NCBI GenBank assembly: GCA_963837715.1
Contig: CAWIOF010000003.1
Span: forward strand, 181,366-245,365
Reading direction: 5' to 3'
Length of the DNA: 64,000 bases
From: an uncultured Actinomycetes bacterium
GTDB lineage: Bacteria > Actinomycetota > Acidimicrobiia > IMCC26256 > JANYLB01
Below, one piece after another: positions 1 to 64,000 of the stretch. Below the pieces are notes generated by a model. The model was not told where the DNA came from, made no database searches, and saw nothing but the letters and a program-made list of their open reading frames with translations. Position 1 is the stretch's first letter. Every line of letters starts with the position of its first letter. Both the position numbers and the translations under genes were made by a program.

Positions 1-635
1 GCGACGACTACGTCGTCACCGGTGGGTCCGTCACCATCGACGGTGAGGAGCTGCTCGGCCTGCCGACCTGGGAACGCGCCGCCAAGGGACTGTTCCTCGC
101 GATGCAGTACCCGGTCGAGATCCCGGGCGTGCGGGTGGCCGACATGTTGGCCGCGTCGGCCGCGGCCGGAGCCCCGACCGCCGGCCTGCTCGCCGTCGAG
201 GCCGAGCGTCTCGCGGTGGAGCCCGAGTTCCTGGCCCGCGGCGTCAACGACGGCTTCTCCGGCGGCGAGAAGAAGCGCATGGAGACGCTGCAGCTCGCCG
301 TCCTCGGAGCGCGATTCGCGGTGCTCGACGAGATCGACTCCGGCCTCGACGTCGACGCGCTGCGCGACGTCTCCCGGCGAGTCGAGGCAATGACCGAGGA
401 ATCCGAGCTCGGCGTGCTCGCCATCACGCACTACGCGCGACTGTTGACGGAGCTCCGACCCGATCGGGTCCACGTCCTGATGGGTGGGAGGGTCGTCGCC
501 TCGGGCGGCCCGGAACTCGCCGACCGGCTCGAGGAGACCGGGTACGAGGGCCTCGCCGCCGACCTCGGCGTCGAGCCCACCATCGCCGACGCCCCGTCGA
601 TCCCCGCCGACCCCTTCGCCGACCCCGGCTTCTGA
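1..635 (+). CDS. sufC: SufC-like Fe-S assembly ABC ATPase, C-terminal part (5' end lies outside the window)
   Basis: Frame 3 is open from the window edge. Translation reads DDYVVTGGSVTIDGEELL..FLAMQYPVEIPGV..GFSGGEKKR (ABC signature)..LDEIDSGLDVDAL (Walker B/D-loop)..ITHY (H-loop). Stop TGA at 633-635. Confidence 0.8.
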   Translation, partial: DDYVVTGGSVTIDGEELLGLPTWERAAKGLFLAMQYPVEIPGVRVADMLAASAAAGAPTAGLLAVEAERLAVEPEFLARGVNDGFSGGEKKRMETLQLAVLGARFAVLDEIDSGLDVDALRDVSRRVEAMTEESELGVLAITHYARLLTELRPDRVHVLMGGRVVASGGPELADRLEETGYEGLAADLGVEPTIADAPSIPADPFADPGF

Positions 636-637
636 CC

Positions 638-720
638 TGATGGTCGAATCCGCTGCGCCGGCTCGACCGCCCACCGATTGACGGCCCACACAGGGTGACC
701 GCCGGCTCCGCTTCTTCTCC
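638..720 (+). repeat. Intergenic repeat family, copy 1 (sense orientation)
   Basis: TGATGGTCGAATCCGCTGCGCCGGCTCGACCGC...CCGCCGGCTCCGCTTCTTCTCC. Aligns with copies at 4811-4907 (reverse), 18065-18147 and 19545-19625. Starts 3 nt after the sufC-like stop. Confidence 0.85.
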
Positions 721-750
721 GGAGCTCGTCCGGAGCTCGTCAGGTGGTCG

Positions 751-1782
751 TCAGGTGGTCGTCGTCGTCGGCGGGAGTGTCGTCGACGAGGTGGTGGTCG
801 TCGAAGGCGGGACCGTCGCGGGTGGTGGCGCGGGTGCGACGGGCGGGACCGGGACGGGTTCGGGTGGTGGAACCGTCGTGGTCGTCGTCTCGATGGGCGT
901 GCTCGACAGGATCTTCGCTTCGGTTCCACCGAACACGTAGACCGGGTCACCGACGCGCACCAAGGTGTGGAAGTACTCCGCGATGTGCATCGGGATGCGG
1001 GCGCACCCGTGCGACGCAGGTGACGTCGGCACCGACGGGTAGCCGTGCACCGCGATGCCGCCGTTGAAGTAGAACGGGCTGTAGAGCCGACCCAGCGGCG
1101 ACTTGTCCCAGCCGTCGCGGTACTCCGTGTAGGTGAACCGTCCCGACGGGGTGTTCGCCTGTTCGCAGACCCGTCGGGTCGGGTTGTCGCGGGGCGTGTT
1201 CGAGCAGTAGTTCTCACCCGAACCCGTCGACGTGGTCGTGATCAACCGCACCTGGTGGTCGTCGTACAGCGTGATGACCTGTCGGGTCACGTCGATCTCG
1301 GTCCGGTTCGCTTCGCCGTCGGGCTCGAGCGGGTCGGGGTAGCGGAACGTCATGAGCGCGACCCGCTCGGGTTCGCCGATCGTGCCGTTCGGAGTGGTCG
1401 CAATGATCTTCTGGAGCGCCTCGACCGCGTAGGTGGTCGCCTCGCCGTAGCGGCCGTCGACGGTGCCCGGGTCGAAGTGCAGGTCGGTGAGGCGTTGTTG
1501 GTAGACCTGCACGTCCGGGCCGCTCGCGCCCGGGCCGAACCCGCCCGGTGGGAGTGCCGGGAGCACGACCGTGATCGGCTGCCGCAGCTGCGCCGGGTCG
1601 GAGGTCGTCGTGGTCGTGCGGGTCGTGGTGGTCGTGGTGGAGTCACGGACCTTCCGCGTCGACGCTTCGACCTCGGTGTCCGACGACGGACCGAGGAACC
1701 AGAGTCCGGCGGCTCCCGCGGCGACGACCAGGAGTACGGCGACGATGCCCACGATCCGGCGCCGCTGGGTCTGCTTGGTCAC
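751..1782 (-). CDS. L,D-transpeptidase (YkuD domain) with a PG_binding_1-like domain and Thr/Pro-rich tails
   Basis: GPDVQVYQQRLTDLHFDPGTVDGRYGEATTYAVEALQK resembles a peptidoglycan-binding domain. FYFNGGIAVHGYPSVPTSPASHGCARIP matches the YkuD catalytic His/Cys motif. GTG start at 1782 is preceded by GGAGAAGG, followed by an N-terminal TM helix (IVGIVAVLLVVAAGAAGLWF). Confidence 0.85.
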   Translation of the reverse strand: MTKQTQRRRIVGIVAVLLVVAAGAAGLWFLGPSSDTEVEASTRKVRDSTTTTTTRTTTTTSDPAQLRQPITVVLPALPPGGFGPGASGPDVQVYQQRLTDLHFDPGTVDGRYGEATTYAVEALQKIIATTPNGTIGEPERVALMTFRYPDPLEPDGEANRTEIDVTRQVITLYDDHQVRLITTTSTGSGENYCSNTPRDNPTRRVCEQANTPSGRFTYTEYRDGWDKSPLGRLYSPFYFNGGIAVHGYPSVPTSPASHGCARIPMHIAEYFHTLVRVGDPVYVFGGTEAKILSSTPIETTTTTVPPPEPVPVPPVAPAPPPATVPPSTTTTSSTTLPPTTTTT

Positions 1783-1935
1783 TCGCGCTCTGCCTTCTCC
1801 GCACCGAACGGAGCAGATCCTACCGGCGCCCGGTCGCGAACTCCCTTCGGGGTCTCGTGTGGACGCGACACGGCCCCGGTCGGAACCGGGGCCGTGTCTC
1901 ACTGCTCGTGGCGCAACTCGCAGCGCCTCGGTGAC

Positions 1936-2112
1936 TCAGGTCGGGGCCGGAGTCGACTCCTGCTCCAACAGCTCCTCGAGCGGGTCGGGAACCAGGGCGG
2001 TGTTGCGCAGATCCAAGAGGAAATCGAGGATCTCGGCGCCGGAAACCAGATCGCGGGTTCCGAACCGTTCGAGCGCCTCATCGACCATCTTGACGATCTC
2101 CTGCTCGTTCAC
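1936..2112 (-). CDS. Small acidic hypothetical protein (58 aa)
   Basis: GTG at 2112 lies about 5 nt after GGGAGGAG. Translation VNEQEIVKMVDEALERFGTRDLVSGAEILDFLLDLRNTALVPDPLEELLEQESTPAPT. No family recognised. Confidence 0.45.
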   Translation of the reverse strand: MNEQEIVKMVDEALERFGTRDLVSGAEILDFLLDLRNTALVPDPLEELLEQESTPAPT

Positions 2113-2219
2113 CGTGCTCCTCCCTGACCGTTCGGGCCGACCCGGTCGGGCCGGACCCGTCGTGCACTTGGGCTCTCGGTGCTGTGGCTCTTGCTGTCGA
2201 ACGTCTCCAACGTACCCTC

Positions 2220-2238
2220 CCCGGGTTTCCTTCCCGGG
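2220..2238 (-). terminator. Weak hairpin about 55 nt downstream of the encapsulin stop
   Basis: CCCGGG-7 nt loop-CCCGGG. There is no U-tract, so this is only a candidate. Confidence 0.25.
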
Positions 2239-2293
2239 TCGGGTTCGTATCGGCTCGTTGAACTCCCAGGTCAAGGGGGAGTGTGGGTCCCGG

Positions 2294-3124
2294 TCAGGCT
2301 TTCCGCCCCTTGGCGGGGGTGTCGTAGGTGAGGGCGATCGCGGCCTCGGGTCCGTGGGCCCGGAACGTGAAGCTCTCTTGCAGGAAGAGGGAGACGGCAT
2401 CGGCCGTGGCCGCGGCGTAGCCGATCGCGACGTCCTGGCCGCTGACCAGCTCGAAGTCGCCGCCTCGGAGGCTCACGACGATCGCACCGTCGACCGCGGG
2501 GGCCCAGATCACGGGCCCGCCGAGAATGAGTCGCAGGTGCTCGAGGACGGGGTAGCCACCTCGCTGGGTCGTCTCGATCACGCCGGTGTAGCAGCGTGGG
2601 CCGAGTGCGATCCCGTAGGGACCGTCGACCCCGGCCTGGCGCAGCACGGCGACGGCCTGGGCGACCGGACGGGGGTAGTCCTCGTAGTCGTCGGGGATCG
2701 AGACCGGGTCGTGCGGGGTCGCCTCGGCGATGCCGATGATCTCGCCGGCGCTGAAGCCGCGGAACACTGCCCGGTCCTCAGCCGCGGCCAAGCGCCTCGC
2801 GGCGTCGACGACGACGTCGAGGTCGGGCGACGTGGTGCCCCGGTCGATGGCATCGAGCTCGGCTCGGGGGACGTCGAAATCGGTCCGCAGCTCGATGAGC
2901 GGCTGCACCGTGCGCAGGAGGGCCGAGACGCCGGCTGCCGGCTCCGACTTCACCGGGGTGACCCGACCCGTGTGCACCGACGACTTGGTCCAACCGCGCG
3001 GGCCGGTGAAGTCGACGAGCTTGCGCGCGACGAGGTAGGTCCCGAGAGCCTGCTTCGCTTCGGCTTCGATCGCTTCCCAGCCGCCGTCGCTGACGGGGGC
3101 GAGTTCTCGCAGGAGGTGGTTCAC
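2294..3124 (-). CDS. Family 1 encapsulin shell protein (linocin M18/CFP29-like)
   Basis: VNHLLRELAPVSDGGWEAIEAEAKQALGTYLVARKLVDF..., 276 aa, typical encapsulin N-terminus and length. The GTG start overlaps the upstream stop as GTGA, with a GAAAGGGA SD-like sequence upstream. Confidence 0.9.
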   Translation of the reverse strand: MNHLLRELAPVSDGGWEAIEAEAKQALGTYLVARKLVDFTGPRGWTKSSVHTGRVTPVKSEPAAGVSALLRTVQPLIELRTDFDVPRAELDAIDRGTTSPDLDVVVDAARRLAAAEDRAVFRGFSAGEIIGIAEATPHDPVSIPDDYEDYPRPVAQAVAVLRQAGVDGPYGIALGPRCYTGVIETTQRGGYPVLEHLRLILGGPVIWAPAVDGAIVVSLRGGDFELVSGQDVAIGYAAATADAVSLFLQESFTFRAHGPEAAIALTYDTPAKGRKA

Positions 3125-3510
3125 AGGGATCCCTTTCCGTGCAGGCCGCCGACATCGAGCGAGCCGGCACCGCTGCTGCTGGTCGTGGTCTCGGGGTCGC
3201 CCGACTCGTGTTCGGCGACGTGTTCGATCTCGACGATGGAGCCTTCGGTGAAGAGGTAGGTGCGGAGATGCTTGTCGAGGACCGGATCCTGTCGCCGCAA
3301 CCACTCGAGGGTCATCGCCGCGTGCTCCTTCTCCTCGTCGCGGTTGTGGGCGAGCACCTCGGCGAGGGTCGGGTCGCTGGTGGCCGCGGCGCGCTGGTCG
3401 TACCAGTCGACAGCCTCGAACTCCTCCATGATCGACCGGATCGCGCGATGGCGGTCGATCACGCCCTCGTCGAGGTCGTCAGCCGACTCGTGCAGGCCTT
3501 CACTTGCCAT
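3121..3510 (-). CDS. Encapsulated ferritin (EncFtn) cargo with a C-terminal cargo-loading peptide
   Basis: IMEEFEAVDWYDQRAAATSDPTLAEVLAHNRDEEKEHAAMTLEWLRRQDP matches the EncFtn di-iron motif region. The C-terminal GSLDVGGLHGKGSL resembles the GSLxIGSLKG targeting peptide. ATG at 3510 lies 6 nt after GGAGGA. Confidence 0.88.
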   Translation of the reverse strand: MASEGLHESADDLDEGVIDRHRAIRSIMEEFEAVDWYDQRAAATSDPTLAEVLAHNRDEEKEHAAMTLEWLRRQDPVLDKHLRTYLFTEGSIVEIEHVAEHESGDPETTTSSSGAGSLDVGGLHGKGSL

Positions 3511-4309
3511 CGGATCCTCCAGTGCTGCTGTCGACCCCGACGCCGTGCACCGGGAGCCAGTCGTTGATGCAGTAGCCGTACACGGCTTCGGAACGATCGA
3601 TCGTTCCTGTCGCCGCATAGTGGTACACCATCGCCGCCCTGATCCCATCCGAGCCGTTGTCGGTCGACCGATGCATGAGGTGGCTGTCGAACACGAGCAG
3701 ATCGCCGGGTTGCATCAGCACGGGTTCCGAACCGGCCATGTCGTGGCCGATGATCTCGAAGTATCCGTGGTTGGCGCCCGGCCTCTGGTCGGGTTCGTGG
3801 CTCACGACCGGCTCGTGGTTCGAGCCGCCCAGCACGTGGAGACAGCCGTTCTCGAGTGTGGCGGCGGTGACGGCGAGCCAGACGCCGACCACCGGCCGTG
3901 CCGGCTCGAACGGGAAGTAGAGGGAGTCCTGGTGCCAGGGCTGGCCCCACGCCCCCGGATTCTTGAAGATGAACTGCGAGAGGAAGCACGAGACGTCGTC
4001 GGTGCCGAGGAGCGGGCGGACGAGATCGAGCACACGCGGGTCGCTCGCGAAGGCGTGGAAGACCGGGTCTCGGTGGAGCCGGAAGACCTTCGACACCCGA
4101 TCCTCCGGCGCCGAGCGGGCTCCGTAGCCCGCTTGCTCCTCGATCGTGATCAGGGGCGGGGTGACGTCGTGGCCGGCGTCGGCCCGGCGCACGATCTCGA
4201 CGACGCGGTGCAACATCGTCGTGCCGATCGCGACATCGGCGAAGCCGTCGACCCGGAAGTACCCCTGCGTTGCGAAGGCGTCGCGCCGCGTGGGCATCGG
4301 GTCGAGCAT
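3500..4309 (-). CDS. Phytanoyl-CoA dioxygenase (PhyH) family Fe(II)/2-oxoglutarate oxygenase
   Basis: WHQDSLYFP (His-x-Asp facial triad region) and LLVFDSHLMHRS (distal His). 269 aa. The stop overlaps the EncFtn start by 11 nt. Confidence 0.75.
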   Translation of the reverse strand: MLDPMPTRRDAFATQGYFRVDGFADVAIGTTMLHRVVEIVRRADAGHDVTPPLITIEEQAGYGARSAPEDRVSKVFRLHRDPVFHAFASDPRVLDLVRPLLGTDDVSCFLSQFIFKNPGAWGQPWHQDSLYFPFEPARPVVGVWLAVTAATLENGCLHVLGGSNHEPVVSHEPDQRPGANHGYFEIIGHDMAGSEPVLMQPGDLLVFDSHLMHRSTDNGSDGIRAAMVYHYAATGTIDRSEAVYGYCINDWLPVHGVGVDSSTGGSDGK

Positions 4310-4312
4310 GGT

Positions 4313-4795
4313 TCAGGCGCTGGCCTCGTCGAGACCTTGCTGGAGCGTGTTCCAGGCCAGCGTGGCGCACTTGATGCGGACCGGGAACTTCACGACACCC
4401 TGGAGGGCCTCGAGGTCGCCGAGGCGAACGTCGGCCAGATCGGCGGCGAGGTCGGTGCCGTCGTCGTCACCTTCGAGCTTCGATTCGTGGATCGACATGA
4501 GCGCTTTGAACGCCCGGATCAGGCGGCGGGCCTCGTCGACGGTCTTGCCCTTCACCGCTGCGCTCATCATCGAGGTCGAAGCCTGGCTGATGGAGCACCC
4601 CTGACCGCCGATCTTCAGGTCGGTGACGGTGCCGGTCGTGGGATCCACGTCGAGGTAGAGGACGACCTCGTCGCCGCAGAGCGGGTTGAAGCCCTCGGCG
4701 CGCACCGCCGGGGGCGAAGCCAGCTCGCCACGGTTCCGCGGTGAGCGGTAGTGGTCGAGGATGATCTCGCGGTACAGGTCTTCGAGGCCGGGCAT
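4313..4795 (-). CDS. sufU: SufU/IscU-like Fe-S cluster scaffold / sulfur acceptor
   Basis: LYREIILDHYRSPRNRGEL..NPLCGDEV..GQGCSISQASTSMM..KFPVRIKCATLAWN, the SufU cysteine pattern. Confidence 0.9.
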   Translation of the reverse strand: MPGLEDLYREIILDHYRSPRNRGELASPPAVRAEGFNPLCGDEVVLYLDVDPTTGTVTDLKIGGQGCSISQASTSMMSAAVKGKTVDEARRLIRAFKALMSIHESKLEGDDDGTDLAADLADVRLGDLEALQGVVKFPVRIKCATLAWNTLQQGLDEASA

Positions 4796-4810
4796 CGGAA
4801 ACCGATCCTA

Positions 4811-4907
4811 GGAGAAGGGCTCAGGAGGAGGAGCGGAGCGGGCGGACAGTGATCGTGGGACATGAACGGGTGAGCGATCGAGCCCGCGCAGCGGATCCGA
4901 CCATTCA
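4811..4907 (-). repeat. Intergenic repeat family, copy 2 (reverse orientation, longest copy)
   Basis: The reverse complement reads TGAATGGTCGGATCCGCTGCGCGGGCTCGATCGCTCACCC...GTCCGCCCGCTCCGCTCCTCCTCC..CTTCTCC. It begins on the sufS stop codon and fills the sufS-sufU spacer. Confidence 0.85.
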
Positions 4908-6182
4908 GATGGCGAAGAACTTCTCGGCTGTGGCGAGTGACTCCACCAGGGCGTCGACGTCGGATTCGTCGTTGTAGACGTAGAACGAAGCCCGGGTCGT
5001 CGCGGGAACGCCGATCACGCGCATGAGCGGCTTCGCGCAGTGGTGGCCGGCCCGGACGCACACCGCGTCTTCGTCGAGGACCTGTGAGATGTCGTGGGCG
5101 TGGATGCCGTCGAACAGGAACGAGATCGCGCTTCCTCGGCCGTCGATCTCCCGCGGGCCGTAGATCGTGAGCCGCTCGCCGAACCGCTCCTCGAGTGCCT
5201 CCAGCGCGTAGGCCGTGATCCGGCGCTCGTGGGCGTGCACGGCGTCGATGCCGAGTGCTTCGAGGTAGTCGACCGCGGCCGCGAGCCCGGTCGCCTCGAC
5301 GATGGGCATGGTCCCGGCCTCGAACTTCCAGGGGATGTCATTGGTGGTGAAGCCGTCTTGGCGGACGTCGCGGATCATCTCGCCCCCACCGAGGAAGGGC
5401 GGCATGGCCTCGAGGAGCTCGGCTCGCGCCCACAGACCACCGATGCCACTCGGTCCGAGCATCTTGTGGCCGGTGAACCCGACGAAGTCGGCGTCCCACT
5501 GCTGCACGTCGACCCGACTGTGCGGGACCGCCTGCGCCGCGTCGACGAGGACGAGCGCACCGGCGGCGTGGGCCGCGTCGGCGAGCGGTCGGATGTCGTT
5601 GGCGGTGCCGAGCACGTTCGACATCGCGCTGACTGCGAGCAGCTTCGCGCCGTCGAGGAGCTCGTCGAGTCGGCTGAGATCGAGGCGGAAGTCTTCGGTG
5701 AGCGGGATCCAGCGGAGCTCGACGCCACGTTCGGCCGCGAGGATCTGCCACGGGACGATGTTGGCGTGGTGCTCCATCTCGGTGACGACGACCGCATCGC
5801 CGGCGGTGAGGTTGGCCCGGGCCCAGGTGTACGCCACGAGGTTGATGGCCTCGGTGACGTTCTTGGTGAACACGATCTCGGTCGTGCTCGCGGCGCCGAG
5901 CAGGTTCGCGATCTTCGTGCGGGCGCGTTCGTACGACGCCGTCGACTCCTCGGCGATCGTGTACACGCCGCGGTGGATGTTGGCGTAGTGGTCGCGGTAG
6001 TGCGCGTCCATCGCGTCGAGCACCGACTGCGGCTTCTGCGACGACGACGCGGAGTCGAGGTACACCAGTCGCTTCCCGTGGACCTCGCGTTCGAGGATCG
6101 GGAAGTCGCGCCTGATGGCCCGAACGTCCAGAATGGTTCGCTCCGCTGCGCCGCCTCTATCGCTCACCGGCTCAGCTCCCAT
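4905..6182 (-). CDS. sufS: Cysteine desulfurase SufS (class V PLP aminotransferase)
   Basis: FTGHKMLGPSGIGGLW (PLP-Lys), RAGHHCAKPLM (catalytic Cys loop), and an N-terminal RRDFPILE..VYLDSASSSQKP. The start is uncertain: ATG 6182, GTG 6167 or ATG 6248. Confidence 0.9.
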   Translation of the reverse strand: MGAEPVSDRGGAAERTILDVRAIRRDFPILEREVHGKRLVYLDSASSSQKPQSVLDAMDAHYRDHYANIHRGVYTIAEESTASYERARTKIANLLGAASTTEIVFTKNVTEAINLVAYTWARANLTAGDAVVVTEMEHHANIVPWQILAAERGVELRWIPLTEDFRLDLSRLDELLDGAKLLAVSAMSNVLGTANDIRPLADAAHAAGALVLVDAAQAVPHSRVDVQQWDADFVGFTGHKMLGPSGIGGLWARAELLEAMPPFLGGGEMIRDVRQDGFTTNDIPWKFEAGTMPIVEATGLAAAVDYLEALGIDAVHAHERRITAYALEALEERFGERLTIYGPREIDGRGSAISFLFDGIHAHDISQVLDEDAVCVRAGHHCAKPLMRVIGVPATTRASFYVYNDESDVDALVESLATAEKFFAI

Positions 6183-6993
6183 GCCCACCCCCGGCGGCTC
6201 CGCTGCGCTCACTGACCCGGAACGAGTCGAACCCCTCCGCCTCGACACGCTGCGCGAGCTCGGGCCCGCCGGTCGCGACGACGCGACCGTCGAGGAGGAT
6301 GTGCACGACGTCGGGGGTGAGGTGCTCCAGGATCCGCTGGTAGTGGGTGATCAGCAGGATGCCGAGGTCGGGGCGAGCAGCCCGCACCTCGGTGATGCCG
6401 TGGGCGACGATGCGGAGTGCGTCGATGTCGAGGCCGGAGTCGGTCTCGTCGAGGATGGCGAGGTCGGGTTCCATCATCGCCATCTGGAGGATCTCGTTGC
6501 GCTTCTTCTCCCCGCCGGAGAAGCCCTCGTTCAGATACCGCTCGGTGAAGCGGTCGTCCATCCCGAGGCGCTTCGTCCAGTCCATGAGGCCCATCCGGAC
6601 CTCGAGGACCGACAGGTCGGGGATGCCCTTGCGGACCGCGAGTGCCTGGCGGAGGAAGTTCAGCACGTTGACGCCGGGGATCTCCTCGGGGTGCTGGAAG
6701 CCCAGGAAGATCCCGCGCGCGGCGCGCTCGTCGGCCGGGAGTGCGGTGATGTCTTCGGCCTGGAAGCGGATGCGCCCCGCGGTGATCCGGTAGTCGGGGC
6801 TGCCGAGCAGCGCGTTCGCGAGGGTGCTCTTGCCGGAACCGTTCGGCCCCATGAGGGCGTGGATCTCACCCTGGCCGACCGAGAGGGTGGCGCCCTTCAG
6901 GATCTCGCCCGGGGCGGCGGCGCCGGAGCCCCCGGCGTCGTGGGGGGTGACGTGCAGGTCGTCGATCTCGAGGAGCATGGGTGCTTCAGCCAC
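6172..6993 (-). CDS. sufC: SufC Fe-S assembly ABC ATPase
   Basis: GPNGSGKSTL (Walker A), FLGFQHPEEIPGV, GFSGGEKKR, ILDETDSGLDIDAL, ITHY. Start is GTG 6993 (possibly leaderless) or ATG 6978. Confidence 0.9.
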   Translation of the reverse strand: MAEAPMLLEIDDLHVTPHDAGGSGAAAPGEILKGATLSVGQGEIHALMGPNGSGKSTLANALLGSPDYRITAGRIRFQAEDITALPADERAARGIFLGFQHPEEIPGVNVLNFLRQALAVRKGIPDLSVLEVRMGLMDWTKRLGMDDRFTERYLNEGFSGGEKKRNEILQMAMMEPDLAILDETDSGLDIDALRIVAHGITEVRAARPDLGILLITHYQRILEHLTPDVVHILLDGRVVATGGPELAQRVEAEGFDSFRVSERSGAAGGGHGS

Positions 6994-6999
6994 CCCCGC

Positions 7000-7025
7000 A
7001 TTCTAATAACACTACGCCCGTAGTG
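7000..7025 (-). promoter_or_regulatory. Candidate suf promoter: -10 TAGAAT plus a 16-bp palindromic operator
   Basis: The minus strand reads CACTACGGGCGTAGTG (7025-7010, 7-bp perfect arms with a 2-bp spacer), then TAGAAT (7005-7000), about 7 nt before GTG 6993. This is a locally AT-rich island in a GC-rich genome. Confidence 0.45.
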
Positions 7026-7037
7026 GAAATCCGGGGA

Positions 7038-7059
7038 CCGGGGCGGATCAACGCCCCGG
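7038..7059 (-). terminator. GC-rich hairpin spanning the egtD stop codon
   Basis: CCGGGGCG-GATCAA-CGCCCCGG, an 8-bp perfect stem. In the minus-strand transcript it is followed by TCCCCGGATTTCC. Confidence 0.5.
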
Positions 7060-8037
7060 GGAGCTCAGGGAGAGGGCGAAGTCGTCGTCGGGATCGGTCC
7101 ACCAGGCCCGCAGCTCGAGGCCGGCGGCGGCCAGCTCCGCCACCACCCGGTCGCGGCGGAACTTCGCCGAGATCTCGGTGCGCATCGCCTCCCCGGCCTC
7201 GAACTCGACCACGAGGTCCAGCGCGGGGACCTTCACGGTCTGGGCCGCATCGGTGCGGAGGTGCATCTCGATCCATTCTGCTCCGATGTCCCATCGGGCC
7301 ACGTGCGTGAAGGCGTCGGGGTCGAAGTCGGCGCCGAGCTCACGGTTGAGGACGTGGAGCACGTTGCGGTTGAACGCAGCAGTGACCCCTGCCGCGTCGT
7401 CGTAGGCCGCGACGAGGCGTCGGGGGTCCTTCACGAGGTCGGTTCCGAGCAGGAGGGTGTCGTCGGGTCCGAGGCCGGCCCGAACGGCGGCGAGGAACTC
7501 GGCCCGGGCGAGCGGAGCCAGGTTGCCGATCGTGCCGCCGAGGAAGGCGACCACTCGTCGGCCGCCGCCGGGGAGCTGGTCGAGGTGGTGCTCGAAGTCG
7601 CCCACGACGGCATGGACCTCGATCTCGGGGTGCTCGGCGGCGATCGCAGCCGATGCATCGCGCAGGGTCGTCTCGCTCACGTCGAACGGCACGAAGCGAC
7701 GCAGCCGACCAGTGCGGGCCAGCGCGGCCAGCAGGAGTCGCGTCTTCTCCGACGTGCCCGAACCGAGCTCGACCAGCGTGTCGGCCCCGGTGAGCTCGGC
7801 GATCTCGTCGGCCCGGGCCGCGAGGATCGCCCGCTCGGCCCGGGTCGGGTAGTACTCGGGGAGACGGGTGATGTCGTCGAACAGCTGCGACCCGCGGTCG
7901 TCGTAGAAGTACTTCGGCGGGAGATCCTTCGGTGACGCGGTCAACCCGGTGCGGGCGTCGGCTTCGAGCCCGGCCCGGAGATCGTCGCGGCCGAGGTGCA
8001 CGTCGACGGTGATGCGGTCGGATGTGGGATCGCTCAT
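7048..8037 (-). CDS. egtD: L-histidine N-alpha-methyltransferase EgtD
   Basis: [56 protein letters not shown], 329 aa. The ATG overlaps the egtC stop (TGATG). Confidence 0.9.
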
Positions 8038-8771
8038 CAGGAACCTCCGAGAGCAGTGATGCGCGCGGCGAGGGCGGTGGCCTCGACGACGGAACGGTCG
8101 GGAACGGGTTGCCAGGCTGCATCGTCGTCGAGCGGCTCGGACGCGACCAGGAGCTGGTCGCCGTCGGCCCGGACGAAGAGGGAGTTGCCCCACGCCGACG
8201 CGACGACGGTCGTGCCGTCGCAGAGCACGAGGTTCAGTCGCAGGTCGTCGTCGGGATCGACGAGCGTGGTGACGTCGCGCACGGCAACGGCCGGGTCGGC
8301 ACCGCCGTCGAGACGGTCGAGCACGAGGCCGAAGAGGACCTCGCTGTCGGTGTCGCCGCGCAGTGTCGCCCGTCGGTCGGTGGAGAGCTCCGCTCGCAGC
8401 TTGGCTTCGCGCCCGGCGCGGAACGCGAAGCCGTTCAGCGAGAACGACCAGGATCCGGACACGAACGGCGCGTTGTTGCGCTCGTCGAGCGTCGTGCCCG
8501 GCGAGGCGAGGCGCGCCGCGGCCACGATCGCCCCGGAGCGTCGATCACCACAGTTGAACGACGCATCGGCCCAGATCGAGGTCGTCGAGCGGTAGGTGCG
8601 CGGCTCCCGGACCGGCGCGGAGTACCACGCCACCCCCCAGCCGTCGGGATTCGTGCGGCCGGCGGGTTGATGACGTGGCCTGTGCGACTGGGTCGAGAGC
8701 GCGTGGGGTGCGTCGAAGAGGAGCGTCGAGAGCGCGAGGGGCGGCCCGAGGTACGCGAGGTGTCGGCACAT
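8037..8771 (-). CDS. egtC: Class II glutamine amidotransferase EgtC
   Basis: [11 protein letters not shown] (N-terminal nucleophile Cys2), [10 protein letters not shown], and position between egtB and egtD. Confidence 0.85.
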
Positions 8772-8784
8772 GGTCGGCTCGTTC

Positions 8785-10096
8785 TCAGCGCGCGCAGCGG
8801 AAGCCGGCGAAGATCTGACGACGGATCGGGAAGTCCCAGTTGCGGAACGTGCTGCGCACGGCCGTCGCGTCGGTTGCCCACGAACCGCCCCGCAGCACCC
8901 GGTAGCCGTCGTCGAAGAAGACCTCCGAGTACTCGGGATACGGGAAGGCGGTGAACCCGGGGTATCCGGTGAACTCCGACGCGGTCCACTCCCACACGTC
9001 GCCGATCATCTGGTGACATCCGATCGGACTCGCACCCTCTGGATGGCTGCCGATCGGGTCGGGTGCGAAGCGCGCGCCACCGAGGTTGGCGCGGGCGGCA
9101 TCGGCGTCGTCGTCGCCCCACGGGTACCGGTGCTTCACTCCGGTCGCCGCGTCCCACGACGCCGCGTACTCCCACTCGGTCTCGGTCGGGAGTCGTTTGC
9201 CGGACCACCGGGCGAACGCGTCGGCCTCGTACCAGCACACGTGCTGCACGGGTTCGCGCGGCGGGACGGGTTCCCAGTGACCGAAGCGACGCCGGCCGAA
9301 CGTCCCGTCGGCGCCGGCGCGCCAGAACTCCGGGTGCTCGAGGCGGGCCTCGTCGCGCCACGCCCGGCCGGCCTCGCTCCAGGCTTCGTCGTCGCGATAC
9401 CCACCCGCGGCGACGAACTCGAGGAAGGCCCGGTTCGTGACCGGTGCCCGGTCGATGTGGAACGGCGCCACGAACCGCTCGTGCGCGGGACGTTCGTTGT
9501 CGTACGCCCAGGGCTCGTCGTCGGTCCCCATCGTGAACGGCCCACCTGCGACCGGGACTTCGCCCTCGAGGTCGGAATCGCCGGCGCGTGGGCTCGGCTC
9601 GGTACCGGTCCGGGGGATCGGGTACGGAGCGTCGCGCAGTTGCAACGTGGCGAGCATGGTCTCGATGTGCTGCTGTTCGTGCTGCACGACCATCCCGTAG
9701 ACGAAACCGGCCGTGAGGAGCTGATCGTCGTCGGCAGAGATCTCGTGGGCGGTGTCGTCGTCGGGCAGACCGTCGACGACGCGCGCGGATGATCGTCGCG
9801 AACCGGCGCGCCGTGTCGAGATCGAGGAGGTCGAGCGACGGCCGGTCGCGCCGCGGATGCTTGAACGCGTCGTAGACGTCGTCGAAGCGCGGATCCGTCG
9901 GCGCCGCGCCCGCCAACTCGCGGAGCAGCCACAACTCTTCGAAGTGGGCGATGTGCGCGAAGTCCCAGACGAGCGGCGACATCAGTTCCGAGTGCTGTGC
10001 GGTCACGGCTTCGACGGGAAGCGGCTCGAGGAGATCGAGGGTCCTCGCCCGGGCGTCGTCGAGCGCGGCTCTCACCGCAGGTGGGCTCACGTCCAT
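8785..10096 (-). pseudogene. egtB: Hercynine sulfoxide synthase EgtB (DinB + FGE-sulfatase domains), apparent 1-nt frameshift near 9781-9790
   Basis: The N-terminal part (MDVSPP..LMSPLVWDFAHIAHFEELW..DTARRFATIIRA) is in one frame. The C-terminal part (RVVDGLPDDD..GFVYGMVVQHEQQHIETM..RGGSWAT..FRCAR) is in another. The junction lies in a CCGCGCGCG run. 1312 nt equals 437 codons plus 1 nt. Confidence 0.85.
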
Positions 10097-11373
10097 GTCG
10101 AGCTCGCCCGCTCCGCGGGCAGGGCGCGTCCCGTCGCGGCCCACTCGTCGAGCCGATCGTCGGCGGGGGTGCGATCACGATCGACGAAGCGGGTGATGAA
10201 CGCCTGCACGACCTCGGTCGTGGCCCGACCGGCTCCGAGTCTCGGCAGGGCGTCGAGCGCGGCCGCGAAGCACGTGCGCGCGGCGCGGGCGAAGTCGGGA
10301 TCCGAGAGTCCGTGCTCGGCGGCGTCGCACCAGCGGCCCCGCAGGGGGAGCGTTGCGACCTCAGCGGTCTCGGCGGCTTCCGGATCGTCGAGCAGCGCGG
10401 TCGTGACCGCGATCGCAGCCCGCCACCACGGATCGGGGAGGGCATCGATCATCCGCAGCTCGAACCGGCCCTGGGGCCGGACGGGCGGGAACAGGGTGCT
10501 CAGGTGGTACGTGAGGTCGTCGACGGTCGGCCAACCGTTCGGGTGGCCGTGCGCAATCCATTCCCCGAAGGTGAGTGGCTCGAGCACCGGGGTGGCCGCG
10601 TCGCCCTCGGCGAGGATCAGCATGACGCCGGCATCGAGGGCGTAGCGCGCCCACTGTTCGCCGGCGCTGCCCGCGAGGTCGGATCGGAACACGGGTGCGG
10701 TACGACCGGGGTCGATCCGGTTCCATGCACCCCAGCGGCTCGACCGCCAGCCCGACGGTCGACCCTCGAGGAGCGGCGAGTTGGCGAACGCAGCGAGGAG
10801 CAGGGGTCCGAGATGGTGGGCACGCGCCCAGCGGGTCTCGACCTCGTCGGGTCGCCCGGTGTCGAGGCTGATCTGCAGCGCGGCGGTCCCGCACATCATC
10901 GTGCGGCCCGCGGGCCCGCCGGCATCGAAGTACGCCTCCATCGCGTCGTAGCGCGGCGTGTCGACGACACGCCGGCGCGGGCGCAGCGGGTCGAGTCCGA
11001 GTCCGACGGGCGACAGTCCGGCCCGGCCGAGTGCGACGCGCAGAACGACCGCGTCGGCCTCGGTGAGGCGGAGCGTCTCGGCGAGGGAGCCGGCGGTGGA
11101 GCTCAGTTCCAGCTGTCCGCCGGGTTCGTAGGTGATGGTGCCGCCGCCGGGGAGGGGTCCGGCTGCAGCCACGGCGTCGCGGAGTTGTGTCAGTGACACG
11201 GGTTCGCGGATCGGGTCGGTCGCCGGGAACACGAGCCACTCGAGTTCGACGCCGACCAGGTGGTGGTGGCTGGGCCGGAAGGAACGCGACGCCACGAGGT
11301 GGCGTGCTGCGTCGAGGTCGAGGGTCGGTGCGGGGGAGGGCACCGGGCTACCGGTGGCTGAACTGTTCGGCAA
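10087..11373 (-). CDS. egtA: Glutamate-cysteine ligase family 2 (EgtA)
   Basis: HHLVGVELEWLVF..ITYEPGGQLELSS..TPRYDAMEAYF..MMCGTAALQISLD, the GCS2 pattern. It is the first gene of the egt run and overlaps the egtB start by 10 nt. Confidence 0.85.
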   Translation of the reverse strand: MPNSSATGSPVPSPAPTLDLDAARHLVASRSFRPSHHHLVGVELEWLVFPATDPIREPVSLTQLRDAVAAAGPLPGGGTITYEPGGQLELSSTAGSLAETLRLTEADAVVLRVALGRAGLSPVGLGLDPLRPRRRVVDTPRYDAMEAYFDAGGPAGRTMMCGTAALQISLDTGRPDEVETRWARAHHLGPLLLAAFANSPLLEGRPSGWRSSRWGAWNRIDPGRTAPVFRSDLAGSAGEQWARYALDAGVMLILAEGDAATPVLEPLTFGEWIAHGHPNGWPTVDDLTYHLSTLFPPVRPQGRFELRMIDALPDPWWRAAIAVTTALLDDPEAAETAEVATLPLRGRWCDAAEHGLSDPDFARAARTCFAAALDALPRLGAGRATTEVVQAFITRFVDRDRTPADDRLDEWAATGRALPAERASSTWT

Positions 11374-11480
11374 CCCAATCGAGGTTGCGGACCGGCGCGG
11401 ACCAGAGATACCAGCTGTGACGCGACTTCAGCATTTACGTGCTCCTCGGTGGTGACCCGGGCTCTTGGGCGCCCCGGGAC

Positions 11481-11510
11481 GGGGTCAGGGGGCGGGGGAC
11501 GGGGACGGGG
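11481..11510 (+). other. G-quadruplex-forming motif (five G4-5 tracts)
   Basis: GGGGtcaGGGGGcGGGGGacGGGGacGGGG. It lies 108-137 bp upstream of the egtA start codon on the template strand. Confidence 0.5.
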
Positions 11511-11552
11511 ACAGACAGACTCCCGGGTGCAGTACCCAGGGAGGGGTACGGA

Positions 11553-12719
11553 TTACGCAACCGGTTCGGATTTTCGATTCTTCCCGTTCTCGAACCCGTC
11601 GGATGCTGTCTCCGCGGGAGCGGAGAGCGAGTTGCGGAGCGCGCGGTAGACCGCCTCGGGGGTGAGGACGCCGAGGAACCGGCTGCCGTCGAGCACCGCG
11701 ACCCATCCTTCCTGGGTGAGGAGCATCGCGGCGAGGGCGTGCTCGAGTGAGTCGTCGACGTCGACGAACTCCTCCACCCGCTGCATCCGTTCGGTGATGT
11801 TCCCGTCACCGTCCGCGTTCTCAGCCGGGAGGTGACCGCGGATGGTGCCCTCGCCGTCGACGATCGCGATCCACTCGACCGCGCAGCGTGTGATGAGGTC
11901 GCGCGCCTCGGTGAGCGTCGCGGTGGGGGGCAGCGTCGGCGGGTGGTCGAGCGCACCGGGATCGATGACGGTGACCTTCAGTCGCTTCAGGCCACGGTCG
12001 GATCCGACGAAGTCGGCGACCATCGGCGACGCGGGGTTGCCGAGGACCTCCGCCGGCGTGTCGTACTGCTGGAGCACCCCGCCGACATCGAGGATCGCGA
12101 TGCGGTCGCCGAGCTTCACCGCTTCTTCGATGTCGTGGGTCACGAACACGATCGTCTTGTGCACCTCCGCCTGGAGGCGGAGGAACTCGTCCTGCAGCCG
12201 GCCGCGGGTCACGGGGTCGATCGCGCCGAACGGCTCGTCCATCAGGAGGACCGGGGGATCCGCGGCGAGCGCGCGTGCCACTCCGACGCGCTGGCGCTGG
12301 CCGCCGGAGAGCTGCGCGGGGTACCGGCTCCGGTAGTCGGCGGGGTCGAGGCCCACCAGGTCGAGGAGCTCGTCGACCCGCGCCGCGATGCGCTCGCGTT
12401 TCCAACCCAGCAGCTTCGGAACGGTGCCGACGTTCGCGGCGATGTCCTGGTGCGGGAAGAGCCCGACCTGCTGGATGACGTAGCCCATCCGCCGCCGGAG
12501 GGCGACGGGGTCGCCGTGGGTGACGTCTTCGCCGTCGAGCAGGATCCGTCCGCTGGTCGGCTCGATGAGCCGGTTGATCATCTTCAGCGTGGTCGTCTTG
12601 CCGCAGCCCGACGGCCCGACGAGGACGCAGATGTCGCCTTCATCCACGTCGAGGGACAACGAGTCGACGGCGACGAGGCCGTTCGGATAGCGCTTCGTGA
12701 CGGCCTCGAGGCGGATCAT
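11553..12719 (-). CDS. Glycine betaine/osmoprotectant-type ABC transporter ATPase with tandem CBS domains (OpuCA/ProV-like)
   Basis: GPSGCGKTT, LSGGQRQRVGVARAL, LLMDEPFGAIDP. A C-terminal region of about 130 aa resembles a CBS pair (..VDGEGTIRGHL...VAVLDGSRFLGVLT). Confidence 0.85.
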   Translation of the reverse strand: MIRLEAVTKRYPNGLVAVDSLSLDVDEGDICVLVGPSGCGKTTTLKMINRLIEPTSGRILLDGEDVTHGDPVALRRRMGYVIQQVGLFPHQDIAANVGTVPKLLGWKRERIAARVDELLDLVGLDPADYRSRYPAQLSGGQRQRVGVARALAADPPVLLMDEPFGAIDPVTRGRLQDEFLRLQAEVHKTIVFVTHDIEEAVKLGDRIAILDVGGVLQQYDTPAEVLGNPASPMVADFVGSDRGLKRLKVTVIDPGALDHPPTLPPTATLTEARDLITRCAVEWIAIVDGEGTIRGHLPAENADGDGNITERMQRVEEFVDVDDSLEHALAAMLLTQEGWVAVLDGSRFLGVLTPEAVYRALRNSLSAPAETASDGFENGKNRKSEPVA

Positions 12720-12796
12720 CGCCACGCTCCTCCGCAGGTTCGTCGACGCTAGCATCGCCGCGGTTCCGCACCGACTGCAGGGGGAACACCCGCGTC

Positions 12797-13492
12797 ATGG
12801 TCAGGCAGCTCGCGACCCACCTGCTCGCGGACGACATCGGGCCGAAGTGGCTCTACTGGCCGTGGGTCGCCGATCACTACTCCGAGATCAGCGCCGCGTT
12901 CAGGGAGCATGTCGCGCTCACGTTCTGGGCGGTGTTCTGGGGTCTGATCATCTCCTTGCCGCTCGGGATCGCGTGCGCGCGCTGGCGCTGGCTCTACATC
13001 CCGACGATCGCAGCGACGAGCGTGCTGTTCACGATTCCGTCGCTCGCGCTGTTCGCGTTCCTCATCCCGGTGACGGGCCTGTCGCGCTCGACGGCGCTCA
13101 TCCCCCTCGTCGCGTACACGTTGCTCATCCTGGTGCGGAACGTCGTGATCGGTCTCGACGCGGTGCCGAGCGATGTGGTCGAGGCCGCGCAGGGGATGGG
13201 GTACTCGCGCACCCGCAGCCTCCTCAGGGTCGAATTGCCGCTCGCGGTCCCCACGATCATGACGGGCGTCCGCATCGCGACGGTCACCACCATCGGTCTC
13301 GTCACCATCACCGCGACGATCGGTCAGGGTGGGCTCGGGCAACTCATGTTCACCCGCGGCTTCCAGATCGACTTCCGTACCCCGGTGACGGTGGCGACGG
13401 TGCTCGTCGTCGCGTTCGCAGTCGCGGCCGACGCCTCGCTGCTCGGCGTGCAGCGGCTGGCCACCCCGTGGCTCCGCCGGCAGCGGGCCTGA
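12797..13492 (+). CDS. Betaine-type ABC transporter permease (OpuCB-like)
   Basis: Multi-TM protein with an EAA-like loop (VVEAAQGMGYSRTRSLLRVELPLAVP). Divergent from the ATPase gene. Confidence 0.8.
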   Translation: MVRQLATHLLADDIGPKWLYWPWVADHYSEISAAFREHVALTFWAVFWGLIISLPLGIACARWRWLYIPTIAATSVLFTIPSLALFAFLIPVTGLSRSTALIPLVAYTLLILVRNVVIGLDAVPSDVVEAAQGMGYSRTRSLLRVELPLAVPTIMTGVRIATVTTIGLVTITATIGQGGLGQLMFTRGFQIDFRTPVTVATVLVVAFAVAADASLLGVQRLATPWLRRQRA

Positions 13493-13496
13493 GTCG

Positions 13497-14213
13497 GTGC
13501 TCTCGTTCTTCGGTCAGGTCTGGGACTGGTTCGCCGACGGCGAGCACTGGTCGGGGAACGAGGGGATCCCGCGACTGTTGGGTCAGCACCTGCAGGTGTG
13601 CGGCGCCGCCATGATCGTTGCGGTGGTCGTCGCGCTCCCGGTCGGTCTGATCCTCGGTCACCACCGGAAGGGCGGCGCGGTGGCGGTCAACGTCGCCAAC
13701 ATCGGGCGGGCGATCCCGTCGTTCGCACTGTTGATCATCGGGGTCCAGATCTGGGGCATCGGCGATCCCGGTCCTCCGTTCGGGTGGGTGGGTTCGCTGC
13801 CGACCTGGGTGTGCCTCGTCGCGCTGGCCCTGCCGCCGATGCTCGCCAACGCCTACGTCGGCATGAGCCAGGTCGACGAAGACGTGCGCGAAGCTGCCGC
13901 GGGAATGGGCATGCGCGGAAGCGAGGTGTTGCGCAAGGTCGAGCTGCCGATGGCGATGCCCGTCGTGATGGCGGGGGTCCGGACGGCAGCGGTCGCGGTG
14001 GTGGCCACGGCGACGCTCGCCGCCATCACCGGCTTCGGCGGGCTCGGCCGCTACGTGTGGGATGGCATCAAGCAGCAGGACGACGTCAAGCTGTTCGCGG
14101 GAGCGTTGCTCGTGGCGCTGCTCGCGATCGTGGTGGAGGTCGCGCTCGCCGGCCTGCAGCGGCTGCTCGTCTCGCCGGGAATACGCAGAGCGAAGAAGAG
14201 TTCAGGATCGTGA
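13497..14213 (+). CDS. Betaine-type ABC transporter permease (OpuCD-like)
   Basis: VREAAAGMGMRGSEVLRKVELPMAMPVVMAG EAA loop, multi-TM, GTG start at 13497. Confidence 0.8.
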   Translation: MLSFFGQVWDWFADGEHWSGNEGIPRLLGQHLQVCGAAMIVAVVVALPVGLILGHHRKGGAVAVNVANIGRAIPSFALLIIGVQIWGIGDPGPPFGWVGSLPTWVCLVALALPPMLANAYVGMSQVDEDVREAAAGMGMRGSEVLRKVELPMAMPVVMAGVRTAAVAVVATATLAAITGFGGLGRYVWDGIKQQDDVKLFAGALLVALLAIVVEVALAGLQRLLVSPGIRRAKKSSGS

Positions 14214-14274
14214 CCACCCCGCGACCACGACGATCGAGATCATGGAGAAGACCGACGATGGAAGGAACGACGCA

Positions 14275-15186
14275 ATGAGCCAAGCAGTACGGGAGAGGAA
14301 GCGGCGACGCGGAGGTCGGGTGCTCGGCGCGCTCGTGGCCGTCGTCTTGCTCACCACGGGTACGGCGGTCGCCGCCGGCGCAGCGTCGATCGTGGTCGGG
14401 TCCAAGGACTTCGTCGCCAACCAAGCGGTGGCCCAGGCCTACGGCCAGGCGCTCGCCGCCCAGGGCAGCGACATCACGTACAAGGACAACCTCGGGAGCA
14501 CCGAGATCGTCTACGCGGCGTTGCAGAACGGCGACATCGACATGTACCCGGAGTACGCGAACACGTTCCTCGAGAGCGGGCTCGCCGGAACGGGCAGCGC
14601 CGACATCAAGCAGGTGATGGCCGACATCCGCGCCGGTCTCCCCGCCGACATCGTGGCGACCAAGCCCGCTCCCGCCAACGACGTGAACGCGTTCGTGGTG
14701 ATGAAGAAGACGGCGAAGAAGTACAAGTTGAAGACGGTCTCCGACCTGAAGAAGGTGGCGTCGAAGCTCGACTTCGGTGGTCCCGCCGAGTGCGAGACGC
14801 GTGACCTGTGCCTCGGCCCGAAGTCGCAGCAGACCTACGGCCTGCAGTTCAAGGAGGTCCAGAAGCTCGACACCGGTGGCCCGATCACGACCAACGCCTT
14901 GGAGGACAACGACATCCAGGTCGCGGTGCTCTTCTCCGGGAGCAGTGTCATCCCGAAGAACGCGGTGATCCTCACCGACGACAAGGGCCTGCAGGGCGCC
15001 GACAACCCGTTCGTGCTCATCCGAAAGGACAAGGCGACGCGCAAGGTGTTGAAGACGATCAACAACGTCTCCAAGAAGCTCACCACCGAGGCGTACAACG
15101 AGATGGCGATCGCGACGACGGTCGACAAGGAAGACCCGTCGGCTGCGGCCCAGCAGTTCCTCGCGGACAACAACCTGCCGAACTAG
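14275..15186 (+). CDS. Betaine/choline-family substrate-binding protein (OpuAC-fold)
   Basis: Signal/anchor segment RVLGALVAVVLLTTGTAVAAGA, then IVVGSKDFVANQAVAQAYGQAL..GDIDMYPEYANTFLE. Alternative start at 14242. Confidence 0.75.
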   Translation: MSQAVRERKRRRGGRVLGALVAVVLLTTGTAVAAGAASIVVGSKDFVANQAVAQAYGQALAAQGSDITYKDNLGSTEIVYAALQNGDIDMYPEYANTFLESGLAGTGSADIKQVMADIRAGLPADIVATKPAPANDVNAFVVMKKTAKKYKLKTVSDLKKVASKLDFGGPAECETRDLCLGPKSQQTYGLQFKEVQKLDTGGPITTNALEDNDIQVAVLFSGSSVIPKNAVILTDDKGLQGADNPFVLIRKDKATRKVLKTINNVSKKLTTEAYNEMAIATTVDKEDPSAAAQQFLADNNLPN

Positions 15187-15212
15187 CCCGCTTCGAGGGG
15201 CCGTCCGCGGCG

Positions 15213-15827
15213 CTACCAGCCGCGGGCGGCCCACTCGTCGAGGTGGGGCCGCTCGGAGCCGACGGTCGTGTCGAGCCCGTGCCCCGGGAGCACGAGCGTG
15301 TCGGCCGGGAGCGTGAAGAGGCGACGGTCGATCGACGTGAGGATCTGGTCGAAGCTCGCACCCTCGGTGACGGTGTTGCCGGGCCCGCCGGGGAAGAGCG
15401 TGTCGCCGCTGAACACGACCGGGTGACCCTCGAGCAGGAAGCACGTGGAGCCACGCGTGTGTCCGGGGGTGTGGATCGAGCGGAGCCGGAGATCACCGAC
15501 GGTGATCACGTCGTCGTCGGGGATCGTGAAGTCGTAGGCCGGGAGCATCGCGGCGTCGTCGGTGGCGATCCCGACTTCGATCCCTGCGTCGCGGACTGCT
15601 TCCACGGCCTGGATGTGGTCCCAGTGGCCGTGGGTCGTGAGGACCCGGCGGACACCGGTGGCCCGACTCACCTCGAGGAGCAGTTCGTGCTCGTTCGCGG
15701 CATCGACGAGGACGGCGTCGCCCGAGTGCTTGTCGCGAACGACGAAGACGTTGTTCTCGAAGGGCCCGACGACGATCTTGTCGATCCGGACCTCTCCGGT
15801 TTCGTAGTGGGGCGGGCGGGGGGCCAT
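15213..15827 (-). CDS. MBL-fold metallo-hydrolase (glyoxalase II-like)
   Basis: THGHWDH motif and later HTPGHT, 204 aa, ATG at 15827. Confidence 0.8.
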   Translation of the reverse strand: MAPRPPHYETGEVRIDKIVVGPFENNVFVVRDKHSGDAVLVDAANEHELLLEVSRATGVRRVLTTHGHWDHIQAVEAVRDAGIEVGIATDDAAMLPAYDFTIPDDDVITVGDLRLRSIHTPGHTRGSTCFLLEGHPVVFSGDTLFPGGPGNTVTEGASFDQILTSIDRRLFTLPADTLVLPGHGLDTTVGSERPHLDEWAARGW

Positions 15828-15939
15828 CGATCCCACGATAACCCCGGCGGACGACCGGATTCCCCGGTGGAAACCCGACCGACCGGTCAAGTACCGTCCC
15901 CCTCCGGACGGACTGCCGCGCCAGAAAGAAGGAACCATC

Positions 15940-17070
15940 GTGAACTTCGCGTTCTCCGAGGAGCAGGAAGAGCTCCGCCAGACGATCCGACGGTTCCTCG
16001 AGGACAAGTCGCCCTCCACCGAGGTGCGGCGTCTGATGGAGACGGTCGACGGTTACGACGAAGCGGTCTGGAAGCAGATGGGCCAGGAGCTCGGGCTCCA
16101 GTCGCTGCACATCCCGGAGGAGTACGGGGGTCAGGGCTTCACGTTCGTCGAGCTCGGCATCGTGCTCGAGGAGATGGGTCGTGTCCTGCTCTGCGCGCCG
16201 TACTTCTCCTCCGTCGTGCTCGCGGCCGATGCGATCCTCAACGCCGGCAGCGACGACCAGAAGCAGGCGCTCCTCCCGGGAATCGCCTCGGGTGAGACAC
16301 GCGCCGCGCTCGCGTTCACGGAACCGAACGGTCGTTGGGACGCCGCGGGCATCACGCTCGAGGCCAAGGCCGACGGCGACGGGTACGTGCTCGACGGCAC
16401 CAAGAGCTTCGTGATCGACGGCGCGACCGCCGACCTGTTGGTCGTGGTCGCCCGCACCGCGGGCACGAGCGGTGAAGACGGCATCGGGTTCTTCACGGTC
16501 ACCGGCGACGCCGACGGACTCACCCGCACGCCGCTCGCCACGATGGACCAGACCCGCAAGCAGGCGAAGCTCGAGTTCTCCGGGGTCCGAGGCGCCAGCC
16601 TCGGTGAGGTGGGCGCCGGATGGGCGGCGCTCTCGAAGACGCTCGACCAGGCTGCGGTCGGTCTCGCCAACGAGATGGTGGGCGGCGCGCAGAAGGTGTT
16701 GGAGATGTCGGTCCAGTACGCCAAGGACCGTGTGCAGTTCGGTCGTCCGATCGGTTCGTTCCAGGCGATCAAGCACAAGTGCGCCGACATGCTGCTCGAA
16801 GTCGAGTCGGCGAAGTCGGCGGCGTACTACGCAGCCTGGTCTGCGGCCGAGGACAACGACGAGCTGCCCGTGGTCGCGTCGCTCGCCAAGGCGTACTGCT
16901 CCGACGCGTACTTCCACGCCACCGCCGAGAACATCCAGATCCACGGCGGGATCGGCTTCACGTGGGAGCACGACGCGCACCTGTACTTCAAGCGGGCGAA
17001 GAGCTCCGAGATCCTGTTCGGTGACGCGACGTACCACCGCGAGCTGCTCGCGCAACGCATCGGGATCTAG
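15940..17070 (+). CDS. Acyl-CoA dehydrogenase
   Basis: NFAFSEEQEELRQTIRRFLED.., QFGRPIGSFQAIKH, IHGGIGFTWEHDAHLYFKRA. 376 aa. Confidence 0.9.
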   Translation: MNFAFSEEQEELRQTIRRFLEDKSPSTEVRRLMETVDGYDEAVWKQMGQELGLQSLHIPEEYGGQGFTFVELGIVLEEMGRVLLCAPYFSSVVLAADAILNAGSDDQKQALLPGIASGETRAALAFTEPNGRWDAAGITLEAKADGDGYVLDGTKSFVIDGATADLLVVVARTAGTSGEDGIGFFTVTGDADGLTRTPLATMDQTRKQAKLEFSGVRGASLGEVGAGWAALSKTLDQAAVGLANEMVGGAQKVLEMSVQYAKDRVQFGRPIGSFQAIKHKCADMLLEVESAKSAAYYAAWSAAEDNDELPVVASLAKAYCSDAYFHATAENIQIHGGIGFTWEHDAHLYFKRAKSSEILFGDATYHRELLAQRIGI

Positions 17071-17075
17071 CTGAC

Positions 17076-17555
17076 TTGGGACTCGTCGTCGGGTTCCTCA
17101 TCGTCGGGCTGGTGGTGGTCGTCGCGGCGGCGTTGGTCGTGCGCGAGGCCGGACGCTTGCGCGCCGATCCACCGCCCGCGGTGTTCGACATCGACGAGGC
17201 GTTCGACTGGGTCGTGCAGCACGTGCCCGACATCGTCGCCGCGACCCTGACGCCCGACGACGTCCGGCGCATCCTCGGATTCCAGCTCGAGTACTTCCAG
17301 CGCAAGGGCGTGTCGGTGAACGGTTCGACCCCTCACCCGCGGGCGCCGGTCGTGATCGGCGGCGCCGAGACCGTCGACTACATCCTCGAGCGGTCGGCGG
17401 CGACGGGTGAGGCGTACCTCCCCGAACAGGTCCATGCGGTCGTGGAGACGCAGCTGACGTACCTGCGGGCGATCGGCGCAGTGGGTGCTCCCGCCGGTCC
17501 CGACGACCCCCGACCGGAGGGCCCCCGCCGCGAAAATCCGCCCGGGGATGCTTGA
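17076..17555 (+). CDS. Hypothetical membrane-anchored protein
   Basis: TTG start, N-terminal TM helix (LVVGFLIVGLVVVVAAALVV), then a soluble domain of about 120 aa. No family recognised. Confidence 0.5.
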   Translation: MGLVVGFLIVGLVVVVAAALVVREAGRLRADPPPAVFDIDEAFDWVVQHVPDIVAATLTPDDVRRILGFQLEYFQRKGVSVNGSTPHPRAPVVIGGAETVDYILERSAATGEAYLPEQVHAVVETQLTYLRAIGAVGAPAGPDDPRPEGPRRENPPGDA

Positions 17556-17760
17556 CCCGCGTGATAGGTGTGTTCCACCAGGGAAAGGAGGTGGTCCATC
17601 ACATGCATGATCAACATGGGACCCTGGAGGTGCGCGGCCGCTAGGCCGGTAGCTCGCTGGACCGCCAAGCGGAGATCCTCCGCTGCGCCGCCGTCGAACG
17701 GGTCAGGAGTTGGTCCCGCCTGAGCGTTCCCCGAAGACGGAGACAACCAGCACAGTGTTG

Positions 17761-17790
17761 ATCGGAGGGCCGTCCGTACGGCCCTCCGAT
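17761..17790 (+). terminator. Perfect 12-bp hairpin in a 320-bp non-coding gap
   Basis: ATCGGAGGGCCG-TCCGTA-CGGCCCTCCGAT. No clear U-tract, and orientation of use is unknown. Confidence 0.3.
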
Positions 17791-17878
17791 CGCGTCCGCT
17801 TGTAGTGTCGCCGTCATGTGGAGCGAACGGGCCCGCACCTGCGATCTCCAGATCGACGAGTGAGCGGAGCAATCAGAG

Positions 17879-18067
17879 ATGGCGGAACGACCGACGCGCT
17901 TCGAAGAGCACCGCTTCATCGGCGACAAGCGGAACCAGCGGCTCTACGACCTCGACGATCCCGACCTGGAGCAGTCGGTGGTCGACGAGCTGATGTCGGC
18001 CCAGACGTTCATCTGCTTCGGGCCCGACACCGAGGACGAGGCCCGCAACCGCTGCTACCGCCTCTGA
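17879..18067 (+). CDS. Small hypothetical protein (62 aa)
   Basis: ATG at 17879 lies about 9 nt after GGAGC. MAERPTRFEEHRFIGDKRNQRLYDLDDPDLEQSVVDELMSAQTFICFGPDTEDEARNRCYRL. The stop TGA is the first triplet of repeat copy 3. Confidence 0.5.
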   Translation: MAERPTRFEEHRFIGDKRNQRLYDLDDPDLEQSVVDELMSAQTFICFGPDTEDEARNRCYRL

Positions 18068-18147
18068 TGGTCGAATCCGCTGCGCCGGCTCGACCGCTCA
18101 CCCGTGCGGCGCCCACGCGGATCGTCCGCCGGCTCCGCTGCTTCTCC
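18065..18147 (+). repeat. Intergenic repeat family, copy 3
   Basis: TGATGGTCGAATCCGCTGCGCCGGCTCGACCGCTCACCC...GTCCGCCGGCTCCGCTGCTTCTCC. Confidence 0.85.
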
Positions 18148-18158
18148 TCTCTGACGGT

Positions 18159-18782
18159 CTAGCTCGCGGGCGGGTCGAGGCCGTCGGGGAGGGCGTCGCG
18201 GAGACCCTGCAGGCGGGCGTCGAAGGCGACGTCGGAGAGCGCGGGCTCGCTCGGGAGCGTCGTCGGGTCGTCGGGCAGGCCGTCCAGCGTGACCCACGAG
18301 GTGCAGCCGCCGTACTCGTCGCGGTAGGGGACCGTGATCGGCTCGGCGAGCCGGTGGACCCGGAGGGCCAGGATCCACAGCGGATCCCGTGACTTCCACT
18401 TGAGCCGTGCGGTCGCGTACTCGGTCGTCCAGATGAACCGGCTGTCGATCGCCGCGAGCTGATCGGGATCCGTGAGCGTCGCCACGCCCACGACGTCGGC
18501 CCACCCCGCGACGGTGATCGCCCGATCGGCCGGCTCGGTCGTGTCGACCCAGTGGCGGTACGCCGGCTTCACCAGTTCGGCCTCCTGGTGCACGAACGTC
18601 GGGTAGAGCCACAGTCGGGTCGACTCGAGACCGAAGTGACGGTGCTCCTCGCGGATGCCGCCCTTGCGCACGTCGACGATCTGCTCGCCGGCGAGGAGGG
18701 CGTGCACGATCGCCGCCCATTCCTTGAACGCCGGGGTGGGAGCGGTCGGGGTCGAAGCCCGAGGCGGAGCCGGTGTCGTCAC
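18159..18782 (-). CDS. DUF1802-like protein
   Basis: AFKEWAAIVHALLAGEQIVDVRKGGIREE..LWLYPTFVHQ matches my memory of DUF1802. GTG start at 18782, 207 aa. Confidence 0.55.
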   Translation of the reverse strand: MTTPAPPRASTPTAPTPAFKEWAAIVHALLAGEQIVDVRKGGIREEHRHFGLESTRLWLYPTFVHQEAELVKPAYRHWVDTTEPADRAITVAGWADVVGVATLTDPDQLAAIDSRFIWTTEYATARLKWKSRDPLWILALRVHRLAEPITVPYRDEYGGCTSWVTLDGLPDDPTTLPSEPALSDVAFDARLQGLRDALPDGLDPPAS

Positions 18783-18800
18783 ACTGTCAGGATACGCGGC

Positions 18801-19547
18801 GTGGACTCCTCGTTCGACTCCGACGGCTGCCAGATCGCCTCGTACTTCACCCGCCCGACCGGGACCGCCCGGGTGCCGGGAGTCGTGCTGTGCCACGGAT
18901 TCCCGGCCGGGCCGCGCGGATCGGTCACATCGGGACTCACGTACCCCGAGCTCGCCGACCGCCTCGCGCGCGACGCGGGCTGGGCGGTGCTGACGTTCAA
19001 CTTCCGGGGGACCGGCACGTCGACGGGCGACTTCTCGATCGAAGGATGGCTCGCCGACCAGCGGGCCGCGGTCGACCTGATGGAGTCGCGTGACGACGTG
19101 ATGGGGACCTGGATCGTGGGCTCGAGCCTCGGTGGGGCGCTCGCCATCCAGACTGCGGCGACCGACGAGCGCATCCGGGGTGTGGCGACGCTCGCCGCGC
19201 CCGCGGTGCTGCGCGACTGGGCCCGTGATCCGGCGCGCTTCCTCGAGCACGCCCGGAGCCTCGGGGTGTTCCGCACACCGGGGTTCCCGCCGAGTCCGTC
19301 GGCGTGGATCCGCACGATCGCCGAGTTCGATGCCGCGGCCATGGCCGTCAAGGTCCCACCGCGGCCGTTCCTGGTGCTCCACGGCTCGGCCGACGACGTC
19401 GTTCCCGTCGGCGACGCCCGCTTGCTCGCCGACGCCGCGCGCGGTTCGTCGGAGTTGCGCATCGTGCACGCCGCCGGCCACGGCCTGCGTCACGACCCCC
19501 GCGCGATCGCCGCCCTGTTGGGGTGGCTCGACCGGCAGTATCTCTAG
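18801..19547 (+). CDS. Alpha/beta hydrolase
   Basis: VVLCHGFP..NFRGTG..WIVGSSLGG (GxSxG nucleophile elbow)..LHGSADDVVP..GHGL. GTG start at 18801, only 18 bp from the divergent neighbour. Confidence 0.75.
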   Translation: MDSSFDSDGCQIASYFTRPTGTARVPGVVLCHGFPAGPRGSVTSGLTYPELADRLARDAGWAVLTFNFRGTGTSTGDFSIEGWLADQRAAVDLMESRDDVMGTWIVGSSLGGALAIQTAATDERIRGVATLAAPAVLRDWARDPARFLEHARSLGVFRTPGFPPSPSAWIRTIAEFDAAAMAVKVPPRPFLVLHGSADDVVPVGDARLLADAARGSSELRIVHAAGHGLRHDPRAIAALLGWLDRQYL

Positions 19548-19625
19548 GTCGAATCCGCTGCGCCGGCTCGATCGCTCACCGATCCACCTCCCGCGTCGGC
19601 TGTCCGCCGGCTCCGCTACTTCTCC
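19545..19625 (+). repeat. Intergenic repeat family, copy 4
   Basis: TAGGTCGAATCCGCTGCGCCGGCTCGATCGCTCACC...GTCCGCCGGCTCCGCTACTTCTCC. It starts on the hydrolase stop codon, and its last 10 nt overlap the 3' end of the convergent reductase gene. Confidence 0.85.
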
Positions 19626-20530
19626 TGGACCGTGCTCCCGCGGGCGGCTTCGAGGACGTCGGTGAGCGTGGTGGTGAGGTCGTACTCCGGTTGCCAGGCG
19701 GTGGCGGCGATCAATCGGCGGTTGTCGCCGACGAGGCGGGGGACCTCGACCGGGCGAACGAGCTCAGGATCGACCACGAGTCGGATCTCGTGCTTCGCCT
19801 GCGCGAGGAGGCCGGCTGCGATCTCCGACACCGCGGTGCCGCGCCCTGAGCACACGTTGTAGACCTCACCCGGCTCACCCTGTTCGACCATGAGGCGGTA
19901 CGCGCGCACGACGTCGCGAACGTCGGTGAGGTCACGGATCGCGTCGAGAGATCCCACGGGGATCTCGGTTGCGCCCGCCCGCTCGGCCTGCGCGATCCGC
20001 GCCGCGAGGGCAGGGACCAGGAACCGCGGCTCCTGGCCGGGGCCGGTGTGGTTGAACGGCCGGGCTCGGATCGCGCCCAGTCCGTCGCCGAGGAACGACT
20101 GCAGGGCGAGGAAGTCGCCGGCGACCTTGCTCGCGCCGTACGGCGTGACCGGACGGAGCGGCGCGTCCTCCGACAGGGGGAGGTCGTCGGGGTCGACCCG
20201 GCCGTACTCCTCGGCGCTGCCGACCACGAGGACGCGGTCGATCCCGAGGTCTACGCACGCCCGCAACACGTTCAGCGTGCCTTCGGCGTTCACGCGGAAC
20301 GCGGTGGCGGGTGCGTTCCACGATTCCCCGACGTGGCTGAGGGCGGCGAGGTGATAGACGGCATCGGGCCGAGCGGTCTCGAACGCCCCGCGCACGGAGT
20401 CGGGCTCGGTGACGTCGAAGGCGATCGGACCGCGACGGTCGAGGGCGACGACGGTGTCGCCGCGCGCTTCGAGATGGGCCGCGAGGTGGGGTCCGACGAA
20501 TCCCCTCGCGCCGGTGATCACCGCCCGCAT
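19616..20530 (-). CDS. NAD(P)-dependent sugar-nucleotide reductase/epimerase, Rmd-like (GDP-4-keto-6-deoxymannose reductase family)
   Basis: MRAVITGARGFVGPHL (Rossmann), TPYGASKVAGD (YxxxK), RPFNHTGPGQ, VGSLDAIRDLTDVRDVVRAY. 304 aa. Confidence 0.75.
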   Translation of the reverse strand: MRAVITGARGFVGPHLAAHLEARGDTVVALDRRGPIAFDVTEPDSVRGAFETARPDAVYHLAALSHVGESWNAPATAFRVNAEGTLNVLRACVDLGIDRVLVVGSAEEYGRVDPDDLPLSEDAPLRPVTPYGASKVAGDFLALQSFLGDGLGAIRARPFNHTGPGQEPRFLVPALAARIAQAERAGATEIPVGSLDAIRDLTDVRDVVRAYRLMVEQGEPGEVYNVCSGRGTAVSEIAAGLLAQAKHEIRLVVDPELVRPVEVPRLVGDNRRLIAATAWQPEYDLTTTLTDVLEAARGSTVQEK

Positions 20531-20558
20531 GTCGCCACCTTCGTGCACGTTTGACACC

Positions 20559-21693
20559 TCATGCGCCGGCCACCACCGGTCGTCCGGCCGCATATCGGTA
20601 CGCGTCGAGGTGGACGGCTGCCGAAGCCTCCCACGTGTACTCCGCAGCGCGGGCCGGACCCCGCAGGCCCAGATCGATGCGGGCGTGGGGATCGGCGAGC
20701 AACCAGTCGAGCGCCGCGGCGAGCGCGTCGACGTCGCCGGGAGGTACCAGCAGCGCCGCATCGCCCACGACCTCCTCGACGGCGGAGCCGGTCGTGCTGA
20801 TGAGGGCGGCCCCGCAAGCGAGTGCTTCGAGGGCGGGGAGACCGAACCCCTCGACGAGCGAGGGGTACGCCACCACCTCGGCGTTGCGCAGGAGGACCGG
20901 CACGGTGTCGGCAGGGATGTAGCCCGGTCGGAGGATCCGGCTCGCCACACCGCTCGCGGCGACGGCGTCTCGCACGGCGTCGGCTCCCCAGCCGTCGCCA
21001 CCGGCGAGGACGAGGCGGAGGTTCGGGCGATCGGCCGACACGCGCGGCGAACGCGCGCACCAGCGCGGGGACGTCCTTGCGGGGTTCGAGGAGCCCGACG
21101 AACGCGACGTAGGGCGACCGCACGCCGACGGCCCGGAGCCGCTCGGCTTCGTCGGGGGCGGGGTCGGTGCCGAAGCGTTCGTGGTCGACGCCGTGAGGGG
21201 CCACGAACACCCGTGCCGCAGGATCGAACCGCCGACGGACGCCCGATGCCGTGCATGCGCTCACCGCGACGACCGCGCTCGCGTGCTCGACGGCTCGGGG
21301 GATCATCTGCTGGAAGTACGCGACCTTCGTCCGCTCGTGCCACTCCGGATGATCGAAGAACGTGAGGTCGTGCACGGTCACGACGCTCGGGACCGTCGCT
21401 CGGAGGGGTGTCGAGTAGTGCGGTCCGTGCCACACGTCGATCCCCGAGTCCCGCGCCAGCTGCGGCGCCCGCGCCTGTTCCCACACGAGTCGTGCCGGTC
21501 GGTTCGTGGGGGCCACCGCGTGCACCGTGGCGGCCGGCGCGAGCTCCGCCCAGCGGGGGGCATCGTCGCTGCGAGCGAGCAGGGAGAGCTCGGCTTCGCC
21601 GCTCCGATCGAGGGCTGCGACGAGCTCGACGGTGTACTTCCCGGCCCCGACGGGTTCGCGGGGGACGGCCGAGACGTCGACGAGCACGTGCAT
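20559..21693 (-). pseudogene. GT4 glycosyltransferase, apparent 1-nt frameshift near 21036-21050
   Basis: The N-terminal half (MHVLVDVSAVPREPVGAGKYTVEL..LEPRKDVPALVRAFAAR) and the C-terminal half (SADRPNLRLVLAGG..YPSLVEGFGLPALEALACG) are in different frames. The junction is GCCGCGCGTGTC. 1135 nt equals 378 codons plus 1 nt. Confidence 0.8.
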
Positions 21694-21703
21694 CCTCCGG
21701 AGC

Positions 21704-22795
21704 CTAGGCATTGCCGCCCGCCCTGCTCATCGCTTCTGCGTACGCCTCACGGTGGCGCTCGGCCGACGTCGACCACGTGAAGTGGGCGGCGCGGGTCAGG
21801 CCCCGTTCGGTGAGCGTCTTGCGGGCGTCGGGGTCGCCGAGCAGGAGGTCCAACCCCTCGGCCCATTCGCCCACGCTCCCCGGCGGGACGAGCAGCCCGG
21901 CATCACCCACGACCTCCGGAAGGCTCGCGGCATCTGCCGCGATGACCGGACAGCTCCGTGCCATCGCCTCGAGCACAGGGAGACCGAAGCCCTCGTAGCG
22001 AGAGGGCATCGCGTAGAGCGTCGCCCGCCGATAGAGCGCGTCGAGTGCGGCCTCGTCGACCGCTCCGAGCTCGCGTACCCACGGCCGTTCGAGACCATCG
22101 ACCTCGAGCCAGCCGCGCGGCCCGGCGAGCACGAGCGTGACGTTGGGGTGTTCCCGCCGCGTCCGTTCGAGCGCCGCGGCGAGGATCGGGAGGTTCTTGC
22201 GCGGCTCGATGGTCCCGACCGCGAGGACGAACGGAGGTTGCACTCCGAGACGGCGGAGGTGACTGTCGATCGTGGCGGCGTCGGGCTCGTAGGCGAGCGT
22301 CACACCGTGATGGGCGACCGTGAGCGCGTCGGCAGCGAACCCCTCGGAGATGAGCTCCTGGCGGGTGAACTCCGACGGCGAGACCACGACGTCGGCGTAC
22401 CGACGGGCGAGTGCGAGACCACGCCGGTGGAAGTCGAGCCCCCGTCTCGTGAACGCTTCCGGGTGGTGGAGGAACGCGACGTCGTTCACGGTGACCACCA
22501 GTGGGCGGCGCGTGGGTGGCACCGCGAGGCTCGGAGCATGGACGACATCGGCCGCGATGTCGACCAGGGGGCGCCGGACCCGGTGCCACACCTCATATCG
22601 GATCGGGGCGTTCGGCCAGCCGAGCGAGACGAAACCGGGGAGCTCGTCGACGAGGCGACCGGTCGGGTTGCCGGCGGCGAAGGGCACGACCTCGGTTCCG
22701 CCGGCCCGGAGGGCACGGAAGAGCTCGTACACGTAGCGACCGATCCCACCGGGCACGGGCTGGAACAGCTGTCCGACGTGGAGCGCGACGTTCAC
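21704..22795 (-). CDS. GT4 glycosyltransferase (mannosyltransferase-like)
   Basis: [36 protein letters not shown] (E-x7-E region). 363 aa. Confidence 0.85.
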
Positions 22796-23889
22796 AGGAG
22801 CGACCCGTAGAGCGCGACCGCTTCGGCGGCCGCGCGCTCCCAGGTGAACCGCGCCGCACGTTCGGTGCCGAGCGCGACGAGGCGGGCGACCCGCGTCGCG
22901 TCATCCAGGAGCTCCTGCAACGCGGCCGAGAGCGCGTCGACGTCGTCGGGATCGACGAGTATCGCCGCGTCGCCGACGATCTCGGGGATGGCGCCGGCTC
23001 GGGCCGCGACCACCGGGGTGCCGGCGGCCATCGCCTCGAGTGGCGGGAGCCCGAAGCCTTCGTAGATCGAGGGATAGGCGAAGACGCTCGCACCAGCGAG
23101 CAGGTCGCGGCGTCCGCGCTCGTCGACCCATCCGAGGCGATGGACCCGACGGCGGTGCCGGGCGCGCGCGACTGCTTCGGTGAACGCGTCGGTGCCCCAA
23201 CCATCGGGTCCGACGACGACGAGACGGATCTCCGGATCGGCACCCGCGATCGCGTCGAACGCGGCCACGAGCATCGGGAGGTTCTTGCGAGGTTCGATCG
23301 TGCCGAGAGCGAGGACGAAGCGCTCGGCGCCGGCTCGGCGCCGACCCGCGTCGGCGTCGCCGCCCTGCGTCGGAGCGAGGCCCGAGTAGATGCGGGTCAC
23401 GCGATCGGCCGGGAGGTGGAACTCCTCCCGTGCCTCGGCGCCGATGAAGTCGCTCGGCACGTGGAGGTGCGCCCCCCGGTCGAGCGCCCGCTGGATCGCG
23501 CCGGTGTACCGCAGGGTGTCGGGTGTGCAGAGCTCCGGGAAGCGGACGAACGTCAGGTCGTGGACCATGGCGATCACCGGGACGCGCGCCGGCGGCGCGA
23601 CGAAGTTCAACGCGTGCACCACGTCGACCTTCCCGGTCCACCGTTCGATGCCGGGTTCCGGGAAGCGTTGCCAGAGCTCGCGGACGAGGCGGGCCGGGAA
23701 CGGCCGGGTCGCGACCGGTACCGACGGTGGAACGACCGCGGCGAGTTCGCCTCGACCGGCCCACGTGACCGCATAGGCAACCGGCTCGACATCCGACCGT
23801 TCGGCCAGCGCACCGAGCAGACCGGCGACGACCTCTCCGACTCCGGTACGCGCGCCCAACAGCGGCGTGCCGTCGAGCGCAACTCGCAT
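22792..23889 (-). CDS. GT4 glycosyltransferase (mannosyltransferase-like)
   Basis: [28 protein letters not shown]. 365 aa. 4-nt overlap with the downstream GT4 gene. Confidence 0.85.
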
Positions 23890-23985
23890 CGGCTGATCCT
23901 AGGAGGCAGGACGTGCACGAGCTCTTCCATCAGGGAAGAATGCGGCGAGTCGGGGCACGCGTCGCGTGAGGAGGAGTTGTCGGCC

Positions 23986-25443
23986 GTGGAACAGATCGGG
24001 ACAGGCCGGTGCCTCTCGGTGGTGGTGCCCTGCTACAACGAGGCCGCGACCGTCGTCGAGGTCCTCCACCGGGTGCTGCGTTCACCGTTCGTCGCCGAGA
24101 TCGTCGTGGTCGACGACGGCAGCACCGACGGCACGCCGGAGCTCGCCGACTCCGTGGGTGATCCACGGATCCGGGTGTTTCGTCAACCGGTGAACCTCGG
24201 CAAGGGCGCGGCGTTGCGGCGCGGCTTCCAGGAGGTCACGTCCGACTACGTGATCATCCAGGACGCCGATCTCGAGTACGACCCCGAGGAGTACGGCGCG
24301 GTACTCGCCCCACTCGTCGACGGCCGCGCCGACGTGGTGTACGGCTCGCGGTTCGTCGGCGCCGGCGCGCACCGGGTCCTCTACTACTGGCACTCGGTCG
24401 GGAACCGGTTCCTCACGACGACGTCGAACATGCTCACGAACCTGAACCTCACCGACATGGAGACGTGTTACAAGGCGTTCCGACGTGAGGTCATCCAGGC
24501 CGTCGACATCCAAGAGGACCGTTTCGGCTTCGAGCCCGAGATCACGGCGAAGGTGGCGCGCCAGGGTTGTCGCATCTTCGAAGTCGGCATCTCGTACTCC
24601 GGGCGGACGTACGACGAGGGGAAGAAGATCGGTTGGCGCGACGGCGTCCGAGCGCTCTACAGCATCGTGCGCTACTCCCCGTTGTACGAGCGCATGGGTG
24701 GCCGCGGTGGTCCGCGCGCCGAGGCGACGGCCGAGTTCGACGAGTCCGATGCGGAGCTCGCCGGGGTCCTCGATTCACTCGCCGACGCCGACAACTACGC
24801 CGACTGGATCTACGACCTCTGCGAACCACACCTGGGGACGGAGGTGCTCGAGGTCGGTGCGGGCCACGGTGAGCTGACCGAACGGTTGGCCCCCGGACGC
24901 TTCGTCACGGCAGTCGACCTCTCGAAGCGCTGCGTCGAGGAACTGCAGGAGCGCTATGACCGGGCTGCCAACGTCGAGATCCGGCACGGCGACGTCACGG
25001 TGCTCGACGACGACCGCCGCTACGACTCCGTGGTGTTGATCAACGTGCTGGAGCACATCGCCGACGACCTCGGCGCGCTCCGGGACCTGCGCGCACGGTT
25101 GAAGCCGGGCGGCCGGCTGATCGTGTTCTCGCCGGCGTTCGACGGTCTCTACAGCGACTTCGACCGCAAGATCGGCCACCACCGTCGGTACCGGCGGTCG
25201 CAGCTCATCACGGTGGCCGACCGTGCCGGTCTCCGGCTCGTCGAGGCGCGCTACGTGAACTCGCTGGGCGCCTTCGCGTGGTGGTTGTTCGCCCGCCGTC
25301 TCGGCCAGACGCCGACGCAGGGCTGGTCGGTGAGGCTCTACGACCAGACCGTCGTCCCGGTGCTGCGTCGGATCGAGACGAAGCACATCCCGCGGTTCGG
25401 CCAGTCGGTGCTGCTCGTCGGCGAGAATCCCGACCCCGACTGA
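23986..25443 (+). CDS. Fusion protein: GT2 (DPM1/polyprenyl-phosphate glycosyltransferase-like) plus a class I SAM methyltransferase
   Basis: N-terminal [35 protein letters not shown] (DxD). C-terminal [34 protein letters not shown] at 23986 follows GAGGAGG. Confidence 0.8.
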
Positions 25444-25449
25444 CGCCCC

Positions 25450-26775
25450 TCAGATCTCGAGCGGTTCGCTCTCGATGCCCTGGACGAGGTCGTCGAGGTT
25501 GCCGGTCTTGCCGGAGCGGAGATCGCGGATCAAGAAGATGGTCATGACGAGCGCAGCCGACGCCGACCCGAACAGGAACGCGAGCTCCACCCGGAGGAAC
25601 AGGCTGCTGATCACCGTGACCACCCCGAGGAACACGAGCATCCCGATCAGCCAGCCGAACGTCTGGCGGGCGTGACCCTCGAGCGCGATCAGCGCCTGGG
25701 CGATCGTGAGGGCGATGATGAACATGCCGCTGCCCGTCGCGAGCAGGCCCAGGTTCGCGTTGCTGATGTCGAAGTCCTGGAAGAGGAGGTCGCCGACGGC
25801 GGGGCCGAGCGTGAACGCCAGCAGCGATCCGATCGCCGCGACCCCGACGACGACGACCATCAGTCGCTTCAGACCGGCCCGGAAGTCGTCGTGCTGACCC
25901 GCGCCGGCCAGACCGGCGAGCTTGGGTAGGAGCGTGCCCTGCACGGCCTGGAACAACAGGATCGGGATCCGGGCCATCACGAAGGCGGTGGTGAACGTCG
26001 CGGCCGCGGCCTTGTCGGCACTCGTCTCGAGGATGTTCACCGCGAGGAGAGGTGAGTAGCCGAGCAGCTGCATGAGCACCGAGCCGGCGAGCAGGAACCC
26101 GAGGGCGTTCGACAACTCGGAGTAGGGAGCGTCGGGTCCCGGCGTCAGGAGGCCCCGCTGACGCGACATCGCAACCAGCACCGCGACGAATGGGGCCAGT
26201 GCGAGACAGAGACCGTAGGCCCCTGCGTTGTCGACCCCGAACGCGACGAGCACCAGTGCTCCGGCGAGCCGGGCGACCCCTTCGACGGCGAGCATCTCGC
26301 CGTAGGGCCGGAAGCGACCGTTGCCCGACAGCGTCCCCCGTGCCATGTGGATGCAATAGAACCCGACGAGCCCGACCGCGAGCGCGATGACGAGGAGCTC
26401 GTCACCGTGGAAGAGCGTGTCGGTGAGCACGCCCGACAGTGCGAGGGTCGCGATCACCAGCACGACGCACAGCGCGCCGCCGAGCCGCGCGGCCTTGTGC
26501 ACGAGCGGTCCGCCACCGATGCCCTTGGCGCGCCGGTGGGCGACGGAGCGACCGACCTCCTGCTCCAACGGGAGGAAGAAGCCCGGCCCCGCGACGAAGA
26601 TCAGGCCCCAGAACGCACCGAACCCGGCCTTGCCGGCCTGCGGGAGCGCGTTCAGCGTGATGATCAGGAAGAGGTACGACGTGACCGAGGCGATGATGAG
26701 GCCCGCGCCGACCGCGAACGTGCCTTCGGGTACCGACTCACGAGCCCGACCGATGAGCTTCGCTCTGTGTGCCAA
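25450..26775 (-). CDS. Polysaccharide biosynthesis/flippase protein (Wzx/MOP superfamily-like)
   Basis: 441 aa, about 12-14 predicted TM helices, located within the glycan cluster. Assigned by topology and context only. Confidence 0.6.
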   Translation of the reverse strand: MAHRAKLIGRARESVPEGTFAVGAGLIIASVTSYLFLIITLNALPQAGKAGFGAFWGLIFVAGPGFFLPLEQEVGRSVAHRRAKGIGGGPLVHKAARLGGALCVVLVIATLALSGVLTDTLFHGDELLVIALAVGLVGFYCIHMARGTLSGNGRFRPYGEMLAVEGVARLAGALVLVAFGVDNAGAYGLCLALAPFVAVLVAMSRQRGLLTPGPDAPYSELSNALGFLLAGSVLMQLLGYSPLLAVNILETSADKAAAATFTTAFVMARIPILLFQAVQGTLLPKLAGLAGAGQHDDFRAGLKRLMVVVVGVAAIGSLLAFTLGPAVGDLLFQDFDISNANLGLLATGSGMFIIALTIAQALIALEGHARQTFGWLIGMLVFLGVVTVISSLFLRVELAFLFGSASAALVMTIFLIRDLRSGKTGNLDDLVQGIESEPLEI

Positions 26776-26935
26776 CTCCGTGTCCTGGCCCTCTTCGGGT
26801 CACCCGTCGACGCCCGGACCTCCCGGGAGCGGAACCCCAGCATACGGGGAGACCCGACCGCGACCGCGGGTTCGACGGTTGACCATCCCGGGACGGGTCC
26901 GGGCGTTGCGACCCGCCGGGTCGGGATGGGGGAGG

Positions 26936-27046
26936 ATGGAGGCGGTGAAGACCCGCACGTTGATCATCCTCGCCATCCTCACCGGCGCCTTGATCGTGGC
27001 GGCCGGTGTCGTCCAGATCGTGTTGGGGCGGTATGTGCAGAACTGA
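26936..27046 (+). CDS. Possible 36-aa single-pass membrane peptide
   Basis: MEAVKTRTLIILAILTGALIVAAGVVQIVLGRYVQN. GC3-rich codons. The GGAGG lies directly adjacent to the ATG, which is a suboptimal spacing. Confidence 0.25.
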   Translation: MEAVKTRTLIILAILTGALIVAAGVVQIVLGRYVQN

Positions 27047-27180
27047 CAGATCGACCACCGGGTTGCCCCGGTTCCGGGGCGTCCCGGCATCGGCGAGAAT
27101 GGTTTCGCGGCGCGAGGATCCCACGGCTCCCCTCGTGCACCTCCCCCCGAAGGGCCTCCCCCGGAAAGCAGGTGTCCACC

Positions 27181-28575
27181 GTGGCTGAGCAGTTCGATGT
27201 GGTCGTGCTCGGTGGCGGCCCCGGTGGCTACGCGGCCGCGCTCTACGGAGCGGCCGCCGGGCTCCACGTGGCGATGATCGAGGAGAGCCGCGTCGGCGGG
27301 ACCTGTCTCCACCGGGGCTGCATCCCCGCCAAGGCGCTCCTCCAGACGGCCGAGGTGCTCCGTACCGTGGCCGGGGCCAAGGAGTTCGGGGTCGACGCCG
27401 GCGAGCCGACCCTCGACCTCGGCGCGAGCCAGGTGCGCAAGCAGCAGGTCGTCGACAAGCTGACCAAGGGTCTGGAGTCGTTGCTCAAGGGCCGCAAGGT
27501 GACGGTCATCCCCGGTACCGGGACGATCATCGATGCGGCAGCCCGTCACGTGCGTGTGTCCGACGGTTCGGAGTTGAAGGGCAGCGCCCTGATCCTCGCC
27601 ACCGGTTCGTCACCGCGCAGCCTCCCCGGGCTCGAGTTCGACGGCGTGAACGTCCTCAGCTCCGACGACGTGCTCCAGTTGGCCGAGGTCCCGCCGCGGG
27701 TCGCGGTGATCGGTGGCGGCGCGATCGGGTGCGAGTTCGTCTCGTTGCTCTCGGATCTGGGGAGCGCGGTCACGCTCATCGAGGCGCTGCCCCGGCTGCT
27801 TCCCGGTGTCGACGTCGACGCGAGCAACGTGGTGGCCCGGTCGTTCAAGCGGCGCGGGGTCGACGTGCACACCGATGCAAAGGTCCGAGGCGTCGACCTC
27901 GGCGCGGCGGTCGGCGACGAGCACACCGTGCGGTTCGAGACCAGTGCCGGCGGACTCCAGGCCGTGGTCGACGCGGTGATCGTCAGCATCGGTCGGGCGC
28001 CGCGAACGGAGGGCTTCGGGATCGAGGGCTCCGGCATCGCAACGGAGCGCGGCTACATCGTGGTGGACGATCACCTGCGCACGACCGTGCCCGGGGTCTA
28101 CGCGGTGGGCGACGTGGTCGCCACGCCTGCGCTCGCGCACGTCGCCTTCGCGGAGGCGATCGTGGCGATCCACACCATCCTCGGCGAGGAAGCCACTCCC
28201 ATCGCCTACGACAAGGTGCCCTGGGGGATCTACTGCCACCCCGAGGTCGCGTTCTCGGGGCTCACCGAGGAGGAGGCCCGCACCCGGGGCTACGACGTCG
28301 TCACCAAGGTCGCCCGGTACGGAGGGAACAGTCGCGCCCTGATCATCGGCGAGCCCGACGGTCTCGTGAAGGTCGTCTCCGAACGCGACGGACCGTTGCT
28401 CGGTGTCCACATCACCGGGCCGTGGGCGACCGAGCTGCTCGCCGAGGGGTACCTCGCGGTGAACTGGGAGGCGACTGCGGCCGATCTCGCGGGCTTGATC
28501 CATCCGCACCCGACGCTGAGCGAGACCTTCGGTGAGGCCGCGATGGCCCTCACCGGCCGTTCACTGCACGTCTGA
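27181..28575 (+). CDS. lpd: Dihydrolipoyl dehydrogenase (E3)
   Basis: FDVVVLGGGPGGYAAA, GGTCLHRGCIPAKALL (redox disulfide), C-terminal HPHPTLSE. GTG at 27181. Confidence 0.92.
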   Translation: MAEQFDVVVLGGGPGGYAAALYGAAAGLHVAMIEESRVGGTCLHRGCIPAKALLQTAEVLRTVAGAKEFGVDAGEPTLDLGASQVRKQQVVDKLTKGLESLLKGRKVTVIPGTGTIIDAAARHVRVSDGSELKGSALILATGSSPRSLPGLEFDGVNVLSSDDVLQLAEVPPRVAVIGGGAIGCEFVSLLSDLGSAVTLIEALPRLLPGVDVDASNVVARSFKRRGVDVHTDAKVRGVDLGAAVGDEHTVRFETSAGGLQAVVDAVIVSIGRAPRTEGFGIEGSGIATERGYIVVDDHLRTTVPGVYAVGDVVATPALAHVAFAEAIVAIHTILGEEATPIAYDKVPWGIYCHPEVAFSGLTEEEARTRGYDVVTKVARYGGNSRALIIGEPDGLVKVVSERDGPLLGVHITGPWATELLAEGYLAVNWEATAADLAGLIHPHPTLSETFGEAAMALTGRSLHV

Positions 28576-28598
28576 ACCGCCTGAGTCGAGGAGTTCCG

Positions 28599-29993
28599 TT
28601 GGACGTCACGATGCCGCAGCTCGGAGAGACGGTCACCGAGGGCACGATCACGCGGTGGCTGAAGCAGGTCGGGGAGCACGTCGAGGTCGACGAGCCGCTC
28701 TTCGAGGTCTCGACCGACAAGGTCGATTCCGAGGTGCCCGCGCCGGTCGCCGGAGTCCTCACCGAGATCCTCGTGCCCGAGGGCGAGACGGTCGACGTCG
28801 GCGTGCGACTGGCCGTGCTCGGCGACGGCGACGGTGCCGCGCCCGCGGCGGCCGCGACCCCGGCGGTCGAGGCGCAGCCGACCCCCACCACCGCGGCGGC
28901 TCCATCGGATCCCGTTCCCGCAACCCCCGCTCCGACTGCGGCCCCGGACCCGGCGCCGGCTCCAGCGCCGACTGCGGCCCCCGCGTCGGCTCCAGCACCG
29001 ACTGCGGCCCCCGCGTCGGTCCCCCCGGCCGCCGGCGGTGGTCCCGGCGTCAACGCGTCGCCGATCGTCCGCCGCCTCGCCGCCGACCGTGGGATCGACC
29101 TCGACTCGCTCCGCGGGACGGGTGACGGAGGTCGCATCACCCGCAACGACGTGCTCGCTGCGTCGCCCGCTGCCCCGGTTGCCCCGACGGCGTCGTCACC
29201 CGCGCCTGCGCCCGTCGCGACGCCGACGCCGCCGGACGGTCCCGCGACCCCGAGCTCCGAACCGCGCCCACGAGCTGCGGGCGACGAGGTGATCGCGTTC
29301 GACAACATCCGCAAGCGCACCGCAGAGCACATGGTGCGTTCGAAGCAGACGAGCGCGCATGTGTACACGTCGGTCGAGGTCGACTTCGAGCGCGTCGAAC
29401 GGGTCCGCCGGGAGCACGGCGCGGCGTGGAAGGCGCGTGAGGGCTTCTCGCTCACCTACCTGCCGTTCATCGCCCGCGCCTTCTCCGACGCCGTCGACGA
29501 CTTCCCCCTGGTCAACGCGAGCGTCGACGGTGACTCGCTCGTCGTGCACCATGAGGTGAACCTCGGCATCGCGGTCGATCTCGATCACCGCGGTCTGCTC
29601 GCTCCGGTCGTGAAGCAGGTCGACGGCAAACGACTCTGGCTGATCGCCCGCGAGATCCACGACCTCGCCACGCGGGCCCGGAACAAGGGTCTCGGACCCG
29701 ACGACGTGATCGGCGGCACGTTCACCATCACGAACATGGGCCCCTTCGGGACCTACATGACGCTGCCGATCATCAACCAGCCCCAGGTCGCGATCCTCTC
29801 CACCGACGGGGTCCGCAAGCGCCCCGTGGTCGTCGAGGGACCCGATGGTGGCGACGCGATCGCGGTGCATGCCGTCGGCGTGCTCGCCCTCGCCTGGGAC
29901 CACCGCGCCTTCGACGGTGCCTACGCCGCCGGCTTCCTCCACGGGATCCGTGAGGTGCTCGAGACCCGCGACTGGGAAGCCGAGCTCTCGTGA
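28599..29993 (+). CDS. 2-oxoacid dehydrogenase E2 dihydrolipoamide acyltransferase
   Basis: Lipoyl domain (LFEVSTDKVDSEVPAP), Ala/Pro linker, PSBD (SPIVRRLAADRGIDL), catalytic DHRAFDG. Confidence 0.9.
   Translation: MDVTMPQLGETVTEGTITRWLKQVGEHVEVDEPLFEVSTDKVDSEVPAPVAGVLTEILVPEGETVDVGVRLAVLGDGDGAAPAAAATPAVEAQPTPTTAAAPSDPVPATPAPTAAPDPAPAPAPTAAPASAPAPTAAPASVPPAAGGGPGVNASPIVRRLAADRGIDLDSLRGTGDGGRITRNDVLAASPAAPVAPTASSPAPAPVATPTPPDGPATPSSEPRPRAAGDEVIAFDNIRKRTAEHMVRSKQTSAHVYTSVEVDFERVERVRREHGAAWKAREGFSLTYLPFIARAFSDAVDDFPLVNASVDGDSLVVHHEVNLGIAVDLDHRGLLAPVVKQVDGKRLWLIAREIHDLATRARNKGLGPDDVIGGTFTITNMGPFGTYMTLPIINQPQVAILSTDGVRKRPVVVEGPDGGDAIAVHAVGVLALAWDHRAFDGAYAAGFLHGIREVLETRDWEAELS
28929..29018 (+). 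repeat. 30-nt tandem repeat encoding the E2 Ala/Pro linker
   Basis: GGCTCCAGC(G/A)CCGACTGCGGCCCCCGCGTC occurs twice back to back (about 28958-29017), preceded by a diverged partial copy. Confidence 0.7.
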
Positions 29994-31660
29994 CGAGTGC
30001 GCAGCGCACCCTGCGGGTGCGCTGGCTGGGATCCGTGCCGTACGCCGAGGCCGCCGACCTGCAGCAGGCCCGGCACGAGCGCGCTGTCGACGACTCGTTG
30101 TTGCTGCTCGAACACCCGCACGTCTACACCTTGGGGACGCGCGCCGATCCGGCCCACGTGCTCGTCGCACCGGAGTCGGTCGGTGCCGAGCTCGTGCAGA
30201 CCGACCGTGGGGGCGACGTCACCTACCACGGCCCGGGCCAGCTCGTCGGGTATCCGATCGTGTCGCTCACGCAGTGGCGGGCGGGGAGCTACGACGTCGT
30301 CGCCTACGTCCGGCGACTCGAATCCGTGCTCATCGACGCGCTCGCCGAACTCGGCGTGCTCGCCGATCGCGACCCCGAGTACACCGGGGTCTGGGTCGGC
30401 GGGGCCAAGATCGCCGCCATCGGCGTCCGGGTCTCCCGGGGCCGCACGCGTCACGGCTTCGCCCTGAACGTCGATCCCGACCTCGCGATGTTCGATCACA
30501 TCGTTCCCTGTGGGATCCCGGATCGGGCGGTCACGTCGCTCGCCCGTCTCGGCGTGGAGACCGACATGCACTCGGTGGTCGATGCGGTGGTGCGGGCGTT
30601 CGTCCGACACTTCCCCTACGACGACGTCGAACGCCAGGACGTCGTCTGGCGCCACACCCCGGAGGACCTCTCGGCCTTCACGCTTGCCGCAATGGCCGGC
30701 GCGGGCGACGCACCCGATCCATCCACCCCGGTGCGCCTGCTCGGTCGGCTCGCCGAAGCCGGGGTGGAACCCGCTGCCGCGGCCGATTTCCGTCGTCCCG
30801 AGTGGATGAAGGTCCGGGCCGATCTCGGCGAGGGGTACCGATCGACCCGCCGGCTCATGCGGTCGCTCGCACTGAACACGGTCTGCGAGGAAGCCGGCTG
30901 CCCGAACATCTATGAGTGCTGGGCCGACCGGACCGCGACCTTCATGATCCTCGGCGACCGGTGCACCCGGGCCTGTGGCTTCTGCCTCGTCGACACTCGA
31001 CGTCCCGGAGCACTCGACCCCGAGGAGCCGGACCGCGTCGCCGAGGCCGTCGCGACCCTCGGGCTCGCGCACACGGTCATCACCTGCGTGGCCCGCGACG
31101 ACCTGCCCGACGGCGGTGCCGCAGCGTTCGCGGCGACGATCCGAGCCGTGCGACGACGCTCGCCGGAGACCCGGGTGGAGGTGCTCGTTTCCGACGGTCG
31201 CGGGAACGCGGAAGCGTTCGCGACCATCGCCGCGGCTCGCCCCGACGTGCTCAACCACAACCTGGAGACCGTGGCCCGGCTGCAACGTGCCGCACGACCC
31301 TCGGCCGGGTACGCGCGCTCGCTGGCGCTGCTCGCCCGGTCGAAGTCGGCCGGGCTGGTGACGAAATCGGGGATCATCCTCGGCATGGGCGAGACCGACG
31401 CCGAGGTGCGGGGCGCGCTGGTGGATCTCCGCAGCGTCGGGGTCGACATCGTCACGATCGGCCAGTACCTCCGTCCGTCGGCTCGTCATCTGCCCGTCGC
31501 CCGGTGGTGGCACCCCGACGAGTTCGCGGCCCTCGGCTCCTACGCGGAGTCACTCGGCTTCGCCCATGTCGAGTCGGGCCCCCTCGTTCGGTCGAGCTAC
31601 CACGCACGGCAGGGGTCGGAGGCCGCGACGCCGTCACCGACCCCGATCGCGGTGGCCTGA
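29990..31660 (+). CDS. In-frame LipB (octanoyltransferase) - LipA (lipoyl synthase) fusion ORF
   Basis: aa 1-225 read HPHVYTLG..TDRGGDVTYHGPGQLVGY..KIAAIGVRVSRGRTRHGFALN (LipB). aa 275-556 read NTVCEEAGCPNIYECW, CTRACGFCLV (radical SAM CxxxCxxC), RSSYHA (LipA). No stop codon lies between them. GTGA overlap with the E2 stop. Confidence 0.85.
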   Translation: MTSAQRTLRVRWLGSVPYAEAADLQQARHERAVDDSLLLLEHPHVYTLGTRADPAHVLVAPESVGAELVQTDRGGDVTYHGPGQLVGYPIVSLTQWRAGSYDVVAYVRRLESVLIDALAELGVLADRDPEYTGVWVGGAKIAAIGVRVSRGRTRHGFALNVDPDLAMFDHIVPCGIPDRAVTSLARLGVETDMHSVVDAVVRAFVRHFPYDDVERQDVVWRHTPEDLSAFTLAAMAGAGDAPDPSTPVRLLGRLAEAGVEPAAAADFRRPEWMKVRADLGEGYRSTRRLMRSLALNTVCEEAGCPNIYECWADRTATFMILGDRCTRACGFCLVDTRRPGALDPEEPDRVAEAVATLGLAHTVITCVARDDLPDGGAAAFAATIRAVRRRSPETRVEVLVSDGRGNAEAFATIAAARPDVLNHNLETVARLQRAARPSAGYARSLALLARSKSAGLVTKSGIILGMGETDAEVRGALVDLRSVGVDIVTIGQYLRPSARHLPVARWWHPDEFAALGSYAESLGFAHVESGPLVRSSYHARQGSEAATPSPTPIAVA

Positions 31661-31662
31661 CC

Positions 31663-32211
31663 ATGGGTCGCATGCTCGACGCCATCACGCCGGAGATCGC
31701 GACGTTCATCGCGCAACAGCACGTGTTCTTCGTGGCGACCACACCGAGCGGTCCCGACGGGCGGGTGAATCTGTCGCCGAAGGGTCTCGACACCTTCACG
31801 GTGATCGACGAGCACACGGTGGCCTGGTTGGACCTGACCGGTTCGGGGATCGAGACCGTGGCCCACCTGCGCGACGACGGCCGGATCACGGTGATGTTCT
31901 GTGCCTTCGAGGGCAAGCCGAACATCGTGCGGCTGTACGGTCGGGGGTCGTTCCTGGCCGCCGACGATCCTGCGGCCGCGTCGACCGTGGCCCGGTTCCC
32001 GGAGCATGTCGGCGCCCGCACGATCGTGTCGGTCGCGGTGGAGCACGTCTCGACGTCGTGCGGGTACGCGGTCCCGTTCATGACCTACGCGGGGGAGCGT
32101 CCCACCCTCGACGAGTGGGCCGACCGCCGCGGCCCCGAAGGCATCGCGACGTACCAAGCCGAACGGAACGTCACGAGCATCGACGGCCTCCCGGGACTCC
32201 CGGTGCCCTGA
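31663..32211 (+). CDS. Pyridoxamine 5'-phosphate oxidase-family FMN-binding protein
   Basis: FIAQQHVFFVATTPSGPDGRVNLSPKG..TVAWLDLTGSG..T and overall size (182 aa). Split-barrel family assignment by motif memory. Confidence 0.6.
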   Translation: MGRMLDAITPEIATFIAQQHVFFVATTPSGPDGRVNLSPKGLDTFTVIDEHTVAWLDLTGSGIETVAHLRDDGRITVMFCAFEGKPNIVRLYGRGSFLAADDPAAASTVARFPEHVGARTIVSVAVEHVSTSCGYAVPFMTYAGERPTLDEWADRRGPEGIATYQAERNVTSIDGLPGLPVP

Positions 32212-33302
32212 TGAATCCCTACGGCGAACGGCTGGCCCGGGCCCGGGAGCAGATGCGCGCGACCGGTGTCGACGCGCTCCTGCTCTCGGTGGGCGCGGAT
32301 CTCCCGTACCTCACCGGCTACGAGGCGATGCCGTTGGAACGAGTCACGATGCTCGTTGTCCCGCGCGACGGTGAGGCAACGCTCGTCGTCCCCCGGCTCG
32401 AGGCACCCCGGGTGGTGGAACAGCCCGAGGTGTTCAGCATCGTCCCGTGGGACGAGACCGACGACCCGCTGGCCCGGATCGCCGACCTGGTGGGCCGGGG
32501 CGCGGCCGACGTGGGGATCGGTGAGCGGACCTGGGCCCGGTTCGTGCTCGGTCTGCAGGACGCGCTCCCGAACACACACTTTCGCAGCGCCACCGACCTG
32601 ATGGCACCCCTGCGCATGCGCAAGGACGCCGCCGAGGTCGAGCGACTGGAAGCGGCGGCCCGGGCCGTCGACCGGGTCGCGGCCGAGATGCGGGCTCGAC
32701 CGTTCGGGGGCCGGACCGAAGCCGACGTCCACCGGGAGCTCGCCGACCGGATCCTCGAGCACGGTCACCAGCGGGTGAACTTCGCGATCGTCGGGAGTGG
32801 CCCGAACGGTGCGAGTCCGCACCACGAGGCGAGTGAGCGGGTGATCGGCGACGGCGACGTGATCGTCTGCGACTTCGGCGGGACGATGCTGGGCTACTGC
32901 TCCGACATCACCCGGATGTTCGTGGTCGGCGAACCGACCACCGAGGTGCGCGACGTCTACGGGGTCCTCGTCGAAGCGCAGGAACACGCAGTCCAGGCGG
33001 CGACGACGGCCACCACCTGCGAGGCGGTCGACGCTGCAGCGCGCGACGTGATCACGGCCGCGGGGTACGGCGAGTACTTCGTGCACCGCACCGGTCACGG
33101 CATCGGGCTCGAGGAGCACGAGGAGCCCTACATCGTCGCGGGAAGCGATCGGCTGCTGGAGCCGGGCCACGCGTTCAGCATCGAGCCGGGCATCTACTTC
33201 CCCGGTCGGTTCGGGATGCGGCTCGAAGACATCGTGGTCGCCACCGACGCCGGACCGCGACGGTTGAACGAGGCCAGCCACGAGCTGGCCGTGGTCGCTT
33301 AG
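32211..33302 (+). CDS. M24 family Xaa-Pro aminopeptidase
   Basis: DFGGTMLGYCSDITR, HRTGHGIGLEEHE, SIEPGIY..RLEDIV metal-ligand pattern. The ATG overlaps the upstream stop. Confidence 0.88.
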   Translation: MNPYGERLARAREQMRATGVDALLLSVGADLPYLTGYEAMPLERVTMLVVPRDGEATLVVPRLEAPRVVEQPEVFSIVPWDETDDPLARIADLVGRGAADVGIGERTWARFVLGLQDALPNTHFRSATDLMAPLRMRKDAAEVERLEAAARAVDRVAAEMRARPFGGRTEADVHRELADRILEHGHQRVNFAIVGSGPNGASPHHEASERVIGDGDVIVCDFGGTMLGYCSDITRMFVVGEPTTEVRDVYGVLVEAQEHAVQAATTATTCEAVDAAARDVITAAGYGEYFVHRTGHGIGLEEHEEPYIVAGSDRLLEPGHAFSIEPGIYFPGRFGMRLEDIVVATDAGPRRLNEASHELAVVA

Positions 33303-33316
33303 GGCGATTCGGCACG

Positions 33317-34186
33317 ATGCGCCTCGAGATCTCGACCGTGATGCTCCAGTGGGCCGCGGGTGGCCTCGCGTTCCTCTGGGTCACGACTCGCCGACGCGAA
33401 GTCGGTCTCGGCTACGGCTGGTTGCTGCGAGGTGTGTACGCGTGCCTGGCGGGAATCGCACTGGCCGCGAGCATCGCCGGCGGCGGGATCGGAACTGCGG
33501 TCACGATCTTCCGGGTCGCGGCGGGCGCCACCGCGGTGGCCGCGCTCGGCACGTTCGCGGTGTCCGTGGTGCACCGTCGCGCCGGGGTCGCGGGCCTCCG
33601 CGCGCGCAAGGACGCGGGCCGGGAGCGCGTCGCGGCCATGGTCGGGTCGGGCGCCCCCGCAGACTCGGAGCAATCGGCCCCGAAGACGCGCGAGTTCCCG
33701 CCCGGTCTCGACCTCGTCGCACCCCTCTGCGGCCTCGTGGGGCTCCTCGCGGCCGCCTCGATCGACGGGGGACCCTACGCACTCACGCTGTTCCGCCTGC
33801 TCGCGGGCGCCGCGTTGCTCGGGGCCTCGACCGACGCGATGTTGCTCGGGCACTGGTACCTCGTGCAGCCCGGTCTCGGTCGTGACCCGATCCGGGAACT
33901 GGTCTGGCTCCTCGCGATCGTCTGGCTGCTCGACGTGATCGCGTTCGTGATCCCGACGGGGGTCATCTCGGTGTTCACCGGCTCGATCGACGACGGCTAC
34001 GGCGGACTGCTGGCCTGGATCTGGCTGACCAGCGCGGTGACGACCATCGCACTCGCCGGGGTGACCTGGCTGGCGCTCAAGGAGCGCTCGTATTCGGCCG
34101 TGATGGCCGCGACGGGCCTTCTCTACCTCGCGATCCTCACCGCGTTCGGCACCGACCTGGTCGCGCGCGCCCTGCTCACGAGCTGA
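33317..34186 (+). CDS. Integral membrane protein, unknown function
   Basis: 289 aa, about 8 hydrophobic segments, no motif recognised. Confidence 0.55.
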   Translation: MRLEISTVMLQWAAGGLAFLWVTTRRREVGLGYGWLLRGVYACLAGIALAASIAGGGIGTAVTIFRVAAGATAVAALGTFAVSVVHRRAGVAGLRARKDAGRERVAAMVGSGAPADSEQSAPKTREFPPGLDLVAPLCGLVGLLAAASIDGGPYALTLFRLLAGAALLGASTDAMLLGHWYLVQPGLGRDPIRELVWLLAIVWLLDVIAFVIPTGVISVFTGSIDDGYGGLLAWIWLTSAVTTIALAGVTWLALKERSYSAVMAATGLLYLAILTAFGTDLVARALLTS

Positions 34187-34210
34187 GGTGTGCGCGTCCA
34201 GCGACCGAGG

Positions 34211-34954
34211 TCACCGCCAGAAGCGGGGCTTTCTCAGGAGGTACCCGAACTCCATGCCGGTTGTCGAGCTCGAGATGGTGTCGATTCGCTTCCAGTGTTG
34301 CCGCAACCGTTGCGAGCAGTACTCGAGGACTTCGTCGAACTCGGGTTCGTCCCAACAGTGGACGTGGATCGATCGGGCCCGATGCCAATCGAAGAAGTCG
34401 GCATGGCGATCGGCGTCCTCAGGAAGGTCTGTGTACGCCGCTTCCGCATCGGAGAGCTCGAGGAACTCCCGAATGTGGTCATCGTCGACGGCGGTGACCT
34501 GCGCCTCGAACTCCGCGACGAGATGGGCGAGTGTTGTGGGAGGCCGGTGTCGGTCGAAGGTGCAGTGGCGATCCGGGAGGAGGAGCAGAAGGAGGCCGCC
34601 TCGTCGGAGGACGCGGTGAAGTTCGACCATGAACCCGATCGGGTCGGCGAGATGCTCGAGGACGTGCGAACAGACGACGAAGTCCTGGCTTCCCGTGGCT
34701 ATCGACCCGAGCTTGTCTACATCGAAATCCGCGACGAGGTCCGGTATCGGGAAGTCTGCGCCTTCCGGGAGCTCCGGGTACAGGTTCCGGTTCTGGTCGG
34801 GCGTCCACCGGTCGACGTACAGCGCGGAGGTCCGGTCGGGAAGGGCCATGGGCTGATGGCCGGGGCCGAGTTCAAGGCCGCTTCCCCGTAGTTGCCGAGC
34901 AAGCTGCTCCCGCACGGGCGCAAACTCTACTGTGGCGACCGCGGCGAGCGTGAC
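34211..34954 (-). CDS. Class I SAM-dependent methyltransferase
   Basis: GLELGPGHQP, FVVCSHVLEHLADP, LRRGGLLLLLLPD. The start is uncertain (GTG 34954/34939 or ATG 35050). Confidence 0.7.
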   Translation of the reverse strand, partial: VTLAAVATVEFAPVREQLARQLRGSGLELGPGHQPMALPDRTSALYVDRWTPDQNRNLYPELPEGADFPIPDLVADFDVDKLGSIATGSQDFVVCSHVLEHLADPIGFMVELHRVLRRGGLLLLLLPDRHCTFDRHRPPTTLAHLVAEFEAQVTAVDDDHIREFLELSDAEAAYTDLPEDADRHADFFDWHRARSIHVHCWDEPEFDEVLEYCSQRLRQHWKRIDTISSSTTGMEFGYLLRKPRFWR

Positions 34955-35073
34955 ATCTGGTCGCCGTCGGCGTGCGGGTGATGGATCGTTGGCCCAGGAT
35001 CGGCCCGGGTAACGTAGGGCGTGACAGTTCTCCGGATCTCGCCCGGTCACGCGTGTACAAGGAGATCGGTGAG

Positions 35074-35898
35074 ATGAGCACCATTGCTGAGGTTGTCGGT
35101 TCCAAGGAGCTCACTTGGAACCTGACCCTCCGGGAGCTCCGCGGTCGATACAAGAAGTCTGTTCTGGGCTGGAGCTGGTCGCTCCTGAACCCGCTCTCTA
35201 CCGTCATCATCTACTCAATCGTGTTCTCGTACTTCCTGAGGATCGAGCCGCCGACGGGACATCCCAGTGGGTTGCACAACTTCGCGGCGTTCCTCTTGTG
35301 CGGGCTCCTGCCTTGGAACTTTCTGCAGGCTTCGATCAACGGGTCGATGGGAGCGCTCATCGGCAACGCGAACCTCATCAAGAAGGTGTTCTTTCCGCGA
35401 GAGGTGTTCGTGATCTCGGCCGTCGCATCGCTGGTCATCACATTCCTGATCGAACTCGCCGTCCTGGCCGTGATCCTGTTGCTGCTCGGCAACATGGTGG
35501 TGCCGTGGCTCCCCGTTGTGCTGGTGATCGTGGCGATCCAAGCAGTCTTCTGCCTCGGAGTGGGGCTCATGCTCAGCGTGTTGAACGTGTACTTCCGCGA
35601 CGTCCAGCACCTGATGAACATCGTCCTCGCCGCGCTCTTCTACTCGGCCCCGATCGTGTACCCGATCCGCTACGTTCCGAAGGAAGCGCACGTCAACGGC
35701 TGGACCATCCCGGTGCTCGCGATCTACAACCTCAACCCTCTCGTGCAGTTCATCGAGGCCTACCGCGACGCGATGTACGACCTGCGGTTCCCGCCGCTGA
35801 CGTCGATCCTGTATCTCGTGGCGTGGAGCGCTGTGATGCTGCTCATCGGCCTCGCCGTGTTCCGGCGCCTCGAAGCGCGCGTGCCCGAGGAGGTATGA
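35074..35898 (+). CDS. wzm: ABC-2 type polysaccharide export permease (Wzm-like)
   Basis: LTLRELRGRYKKSVLGWSWSLLNPL is the typical ABC-2 N-terminus, with 6 TM helices. AAGGAG lies 9 nt upstream of ATG 35074. Confidence 0.88.
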   Translation: MSTIAEVVGSKELTWNLTLRELRGRYKKSVLGWSWSLLNPLSTVIIYSIVFSYFLRIEPPTGHPSGLHNFAAFLLCGLLPWNFLQASINGSMGALIGNANLIKKVFFPREVFVISAVASLVITFLIELAVLAVILLLLGNMVVPWLPVVLVIVAIQAVFCLGVGLMLSVLNVYFRDVQHLMNIVLAALFYSAPIVYPIRYVPKEAHVNGWTIPVLAIYNLNPLVQFIEAYRDAMYDLRFPPLTSILYLVAWSAVMLLIGLAVFRRLEARVPEEV

Positions 35899-37110
35899 GC
35901 GCGTTGGCCTCGGCGATCTCGGTCGAGAATGTGTCCAAGAACTTCCGGCTGTACACAGAGCGGAACCAGTCGTTGAAGGCGATGGCGCTGTCGCGGACCC
36001 GGGTCCGTTACGAGGAGTTCGCCGCGTTGAAGGACGTGTCGCTCGAGATCCCGGCCGGTGTCACGTTCGGGCTCATCGGCGAGAACGGTTCGGGCAAGAG
36101 CACGCTGCTGAAGTGCATGGCGCGGATCCTGCGGCCCGAGTCCGGTTCGATCCGGACCGAAGGCAAGGTCTCCGCCCTGCTCGAACTCGGTGCGGGGTTC
36201 CACCCCGAACTCTCTGGCCGCGACAACATCTTCCTCAACGGAGCGATCCTGGGGCTCTCGAAGAAGCAGCTCACGGCCAAGTTCGAGGAGATCGTCGATT
36301 TCGCCGGTCTCGAGAAGTTCATCGACACGCCGGTGAAGAACTACTCGTCGGGCATGTACGTGCGGCTCGGATTCTCGATCGCGATCAATGTCGATCCCGA
36401 CATCCTCCTCATCGACGAGGTGCTAGCCGTCGGCGATGAACAGTTCCAGCGGAAGTGCTCGGAGAAGGTCGCCGACCTGCGGGAGAGTGGCAAGACGGTT
36501 GTCATCGTCTCGCATGCGCTGGGCTCGATTCGGACGTTGTGCGACGAGGTCGCTCTGTTGGAGCACGGCGAGCTCCGAGCCGTCGGCCGCGCAGGAGAGG
36601 TGATCGACTCGTACCTTGCCGACGTCCACGTCGACCGTTCCGCCGACGGCGATCACGGATCGCGGTGGGGTTCCGGAGAAGCACGCATCGAACGCGTCGA
36701 GTTGCTCCGCGACGACGGTTCCTCGACCACCGAGGTGAAAACGGGTGACGCGGTCACCTTCCGGTTGCACTACCAGTTCGACGAGCCGATGGAGCGTCCG
36801 GTGTTCGGCGTCTCGATTCAGACCCTGGAAGGGATGGTCGTCACCGGACCGAATACGCGGACAGGGGGGATTTGTGCCGGACAAGCTCGCCGGGACTGGG
36901 GTCGTCGACCTCCACGTCGACCGACTGATGCTCATCGCGGGCACGTATGACGTCAGCGTCTCTCTGTACGACTACTCCTGTTCGCACACATACGACTTCC
37001 GGTACCTCACGTTCCGGTTCGACGTGCAGCGGGGTGACCCGACCGAGGAATTCGGCGTGCTGGCGCTGGGCGGCGTCTGGGACGCGACCGAGGATCGGGT
37101 GCAGTCATGA
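35895..37110 (+). pseudogene. wzt: Polysaccharide export ABC ATPase with a C-terminal glycan-binding domain (Wzt-like), apparent 1-nt frameshift at the G6 run 36864-36869
   Basis: GENGSGKSTLLK, YSSGMYVRLGFS, LLIDEVLAVGD. The Wzt_C-like tail (GTYDVSVSLYD..FRFDVQ..GVW) continues in the +1 frame after ACAGGGGGGATT. 1216 nt equals 405 codons plus 1 nt. Confidence 0.85.
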
Positions 37111-38186
37111 CCGGATCCGGACGCGATCCCGACCCGCGTCTCGAGCTGCCGTTCGACCAGTTCCAGCGGTACTCGGTCGCGGCAGAGCTGCTTCGGGGGC
37201 TCGGCGTACCGGCCGGTGCCCGGGTGCTCGAGGTCGGCGGCGCGCCGGGGCCGCTCGAGGCGTTCATGCCCGAATACACGCTCGTCGTGAGCGACGTCCA
37301 GGGCAAGCAGGACGGACGGTATCTCCTCGCCGACGGTGCCGCACTCCCGTTCCCCGATGCATCGTTCGACGTCGTCCTCACCCTCGACGTGCTCGAACAC
37401 GTCCCTGCGGTGCATCGAGCCGCCTTCCTCGCCGAGGCCCGACGCGTCGCCGGAGATGTCGTCCTGCTGAGCGCGCCGTTCGCGGATCCCGATCTCGAGC
37501 TCGCGGAGGAAGCACTCAACGAGTTCATCCGCGCCCGGTTCCAGGGCGACTTCCCGACGCTCGACGAGCACGCCGACAACGGCCTGCCCGTGTTGGAGGC
37601 AACGGTTGGCTCGTTCGCCGACGACGGGTGGGCGACCGCAGCCCTTCCGAGCGGGTACCTTCCCCACTGGCTCGCGGGGATGCTGGTGCATCACGAGCTG
37701 CTGGCGACGGGTGTTCCGCACCTCGGCAAGCTCCACGCGTACTACAACCAGATGATCTCGCCGCTCGACCGGCGCGAGCCGGCGTATCGGCACGTCGTGG
37801 TCGCGTCGGAGACGCGAAGTTCGACCGACCTCGCCGGAATCGTCGATCCCCTCCGGACTCCCGGCTCCTCCGCCGTCGGATCGGCCACGCTCGCGTCGAT
37901 CGCGAGCACGGTGTTGAGCCAACGGCTCGAATCGGTTGCCCGGGCCGACGATGACGCGCGCGAGCTCGTGCAGGCGCGAACGACGATCGAGGGACTCGAG
38001 CGGGTCGTCGCGGATCGCGATGCGCGGGTGCTCGAGCTCACCGCGTTGGTCGAGGAGCTCCGGATCGAACGGAACGACGCGATCCACGGTGAGCGTGACG
38101 CTTCGGCGCGCGCCTGGCTTCTGGGCATCCCGTACATCGTGCACAAGGCTCGCCAGCGTGTGGTCGCCAAGAAGGGTCGTCAGTGA
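37107..38186 (+). CDS. SAM-dependent methyltransferase with a C-terminal coiled coil (WbdD-like chain terminator candidate)
   Basis: VLEVGGAPGPL, VVLTLDVLEHV. The C-terminal region of about 70 aa (DDDARELVQARTTIEGLERVVADRDARVLELTALVEELRIERNDA) looks heptad-like. ATGA overlap with wzt. Confidence 0.7.
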   Translation: MTGSGRDPDPRLELPFDQFQRYSVAAELLRGLGVPAGARVLEVGGAPGPLEAFMPEYTLVVSDVQGKQDGRYLLADGAALPFPDASFDVVLTLDVLEHVPAVHRAAFLAEARRVAGDVVLLSAPFADPDLELAEEALNEFIRARFQGDFPTLDEHADNGLPVLEATVGSFADDGWATAALPSGYLPHWLAGMLVHHELLATGVPHLGKLHAYYNQMISPLDRREPAYRHVVVASETRSSTDLAGIVDPLRTPGSSAVGSATLASIASTVLSQRLESVARADDDARELVQARTTIEGLERVVADRDARVLELTALVEELRIERNDAIHGERDASARAWLLGIPYIVHKARQRVVAKKGRQ

Positions 38187-40659
38187 GCAAGGGTCTCGTT
38201 CCCGGCCGCGTCTCGGTCGTCATCGTGAACTACCGCGGCTTCGACGACACCGTCGCCTGCCTCGAGGGGCTCGCCGATCTCGAGTGGCCCGATCTCGAGG
38301 TGATCGTCGTCGACAACGCATCCGGCGACGGCAGCTCCGGGCAGCTCGAGTCGAGGTTCCCTGCGGCTCGGGTGCTCGCGCTCGACGTGAACATCGGGTT
38401 CGCCGGTGGATGCAACCGCGGTGCTGCCGTGGCGACCGGCGAGTACGTGGCGTTCCTCAACAACGATGCCCGCCCCGACCCGGCCTGGATCCGGGCGGCG
38501 ATCGACGTGCTCCACGAGGACTCGACGATCGGCTGCGTCGCGAGCCGCGTGCTCGACTGGGAGGGGGCGACGGTCGACTTCGTGGCCGCGGCGCTCTCCT
38601 TCTACGGCCACGGGTTCAAACTGCACGTCGGGGAGCAGGACTCGTCGAACTTCGGTGGCGAAGCCGACGTCCTGTTCGCCTCGGGTGCCGCGATGGTCGA
38701 TGCCGACGACGGTGTTCCGGTCGTCGGGGGGTTTCGACGAGCGCTACTTCATGTTCTTCGAAGACGTCGATCTCGGATGGCGGCTCTGGCTCCTCGGTTA
38801 CCGCGTCCGCTACGTGCCGCGACTCACTCGTGTACCACCGGCATCACCGCTCGATGGCGTCGTACGAATCGTGGTGGGAGCAGTACCTCCTGGAGCGCAA
38901 CGCGCTCTTCACGATCTACAAGAACTACGACGACGCGAACCTCGCCCGGGTGCTCCCTGCCGCCCTGATGCTCGCGGTGCGCAGGGGAGTGACGCTGGGG
39001 GGCGTCGACACGCACGCCCTGGATCTGGCACACAGAACGGGCGGCGACGATCCTCCCGAGCTCGCGGTGGCGAAGCCGGCCGCGGCTTCGCTCTTCGCGA
39101 TCGACGCGATGGTCGAGGAGATGGCCGGCCTGTCGGACACGCGGACCGCGCTCCAGGCCGCGCGCCGGCGGAACGACGCCGAGATCGTGCGGCTGTTCCG
39201 CCTGCCCCTGCACCCCAACATCGGCGATCCCCACTTCGTCGACGGGTTCCGAGCTGTCGTGGAGGCCTTCGACGTGGAAGCGGTGTTCACGGAACGACGC
39301 CGGATCGTCGTCGCCACGGGCGACACCCTGGCGGCCCGGATGGCCGGGCCGGCGATCCACGCGTGGCAGATCTCCAAGGCGCTCTCCCGTGAGCACGACG
39401 TCGTCCTGATCACGACGAACGAGTGGCACGAGGTGACCCACCCCGATTTCGAGGTCCGGAAGGTCGATGACGCCGAGCTGACCAAGCTCGTGATCGACGC
39501 CGATGTCGTGATCTTCCAGGGTTTCCTGATGCGCCAGCACGCGGCATTGCGGTCGACCCAGAACGTGATCGTGGCCGACATCTACGACCCGTTCCACCTC
39601 GAGCAGCTCGAACAGGCGCGCGATCATGGAGCGGTGATGCGCCGCGCGGTCGTGCGCGACGCCACCGACGTGCTCAACGAGCAACTGCAGCGTGGCGACC
39701 TGTTCCTGTGCGCGAGCACCAAGCAACGCGACTTCTGGCTCGGTCAGCTCGCCGCGGTCGGTCGACTCAACCCGGTCACCTACGACGTCGACGAGAGCAT
39801 GGACCAGCTGGTCAAGATCGTGCCGTTCGGCGTGAGCGACGAACCCCCGCAACCCACCCGGCCGGTACTGCGTGACGTCGTCCCCGGGATCGGAGCCGAC
39901 GACAAGGTCATCCTCTGGGGCGGCGGGATCTACAACTGGTTCGATCCGCTCACGCTGCTGCGGGCCGTCGACAAGCTCCGGGGTCGGCTCCCGAACGTCC
40001 GTCTCTTCTTCCTCGGGCTGAAGCACCCGAATCCGCACGTCCCCGAGATGCGGATGGCGGTGGAGGCACGCCGCCTCGCCGACGAGCTGGGGTTGACCGA
40101 CACCCACGTGTTCTTCAACGAGGGCTGGGTCGAGTACGAAGACCGCCAGAACTACCTGCTCGAGTCCGACATCGGTGTGAGCACGCACCTGGAGCACGTC
40201 GAGACCGAGTTCTCGTTCCGGACGCGCATCCTCGACTACCTCTGGGCCGGCCTGCCGGTGGTGGCAACCGAAGGTGACTCCTTCGCGGAGCTGATCGAGA
40301 AGGACCGCTTCGGGCTGGTGGTCCCGGCGGGCGACGTGAGTGCACTCGAGGACGCCCTGTTCCGCCTGCTCAGCGACACCGAGCTGCACACGGAGTGCGC
40401 CGCGGCGGCACGTGGCGCCGCGGTGGCGTTCCGGTGGACGACGGTGCTCGAACCGCTCGTCGAGTTCTGTCGCTCACCCCGCCGCGCCGCCGATCTCGTG
40501 AACCCCGACGCTGCGGCCGACCTTCCCGAGCTCCGCGGCCCGGCACCGTCGGGCTGGTTGCACGACCTCGCCACGGTCAAGCGACTCGTGCGTGAGGGCG
40601 ACCTGCGGACGATCGTCGCCCGTGGTGTGCAGCGTGTCCGGCGGCTGCTCGCCGGCTGA
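38183..40659 (+). pseudogene. Large GT2 + GT4-like two-domain glycosyltransferase, two apparent 1-nt frameshifts (about 38713-38741 and about 38815-38825)
   Basis: Frame A reads VSVVIVNYRGFDDT..VVDNASGDGS..LNNDARP..LFASGAAMV. Frame B reads GGFDERYFMFFEDVDLGWRLWLLGYRVRYVP. Frame C reads SLVYHRHHRS... followed by a GT4-like C-terminal domain (VILWGGGIYNWFDP..STHLEHVETEFSFRTRILDYLWAGLPVV). 2477 nt equals 825 codons plus 2 nt. Confidence 0.8.
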
Positions 40660-40677
40660 TCGCGTCGCGTCGGCGGT

Positions 40678-41376
40678 TCAGCCGTCGAGGTGTCGGAACA
40701 GGGAGCCGAAGTCGGGTCCGATCAGACGCCGCCGGAGCTTGTGGTGGATCCGGTGGGTGAGGGAACTCGCGTCGCGGTTCCCCGGAAGGTCGGCGACCAG
40801 GGGTTGGCGGTCACCCCAGCGCGTCGTCGACCAGTTCCGCGCCGGCATCGAAACCGGGGCGGCGAGATCACGCCGGAACTCGATGTCGACACCGAACTCC
40901 TTGACGACCCCCTTGAGGTACTTGACCGCGAAGTCCATCGACACGCCGTGGCGCCGGAGTTCCGACGCGGTCTCGGGCGCGACCACGAAGTCGATGTTGC
41001 GGAGCAGCCACCGCCCACCGAGCATCTTGGCGAAGGCATCGCGGTGGGAGACGCAGAAGTGCATCCAGATCTGCTCCGTCATGAAGTGCGTGTGGCCGTA
41101 GAGGAACGCCTCATCGCTGAACGCGTACGGGGTCCAGAACTCGATCCGTGCACCGTCGCGGCACACCCGCCCGATCTCCGAGAAGACGTGGTTGGGTTCG
41201 TCGATGTGTTCGAGGAAGTGGGCCGAGAAGACCGCGTCGACCGACGCGTCGTCGAGGGGGTAGCGGTCGGCGGTCAGGTCGACGACGTGATCGACCTGCT
41301 CACCGGCGACGTAGTCGAGACCGATGTAGCCGTCGCGCTTGGCGTTCCCACACCCGAGGTCGATGTTGAGCGTCAT
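40678..41376 (-). CDS. Class I SAM-dependent methyltransferase
   Basis: LNIDLGCGNAKRDGYIGLD, VDAVFSAHFLEHI. 232 aa. Confidence 0.75.
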   Translation of the reverse strand: MTLNIDLGCGNAKRDGYIGLDYVAGEQVDHVVDLTADRYPLDDASVDAVFSAHFLEHIDEPNHVFSEIGRVCRDGARIEFWTPYAFSDEAFLYGHTHFMTEQIWMHFCVSHRDAFAKMLGGRWLLRNIDFVVAPETASELRRHGVSMDFAVKYLKGVVKEFGVDIEFRRDLAAPVSMPARNWSTTRWGDRQPLVADLPGNRDASSLTHRIHHKLRRRLIGPDFGSLFRHLDG

Positions 41377-41409
41377 GTCAACCGATCTTATGGGACGCGC
41401 TGCGCCGGC

Positions 41410-43880
41410 TCAGATGCGTCGACACCCGAGCACTGCCGTGCCGCCGGGGGGCTGACCGATCGCATACGCACACACGGTGTGACCGACCGGGGAGATGGGA
41501 AGCGCCACGTCGAAGCCGTGGGCCGCGCCGTAGCCGGGAAACGCAGCCGCGACGTCGGGCCGCGATGTCGCGGCAGTGGTCACGGCGGCGCCGACTCCGT
41601 CGACGTAGATGTGCAGCGCGGCGGGGGTGACCTTCTCCAGGTCGATGGCCCAACCGCGGGCGCGCACCACTCCACCGACGACGGCGACCTGATCGAGGGA
41701 GCCGACCGGTCTTCCCGCGACCTCGCGGCACCCGAGCACGGTCGTGGGGGCGGGTCCGATGCCGATCGCGTACGCGCACACGGTGTGAGGTCCGGGCGCA
41801 ACGGGCATCAAGGTGTCGAAGCCGTGAGTGGTGCCGTAGCCGGGGAACGCCGTACCGACGTCGTTGCGCGTGGAGTTGGCGCTGAGCACGGCTGCTCCGA
41901 CGCCGTCGACGTAGACGTGTACGGGGATCGACGAGCTCGTGTCGAGATCGATGGTCCAGCCGGAAACCCTGATCGGCCCGCCCTCCCGGCGCGCGAGGTC
42001 GAAGGAGCCGATGGTCGCGCCCGACACCACCCGACATCCGAGCACGCCCACCTCGGTGTTCGCGGCGTTGATGGCGTAGGCGCACACCGTGTGGTCGCCG
42101 GTCGAGAGCGGAACGGTGAGGTCGAACCCGTGGGCGCTCCCGTATCCCACGAACGCCGAGCCCACGTCGGTGCGAGTGGTGTTCGCGGTGGAGATCGCAG
42201 CACCGACCCCGTCGACGTACACGTGGATCGGCAGCGACGCGGTGGACGCCGGATCGATCGCCCAGCCACTGAGATGGACGGGTCCACCTTCGCGGCGAGC
42301 GAGGTCGATGGAACCGATCGGAGTGTCGCGCACCGTCCGACACCCCAGCAGACCGTTCGCGCCGTTGGCGACGCTGATCCCCCACGCGCAGACGGTGTGG
42401 GGCCCCGAGGTGATCGGCACCACCGTGTCGAAGCCATGGTTGTTGCCGTAGCCGGGGTGCGATGCGCCGATGTCGGGGCGAGCGAGGTTGGCAGTCGTCG
42501 CGCCGGCGATGTGTCCGTCGACGTAGATGTGGACCTGGATCGGCGCGCTGACGTCGGGATCGATGGACCAACCAGCGACACGCGCACCGGCGAGGGTTCG
42601 ATCCGCCACGTCGACCGCTCCCCACGGCCAACCGAACGCCACCCGGGGCCGGACGTTGTTCCGGACCTGGTTGATGATCGAGTACCCGCCGTTGCCGGGA
42701 CATCCGGTGCCGTCGCCGGAGATCGCGCCCGCGTCGCGGTGGCCGATGATCGGATCCACGAACGTGCCGTGGGTCGGTGTCAGCGCGTTCGGGTTGATGT
42801 TGTGGATCGTGAACTTCCACGCGATGAGGGCGCTGATGGAGTTGACGGTCGCCCCCGACGGCACCACGCCGCCGTAGTCGCCGATCATGGACACGCCGAA
42901 CGAGCCGGTGTTGAAGTCGGTGGCGTGCGCGCCCACGACCCCCTTGTCGATTCCCCCGTAGCGACCTTCGTAGATCGTCCCGTACTTGTCGACGAGGAAG
43001 TTGTACGCCTCGTCGCAGTACCCCCGGCTGTTGATGAAGTAGGCGTACAGGTTGCGGACGATGTCGGCCGCCCCCGCCTGCGAATAGTCGTTGCCGTTCA
43101 CCGTGTGATGGATGATGGCCATCTTCGGCGCGGCATAGTCCGGGCCGCTCGGGCAGACGCTCTGGCGGAGCGACTCGTCGATGCCGAGCTCCCGCGCGTG
43201 ATGATCCGGGGCTGGGCCGGCCAGGGAACGTCGCCCGGCGCGGCGGCGTCGGCCCGGTCGGCGGCTGCGATGCCGACGGCGCCGGCCGCGAGCACGACGA
43301 CCACGAGCGTGGCGGTGACCTTCCTGCGGTTGCGGACGGCCGCGATCGCCCCACCGATCGCGACGAGTCCGATCCCGGGGACCATCCCTGCGGTCTGGGA
43401 GACGGGGAGCGGTGGTGTGGGGACGTCGGTCGCGAACGCGGTCACCTCGACCGCAGTGGCGGAACCGGTCGCGAGTTGCAGGCGCACCTCGTCGGGACTC
43501 TTGACGAGGATCGGTTCGCTCACGAGCTCCGGAGCGGTGGAGGCAGCCCGTCGTGAGTCGGGTGTGTCGACGTCGGTACCGCCGTCGGCTTCGCCGACCG
43601 TTCCCCGATCGACCCAGGTGCCGTCGTCACGCCTCGTCTCGACCCGGAACTCGGCGGTCGGGTCGCCAGTCCACGCGACGCTCACGATGTTGGTGCGATC
43701 GGGTACCGATCGCACCTCCGTGCGGTCTCGCCGTTCGAGGCGGGCCCCCGGCGGTGTGACGGTCTCCTTGCTCACGTCGGATGTCACAGTTGGCGAGTCG
43801 GCTGCGAAGGCACCGGTTCCGGCGGCGAGCGCGAGCCAGATCGTGCCGACGACGAGGAGGAGGGTCGAGAGCTTCCGCAT
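41410..43880 (-). pseudogene. Secreted N-acetylmuramoyl-L-alanine amidase (Amidase_2/PGRP fold) with 4 C-terminal novel repeats, apparent 1-nt frameshift near 43190-43200
   Basis: MRKLSTLLLVVGTIWLALAAGTGAFA signal peptide, with AAGGA upstream of ATG 43880. QPRIITR then switches frame to ELGIDESLR..KMAIIHHTVNGNDY..YNFLVDKYG..GAHATDFNTGSFGVSMIGDY..IIGHRD. The junction is CACGCGCGGGAG. Confidence 0.8.
41413..42627 (-). repeat. Four tandem copies of a protein repeat of about 100 aa (novel wall-hydrolase repeat)
   Basis: Copies at about 42627-42322, 42321-42016, 42015-41710 and 41709-41413. Consensus PIGS.D....G...V.GWAIDP....P..VH.YVDG.G....AN..R.DVG..FPGYG..HGFD...P.....HTVCAYAI.......LGCR. Confidence 0.85.
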
Positions 43881-44005
43881 CAGGTCCTTCGGGGGAGGCG
43901 GCGGGGGAACGCCGGGTGAAGCCGACCATCCTCGCGCCTCAGGCGCGCTGACCGGGAGTCGGGTCAGTTCACCATTGCCCGCTCCTGAGCTCGCCGCCGA
44001 TCGGA

Positions 44006-45613
44006 TCAGGCGTTCCGGCAGCCGAGAGTCCGATTCGGGGAGTTGACGACGGTATTGATCGCGTACGTGCAGATCGTGGAGTTCGATGGCGGGGTCGGGA
44101 TGACTGCGGCGAACCCGTGTCCGACACCGAGCGCCGGGAACACGGAGGCGACATCGGGACGGGCTGCGTCGGCGGCCAGTATCGCGGCGCCGACGCCGTT
44201 CACATAGACGTGTACTGCCACCGGGCCCTTCGTGATCCCGGAGATCGCCCATCCGGTGACTTCCACAGTCTGTGGCGTCATGCGTGTCGCGGTATCGAAG
44301 GCCCCGAACGGTGTCCCTGATGGCGCCCGGCATCCGAGGCCGGTGTTCGAGCCACCCAGATCTGGGGCGATCGCATACGCGCAGACAATGCGGGCGTTTG
44401 GATCGAGGGGCAGAGTGATCGAGAATCCGTGTGACGGTCCGTAGCTGGGGAACACAGCTCCGACATCGGGCCGAGATTGGTCTGCGGAAAGGATCGCGCG
44501 CCCGACCCCGTCGACGTAGACGTGGACGGTCACGGGTCCCGACGAGTTCGGCCCGATCGTCCACCCGCTGATGTGGATCCCGTCGGGCCGGGCGTCGGTC
44601 TCGTCGAGCACGCCGATCGGGTCGGTGGTCACGCGGCGACACCCGAGCTGCGGGTTGGTGCCCCCTGAGGAGCTGATCGCGTACGCGCAGACGGTGTGCG
44701 GTCCTGCGGGGGCGGCGAAGGTCGTCGCGAACCCGTGGTCGGTACCGGCGCCGGCTACGGCGGCGCCGACATCGGGGCGCGCCAGGTTGGCGGTCGTGAT
44801 GGCGGTACCCACCCCGTCGACGTAGATGTGCACCGGGATGGGGCCGGTGGTCGTCGGGTCGACGGTCCAACCGGACGCGGTGATCGTCCCGACGCCACGG
44901 GTCGAGGCGTCGAGGAAACCGATCGGAGTCGTCGAGAAGTCGGTGATGCCCACGAGGCCGTTGAAGGCGAGCATCTTGGAGTACACGCCGAGCACGGTGG
45001 CGGTGTACGTCGGACTGGATGCCCACCTCCCGGTCATGTCCTCCCAGGTCGGGGCCCAGCCGTGCGTGCCGCCCGGGACGTTGTACCGGGAGGAGGGGTT
45101 CCAGAGCTGGACGACAGGGGGAAAGCCGATGTTGGCGTCGGTCGACCCGGCGTCGGCATACCGGCGGAGCAACTGGATCTGGCCCCTGACACCGGTCCGC
45201 GCGTCGGGCGCCCGGAACAGGTGGCTCCCGTCGCCGTACGCACCGATCCCGGCGAAGTTGTTGTCGGTCGGTCGTACGTATCCACCCGCGGGAAAGCTGA
45301 ACCAGCCCGTCTCGACGACCGACTGCGCGAACGCGATGTCGCCCCGGACCTTCGCGACGGCCCCTTCGCTCACGTAGAGCGCGGCGAGCTGCTCGACCGG
45401 GACCGACGCCTGGTACGGGCTGCGCGTGCTGGCGCGGAACCAGGCCGCGATCTGGGCTGCGTTCAGGCGGCTCGGCCCGAGGACGGGGGTCCCGGCGGCG
45501 GCGGCGGGACCGGTCGAGGCGAGCACGGGCGCGAGCGCGCCGGTCACCAGTGCAATGGCGGCCACGATCCATGTGATGGCGCGTACGCGCCGCTTCGCCT
45601 GGTGACGCATCAT
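44006..45613 (-). CDS. Secreted N-acetylglucosaminidase-family peptidoglycan hydrolase with 3 C-terminal novel repeats
   Basis: Signal/TM segment (RAITWIVAAIALVTGALAPVLA). IAFAQSVVETGWF..NNFAGIGAY resembles the Glucosaminidase (PF01832-like) motif. Three repeats of the same family as in the amidase follow. Confidence 0.8.
   Translation of the reverse strand: MMRHQAKRRVRAITWIVAAIALVTGALAPVLASTGPAAAAGTPVLGPSRLNAAQIAAWFRASTRSPYQASVPVEQLAALYVSEGAVAKVRGDIAFAQSVVETGWFSFPAGGYVRPTDNNFAGIGAYGDGSHLFRAPDARTGVRGQIQLLRRYADAGSTDANIGFPPVVQLWNPSSRYNVPGGTHGWAPTWEDMTGRWASSPTYTATVLGVYSKMLAFNGLVGITDFSTTPIGFLDASTRGVGTITASGWTVDPTTTGPIPVHIYVDGVGTAITTANLARPDVGAAVAGAGTDHGFATTFAAPAGPHTVCAYAISSSGGTNPQLGCRRVTTDPIGVLDETDARPDGIHISGWTIGPNSSGPVTVHVYVDGVGRAILSADQSRPDVGAVFPSYGPSHGFSITLPLDPNARIVCAYAIAPDLGGSNTGLGCRAPSGTPFGAFDTATRMTPQTVEVTGWAISGITKGPVAVHVYVNGVGAAILAADAARPDVASVFPALGVGHGFAAVIPTPPSNSTICTYAINTVVNSPNRTLGCRNA
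44009..44926 (-). repeat. Three tandem copies of the wall-hydrolase repeat of about 100 aa
   Basis: Copies at about 44926-44621, 44620-44312 and 44311-44009, carrying the same GW..D/VHVYVDG/R.DV/HGF/C..AI/LGCR landmarks. Confidence 0.85.
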
Positions 45614-45617
45614 TCGA

Positions 45618-46961
45618 CTATCGGTCGAGGGGAGGGTGGGGCTTGAGGCTCGATCGGTTCCGGTGGCGGGTCCGGAGCATCGCCGGACTCCTCGTGAGGA
45701 AGCCGCCGAGGGCCCGGCTGCGGGTGACCACATAGGCGGCGCGGGGCCGCTCGCCCCGCCCGATCGGTGCGATCAGGTCCCGCCAGGCATAGGAGAGGGT
45801 GTTGCCGGCAAACCGGGCGGCCGCCCGCGACGCGGGTCCGGGTCCGGCGTGGCGGGCGAGCACGAGCAGGCGGTTCCGCTCGGTGTAGAAGGCGGTGTCG
45901 CGCCACCGCCGGGAGCTGGTCGCAGCGTGTCGGTGGCGGACCACCGATTCGGGCACGTAGCGGTACCGCCAGCCGGCCTCTCGTCCGCGGAGCGAGAGCT
46001 CGAGGTCTTCGTAGTAGAGGAACAGGCGTTCGTCGAACGGGCCGATGTCTTCGAGGTACGCGGCTCGCAACAACACCGCGCCGCCGTACCAACCGAAGAT
46101 GTCGGTCGCCTGTTCGTACTGGCGCCGATCTTCTTCGAGGTACCCGATGTCGATGCCGTAGCCATCAGGCGTCATCGCGGTCCCGATGCTGTTGATCACG
46201 TCGAACGGTGCGCCGATCGTCGGTGCGGCGAACCAGCGCGAGTTGGTCGTGACGTTCGCAGTGATCGTCTGATCGAGCGACGTGAGCTGCACCGGACCCG
46301 CCGTGGGCGCGTCGAGTCGGAGCTCGCACCGGTCGGGATCGGGTGCCAGGTCCACGACCGGCACGAGGAGCGACGCGTGTTCGGTGCTCCAGCGGTATGG
46401 ACCGGAGGAGGTCCACTCGGGACCCCAGGTCCCCGTTTCGAAGCGAGTCCGTGACCAGAGGTCTTCGTCGCCCGAGCGGAGGCCGCTGATCCGTACCCCG
46501 AGCTCGCGTCGCTCGAGTCGACCACCGTCGCCGGCGGGCGCGGAGAGTTCGAGTCGGCGGTACCGGTCGCGGAAGAGGACCTTCGGCCCGGCGGCACCGA
46601 GCTGCGCGTCGCGTTCGAGGGTGGCGACGAGTGGACGGAGCCACCCCGGTTCGACGGTCACGTCGTTGTTGATCAACGCGACGTACTCCACCGCTCCGAG
46701 GTCGTCGAGCGCGAGGTTGTTGCCACCCGCGAAGCCCCGGTTGGTGGTCGAGCGCACGATCCGCACCCGCGGGTGTTCGGAGCGGACACGGTCGACGACG
46801 CTGACGGTCGAACCGTTGTCGACCACGACGATCTCGAGCGCGTCCGGATCCCAGTCGGTGCGTCCGAGCGCGTCGAGGCACTCGAGGGTGAGGGCACCGC
46901 CGTTGTGGTCGACGACGACGACCCGCACCCGGCCCGACGTCGAACCGGGGTCGGTCGTCAC
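45618..46961 (-). CDS. GT2 family glycosyltransferase
   Basis: RVVVVDHNGGALTLECL..VVVDNGSTV..INNDVTVEPGW..GGAVLLR..GPFDERLFLYYEDLELSLR..YVPESVVRHRH. The GTG start overlaps the upstream stop (GTGA). Confidence 0.85.
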   Translation of the reverse strand: MTTDPGSTSGRVRVVVVDHNGGALTLECLDALGRTDWDPDALEIVVVDNGSTVSVVDRVRSEHPRVRIVRSTTNRGFAGGNNLALDDLGAVEYVALINNDVTVEPGWLRPLVATLERDAQLGAAGPKVLFRDRYRRLELSAPAGDGGRLERRELGVRISGLRSGDEDLWSRTRFETGTWGPEWTSSGPYRWSTEHASLLVPVVDLAPDPDRCELRLDAPTAGPVQLTSLDQTITANVTTNSRWFAAPTIGAPFDVINSIGTAMTPDGYGIDIGYLEEDRRQYEQATDIFGWYGGAVLLRAAYLEDIGPFDERLFLYYEDLELSLRGREAGWRYRYVPESVVRHRHAATSSRRWRDTAFYTERNRLLVLARHAGPGPASRAAARFAGNTLSYAWRDLIAPIGRGERPRAAYVVTRSRALGGFLTRSPAMLRTRHRNRSSLKPHPPLDR

Positions 46962-48763
46962 GGTCTCGCCGGTTCGGGGTCGACCCGGCACACCGTGAAG
47001 GTGCCGTAGTACGGCACGATCGCGATGCCCTGGGGACGCTCGATGTTCACCCACACCGGCCGACCTCCGAGGAGGTCCTGTCGGATCACCAGGCCCTGGC
47101 TGTCGCCGTTCGGGGTGGTGGCCCAGATCAGCATCGACGTCGTGACCGGGGCTGTGACCTGCACCGAGCTCGGCTCCGAGGCCCGGAGGACGACCCGGCC
47201 GGTGGGCGAGGGCGGGACCACGGTGCATCCGGCCGACACGGGCGCGGTGGTGGATCCCGACCCGACGTCGGGCGCATCGGCGCCGACGGGAACGGAGGGC
47301 CGACGGGTGATGGAGAGGTAGGGGTACACGTCGACGTCGGGAAAGGCCTTCGCATCGCCCCGCCCCGCGGGGAACCAGCCCGACCTGATCAACGAACGGA
47401 GCTTGGCGACGGTGAGGTCGGGATTGGGCTGGATCTGGGGGACGACGATCCCGGGCGCGTCGGGGTCGGCCCGGATCGCCGTCGCGACGGTGAGGAGCTC
47501 GTTCCGGAGGTTCTGGTCGACGGCGCCCTCCGCGAGTGCGGTGCGTCGGGTGTCGCGTGCGTTGACGAGCACGAGCGACACGAGCACCACCGCGATCGCG
47601 ACGTGCACGATGAACCGGCGTGTCCAGATCAGACTCACGGCGATCGCCACCACCGGCAGCATCAGCGCGCCGGCGACGTAGAGGTACCGGGAAGCGTCCG
47701 GTCCGAACTCGGCGCGGCCCAGTGCGGTCACGGCGAAGAAGACGAATGCACTCGATGCAGACGCGACGGCGATCAACGCCGGCCCGCGCCACGCGCGGAC
47801 CCAGACGACGGCCGCCATCACGACGACACACGCGAGGAGCACGCCCGATGCCACGCCATGGAGGCGAGTCGGGTCGCCCACGGTGAAGCGCAGACCCCGC
47901 AGGACGAACTCGGGAGCAGCGCGCAAGAGGCTTCCCGTGATGCGGACCCGGCCGTCGCCCTCGGAGATGGTGTCGCGACCGACGGCCAGGTACCAGGCCG
48001 CGAACACGAGCCCCGATGGCGCGAACACCGCCAGCCCGACCCGCCAGCCGCGTCGGATCGCGAGCAGCATCGCCGCAACTGCGATCAGGGGGACGCTCAC
48101 CGCGGAGAAGGTGAGGCTCACGATCGCGACGGTCGCGGTGGCGACGCCGCGCCGGAGGCCGAGCGGCTGCTCGTGATCCGCGAGGAGGAGCAGACCGAGG
48201 CCGAACGCGACTGATCCGTTCAAAGTGATCTGGAAGGCGTGGAAGGCCTCGGGCGCGGTGGGGGACGCGACGAGCAGCAGCGCGGCGAGGCCGGTCGCGA
48301 CCCAGCGCGCCGAACCCGCCCGGACCGCCACCCGCCAGGCGAGGTGAACGACCGTGAGGTGGACCAGCACACTCGCGGCGAGGAACGGCAGGTAGCTCTG
48401 GAGGCCGAAGACGTTCAGCAGCGCCCGGTACATCAGGATCGGACCCGTCACCCAGTGCTGCATGTGCGGGGCGAACAGCCCCACGTCGGCATCGAGGATC
48501 CCGCGCTTGGCGATGAACGCCCACTCGTCGGCGACGAACCAGTGGTCGCGACCGAGCCAGAGCAGCCAGGCGCCCCCGACCGCGAGCGTCAGCAGGTGGG
48601 CGATCGTGGCGGGATCGGTGAACCGGAGGCGTGGACTCGGCCGCGCGCCACCCGATTCGGGCTCGGACGGGACCGGCGCGGACCTCGGAGCGGGCGGGTC
48701 GACGACCGTCGGACCCGGCGCCTCGATCAGATCAGTCCCTTGTCGATCGCGTCGACGACCCAC
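46958..48763 (-). CDS. Large polytopic membrane protein, candidate GT-C glycosyltransferase with a C-terminal extracytoplasmic domain
   Basis: About 11-13 TM helices followed by a soluble tail of about 170 aa. It sits directly after a polyprenyl-phosphate GT2. The start is uncertain (it overlaps the upstream gene by 37 nt if ATG 48763 is used). Confidence 0.55.
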   Translation of the reverse strand: MGRRRDRQGTDLIEAPGPTVVDPPAPRSAPVPSEPESGGARPSPRLRFTDPATIAHLLTLAVGGAWLLWLGRDHWFVADEWAFIAKRGILDADVGLFAPHMQHWVTGPILMYRALLNVFGLQSYLPFLAASVLVHLTVVHLAWRVAVRAGSARWVATGLAALLLVASPTAPEAFHAFQITLNGSVAFGLGLLLLADHEQPLGLRRGVATATVAIVSLTFSAVSVPLIAVAAMLLAIRRGWRVGLAVFAPSGLVFAAWYLAVGRDTISEGDGRVRITGSLLRAAPEFVLRGLRFTVGDPTRLHGVASGVLLACVVVMAAVVWVRAWRGPALIAVASASSAFVFFAVTALGRAEFGPDASRYLYVAGALMLPVVAIAVSLIWTRRFIVHVAIAVVLVSLVLVNARDTRRTALAEGAVDQNLRNELLTVATAIRADPDAPGIVVPQIQPNPDLTVAKLRSLIRSGWFPAGRGDAKAFPDVDVYPYLSITRRPSVPVGADAPDVGSGSTTAPVSAGCTVVPPSPTGRVVLRASEPSSVQVTAPVTTSMLIWATTPNGDSQGLVIRQDLLGGRPVWVNIERPQGIAIVPYYGTFTVCRVDPEPARP

Positions 48764-49755
48764 GGCACGACTTCGTCGAGCATCTCGTCGAGCGTGGTCG
48801 TGGCCTCGAAGCCGAGCACGTCGCGCGCCTTCTCGGTGGCCGGGACCCGCTTCTGGACATCGTGCTCGAACGGGTCTTCGCTCTCGTACCGGAACGGCGT
48901 GTCGGCGCCCTTGAGGCGGTGCCAGATGTTCTCGGCGAGCTCGATCACGGTCGTGGACTCGGCTGTCGACAGGTTGAAGTCTTCGTTCAGCGCGGCGGGC
49001 GATTCCATGGCCATCACGATCCCGCGCGCGAGGTCGGCACCGTAGGTGTAGTGGCGGACCTGGTCGCCGGAGCCGAGGAGGCGCAGCGGGTCCTGGCCCT
49101 TCACGACCTTCTGCACGAGGTCGGGGACCACGTGGCTCATGGCCAACTTGACGTTCCCGCTGAGCACCTCGATCTCGCTCTTCGCCCGCATCTCACCGAT
49201 GCCGACGCAGTTGAACGGTCGCACGATCGTGTACGGGAGTCCGTACTGGTCGTGCGCCGCGTGCGCGAAGTACTCCACCGCGAGCTTCTGGAATCCGTAG
49301 GACGAGAGGGGCGGGGGCACCACGCGCTCCTGGCCCTCGTACGACGGCCAGGAGTCGGCCGACTCGAAGACCATCGACGAGCTCATGTAGGTGGTCTTCT
49401 TGAGCCGACCCTCGCGGTGGGCCGCGATGGCGGCGTCGCACGACGACGCGATGATGCGCTCGTTCGTGGCGAGCAGGTCGTACGCGTAGGTGTGGAAGTA
49501 CGAGATCCCGCCGATGAGCGCGGCCCCGGCGATGAAGTGATCACACTCGAGGAGGAGCTCCGTCATCAGTGCGGTGTCCTGCACGTCGGCCTCGACGAGC
49601 CGGTATCCCGGGTGCTCGTCGTACGACTTGGCGATCTTGCCGTACTTGGAGTGGTTGTCGATCCCGATCACCGAGTACCCGCGACCCAACAGCTCCTCGA
49701 CGACGTAGCCACCGATGAATCCGGACGAACCGGTGACGAGGACGGTCTCACTCAT
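48727..49755 (-). CDS. NAD-dependent sugar-nucleotide epimerase/dehydratase (SDR)
   Basis: VLVTGSSGFIGGYV (Rossmann), SSYGFQKLAVE (YxxxK). 342 aa. Confidence 0.85.
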   Translation of the reverse strand: MSETVLVTGSSGFIGGYVVEELLGRGYSVIGIDNHSKYGKIAKSYDEHPGYRLVEADVQDTALMTELLLECDHFIAGAALIGGISYFHTYAYDLLATNERIIASSCDAAIAAHREGRLKKTTYMSSSMVFESADSWPSYEGQERVVPPPLSSYGFQKLAVEYFAHAAHDQYGLPYTIVRPFNCVGIGEMRAKSEIEVLSGNVKLAMSHVVPDLVQKVVKGQDPLRLLGSGDQVRHYTYGADLARGIVMAMESPAALNEDFNLSTAESTTVIELAENIWHRLKGADTPFRYESEDPFEHDVQKRVPATEKARDVLGFEATTTLDEMLDEVVPWVVDAIDKGLI

Positions 49756-49782
49756 GGAATGCTCCCTGCATGGCGCGGTGGC

Positions 49783-50514
49783 TCAGGACTCGTCGCTCGG
49801 CGCGTCGATGATCTTCGGCCCGAAGGCGTATCCGTACCAGTGCAGGTACCTGGGAAGCCACTTGGCGACCTGGAAGTTCGAGGATCCGTAGTCGCGCTGG
49901 AGCCAGATCGTGGGGATCTCGGCGACCGGGAGCCGATGACGCCGGGCCTTGGCCACGAGCTCGATCCCGATCTCGAACCCGGCGTCGGAGTCGATGCCCA
50001 CCCGGCGCACGAAGTCGGCCGAGTAGGCCTTGAAGGAGTTCGTGGCGTCGCGGGTGCCGACGCCGGCGAAGAGGTACAGCGAGAGTCCCGCGAGTCGCGA
50101 CATCCAGCCCTTGAGGAACGGACCACCGATCTGCTTGCCGCCGGCCATGTACCGGGAGGCCGCCGCGAGCACGACGCCCCGCTCCACCAGCTTGCACAGC
50201 ACGTCGATCTGCTCGGCGTCGTCGCTGCCGTCGGCCATGGTGACCACCACGACCGGTGCGGTGGCGTGGTCGATGCCGAAGCGGATGGCGCGGGCCGGGC
50301 CGCGACCGTAGGTGTTGTGCACTCCGACGACACGGGGGTCGGAGCGGTGGTACTTCTCGATGTAGGCGACGGTCGGATCGTCGGGATCGTCGTAGACGAC
50401 ACCGATCTCGCACGGGAGCGTGACTCCCTGCAGGATCCGGTCGAGGCAGCCGACGATCGACTCGCCTTCGTTGTAGACGGGAACGACGATGGAGACCCTC
50501 GGCTCTTCGGGCAT
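49783..50514 (-). CDS. GT2 polyprenyl-phosphate sugar synthase (DPM1/ArnC/PpgS/GtrB-like)
   Basis: VSIVVPVYNEGESI, VVVTMADGSDD (DxD-like), NSFKAY. 243 aa, soluble catalytic core. Confidence 0.75.
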   Translation of the reverse strand: MPEEPRVSIVVPVYNEGESIVGCLDRILQGVTLPCEIGVVYDDPDDPTVAYIEKYHRSDPRVVGVHNTYGRGPARAIRFGIDHATAPVVVVTMADGSDDAEQIDVLCKLVERGVVLAAASRYMAGGKQIGGPFLKGWMSRLAGLSLYLFAGVGTRDATNSFKAYSADFVRRVGIDSDAGFEIGIELVAKARRHRLPVAEIPTIWLQRDYGSSNFQVAKWLPRYLHWYGYAFGPKIIDAPSDES

Positions 50515-50516
50515 CG

Positions 50517-51707
50517 CTAGATCCTCACCCCACCCTGGCGGAGATTCCAGATGTCGATGATCGGCACCGTGGCCTGCACGTCGCGGTACACGGCGTGTGG
50601 CGCGGCGATGATGAGGAGGTCGGATTCCTCCAGGACGGTCTCGAGCGGATCGAGCTCGGTGTCGACGGTCACGAAGGGATCGTGGGTGAGGACGCGTTCG
50701 GCCTTGAACCGCAGGATCCGCTTCAACTTGTACGCCAGGCTCGACCGGATGTCGTCGGACTCACCCTTGAAGGCCATGCCGAGGATGCCGACCGTGGCCG
50801 TCGACAGGTCGTGGTGCTGTTCGAGCTTCGCGACCATGTAGAGCGGCAAGCCCTCGTTGACCATCATGCTGGCCTGGCCGAGCGGGAAGTTGTTGTTGTT
50901 GAACGCGGCGAGCTGCATCGTGTCCTTGAAGAGACACGGCCCCGCGGTGAAGCCGGCGCCCGGGAGCTCGGCGGCGCGCGGGTAGTTGTGCGACAGGGCC
51001 TGGCGGATCTTCTCGTAGTCGAGTCCGAAGTCGTTCGCCATCATGTAGAGCTGGTTCGCGGTGGCGAATCGGATGTAGCGCCAGACGTTCGTGAACAGCT
51101 TCGCGAGCTCGGCTTCCTCGGGCTCGAGGATCACGATCTCGGCCGTGAGGTTGCGGAAGAGCTTCGACGCGCGGTCGAGGGCCCGGTCGGACCGCGACGC
51201 GACGATCTGGGGCAGCTCGTAGAGCTCGACGAGCGCCTTGCCCTCGGCGATCCGTTCGGGGCAGAAGGCGACGTCGACATCGACACCGAGCCGGTCGACG
51301 AGGCGCTCGATCAGCGCGGTCACCCCGGGATAGACGGTGCTCCGCAGGACCAGCAGCTGTCCGTCGACGAAGTTCGAGGCGATCGACTCCAGGGCCTTCT
51401 GGACGTTGCTCAGGTCGGGATTGAGATGCTCGTCGACCTGGGTCCCGATCACGACGACGACGTTCTCGGCGGTCGAGATGACCGTCTGATCGGTCGTGGC
51501 CCGGAACCGGCCCGACTCGAGGACCCGCTCCAGCACCTCGGGGGCCCCGGGCTCGAGGAAGGGCATGCGACCGGCGTTGACGGTCTCGACCGCCGAAGCG
51601 TCGAGGTCGTACGAACGGACCTCGAGTCCCCGCTCGGCCAGTGCGAGTGCGAGCGGCAACCCGACGTGCCCGCAGCCACCGACGATCACAACATCGAGAG
51701 ACGCCAT
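50517..51707 (-). CDS. Nucleotide-sugar 6-dehydrogenase (UDP-glucose/GDP-mannose dehydrogenase family)
   Basis: VVIVGGCGHVGLPLALALA, FCPERIAEG, GFTAGPCLFKDT (catalytic Cys), ILGMAFKGESDDIR. Confidence 0.85.
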   Translation of the reverse strand: MASLDVVIVGGCGHVGLPLALALAERGLEVRSYDLDASAVETVNAGRMPFLEPGAPEVLERVLESGRFRATTDQTVISTAENVVVVIGTQVDEHLNPDLSNVQKALESIASNFVDGQLLVLRSTVYPGVTALIERLVDRLGVDVDVAFCPERIAEGKALVELYELPQIVASRSDRALDRASKLFRNLTAEIVILEPEEAELAKLFTNVWRYIRFATANQLYMMANDFGLDYEKIRQALSHNYPRAAELPGAGFTAGPCLFKDTMQLAAFNNNNFPLGQASMMVNEGLPLYMVAKLEQHHDLSTATVGILGMAFKGESDDIRSSLAYKLKRILRFKAERVLTHDPFVTVDTELDPLETVLEESDLLIIAAPHAVYRDVQATVPIIDIWNLRQGGVRI

Positions 51708-51857
51708 TCCCGCTCCTCCAGGCGACCCGGGCTCATGGGACGGGCAAGTGTCCAGGATCGTTGCGAACTATACGTGCGAGCAGGTCCCGTAGGTGCGATC
51801 GTATCGGCCTGCGAGCGCACGCGTCCGTTCGTGATCACGAGCCACAGGAGCCCCACG

Positions 51858-52529
51858 ATGACCACGAACCACGTCTCCGGCATCGACTACGACCGCCTCT
51901 ACCGCTTCCGGTTCCGGGGGGTCGACCAAGGATCTCGCCAGGCCGCGTGGAACGAGATCGCCCCGTTCATCCACGACGCGATGGGCTCGCCGCGACGCGT
52001 GCTCGACCCGGCCGCGGGACGGCGGGAGTTCATCTCCGCGATCACGGCAGAGGAGCGGTGGGTCGTCGACGCGGTCGACTACGAGGAGGCCGCGCACGAC
52101 GCGAGCGTGAAGGTCTTGATCGGCAGTGCTCTCGACGTCGACCTCCCCGACGGGTACTTCGACGGCGTCTTCGTCTCGAACCTCCTCGAGCACTTCTCCA
52201 CCCAGAACGAGATCGCCGACTTCCTCCGGCGCATGCGCGCGGTGATGGAACCCGAGGGGTGCATCGCAGTGCTCGGGCCGAACTTCAAGTACTGCTCCCG
52301 GGAGTACTTCGACTGCGCCGATCACACGCTGGCGCTCACGCACGTCTCGGTCGAGGAACATCTCTACGCGGCGGGGTTCACGGTGCGTCGGGTCGTTCCC
52401 CGCTTCCTCCCATACTCGTTCCGCAGCTCCCTCCCGGCTGCTCCCGGCCTCATCCGGACCTACCTCCGGAATCCGGTGGCATGGCGGCTCCTCGGCAAGC
52501 AGTTCCTCCTGCTCGCGACGAACGACTGA
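51858..52529 (+). CDS. Class I SAM-dependent methyltransferase
   Basis: VLDPAAGRREF, GVFVSNLLEHF, MEPEGCIAVLGPN. CAGGAG lies upstream of ATG 51858. Confidence 0.7.
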   Translation: MTTNHVSGIDYDRLYRFRFRGVDQGSRQAAWNEIAPFIHDAMGSPRRVLDPAAGRREFISAITAEERWVVDAVDYEEAAHDASVKVLIGSALDVDLPDGYFDGVFVSNLLEHFSTQNEIADFLRRMRAVMEPEGCIAVLGPNFKYCSREYFDCADHTLALTHVSVEEHLYAAGFTVRRVVPRFLPYSFRSSLPAAPGLIRTYLRNPVAWRLLGKQFLLLATND

Positions 52530-52534
52530 CGCCG

Positions 52535-53044
52535 GTGCGGCTGCACTACTGCGCGCGCTGTGGGGCGGCGATCGACCTGATCGCGCCCGGCGTCTGCCTG
52601 GGTTGCGGGGCGGAGTTCTGGGCGAACCCGAAGCCGTGCGCCGGGGCGCTCGTCGTCCGGGACGGCCGGGTGTTGCTCGTGCGGCGGGCGTACGACCCGT
52701 GGGGCGGGCGTTGGGACATTCCCGGAGGGTTCTGCGACGGCGCGGAGCACCCGGAAGCCACCGCCGAGCGCGAGCTCCGGGAGGAAACCGGACTCGACAT
52801 CGCCGTCGGCCCCCTCTTCGGGATGTGGCTCGACACCTACGGTGAGCAGGAACCTCCCGAGGTGACGCTGAACCTGTACTTCCTGGCGTCGCTGGTCCGG
52901 TCGCACGACGAACCCCGGGCGAGCGACGAGGTGACCGAGACCGGGTGGTTCGCGCCAGCCGACCTCCCCGCCGACCTCGCGTTCCCGGAGCACGCCGGAG
53001 CGGTGCTCGCGGCCTGGAGCGTGTCGGTGGGGTCGGGCTCGTGA
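52535..53044 (+). CDS. NUDIX hydrolase with an N-terminal zinc ribbon
   Basis: CARCG..CLGCG zinc ribbon. GGFCDGAEHPEATAERELREETGL matches the NUDIX box GX5EX7REUXEEXGU. The start is uncertain (GTG 52535). Confidence 0.75.
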   Translation: MRLHYCARCGAAIDLIAPGVCLGCGAEFWANPKPCAGALVVRDGRVLLVRRAYDPWGGRWDIPGGFCDGAEHPEATAERELREETGLDIAVGPLFGMWLDTYGEQEPPEVTLNLYFLASLVRSHDEPRASDEVTETGWFAPADLPADLAFPEHAGAVLAAWSVSVGSGS

Positions 53045-54363
53045 CCGCGCGCCTGGCCGCGCCGGAGGTCGATCGCGCGGAGTTCATCCCGCACCGGCCG
53101 CCGGCGGCGAGGGTGGGACGCTTCGCGCTCTGGGGGCTCCTCTTCGTCGTCGTGACCGGCGCCCAGTTGCTCCGGCAGTCGGGCTTGTCGCCCTGGGAGA
53201 CGATCTGGGCCGAGGACGGAGGGATCTTCTACACGGGAACTCCCGACATCACCCACCTGTTCGACGGCTACGCCGGGTACCTCGAGATCGTGCCGCGCGT
53301 CCTCGGTCTCGGCGCCCAGGTCGTTCCCGTCCATCATCTCGACGCGTACTTCGCGCTTGCCGGCGCGGTGGTCACGACGCTGTGCGCGGGTGCCGTCTGG
53401 TACTTCTCGTCGGAGTACGTGCCGGTGGCGATCCTGCGCACCGCGCTGGCGCTCAGCGTCGTGCTGCTCCCCGCGCTCCTGCTCGAGCAACTCGGCAACG
53501 GAGTGAACTCCATCTGGGCGCTCACGTTCGCCGCGTGGTGGGCGATCCTCTACCGGCCGTCGCGCACTCGTGATGCCGTGCTCCCCGCGATCGTCGTGAT
53601 GCTCGCGGTGATGTCGCAGGCCATCGTGCTGGCGTACGCGCCGGTCGTCGCGTACCTCGCGTGGCGCCGCCGGGATCGTCCGACCTTCCTGGTCGGGGGG
53701 TTGTTCCTCGTCGGGTCGCTCGCGCAACTCGCGGTCGTTGCGGGTGCCGAGGCCGGCACGCAGGTCGGGCCCAACTCGCTGGGTGACCTTCCCCAGCTGT
53801 ACGCCGTCCGGGTGCTCGGTTCGGCGCTGGTCGGCGAGAACGCCGTCGGTGACCTCTGGGACACCTGGGGCGTCTGGTTCGCCGTGCTGGCCACGGTCGT
53901 GGTCGTCGGCGTCGTGATCGTCCTAGCGCAGTGGGCAGCTCGCGAACGTCGCGCCGTCGGCCTGCTCTGCCTCGGCTACGCGCTCGGGTTGTGGGTGCTG
54001 TGCGTGTGGGGCCGGGGCTCGTTGCTTCTCCGGATCGCCGATACCGGCTACTCGTCGATCGGGACCCGTTGGAGCTCGCTGTCGATCTGGTTCCTGCTCT
54101 CCGGTCTGTTCGTGCTCGCCGCGACCGTGCGGGTACGGAGCCTCCGGAACCTGGCGGTCACGGTGCTCGTGCTCCAGTTCGCCGTGGTCGCCTTCTGCGG
54201 GTTCCGCGGAACGAACGCCCGGTCCGAGCCGCCGACGTGGGACGACTCCATCCGAGCGGTGCAGGGGGTGTGCGCGACCGGAGCACAGGATCGCGTTCCG
54301 GCGTTCGTCTCACCGCCTGATCCGCGTTTCTCGGTGGTGATCACCTGCGACGAGGTGCGGTAG
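53041..54363 (+). CDS. Polytopic membrane protein, unknown function (possible GT-C/polymerase-like)
   Basis: GTGA overlap with the NUDIX stop. About 11 TM helices. The N-terminal loop reads SPWETIWAEDGGIFY. No family recognised. Confidence 0.5.
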   Translation: MTARLAAPEVDRAEFIPHRPPAARVGRFALWGLLFVVVTGAQLLRQSGLSPWETIWAEDGGIFYTGTPDITHLFDGYAGYLEIVPRVLGLGAQVVPVHHLDAYFALAGAVVTTLCAGAVWYFSSEYVPVAILRTALALSVVLLPALLLEQLGNGVNSIWALTFAAWWAILYRPSRTRDAVLPAIVVMLAVMSQAIVLAYAPVVAYLAWRRRDRPTFLVGGLFLVGSLAQLAVVAGAEAGTQVGPNSLGDLPQLYAVRVLGSALVGENAVGDLWDTWGVWFAVLATVVVVGVVIVLAQWAARERRAVGLLCLGYALGLWVLCVWGRGSLLLRIADTGYSSIGTRWSSLSIWFLLSGLFVLAATVRVRSLRNLAVTVLVLQFAVVAFCGFRGTNARSEPPTWDDSIRAVQGVCATGAQDRVPAFVSPPDPRFSVVITCDEVR

Positions 54364-54404
54364 CGGTCCTGCACCGGAAGCGCCGAGGAACGTAGCCTCA
54401 CGGC

Positions 54405-56529
54405 GTGCAACCCGAGCGCATCGAACGTGCAAAGGACGTCGATGTCGTCCGCATCGGACTCGTGGTCGTCGCGCTCCTGACGCTCCTCCACGTCGGCGCC
54501 GGGCTCGTTGCTCCGGCACGGATTCACTTCGTTGCCACCGACACCGTCGCCCTGACGACTTCGGTCGGCTGGGCCGCGCGGCTCGTGCTGGCAAGTGCGG
54601 CCGCGCTCGCACTTGTGGTCGGGCCGGGGCTCACCCTCCGTCCCCGAGTGCGCTCGCACCCCCTCCTGGGCAACGCGGCGTTTCTCTGGGTTCCCGGAGC
54701 ACTCGCGCTCGCTACCACGGGTTTGGCCGCCTGGCTCCTGGAGCCACTGGTGAGTCCGCGAGCAGTCAGCGCCATGGTGCTCACGGTGGTGTCGGTTTGG
54801 ATCCTCTGGTCCGTTCGGATCCGCGATCGGGGACCCACGATTGATTCCGGCGAGAAGCTGGCGCTCGTGCTGCTGCTCCTGCTCTTGGCCATCGGAGTCG
54901 GTCGTGCCGCGTGGTCGCCTGGTCCGGAAGGGGAGCTCTACGGAGGATCGATTTCCCGCACGCTCGAGGTCGGACCGCGGTCGGACTCACGCATCTCCTA
55001 CAACGCAGTCCAACTGGTGGCGAACGGCGACTCCCCCTATGGCGTGATCGGAGCGGCCTACTACGCGCCGTACAACTTCTTCGCGCGGGCCGATCGCGGG
55101 CCTGGCAGCTGCGCCCGTCGTCCTGGGAGGCCAGGCCACTCCTCCACGGGCGATGCCGCCCGACCAGGCGTGGGAACCCTTCGACGCGCAGGGCTTCGCG
55201 ACCTACCGGATCGTGATGATGCTGCTCAACGCGACCGTTGTTCTCGGTGCGTACGGGCTCCTCACGATCTGTCTTGATCGACGACGCGCCGTTGCCGGCG
55301 CTGCCCTCGTCGCATTGTGTCCGTTCGTCGTCCACGAGGTGTACTTCACGTGGCCGAAGTTGCTTGCAGCATCCTTCGTGCTGAGCGCGTCGGTGGCGGT
55401 GCTCCGGCGTCAGCCGTTCGTCGGCGGATTGCTCATCGGCATGGGTTACCTCGCACATCCGAGTGCCCTGTTCGCCGTGCCCGCGCTCGTCCTCGGCTGT
55501 CTTGTTCTGCTCCGGCGTGAGCGTCGGGTCGGAAATGGCGAATCGTCGGTCGGGTGGGTGATGCGAGCCTGGACGAAGGACGCGGTTCTGCTCGGAATCG
55601 GTGTGGTCGTCTTCTACGTCGGCTGGTCCCTCGTCAACACGGGTCACACCACCGACTATTTCACCGACTACCTCACGTCTGCGGGCGGTCGGACCTCGCC
55701 GACACTCGGCCAGTGGTTCGACTCGCGCCTGCACTCGCTCGCCAACACGTTCGTTCCACTCCGCCTGTACCTCGTGGATTCAACTGACCCATTCATCAAC
55801 GCCATCGGCCCGGACCCGTCACCTGGCATCGTCCAGTTCTCGTTCCTGTCGAGGGCAACGCTTCCGTTCGCAGTGGGGATCGCATACTTCCCGGTGTTCA
55901 TCTACGGCATCGCGAGGTTCGCCCGGAGTGCGACTGCCTTGTTCCTGGCAGTCATCGCCGTTCCGTTCGTCGCATTCACCGTGTACTGGGGAGCGAACAC
56001 CACGGGAATGGTTCGGGAGGGGCTCCATGCGATCCTGGTGATCGCAGTCCTCGGCGCGTTTCTCGGCCACAGCGTCGGGCCGCATTCCTCCCGGTCGCGG
56101 ACGATCGTCCGTCTCGCTGCTGCGAGTCGGGCTGTCGAGATCCTCTTCATGGTCGGCGCCGACACGGTGTTCACCACCGGCATCTTCAGTCGAGATCTCT
56201 TCGTCGCGACTGATGTAGTGGCACTGGTGGTCGTGGTCGGGGCGATTCTCGGGCTCGGCTTGGTGAGCTGGTACGCGTTCGGATCGCCGACTGACGTGCA
56301 GTCAGCGCGTTGCGCACCCGATCTGGCGATGAGTGGCTCCGTACGGATTGATCGCGTAGGCGCAGACAGTTCCATTCGGATCGGGGATCGTCACGTCGAA
56401 GCCGTGGTTCGGGCCGAAAGCGGGGAACGCGGCGCCGATGTCGGCCCGGGCGCTGCCGGCGACGACGTGGGCCCGCCCGACACCGTTCCGGTAGACGTCG
56501 ACGAAGATCGGCTGCGTCGTCGCAGGTGA
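54405..56529 (+). pseudogene. Polytopic membrane protein, apparent 1-nt frameshift near 55080-55092
   Basis: Frame 0 is credible to ..AAYYAPYNFFAR. Frame +1 continues GPIAGLAAAPVVLGG..EPFDAQGFATYRIVMMLLN.. with many TM helices. The junction is TTCGCGCGGGCC. The last 228 nt overlap the convergent GH25 gene, so the true 3' end is uncertain. Confidence 0.6.
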
Positions 56530-58245
56530 CAGCGCCCAGCCCGCCACCCGGATCCCCTGAGGGGTGACGGTGACCGCGTCGAGAGTACCGATCGGCGTGC
56601 TCGCCACGGTGCGGCACCCGAGTTGCGGGTTCACTCCGCCGTTGGGGTTGATCGCATACGCGCAGAGGCTCCCCGCGGCACCCGGAATCGTCACGTCGAA
56701 CCCGTGATTGGCCCCGTTCTGCGGGAACGCGGCACCGATGTCGGCCCGGGCCACATTCGCGGCGATCCTCACCTGTCCGATCCCGTCGAGGTACAGGTCG
56801 ACGTTGACGGGCTGGGTCGTGCCCGGCGAGATCGCCCAGCCCGTGACGCGCAGGCCCTGGGGCGTGACGGTGACAGCATCGAGCACCCCGCTCGGCGTGT
56901 TCGCGACGGTCCGGCAGCCGAGCTGCGGGTTCACCCCACCCGCAGGCGCGATCGCGTAGGCGCAAAGGGTGCCGCCGGACCCCGGGATCGTGACGTCGTA
57001 GCCGTGGTTCGATCCGAAGCCCGGGTAGATCGAGGGCACGTCGGGCCGCGAGCCGTTCGCGAGGACGCGGCGTTGCGGCACCCCGTTGCGGTAGAGGTCG
57101 ACGTTGATGGGCTGCGCAGTGTCGGGTGAGAACGCCCAGCCACCGACGCGCAGACCCTGCGGAGTGACCGTGACCGCGTCGAGGGACCCGATCGGGGTGC
57201 TCAACACGACGCGACACCCGAGCTGGGTGTTGGCCGTGCCGACGCCCGTGTTGATCGCGTACGCGCACACCGTGTGCGCCCCCGGCCCCGCGGCGACCGT
57301 CGTTTGGAAGCCGTGCTGGTCGCCCCACCCCGGATACGCCCCCCCCACGTCGGTCCGGGTGGTGTCGGCGGTGGTGATCCCCGCGCCGACCCCGTCGACG
57401 TACACGTGCACGGTGAGTGGGCCGGTCGAATCCGGGTCGATCGCCCATCCCGCCACGTCGATCGTGCCGAACTGCCGGTGCGCGCCGAGGTCGACGCTCC
57501 CGAAGGGGTTGCCGGCCGCGGGGTTGGCCGATCCTCCGCCGAGCGCGGCGAGGTTCGCGTCGGCACAGCAGTAGTTGTCGAGGTCGACATTGGTCGTGAT
57601 GCCGGGCACGGTGCCGGTGCTCGACCACTGCCAGAAGGTCCACGCACCCCATGGCGGCGCGACCCGCACGATGAACGGGTTCGTGGTGTACCAGGGCAGC
57701 CAGAGGCGGTAGCCGGCGAGGGCGCTGGTGGAGCCGAGGTGGTCCTGCCAGAAGTAGTACCCCGTGTAGACGATCGGGGTCCGCCCGGTCAGTCGCTGTA
57801 CCTCGACGAGCCAGGTCTGAGCCCAGGCCACGACGTCACCGGGCGCGAGCCCGTTCGCAGTCTCGAGGTCGAGCACCGGTGGGAGATCGCCGGCGCCCTG
57901 CATCGTGCCGGTGGTCGACACGAAGTAGCGGGCCTGGGCCACCGCGGTCGAGAGCGGAAGCGCGGGTCGGGCGTAGTGATACGCCCCCCGGTACATGCCG
58001 GCCGCGGCCGCGCCGTCCCAGTCGCCGCGGAAGTAGGGGTTCGTGTAGTCGGGGCCGCCGGTCGCCTTGATGAAGGCAAAGGTCCTGCCGCTCGCGCGGA
58101 CCTGGTTCCAGTCGATGGCCGCCCCGAACGGATGCTGCCAGTTCGACACGTCGACCCCGGTCGCGCCACCCGCGGGAAGGGCCAACGCGGCGAGGAGGAG
58201 CAAGGCCAGGGCGCCGGCCAGAAGCGCCGAACCGGTGCGCCGCAC
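56302..58245 (-). CDS. Secreted GH25 muramidase (lysozyme) with 4 C-terminal novel repeats
   Basis: Signal peptide RRTGSALLAGALALLLLAALALPAGGA. GVDVSNWQ..IDWNQV..FAFIKATGG..YTNPYF..LDLE match GH25 landmarks. Four repeats follow. The start is GTG 58245 (ATG 58305 would overlap rmlB). Confidence 0.85.
   Translation of the reverse strand: MRRTGSALLAGALALLLLAALALPAGGATGVDVSNWQHPFGAAIDWNQVRASGRTFAFIKATGGPDYTNPYFRGDWDGAAAAGMYRGAYHYARPALPLSTAVAQARYFVSTTGTMQGAGDLPPVLDLETANGLAPGDVVAWAQTWLVEVQRLTGRTPIVYTGYYFWQDHLGSTSALAGYRLWLPWYTTNPFIVRVAPPWGAWTFWQWSSTGTVPGITTNVDLDNYCCADANLAALGGGSANPAAGNPFGSVDLGAHRQFGTIDVAGWAIDPDSTGPLTVHVYVDGVGAGITTADTTRTDVGGAYPGWGDQHGFQTTVAAGPGAHTVCAYAINTGVGTANTQLGCRVVLSTPIGSLDAVTVTPQGLRVGGWAFSPDTAQPINVDLYRNGVPQRRVLANGSRPDVPSIYPGFGSNHGYDVTIPGSGGTLCAYAIAPAGGVNPQLGCRTVANTPSGVLDAVTVTPQGLRVTGWAISPGTTQPVNVDLYLDGIGQVRIAANVARADIGAAFPQNGANHGFDVTIPGAAGSLCAYAINPNGGVNPQLGCRTVASTPIGTLDAVTVTPQGIRVAGWALSPATTQPIFVDVYRNGVGRAHVVAGSARADIGAAFPAFGPNHGFDVTIPDPNGTVCAYAINPYGATHRQIGCATR
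56305..57507 (-). repeat. Four tandem copies of the wall-hydrolase repeat of about 100 aa (one type I, three type II)
   Basis: Copies at about 57507-57196 (type I, VHVYVDG), then 57195-56896, 56895-56596 and 56595-56305 (type II, LDAVTVTPQG.RV.GWA.SP.T.QP..VD.Y). Confidence 0.85.
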
Positions 58246-58250
58246 GGGCG

Positions 58251-59213
58251 TCAGGAGGATCGGCCTCGGAGGGGTTCCCACCAGGCGCGGTTGTCGCGGT
58301 ACCACGCCACGGTCGCTTCCAGCGCGTCGGGGAAGTCGCGCTGCGGCTTCCAGCCGAGGCCGTGCATCTTCGACGTGTCGATGGAGTAGCGGCGATCGTG
58401 ACCGAGTCGGTCCTCGACGTATTCGATCATCGACTCGTCGTGACCGAGGATCGAGAGGATCGAGTCGGTGAGGAACCGGTTCGGCACCTCGTTCCCGCCG
58501 CCGATGTTGTAGATCTCGCCGACGGTCCCGTTGCGCAGGACGAGGTCGACCCCGGTGCAGTTGTCACCCACGAAGCACCAGTCGCGGATGTTCATCCCGT
58601 CGCCGTAGAGCGGCACCTTCTTGCCGTCGAGCAGGTTGGTGACGAACAGCGGGATGACCTTCTCGGGGAACTGGTAGGGCCCGAAGTTGTTCGAGGAGCG
58701 GGTCACGACGACCGGCAGGCCGTAGGTGCTGAAGTACGACAACGCGATCAGGTCGGAGCCGGCCTTCGAGGCCGAGTACGGGGATCTCGGCTCGAGCGGA
58801 TCGGACTCGGTCGAAGATCCTTCTTCGACCGAGCCGTAGACCTCGTCGGTCGAGATGTGGAGGAAGCGGTCGACGCCCACGTGTCGGGCGACGTCGCACA
58901 TCACGTTCGTCCCGTCGCAGTTGGTGCGCACGAACTCGTCGGGGTTGAGGATCGAGCGATCGACGTGGCTCTCCGCCGCGAAGTGCACGACCGCGTCGTG
59001 GCCGTCCATCGCGGCCGTCACGGCGTCGCGATCGGTGATGTCGCCCTTGACGAACCGGTAGCGCGGATCATCTTCGACCGAACGCAGGTTCTCGATGTTC
59101 CCCGCGTACGTGAGCGCGTCGAAGACCGTCACCTCGTCGTCGGACGTGGCCAGCACGTGGTGGACGTAGTTGGAGCCGATGAAACCGGCGCCGCCGGTCA
59201 CGAAGAGGCGCAT
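58251..59213 (-). CDS. rmlB: dTDP-glucose 4,6-dehydratase
   Basis: MRLFVTGGAGFIGSNYV, HFAAESHVDRS, SPYSASKAGSD (YxxxK), LYGDGMNIRDW. Confidence 0.92.
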   Translation of the reverse strand: MRLFVTGGAGFIGSNYVHHVLATSDDEVTVFDALTYAGNIENLRSVEDDPRYRFVKGDITDRDAVTAAMDGHDAVVHFAAESHVDRSILNPDEFVRTNCDGTNVMCDVARHVGVDRFLHISTDEVYGSVEEGSSTESDPLEPRSPYSASKAGSDLIALSYFSTYGLPVVVTRSSNNFGPYQFPEKVIPLFVTNLLDGKKVPLYGDGMNIRDWCFVGDNCTGVDLVLRNGTVGEIYNIGGGNEVPNRFLTDSILSILGHDESMIEYVEDRLGHDRRYSIDTSKMHGLGWKPQRDFPDALEATVAWYRDNRAWWEPLRGRSS

Positions 59214-59223
59214 GTCGGATTCC

Positions 59224-59790
59224 TCAGGGTCGGAGGCCCCAGTAGGGGCGGAAGTTGGGGTCGATGTCGGCGCGACGGGGGTTCTTCCGGTCGCGGTCGG
59301 AGAGGATCGGTTCGGCGACTCCCCAGTCGCCCGCGATCGCGGGGTCGTCCCACGCGACACCGAGCTCGTCGGCCGGGTTGTAGTACCCGTCGACGAGGTA
59401 GGTGATGGTCATGTCGGTGAGCGCGGCGAAGCCGTGGGCGACGCCCGGCGGGATGAAGATGCCGCGGTGGTCGTGGGTGCCGTCGTCGCGCGCGCCGAGG
59501 TCGACGGCGAGCGTGTTGCCGTCGGTGGGAGAGCCGGCCCGCAGGTCGTGGAGCATCACCCGGCACCGGCCGTAGGGCACGTACCAGTAGTCGGCTTGGT
59601 GGAGGTGGTAGTGCAGTCCGACGATCGAGCCGGCCTGGCGATCGCCCCGGTTGCCCTGGATCATCTCGCGACCCTGCGGGAACCACTCGCGCCGGTACGT
59701 CTCGATGAAGAACCCACGTGCGTCGCCGTGCATCGCGGGCTCCACGATGTACAGCCCGGTGATCCGGTCGGATTCGGTGATCGTGGCCAT
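59224..59790 (-). CDS. rmlC: dTDP-4-dehydrorhamnose 3,5-epimerase
   Basis: HGDARGFFIETY, LHYHLHQADYWYV, GVAHGF. 188 aa. Confidence 0.9.
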   Translation of the reverse strand: MATITESDRITGLYIVEPAMHGDARGFFIETYRREWFPQGREMIQGNRGDRQAGSIVGLHYHLHQADYWYVPYGRCRVMLHDLRAGSPTDGNTLAVDLGARDDGTHDHRGIFIPPGVAHGFAALTDMTITYLVDGYYNPADELGVAWDDPAIAGDWGVAEPILSDRDRKNPRRADIDPNFRPYWGLRP

Positions 59791-60876
59791 CAGTCGAGCT
59801 CAACCTTCGAGTGATCGCCGAGCATGAGGCGCACGGCGCGGGGACGGACGTCGGAGCGGGCGACCTCGACGTGGTGCCCGATGAGCGAGTCGGTGAGCCG
59901 GTCGATCCCGGAGATCCGGCTCCCGGTGAGCAGGACCGAGTGGTCGAGCTCGGAGTCGAGGACCTCGCAGTCGGCCGCGACCGACGTGAACGGTCCGATG
60001 TAGCTGTTCACGACCCGGGTGCGCTCGCCGATGATCGCAGGGCCACGCACGCGGGAGTTGACGATCTCCGCGCCGGGCTCGATCACGACGCGTCCCTCGA
60101 TGCTCGACGACTCGTCGATCTTGCCGTCGTTGTGCGATTCGATCGTCTCGAGCACCAGTCGGTTGCACTCGAGGAGCGGGTCCTTCTTCCCGGTGTCGAT
60201 CCACCATCCCGCGAGCACCTCGTGCCGGACGCGACGCCCGTTGGCGATCAGCCACTGGATCGCGTCCGTGATCTCGAGCTCGCCACGTTCGGAGGGCTCG
60301 ATCGCGGCGACGGCCTCGTGGATGGTCGGGTCGAAGAGGTAGATGCCGACGAGTGCGAGGTCGGACGGGGGATGCTCCGGCTTCTCGACGAGCTCGAGGA
60401 CCTCCCCCGCGTCGTTGACCGCGGCCACGCCGAACTGGCGCGGGTCGTCGACGTGGGCGAGGAGGATCTGGGCGGCAGGCGCGCTCGGGGCCGCCGGCGC
60501 TCCGGGCGCCCTCGAACCCGGCGACGAACTCGGTGAGCCCTTGCTGCAGCATGTTGTCGCCGAGGTACATGACGAAGTCGTCGTCGCCCAGGAAGTCGCG
60601 GGCGATGAGCACGCAGTGGGCCAGGCCGAGCGGGGCGTCCTGGGGGATGTAGGTGATCGTGGCCCCGAAGTGGGAGCCGTCGCCGACGGCGGCCCGGATC
60701 TCGTCACCGGTCTCTCCGATCACGATGCCGATCTCGGTGATCCCGGCCATGACCATGTCTTCGATGCCGTAGAACAGGATCGGCTTGTTGGCGATCGGGA
60801 CCAGCTGCTTGGCGCTGGTGTGGGTGATGGGTCGCAGGCGGGTACCCGCGCCGCCGGAGAGAATGAGTCCCTTCAT
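59790..60876 (-). pseudogene. rmlA: Glucose-1-phosphate thymidylyltransferase, long form with an LbH C-terminal domain, apparent 1-nt frameshift near 60474-60490
   Basis: The N-terminal part [61 protein letters not shown] is in one frame. [36 protein letters not shown].. plus the hexapeptide-repeat tail is in another. The junction context is GAGCGCGCC. 1087 nt equals 362 codons plus 1 nt. Confidence 0.85.
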
Positions 60877-60992
60877 CGGCGTCAGGCTAGGCGATACCGC
60901 CCGGGCCCTCCCGGGGCGGTCGGGGGCGTGCGCCGGGAGCCGGAGGCAGAGGCGCGGTCCGGGCCGGCTCGTGGGGGCGGTACCTTTTCTCC

Positions 60993-62426
60993 ATGCCGAG
61001 GGGATTTCGCCGATTCTTGATACCACTTTCCGTGGTATTCATCGCACCATTCGTGGCCGTGCCGGTGGCGGCTGCCGCCGACGGATCCTCCGACGGCTGG
61101 GACCCGCGGATCGCGCCGATCGCGAAGACGGTCGAGAAGATCCGGGGCCTCGAGTTCGACCATCCGGTTCCCGTCCGGTTCCTCTCCGACAAGGCCTTCC
61201 GCAAGAAGGTCACGCGCGACGAAGCCGACCTGACCAAGCAGGACAAGCGGGAGATCCGGCGGGCGACGGAGTCGCTCCGGGCGCTCGGCCTGATCTCCGG
61301 CGACGTCGACCTGTTCGACGCGGTCAACAGCAAGCAGGGGTCCGACGTCCTCGCGTTCTACGACCCCGACGAGAAGGAAGTGGTCGTCCGGGGCAAGGGC
61401 CCGATCGACGTGGAGACGAAGGGCACCCTCGCCCACGAGCTCACCCACGTGCTCCAGGACCAGGCGTTCGACCTCAACGAGACCGAGGACGGGTTCGACG
61501 AGACGACCACCGCCTCCGACGCGTTCGACGCGCTCGTCGAAGGCGATGCGACCTGGGTGGAGAACGAGTACGTCGGCCGGCTCTCCGAGAGCGACCAGGC
61601 CGCCTACTACGCAGCCCAGGATGCGGCCGGAGCCGAGGTCGACGAAGACGCCGCGCCCGTGCCGGCGGTGGTCGATGTGTTGTTCGGGGCGCCGTACATC
61701 CTGGGCCCCGATCTCGTCGACATCCTCCGCGTCGACGACGGAGTGCGCGCGCTCGACCGCGCCTTCCGCAATCCCCCGAACGCCGACGTCCAGGTGCTCG
61801 ACCCGGTGAAGCTGCTGTTGGAGGCGACGACCAAGGACGTCGCGGCGCCGAAGCCGGGCAAGGGCGAGAAGCAGGTGGGCGAAGCCGACGAGTTCGGCGC
61901 CCTGGGTCTCTACCTGGTCCTGGCTAGTCGGCTGCCCGCGGCGCAGGCGTACGCAGCCGCGAGCCAGTGGGCCGGCGACCGCGAGATCACCGTGCGCGAC
62001 GGCGACACGACCTGCATCCGGGCCGCGTTCCGGAGCCGGACCGCGGCCGGCACGCAGGCGCTCACGGCCGGCCTCGAGGCCTGGGCCGCGACGGTGCCGG
62101 GTGCGACGGCCACCGTGACGCCCAAGGCGAAGACGGTCGAGCTCCGCTCGTGTGATCCCGGCATCGACAGCGCGGCACCCGACGACGTGCGGTTCGACGA
62201 AGCCCTCACCGTGCTCGTCGAACGCAACGGAGCCCTCGTCGAGGCGCTGCGTGGGGACGCGCCGACCGACGTTGCTGCGTGCTTCGCCGACGGGATCGTG
62301 GCCGAACCCTCGTTCACCGAACTGGTCGGCCAGGAGGTGCGGGGCGAGGAGATCGACCCCGCAACCGAAGCCGCCTTGACCGCCGGCGCGCAAGCCGTTG
62401 CGCAGAGCTGCCGAGCCGCCAGTTAG
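60993..62426 (+). CDS. Secreted hypothetical zinc metalloprotease-like protein (HExxH)
   Basis: Signal peptide [22 protein letters not shown] and a single [11 protein letters not shown] motif. 477 aa, no family recognised. Confidence 0.55.
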
Positions 62427-62524
62427 CGGCTGATCGTCGACGCGGACACGCGTTCGTGGATCTCGACGCCGACGCACAGCAGCAGCTGCAGGACGTCGCG
62501 GGCGACGTCGCCGCGCGCTGCCAG

Positions 62525-62555
62525 GCCGGCTGATCGGAAGCTGAGATCGGCCGGC
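62525..62555. terminator. 11-bp hairpin between convergent genes
   Basis: GCCGGCTGATC-ggaagctga-GATCGGCCGGC (one G-U pair). It lies 100 nt after the protease stop and 175 nt after the metH stop. No U-tract. Confidence 0.35.
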
Positions 62556-62730
62556 TCTCGGTCGTAGCCGCGACACGTCGGTCATCGCGAGGGTCCTCCG
62601 AGGCCGCGCAGAAAGAACTGCCGGAGGCTACCCACAACATCGGTACTGCGAGCCTGCGTACTGACGGTTGGGTCCGCAAGCGGCGGAATCGTGGTCCAGA
62701 GCTGGTTGCTCGCAAGCCGAGCCCGCGAGC

Positions 62731-64000
62731 TCAGGTGATGAAGTACTTGGCCTCGGGGTGCGGGACGACGATCGCGGCAGTGGTTTGCTCGGGATCGAAC
62801 ATGAACTCCTCGGTGAGCGTCACGCCGATGCTCGCCGGGTCGAGCAGGTCGACGAGCTTCGCCTGGTCCTCGAGGTCGGGGCACGCGGGGTAGCCCCACG
62901 AGTAGCGGGACCCGCGGTACTTCTGACGGAACAGACCCTGCACCGACGGGCCGTCTTCGTCGACGTAGCCCCACTCCTCGCGCATGCGGAGGTGCCAGAG
63001 CTCCATGAGCGCCTCGGTGGTCTCGATCGAGAGCCCGTGCGCGAGGAGGTACTCCTGGTACCGGTCTTCGCCGAACAGCTCGCGCTCGTGCACAGTGGCT
63101 TCCTGACCCATCGTGACGACGGTGAAGCCGGCGTAGTCGGTCTCGCCGGAATCGGCAGGCCGGAAGAAATCGGGGATCGAGAGGAAGCGGTCCTTCTGCT
63201 GGCGCGGGAACGAGAACCGCACGCGCTCCTCGGTGCGGTGCTCGTCGGTCCAGACGATGAGCTCGTCACCGTCGGCGTTCACCGGGAAGTAGCCCCACAC
63301 CACCGCGGGCACCAGCCAGTTGCCGGCCTTCGCCTTCGCGAGCTCCTCGGCGAGGGTGTGGCGGAGCCGTTCCTTGAACGCGGTGTCGTCCTCGTTCGTG
63401 GTCTTGTCGGGTCGGAACTGCCACTGGTTGCGGAACAAGGCGGTCTCGTTCAGGTACCCGACGATCTCGTCGAGCGACACGCCCTTCGCGACGCGTGCAC
63501 CGAGGAACGGCGGCGTGAAGATCGGAGCATCGAGCGCGACGTCGGACCGCGCGGGGAGGTCGACGGGCGCAGCCTGTTCGCGCTCCGACTTGCGGGGCGG
63601 GAGATCGCGGCCGCCGGCCTCGCGCCCGAACTCCGGCGCGAGGGTGCCGGCGCGCTTGCCGTCCATCAGGGCGTCCATCGTGTAGAGGCCCTCGAACGCG
63701 TCCTTGCCGTAGAAGAGGCGGCCTTCGTAGACCTCGCGGAGGTCACGCTCCACGTAGTTGCGGGTGAGCGCGGCGCCGCCCAGGATCACCGGCGTCTCGG
63801 CGAGGCCGAGCTCGTTCATCGACTGGAGGTTCTCGCGCATGATGAGCGTGCTCTTCACGAGGAGGCCGCTCATGCCGATCGCGTCGGCGTTGACCTCCTT
63901 CGCCTTGTCGACGAACACCTGGAGCGGCGCTTTGATCCCGATGTTGTGGACCTCGTAGCCGTTGTTGGTGAGGATGATGTCGACGAGGTTCTTGCCGATG
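62731..64000 (-). CDS. metH: Cobalamin-dependent methionine synthase MetH, C-terminal part (5' end lies outside the window)
   Basis: The frame is open to the window edge. IGKNLVDIILTNNGYEVHNIGIK and GMSGLLVKST (B12-binding domain), then the AdoMet activation domain (FRNQWQFR..SYSWGYPACPDL..EAKYFIT). Confidence 0.9.
   Translation of the reverse strand, partial: IGKNLVDIILTNNGYEVHNIGIKAPLQVFVDKAKEVNADAIGMSGLLVKSTLIMRENLQSMNELGLAETPVILGGAALTRNYVERDLREVYEGRLFYGKDAFEGLYTMDALMDGKRAGTLAPEFGREAGGRDLPPRKSEREQAAPVDLPARSDVALDAPIFTPPFLGARVAKGVSLDEIVGYLNETALFRNQWQFRPDKTTNEDDTAFKERLRHTLAEELAKAKAGNWLVPAVVWGYFPVNADGDELIVWTDEHRTEERVRFSFPRQQKDRFLSIPDFFRPADSGETDYAGFTVVTMGQEATVHERELFGEDRYQEYLLAHGLSIETTEALMELWHLRMREEWGYVDEDGPSVQGLFRQKYRGSRYSWGYPACPDLEDQAKLVDLLDPASIGVTLTEEFMFDPEQTTAAIVVPHPEAKYFIT

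What the first reader, a model, noticed from the sequence alone, without database searches (positions are those of the whole stretch)
41410..45613. Unrecognised two-cysteine repeat of about 100 aa shared by an amidase, a glucosaminidase and (at 56.3 kb) a GH25 muramidase
There are eleven copies: 4 in the amidase, 3 in the glucosaminidase and 4 in the GH25 enzyme at 56305-57507. The consensus is P-I-G-S-x-D-x(6-8)-V-x-G-W-A-I-D-P-x(3-5)-P-x-x-V-H-V-Y-V-D-G-x-G-x(5)-A-N-x-x-R-x-D-V-G-x-x-F-P-G-Y-G-x-x-H-G-F-D-x(3)-P-x(4-6)-H-T-V-C-A-Y-A-I-x(6-9)-L-G-C-R. The two invariant Cys are about 17-19 residues apart, which suggests a disulfide. The pattern is beta-rich. It does not resemble LysM, SH3b, PG_binding_1, SLH, CW_binding_1/2, GW, ChW or SPOR repeats as I know them. 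Three catalytic classes that together cut every glycan and stem linkage of peptidoglycan carry the same module, and all three are encoded inside glycan-synthesis operons. I propose a wall-glycopolymer-binding targeting domain whose ligand is made by the neighbouring genes.
Basis: partly seen in the sequence, partly recalled or inferred. Interest (0 to 1): 0.78.

Follow-up and report, generated by a model that had tools for sequence, protein, structure and literature searches.

The report
Uncatalogued Ig-like wall-targeting repeat on autolysins
Three cell-wall-cutting enzymes, each encoded inside gene clusters that build a rhamnose-type wall sugar polymer, end in rigid arrays of the same undescribed 100-residue, two-cysteine immunoglobulin-like module, which most likely anchors them to the wall and belongs to a very large family that no domain database searched here names.

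Summary
There are exactly 11 copies of a 100-104 aa repeat: 4 on an Amidase_2 enzyme, 3 on a probable glucosaminidase and 4 on a GH25 muramidase. Two cysteines are invariant. No Pfam, NCBIfam or PHROG model matches the repeat. No solved structure covers it.

AlphaFold2 gives a confident seven-strand Ig-like beta-sandwich (pLDDT 96). Tandem copies form a rigid rod (pTM 0.80). Foldseek finds only generic Ig/E-set folds.

The family is large: 9,633 clusters at 50% identity, with up to 8 copies per protein. Named hits are almost all Actinomycetota (Acidimicrobiia, Microbacteriaceae, Cellulomonas and others). The repeat sits at the C-terminus of peptidoglycan hydrolases, other glycosidases and proteases.

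In 37 of 49 related loci it lies beside Wzm/Wzt, Rml and glycosyltransferase genes.

Its only annotated relative is the uncharacterised C-terminal domain of Enterococcus faecium phage endolysins (hhalign 90%).

The best reading is a new wall-targeting module. A rhamnose-containing wall glycopolymer is the probable ligand, but this is unproven. The concept has precedents (EpaU, AtlA); the module does not.

The parts
41410..43122 (-). 3' part of the amidase gene: Amidase_2 catalytic domain followed by 4 repeats. The protein ends 2 residues after the last Cys.
   Evidence: Pfam Amidase_2 1.9e-15; repeats
43194..43880 (-). 5' part of the same amidase gene in another frame. It carries a signal peptide (MRKLSTLLL...), about 150 aa with no family assignment, and hydrophobic segments. 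A 1-nt deletion near 43191-43194 separates it from the catalytic part.
   Evidence: tblastn of the intact 823-aa ortholog from L001: residues 1-230 align in frame -3 and residues 232-823 in frame -2; sequence; no Pfam or PDB hit
41419..42645 (-). Amidase repeat array R1-R4 (42337-42645, 42031-42336, 41725-42030, 41419-41724)
   Evidence: HMM i-Evalues 2e-41 to 2e-44; AF2 model of R2 pLDDT 96.2; model of R2-R3 pTM 0.80
44006..45613 (-). Probable N-acetylglucosaminidase (GH73-like) with a signal peptide (MMRHQAKRRVRAITWIVAAIALV...) and 3 C-terminal repeats
   Evidence: Pfam Glucosaminidase 3.8e-5, below the cut-off; NCBIfam TftA C-terminal region 4.9e-21; 70%-identical 520-aa ortholog in L001
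44015..44947 (-). Glucosaminidase repeat array R1-R3 (44636-44947, 44327-44635, 44015-44326)
56302..58305 (-). GH25 muramidase with an N-terminal signal peptide and 4 C-terminal repeats. The exact start codon is uncertain; the collection's own gene call, P0271, is 647 aa.
   Evidence: Pfam Glyco_hydro_25 2.1e-45
56311..57522 (-). GH25 repeat array R1-R4 (57211-57522, 56911-57210, 56611-56910, 56311-56610)
35053..36950 (+). Wzm (ABC-2 permease) and Wzt (ATPase with the Wzt_C carbohydrate-binding domain): exporter of the putative ligand polymer
37107..41376 (.). Methyltransferase, GT1/GT4 glycosyltransferase and a second methyltransferase, directly flanking the amidase
45618..51689 (-). GT2, a 601-aa membrane protein, NAD-dependent epimerase, GT2 and UDP-glucose dehydrogenase. 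They are co-directional with the two hydrolase genes and abut them.
58251..60719 (-). RmlB (dTDP-glucose 4,6-dehydratase-like), RmlC (dTDP-4-dehydrorhamnose 3,5-epimerase) and an RmlA-like nucleotidyltransferase, immediately upstream of GH25 on the same strand

Best explanation
The repeat is a previously uncatalogued module of about 100 residues. It is an Ig-like (E-set-type) beta-sandwich, stapled by a disulfide.

Two to eight copies are joined by 3-residue linkers into a rigid rod at the C-terminus of secreted enzymes of Actinomycetota. In this window the enzymes are a MurNAc-L-Ala amidase, a probable glucosaminidase and a GH25 muramidase.

I infer that it acts as a non-covalent, multivalent cell-wall-targeting (CWB) module. 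After Sec export, the rod would bind a conserved feature of the wall. The most likely target is the rhamnose-containing glycopolymer made by the adjoining Wzm/Wzt-dependent cluster. Binding would concentrate and position the hydrolases in the wall. Co-transcription with the glycan genes would couple the supply of enzyme to the supply of receptor.

Shown here: the repeat, its fold class, the co-occurrence of the Cys pair, the domain architectures, the family size, the taxonomy, the conserved gene neighbourhood, and the remote homology to E. faecium phage endolysin C-terminal domains.

Inferred: wall binding as such, and the identity of the ligand.
For: (1) Reality and novelty. There are 11 copies. 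No Pfam, NCBIfam or PHROG match was found. The only PDB sequence hit is the unresolved C-terminal domain of EfAmi1, 8C4D. The authors call that domain unclassified and propose it as a new carbohydrate-binding module (PMC10167349).

(2) Fold. The model has pLDDT 96.2, with seven strands and one short helix. The best PDB and BFVD matches are generic Ig/E-set domains with TM at most 0.62. The two-repeat model has pLDDT 95 and pTM 0.80.

(3) Disulfide. Both Cys are present in 1,335 of 1,372 repeats. They are lost together in 26, where about 0.7 would be expected if losses were independent.

(4) Position. The repeat is a C-terminal appendage of secreted wall-active enzymes. Among 66 N-terminal regions from related loci: Amidase_2 11, Glucosaminidase 2, GH25 1, SpoIID 2, VanY 1, M23 1, GH43 5, GH18 2, GH5 2, GH39 2, S8 2, CAP 2. 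Further partners appear among database hits: DUF3152, polysaccharide deacetylase, GH25, M23, S8.

(5) Neighbourhood. Of 137 neighbours from 12 diverse loci: 20 GT2, 15 GT1/GT4, 6 RmlD/epimerase, 6 DUF2142, 5 ABC_tran, 5 ABC2_membrane, 4 Wzt_C, 4 GtrA, 2 RgpF. Of 49 loci of at least 15 kb, 37 carry two or more homologs of this window's glycan genes, 30 carry Wzm/Wzt and 25 carry Rml genes. One third of all genes called there are such homologs.

(6) Remote homology. hhalign against the C-terminal domains of E. faecium, E. hirae and Listeria phage endolysins gives probability 90.3%, E 1.5e-6, over 77 columns. The shared signature is D, GW, RPDV and GF. Enterococcal walls carry a rhamnopolysaccharide (PMC13343894).

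(7) Precedents. EpaU is a GH25 autolysin encoded inside the E. faecalis epa cluster. Its repeat CWB domain binds EPA (PMC13343894). The Bsp repeats of S. mutans AtlA bind the polyrhamnose backbone (bioRxiv 10.1101/2020.06.26.173716).
Against: No binding data exist for any member. The phage relative is itself uncharacterised.

Eleven of the 49 loci of at least 15 kb show no homolog of this window's glycan genes. A member of the abundant ~715-aa subfamily in Rhabdothermincola salaria is not in a glycan cluster.

The conserved residues (W24, D27, R54, D56, H68) may be structural rather than ligand-contacting.

The loci are phylogenetically non-independent, and the background frequency of glycan genes was taken from general knowledge rather than measured.

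Ig-like rods can also be plain spacers.
Confidence: 0.6

Rival explanations
1. The module binds peptidoglycan itself (the conserved GlcNAc-MurNAc strand). It would be a generic PG-binding domain like LysM or SH3b, and its position in glycan clusters would be incidental or regulatory.
For: The partners are dominated by PG hydrolases. The near-invariant signature across Acidimicrobiia and Actinomycetes fits a universally conserved ligand. About 22% of loci lack glycan genes nearby, and P0277 is not in a glycan cluster. The authors of EfAmi1 suggested peptidoglycan recognition for the related C-terminal domain.
Against: One third of the neighbouring genes are homologs of glycan-cluster genes, and 30 of 49 loci carry Wzm/Wzt. 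This is hard to explain for a pure PG binder. The module is also attached to enzymes that do not act on PG: GH43, GH5, GH39, GH18, S8 and CAP.
Confidence: 0.2
2. The array is a passive rigid stalk or spacer, or a stabilising appendage, that binds no ligand. Ig-like tandem domains often play this role in bacterial surface proteins.
For: The fold is a generic Ig-like one with no specific structural relative. The linkers are rigid and the two-repeat model has pTM 0.80. Weak Big_7 similarity is seen in some members.
Against: The arrays are C-terminal, and the proteins stop 1-2 residues after the last repeat. Nothing lies beyond the rod for a stalk to connect to. Invariant polar and aromatic positions (GW, D27, R54, D56, H68) are kept across 1,372 repeats and are shared with single-copy phage endolysin C-terminal domains. 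Endolysin C-terminal domains are typically binding modules (established knowledge of the family).
Confidence: 0.12
3. The module mediates protein-protein contacts. Examples would be self-association into a surface layer, oligomerisation of hydrolases, or docking to the glycan export or ligation machinery encoded nearby.
For: The best single-domain Foldseek match is the dimerisation domain of sulfite dehydrogenase (TM about 0.6, 25% identity). Several repeat proteins are often encoded side by side.
Against: The E-value is weak (2e-3) and the fold is generic. No partner protein co-occurs consistently. The diversity of catalytic partners fits a shared wall receptor better.
Confidence: 0.05

Closest known systems
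C-terminal domain of Enterococcus faecium phage/prophage amidase endolysins (EfAmi1, PDB 8C4D construct; LysEFm5 of phage IME-EFm5)
   Same: It is the only annotated sequence relative. Profile against the PDB gives E 3.7e-4. hhalign gives 90.3%, E 1.5e-6, over 77 columns. The two share the D...GW...RPDV...GF signature. Both sit C-terminal to an Amidase_2 domain on a lytic enzyme. The hosts have rhamnopolysaccharide walls.
   Different: The phage domain occurs once (twice in VRE9_4), not in arrays of 3-8. It lacks the Cys pair and diverges in the last strands. The domain is absent from the crystal and its function is unknown. tblastn finds no phage copy of the actinobacterial repeat.
EpaU (AtlE) of Enterococcus faecalis
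   Same: It is a GH25 autolysin encoded inside the wall rhamnopolysaccharide (epa) cluster. Its C-terminal repeat CWB domain binds the polymer made by that cluster (PMC13343894).
   Different: The EpaU CWB is described as OB-like repeats and is highly strain-variable. The module here is an Ig-like sandwich with a strongly conserved signature.
Bsp-like repeats (PF08481) of Streptococcus mutans AtlA
   Same: A repeat array on a GH25 autolysin binds the polyrhamnose backbone of the wall polysaccharide and so positions the enzyme (bioRxiv 10.1101/2020.06.26.173716).
   Different: It is N-terminal and belongs to a different family. There is no Pfam Bsp hit here. The gene is not inside the polysaccharide cluster.
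Big_7 (PF17957) and other E-set bacterial Ig-like domains, such as the chitinase A N-domain, GH2 Ig-like domains and the Moco-dimerisation domain
   Same: The fold class is the same. A few family members collect summed Big_7 scores just above the cut-off, over the GW...VxVYVDG segment.
   Different: None of the 11 window repeats hits Big_7, even at E<=10. TM is at most 0.62. The Cys pair and the RPDV/HGF motifs are specific to this family.
Classical wall-polymer-binding repeats: SLH (pyruvylated SCWP), CW_binding_1 (choline-teichoic acid), CW_binding_2 (C. difficile PSII), GW (LTA), LysM and SH3b (PG)
   Same: They are tandem non-catalytic repeats that hold secreted hydrolases on the wall. Some of their genes neighbour the genes that synthesise the ligand (general knowledge).
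   Different: There is no sequence match, and the folds differ.

Membership tests
LysM / SH3b / PG_binding_1 / SLH / CW_binding_1 / CW_binding_2 / GW / ChW / SPOR / Bsp / LGFP (Pfam wall-binding repeats) | Match to the family's Pfam HMM | tested here: not met
   The whole proteins at E<=1 hit only catalytic domains, apart from a chance-level RuBisCO_large_N hit on the GH25 repeat region (E 0.24). Each repeat on its own at E<=10 gives only noise.
Big_7 (PF17957) bacterial Ig domain | HMM score above the gathering cut-off | tested here: not met
   None of the 11 window repeats gives a hit. Some relatives (P0241, P0081, P0298) reach 28-33 bits, but only as sums of partial matches with no single significant stretch.
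Ig-like / E-set beta-sandwich fold class | Seven-to-eight-strand two-sheet sandwich that superposes on known E-set domains | tested here: met
   AF2 pLDDT 96.2 with 7 strands. Foldseek top hits are E-set domains with TM 0.5-0.62 and probability 1.0 but E of at least 1e-4.
EfAmi1/LysEFm5-type endolysin C-terminal domain | Detectable homology across the domain | tested here: met
   hmmsearch gives 20-27 bits for five of six independent phage lysins. hhalign gives probability 90.3%, E 1.5e-6, but covers only the first ~77 columns.
EfAmi1/LysEFm5-type endolysin C-terminal domain | Same C-terminal strands and architecture (a single ~130-aa domain) | tested here: not met
   The phage domains lack both Cys, have a different C-terminal third and are not arrayed.
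EpaU-like system (autolysin of a wall-polysaccharide cluster that binds that polysaccharide) | PG hydrolase encoded within the glycopolymer biosynthesis cluster | tested here: met
   GH25 abuts RmlB/C/A. The amidase and glucosaminidase lie between a methyltransferase and a GT2. The arrangement recurs in 37 of 49 loci.
EpaU-like system (autolysin of a wall-polysaccharide cluster that binds that polysaccharide) | The CWB domain binds the cluster's polymer | not testable with these tools
   This needs binding assays with walls or polymer from wild type and glycan mutants.
EpaU-like system (autolysin of a wall-polysaccharide cluster that binds that polysaccharide) | CWB domain homologous to the OB-like repeats of EpaU | not tested
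   The EpaU sequence was not at hand. The paper describes OB-like repeats, whereas the model here is an Ig-like sandwich, so homology is unlikely.
Disulfide-stabilised extracytoplasmic domain | Paired, co-conserved cysteines in a secreted protein | tested here: met
   Counts of both/neither/first only/second only are 1335/26/11/0 in 1,372 repeats. The Cys lie on the last two, hairpin-connected strands of the model. Signal peptides are present.

The most novel reading that the evidence does not exclude
The actinobacterial repeat and the E. faecium phage endolysin C-terminal domain are two branches of one ancient lectin superfamily. This superfamily would recognise the conserved polyrhamnose (or linkage-unit) core of ABC-exported wall glycopolymers. 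If so, this is a general wall-anchoring system for Actinomycetota that lack known CWB repeats, and a portable rhamnan-targeting module shared between cells and phages.
Probability: 0.2. Interest if true: 0.75.

Novelty: new variant of a known kind. Interest (0 to 1): 0.55.

Why it matters
Acidimicrobiia, Microbacteriaceae and Cellulomonadaceae are abundant in soil and water. How they hold enzymes on their walls is essentially undescribed, and none of the classical wall-binding repeats was detected on the enzymes examined here.

A family of about 10,000 clusters at 50% identity with no domain-database entry is a real annotation gap. A Pfam/InterPro model would turn thousands of 'hypothetical proteins' into recognisable surface enzymes.

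If the ligand is the rhamnose-containing polymer, three things follow:
- The module would be a probe for these polymers.
- It would be a handle for engineering lysins against Actinomycetota, and through the phage branch against E. faecium.
- It would be a second, independent example of the EpaU/AtlA principle that wall polysaccharides direct autolysins.

Tried and rejected
- Pfam on whole proteins and on each repeat, NCBIfam and PHROGs gave no family for the repeat.
- A PDB sequence search gave only 8C4D, whose crystal lacks the matching domain.
- Foldseek against PDB and BFVD, with one-repeat and two-repeat models, gave only generic Ig/FnIII/E-set matches. The resemblance to the sulfite dehydrogenase dimerisation domain was judged to reflect fold class only.
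- tblastn of the 4-repeat array against 50,697 phage records gave no match.
- The search for related loci with the 11-repeat alignment failed for lack of a conserved stretch. I repeated it with a 5-repeat alignment.
- The first homolog search with the 102-aa profile returned only fragments of 182 aa or less. I repeated it with the 4-repeat array.
- PDB sequence searches for the glucosaminidase catalytic region and for the amidase N-terminal extension found nothing.
- Looking up the window's own contig, and the Agromyces protein P0267, by exact protein match found nothing.
- I tried to check a second suspected frameshift (membrane protein at 54405-56529) against homologs. None was present in the fetched loci.
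- Literature searches found no description of this repeat.

Full report
**1. What is in the sequence**

Three minus-strand genes carry the repeat.
- ORF 41410-43122 has an Amidase_2 domain (Pfam 1.9e-15) followed by four repeats.
- ORF 44006-45613 has a GH73-like region followed by three repeats. The evidence for the catalytic region is a Pfam Glucosaminidase hit at 3.8e-5, below the curated cut-off, and an NCBIfam match of 4.9e-21 to the C-terminal catalytic part of TftA.
- ORF 56302-58305 has a GH25 domain (2.1e-45) followed by four repeats.

An HMM built from the repeats finds exactly these 11 copies in the six-frame translation of all 64 kb, each with i-Evalue 1e-40 to 1e-44. The units are 100-104 aa and 36-66% identical (mean 46%). 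Sixteen columns are invariant: G8, D11, G24, W25, Y40, G43, A51, R55, D57, G66, H69, G70, C85, I89, G100, C101. The two Cys are 16-17 residues apart. Each protein ends one or two residues after the last Cys. The glucosaminidase and the GH25 enzyme begin with obvious signal peptides.

The amidase ORF is only part of a gene. An intact 823-aa ortholog in an Acidimicrobiia MAG (L001) aligns to window 43880-43194 in one frame and to 43191-41413 in another. The local sequence shows a single missing base in ...ACGCGC(G)CGGAGCTC.... This is either a pseudogene or an assembly indel.

**2. Is the repeat a known domain?**

No Pfam-A, NCBIfam or PHROG model matches it, either in the whole proteins or in each repeat scanned alone at E<=10. 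That excludes LysM, SH3b, PG_binding_1, SLH, CW_binding_1/2, GW, ChW, SPOR and Bsp at the sequence level.

Against all PDB sequences, the profile hits only 8C4D (EfAmi1, an E. faecium prophage amidase) at residues 205-288, E 3.7e-4. The paper on that entry says the C-terminal domain has no InterPro classification and was lost from the crystal by proteolysis. The authors merely propose that it is a new carbohydrate-binding module (PMC10167349).

I collected the corresponding C-terminal domains from phage endolysins. There are 57 phage records, almost all from E. faecium, E. hirae or E. gallinarum phages, including IME-EFm5. Five of six score 20-27 bits with the actinobacterial HMM. A profile-profile comparison gives 90.3% probability, E 1.5e-6, over 77 columns. 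The shared signature is D...GW...RPDV...GF. The phage domains lack the Cys pair, differ in the last third and are not arrayed. tblastn finds no phage copy of the actinobacterial repeat itself.

**3. Fold**

AlphaFold2 on repeat R2 of the amidase, with a 52-sequence alignment, gives pLDDT 96.2 and pTM 0.86. The model has seven strands and one short helix. Foldseek against the PDB finds only generic Ig-like/E-set domains: the sulfite dehydrogenase C-terminal domain, fungal FIPs, the chitinase A N-domain, GH2 Ig-like domains and FnIII. TM is at most 0.61 and no hit has E<=1e-3. BFVD gives two uncharacterised phage proteins at about 1e-4, best TM 0.62.

A two-repeat model has pLDDT 95 and pTM 0.80. 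The last strand of one unit is separated from the first strand of the next by three residues, so the arrays are rigid rods. Its PDB matches are generic tandem Ig/FnIII pairs. Some relatives collect summed, partial Big_7 scores. The family is therefore best described as a new, divergent branch of the bacterial Ig-like/E-set class.

**4. The cysteine pair**

In 1,372 unique full-length repeats from 383 proteins, both Cys are present in 1,335. Both are absent in 26, only the first is present in 11, and only the second in none. About 0.7 joint losses would be expected if losses were independent, although the sequences are related. The two Cys lie on the last two strands of the model, which are joined as a hairpin, in secreted proteins. 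A disulfide is likely, but I could not measure it because coordinates were not returned.

**5. Family size, taxonomy and architectures**

An exhaustive HMM search of 1.84 billion representatives finds 9,633 proteins at E<=1e-3. Of these, 4,832 are at E<=1e-10 and 1,898 at E<=1e-30. A protein carries up to 8 copies.

Named members and genome loci are almost all Actinomycetota: many Acidimicrobiia/Iamiaceae, Microbacterium, Cryobacterium, Agromyces, Leifsonia, Frigoribacterium, Curtobacterium, Herbiconiux, Cellulomonas, Jatrophihabitans, Acidothermaceae, Blastococcus and Nakamurella. The closest locus (L001, 70-75% identity, with the same glucosaminidase-amidase pair) is an Acidimicrobiia MAG, so the window probably comes from that class. 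Source names are 'hypothetical protein' or refer only to the catalytic domain.

The repeats are almost always C-terminal. The N-terminal parts of 66 repeat proteins carry Amidase_2 (11), GH43 (5), GH18, S8, SpoIID, CAP, Glucosaminidase, GH39 and GH5 (2 each), and GH25, VanY, M23 and others (1 each). About half have no Pfam domain. Other partners seen are DUF3152, polysaccharide deacetylase and FlhE-like. This is the behaviour of a promiscuous surface-retention module, with a bias towards wall-active enzymes.

**6. Gene neighbourhood**

In the window, the amidase and the glucosaminidase sit in a tight co-directional run with two GT2s, a large membrane protein, an epimerase, a UDP-glucose dehydrogenase and a methyltransferase. 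Wzm, Wzt (with its Wzt_C domain), a methyltransferase and a GT1/GT4 lie just beyond. GH25 directly follows RmlA-like, RmlC and RmlB. A second glycan block lies at 19.6-26.8 kb.

This is not a local accident. Among 137 neighbours taken from 12 taxonomically diverse loci, Pfam finds 20 GT2, 15 GT1/GT4, 6 RmlD/epimerase, 6 DUF2142, 5 ABC_tran, 5 ABC2_membrane, 4 Wzt_C, 4 GtrA and 2 RgpF.

phmmer with the window's glycan genes hits two or more genes in 37 of 49 loci of at least 15 kb. It finds Wzm/Wzt in 30, Rml genes in 25 and glycosyltransferases in 32. In all, 212 of the 652 genes called there are hit. From general knowledge, such genes make up only a few per cent of an actinobacterial genome, so the enrichment is large. 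I did not measure a matched background, and the loci are not phylogenetically independent.

Eleven loci show none of these genes. P0277 of Rhabdothermincola salaria, from the abundant ~715-aa subfamily, lies among unrelated genes.

**7. Interpretation**

The data fit a wall-targeting module. It is a C-terminal, arrayed, rigid, disulfide-stabilised extracytoplasmic domain on secreted hydrolases. Its conserved polar and aromatic signature is shared with single-copy phage endolysin C-terminal domains. The C-terminal domain of an endolysin is classically the wall-binding part (established knowledge of the family).

The conserved neighbourhood points to the rhamnose-containing, ABC-exported wall glycopolymer as the receptor. 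Because the signature is nearly invariant from Acidimicrobiia to Microbacteriaceae, I expect the ligand to be a conserved element rather than a variable decoration. Candidates are a rhamnan backbone or the linkage unit. The peptidoglycan glycan strand remains the main rival.

Two experimental precedents show that the logic is sound:
- E. faecalis EpaU is a GH25 autolysin encoded inside the epa cluster. Its OB-like repeat domain binds EPA (PMC13343894).
- S. mutans AtlA carries Bsp repeats that bind the polyrhamnose backbone (bioRxiv 10.1101/2020.06.26.173716).

The concept is therefore known. The module, its fold, its size as a family and its phylum-wide use are not described in anything I could search.

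**8. Verdict**

My confidence is:
- about 0.95 that this is a real, uncatalogued Ig-like repeat family;
- about 0.7 that it is a wall-binding module;
- about 0.45 that the neighbouring cluster's glycopolymer is the ligand.

I rate it a new variant of a known kind, with moderate to high interest. It matters chiefly as a large annotation gap and as a directly testable hypothesis for how these Actinomycetota position their autolysins.

Noticed in passing
window 43185-43200 (minus strand): The amidase gene is interrupted by a single-base deletion. The sequence reads ACGCGCGGGAGCTC where ...CGC GCG GAG CTC... is expected. The N-terminal 230 aa and the catalytic/repeat part are in different frames. 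An intact 823-aa ortholog exists in L001. This is either a pseudogene or an assembly indel.
   Followed up: yes
window 43194-43880 (minus strand): The amidase N-terminal extension has a signal peptide, about 150 aa and two hydrophobic segments. It matches no Pfam or PDB entry, yet it is conserved (60% identity) in the L001 ortholog.
   Followed up: partly
window 54405-56529 (plus strand): A PMT_2/GT-C-like membrane protein appears as two overlapping ORFs (54405-55277 and 55153-56529). The second runs 228 nt antisense into the 3' end of the GH25 gene. This may be a second indel or an over-extended ORF in high-GC DNA. No homolog in the fetched loci was available to settle it.
   Followed up: partly
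window 35895-36950, 37107-38186, 40678-41376, 51831-52529, 34211-34849, 23140-25443: Wzt carries the Wzt_C carbohydrate-binding domain, and the region encodes at least five methyltransferases, including a GT2-methyltransferase fusion. This pattern recalls methyl-capped, chain-length-controlled ABC-exported glycans such as E. coli O8/O9a (from general knowledge; not tested).
   Followed up: no
P0224, P0277, P0232, P0286 and many other hits; L085:10001-12157: The commonest relatives are 700-719-aa proteins with four C-terminal repeats and a ~300-aa N-terminal region that has no Pfam match at all. This may be an unrecognised catalytic domain. The Rhabdothermincola salaria member is not in a glycan cluster.
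   Followed up: partly
loci L001, L004-L006, L008-L010, L019, L023, L028-L030, L041, L045: Two or three repeat-bearing genes are frequently adjacent, as the glucosaminidase and amidase are in the window. The 800-aa plus 720-aa pair recurs across Acidimicrobiia MAGs.
   Followed up: partly
L084:652-1878 (Enterococcus phage VRE9_4 endolysin): This large E. faecium phage endolysin carries two tandem copies of the EfAmi1-type C-terminal domain. The phage branch can therefore also be arrayed.
   Followed up: no
L068 and L075: Two loci with 46%-identical repeats are labelled Bordetella parapertussis MAG and Bifidobacterium breve MAG. These are probably mis-binned or mislabelled contigs rather than true hosts.
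   Followed up: no
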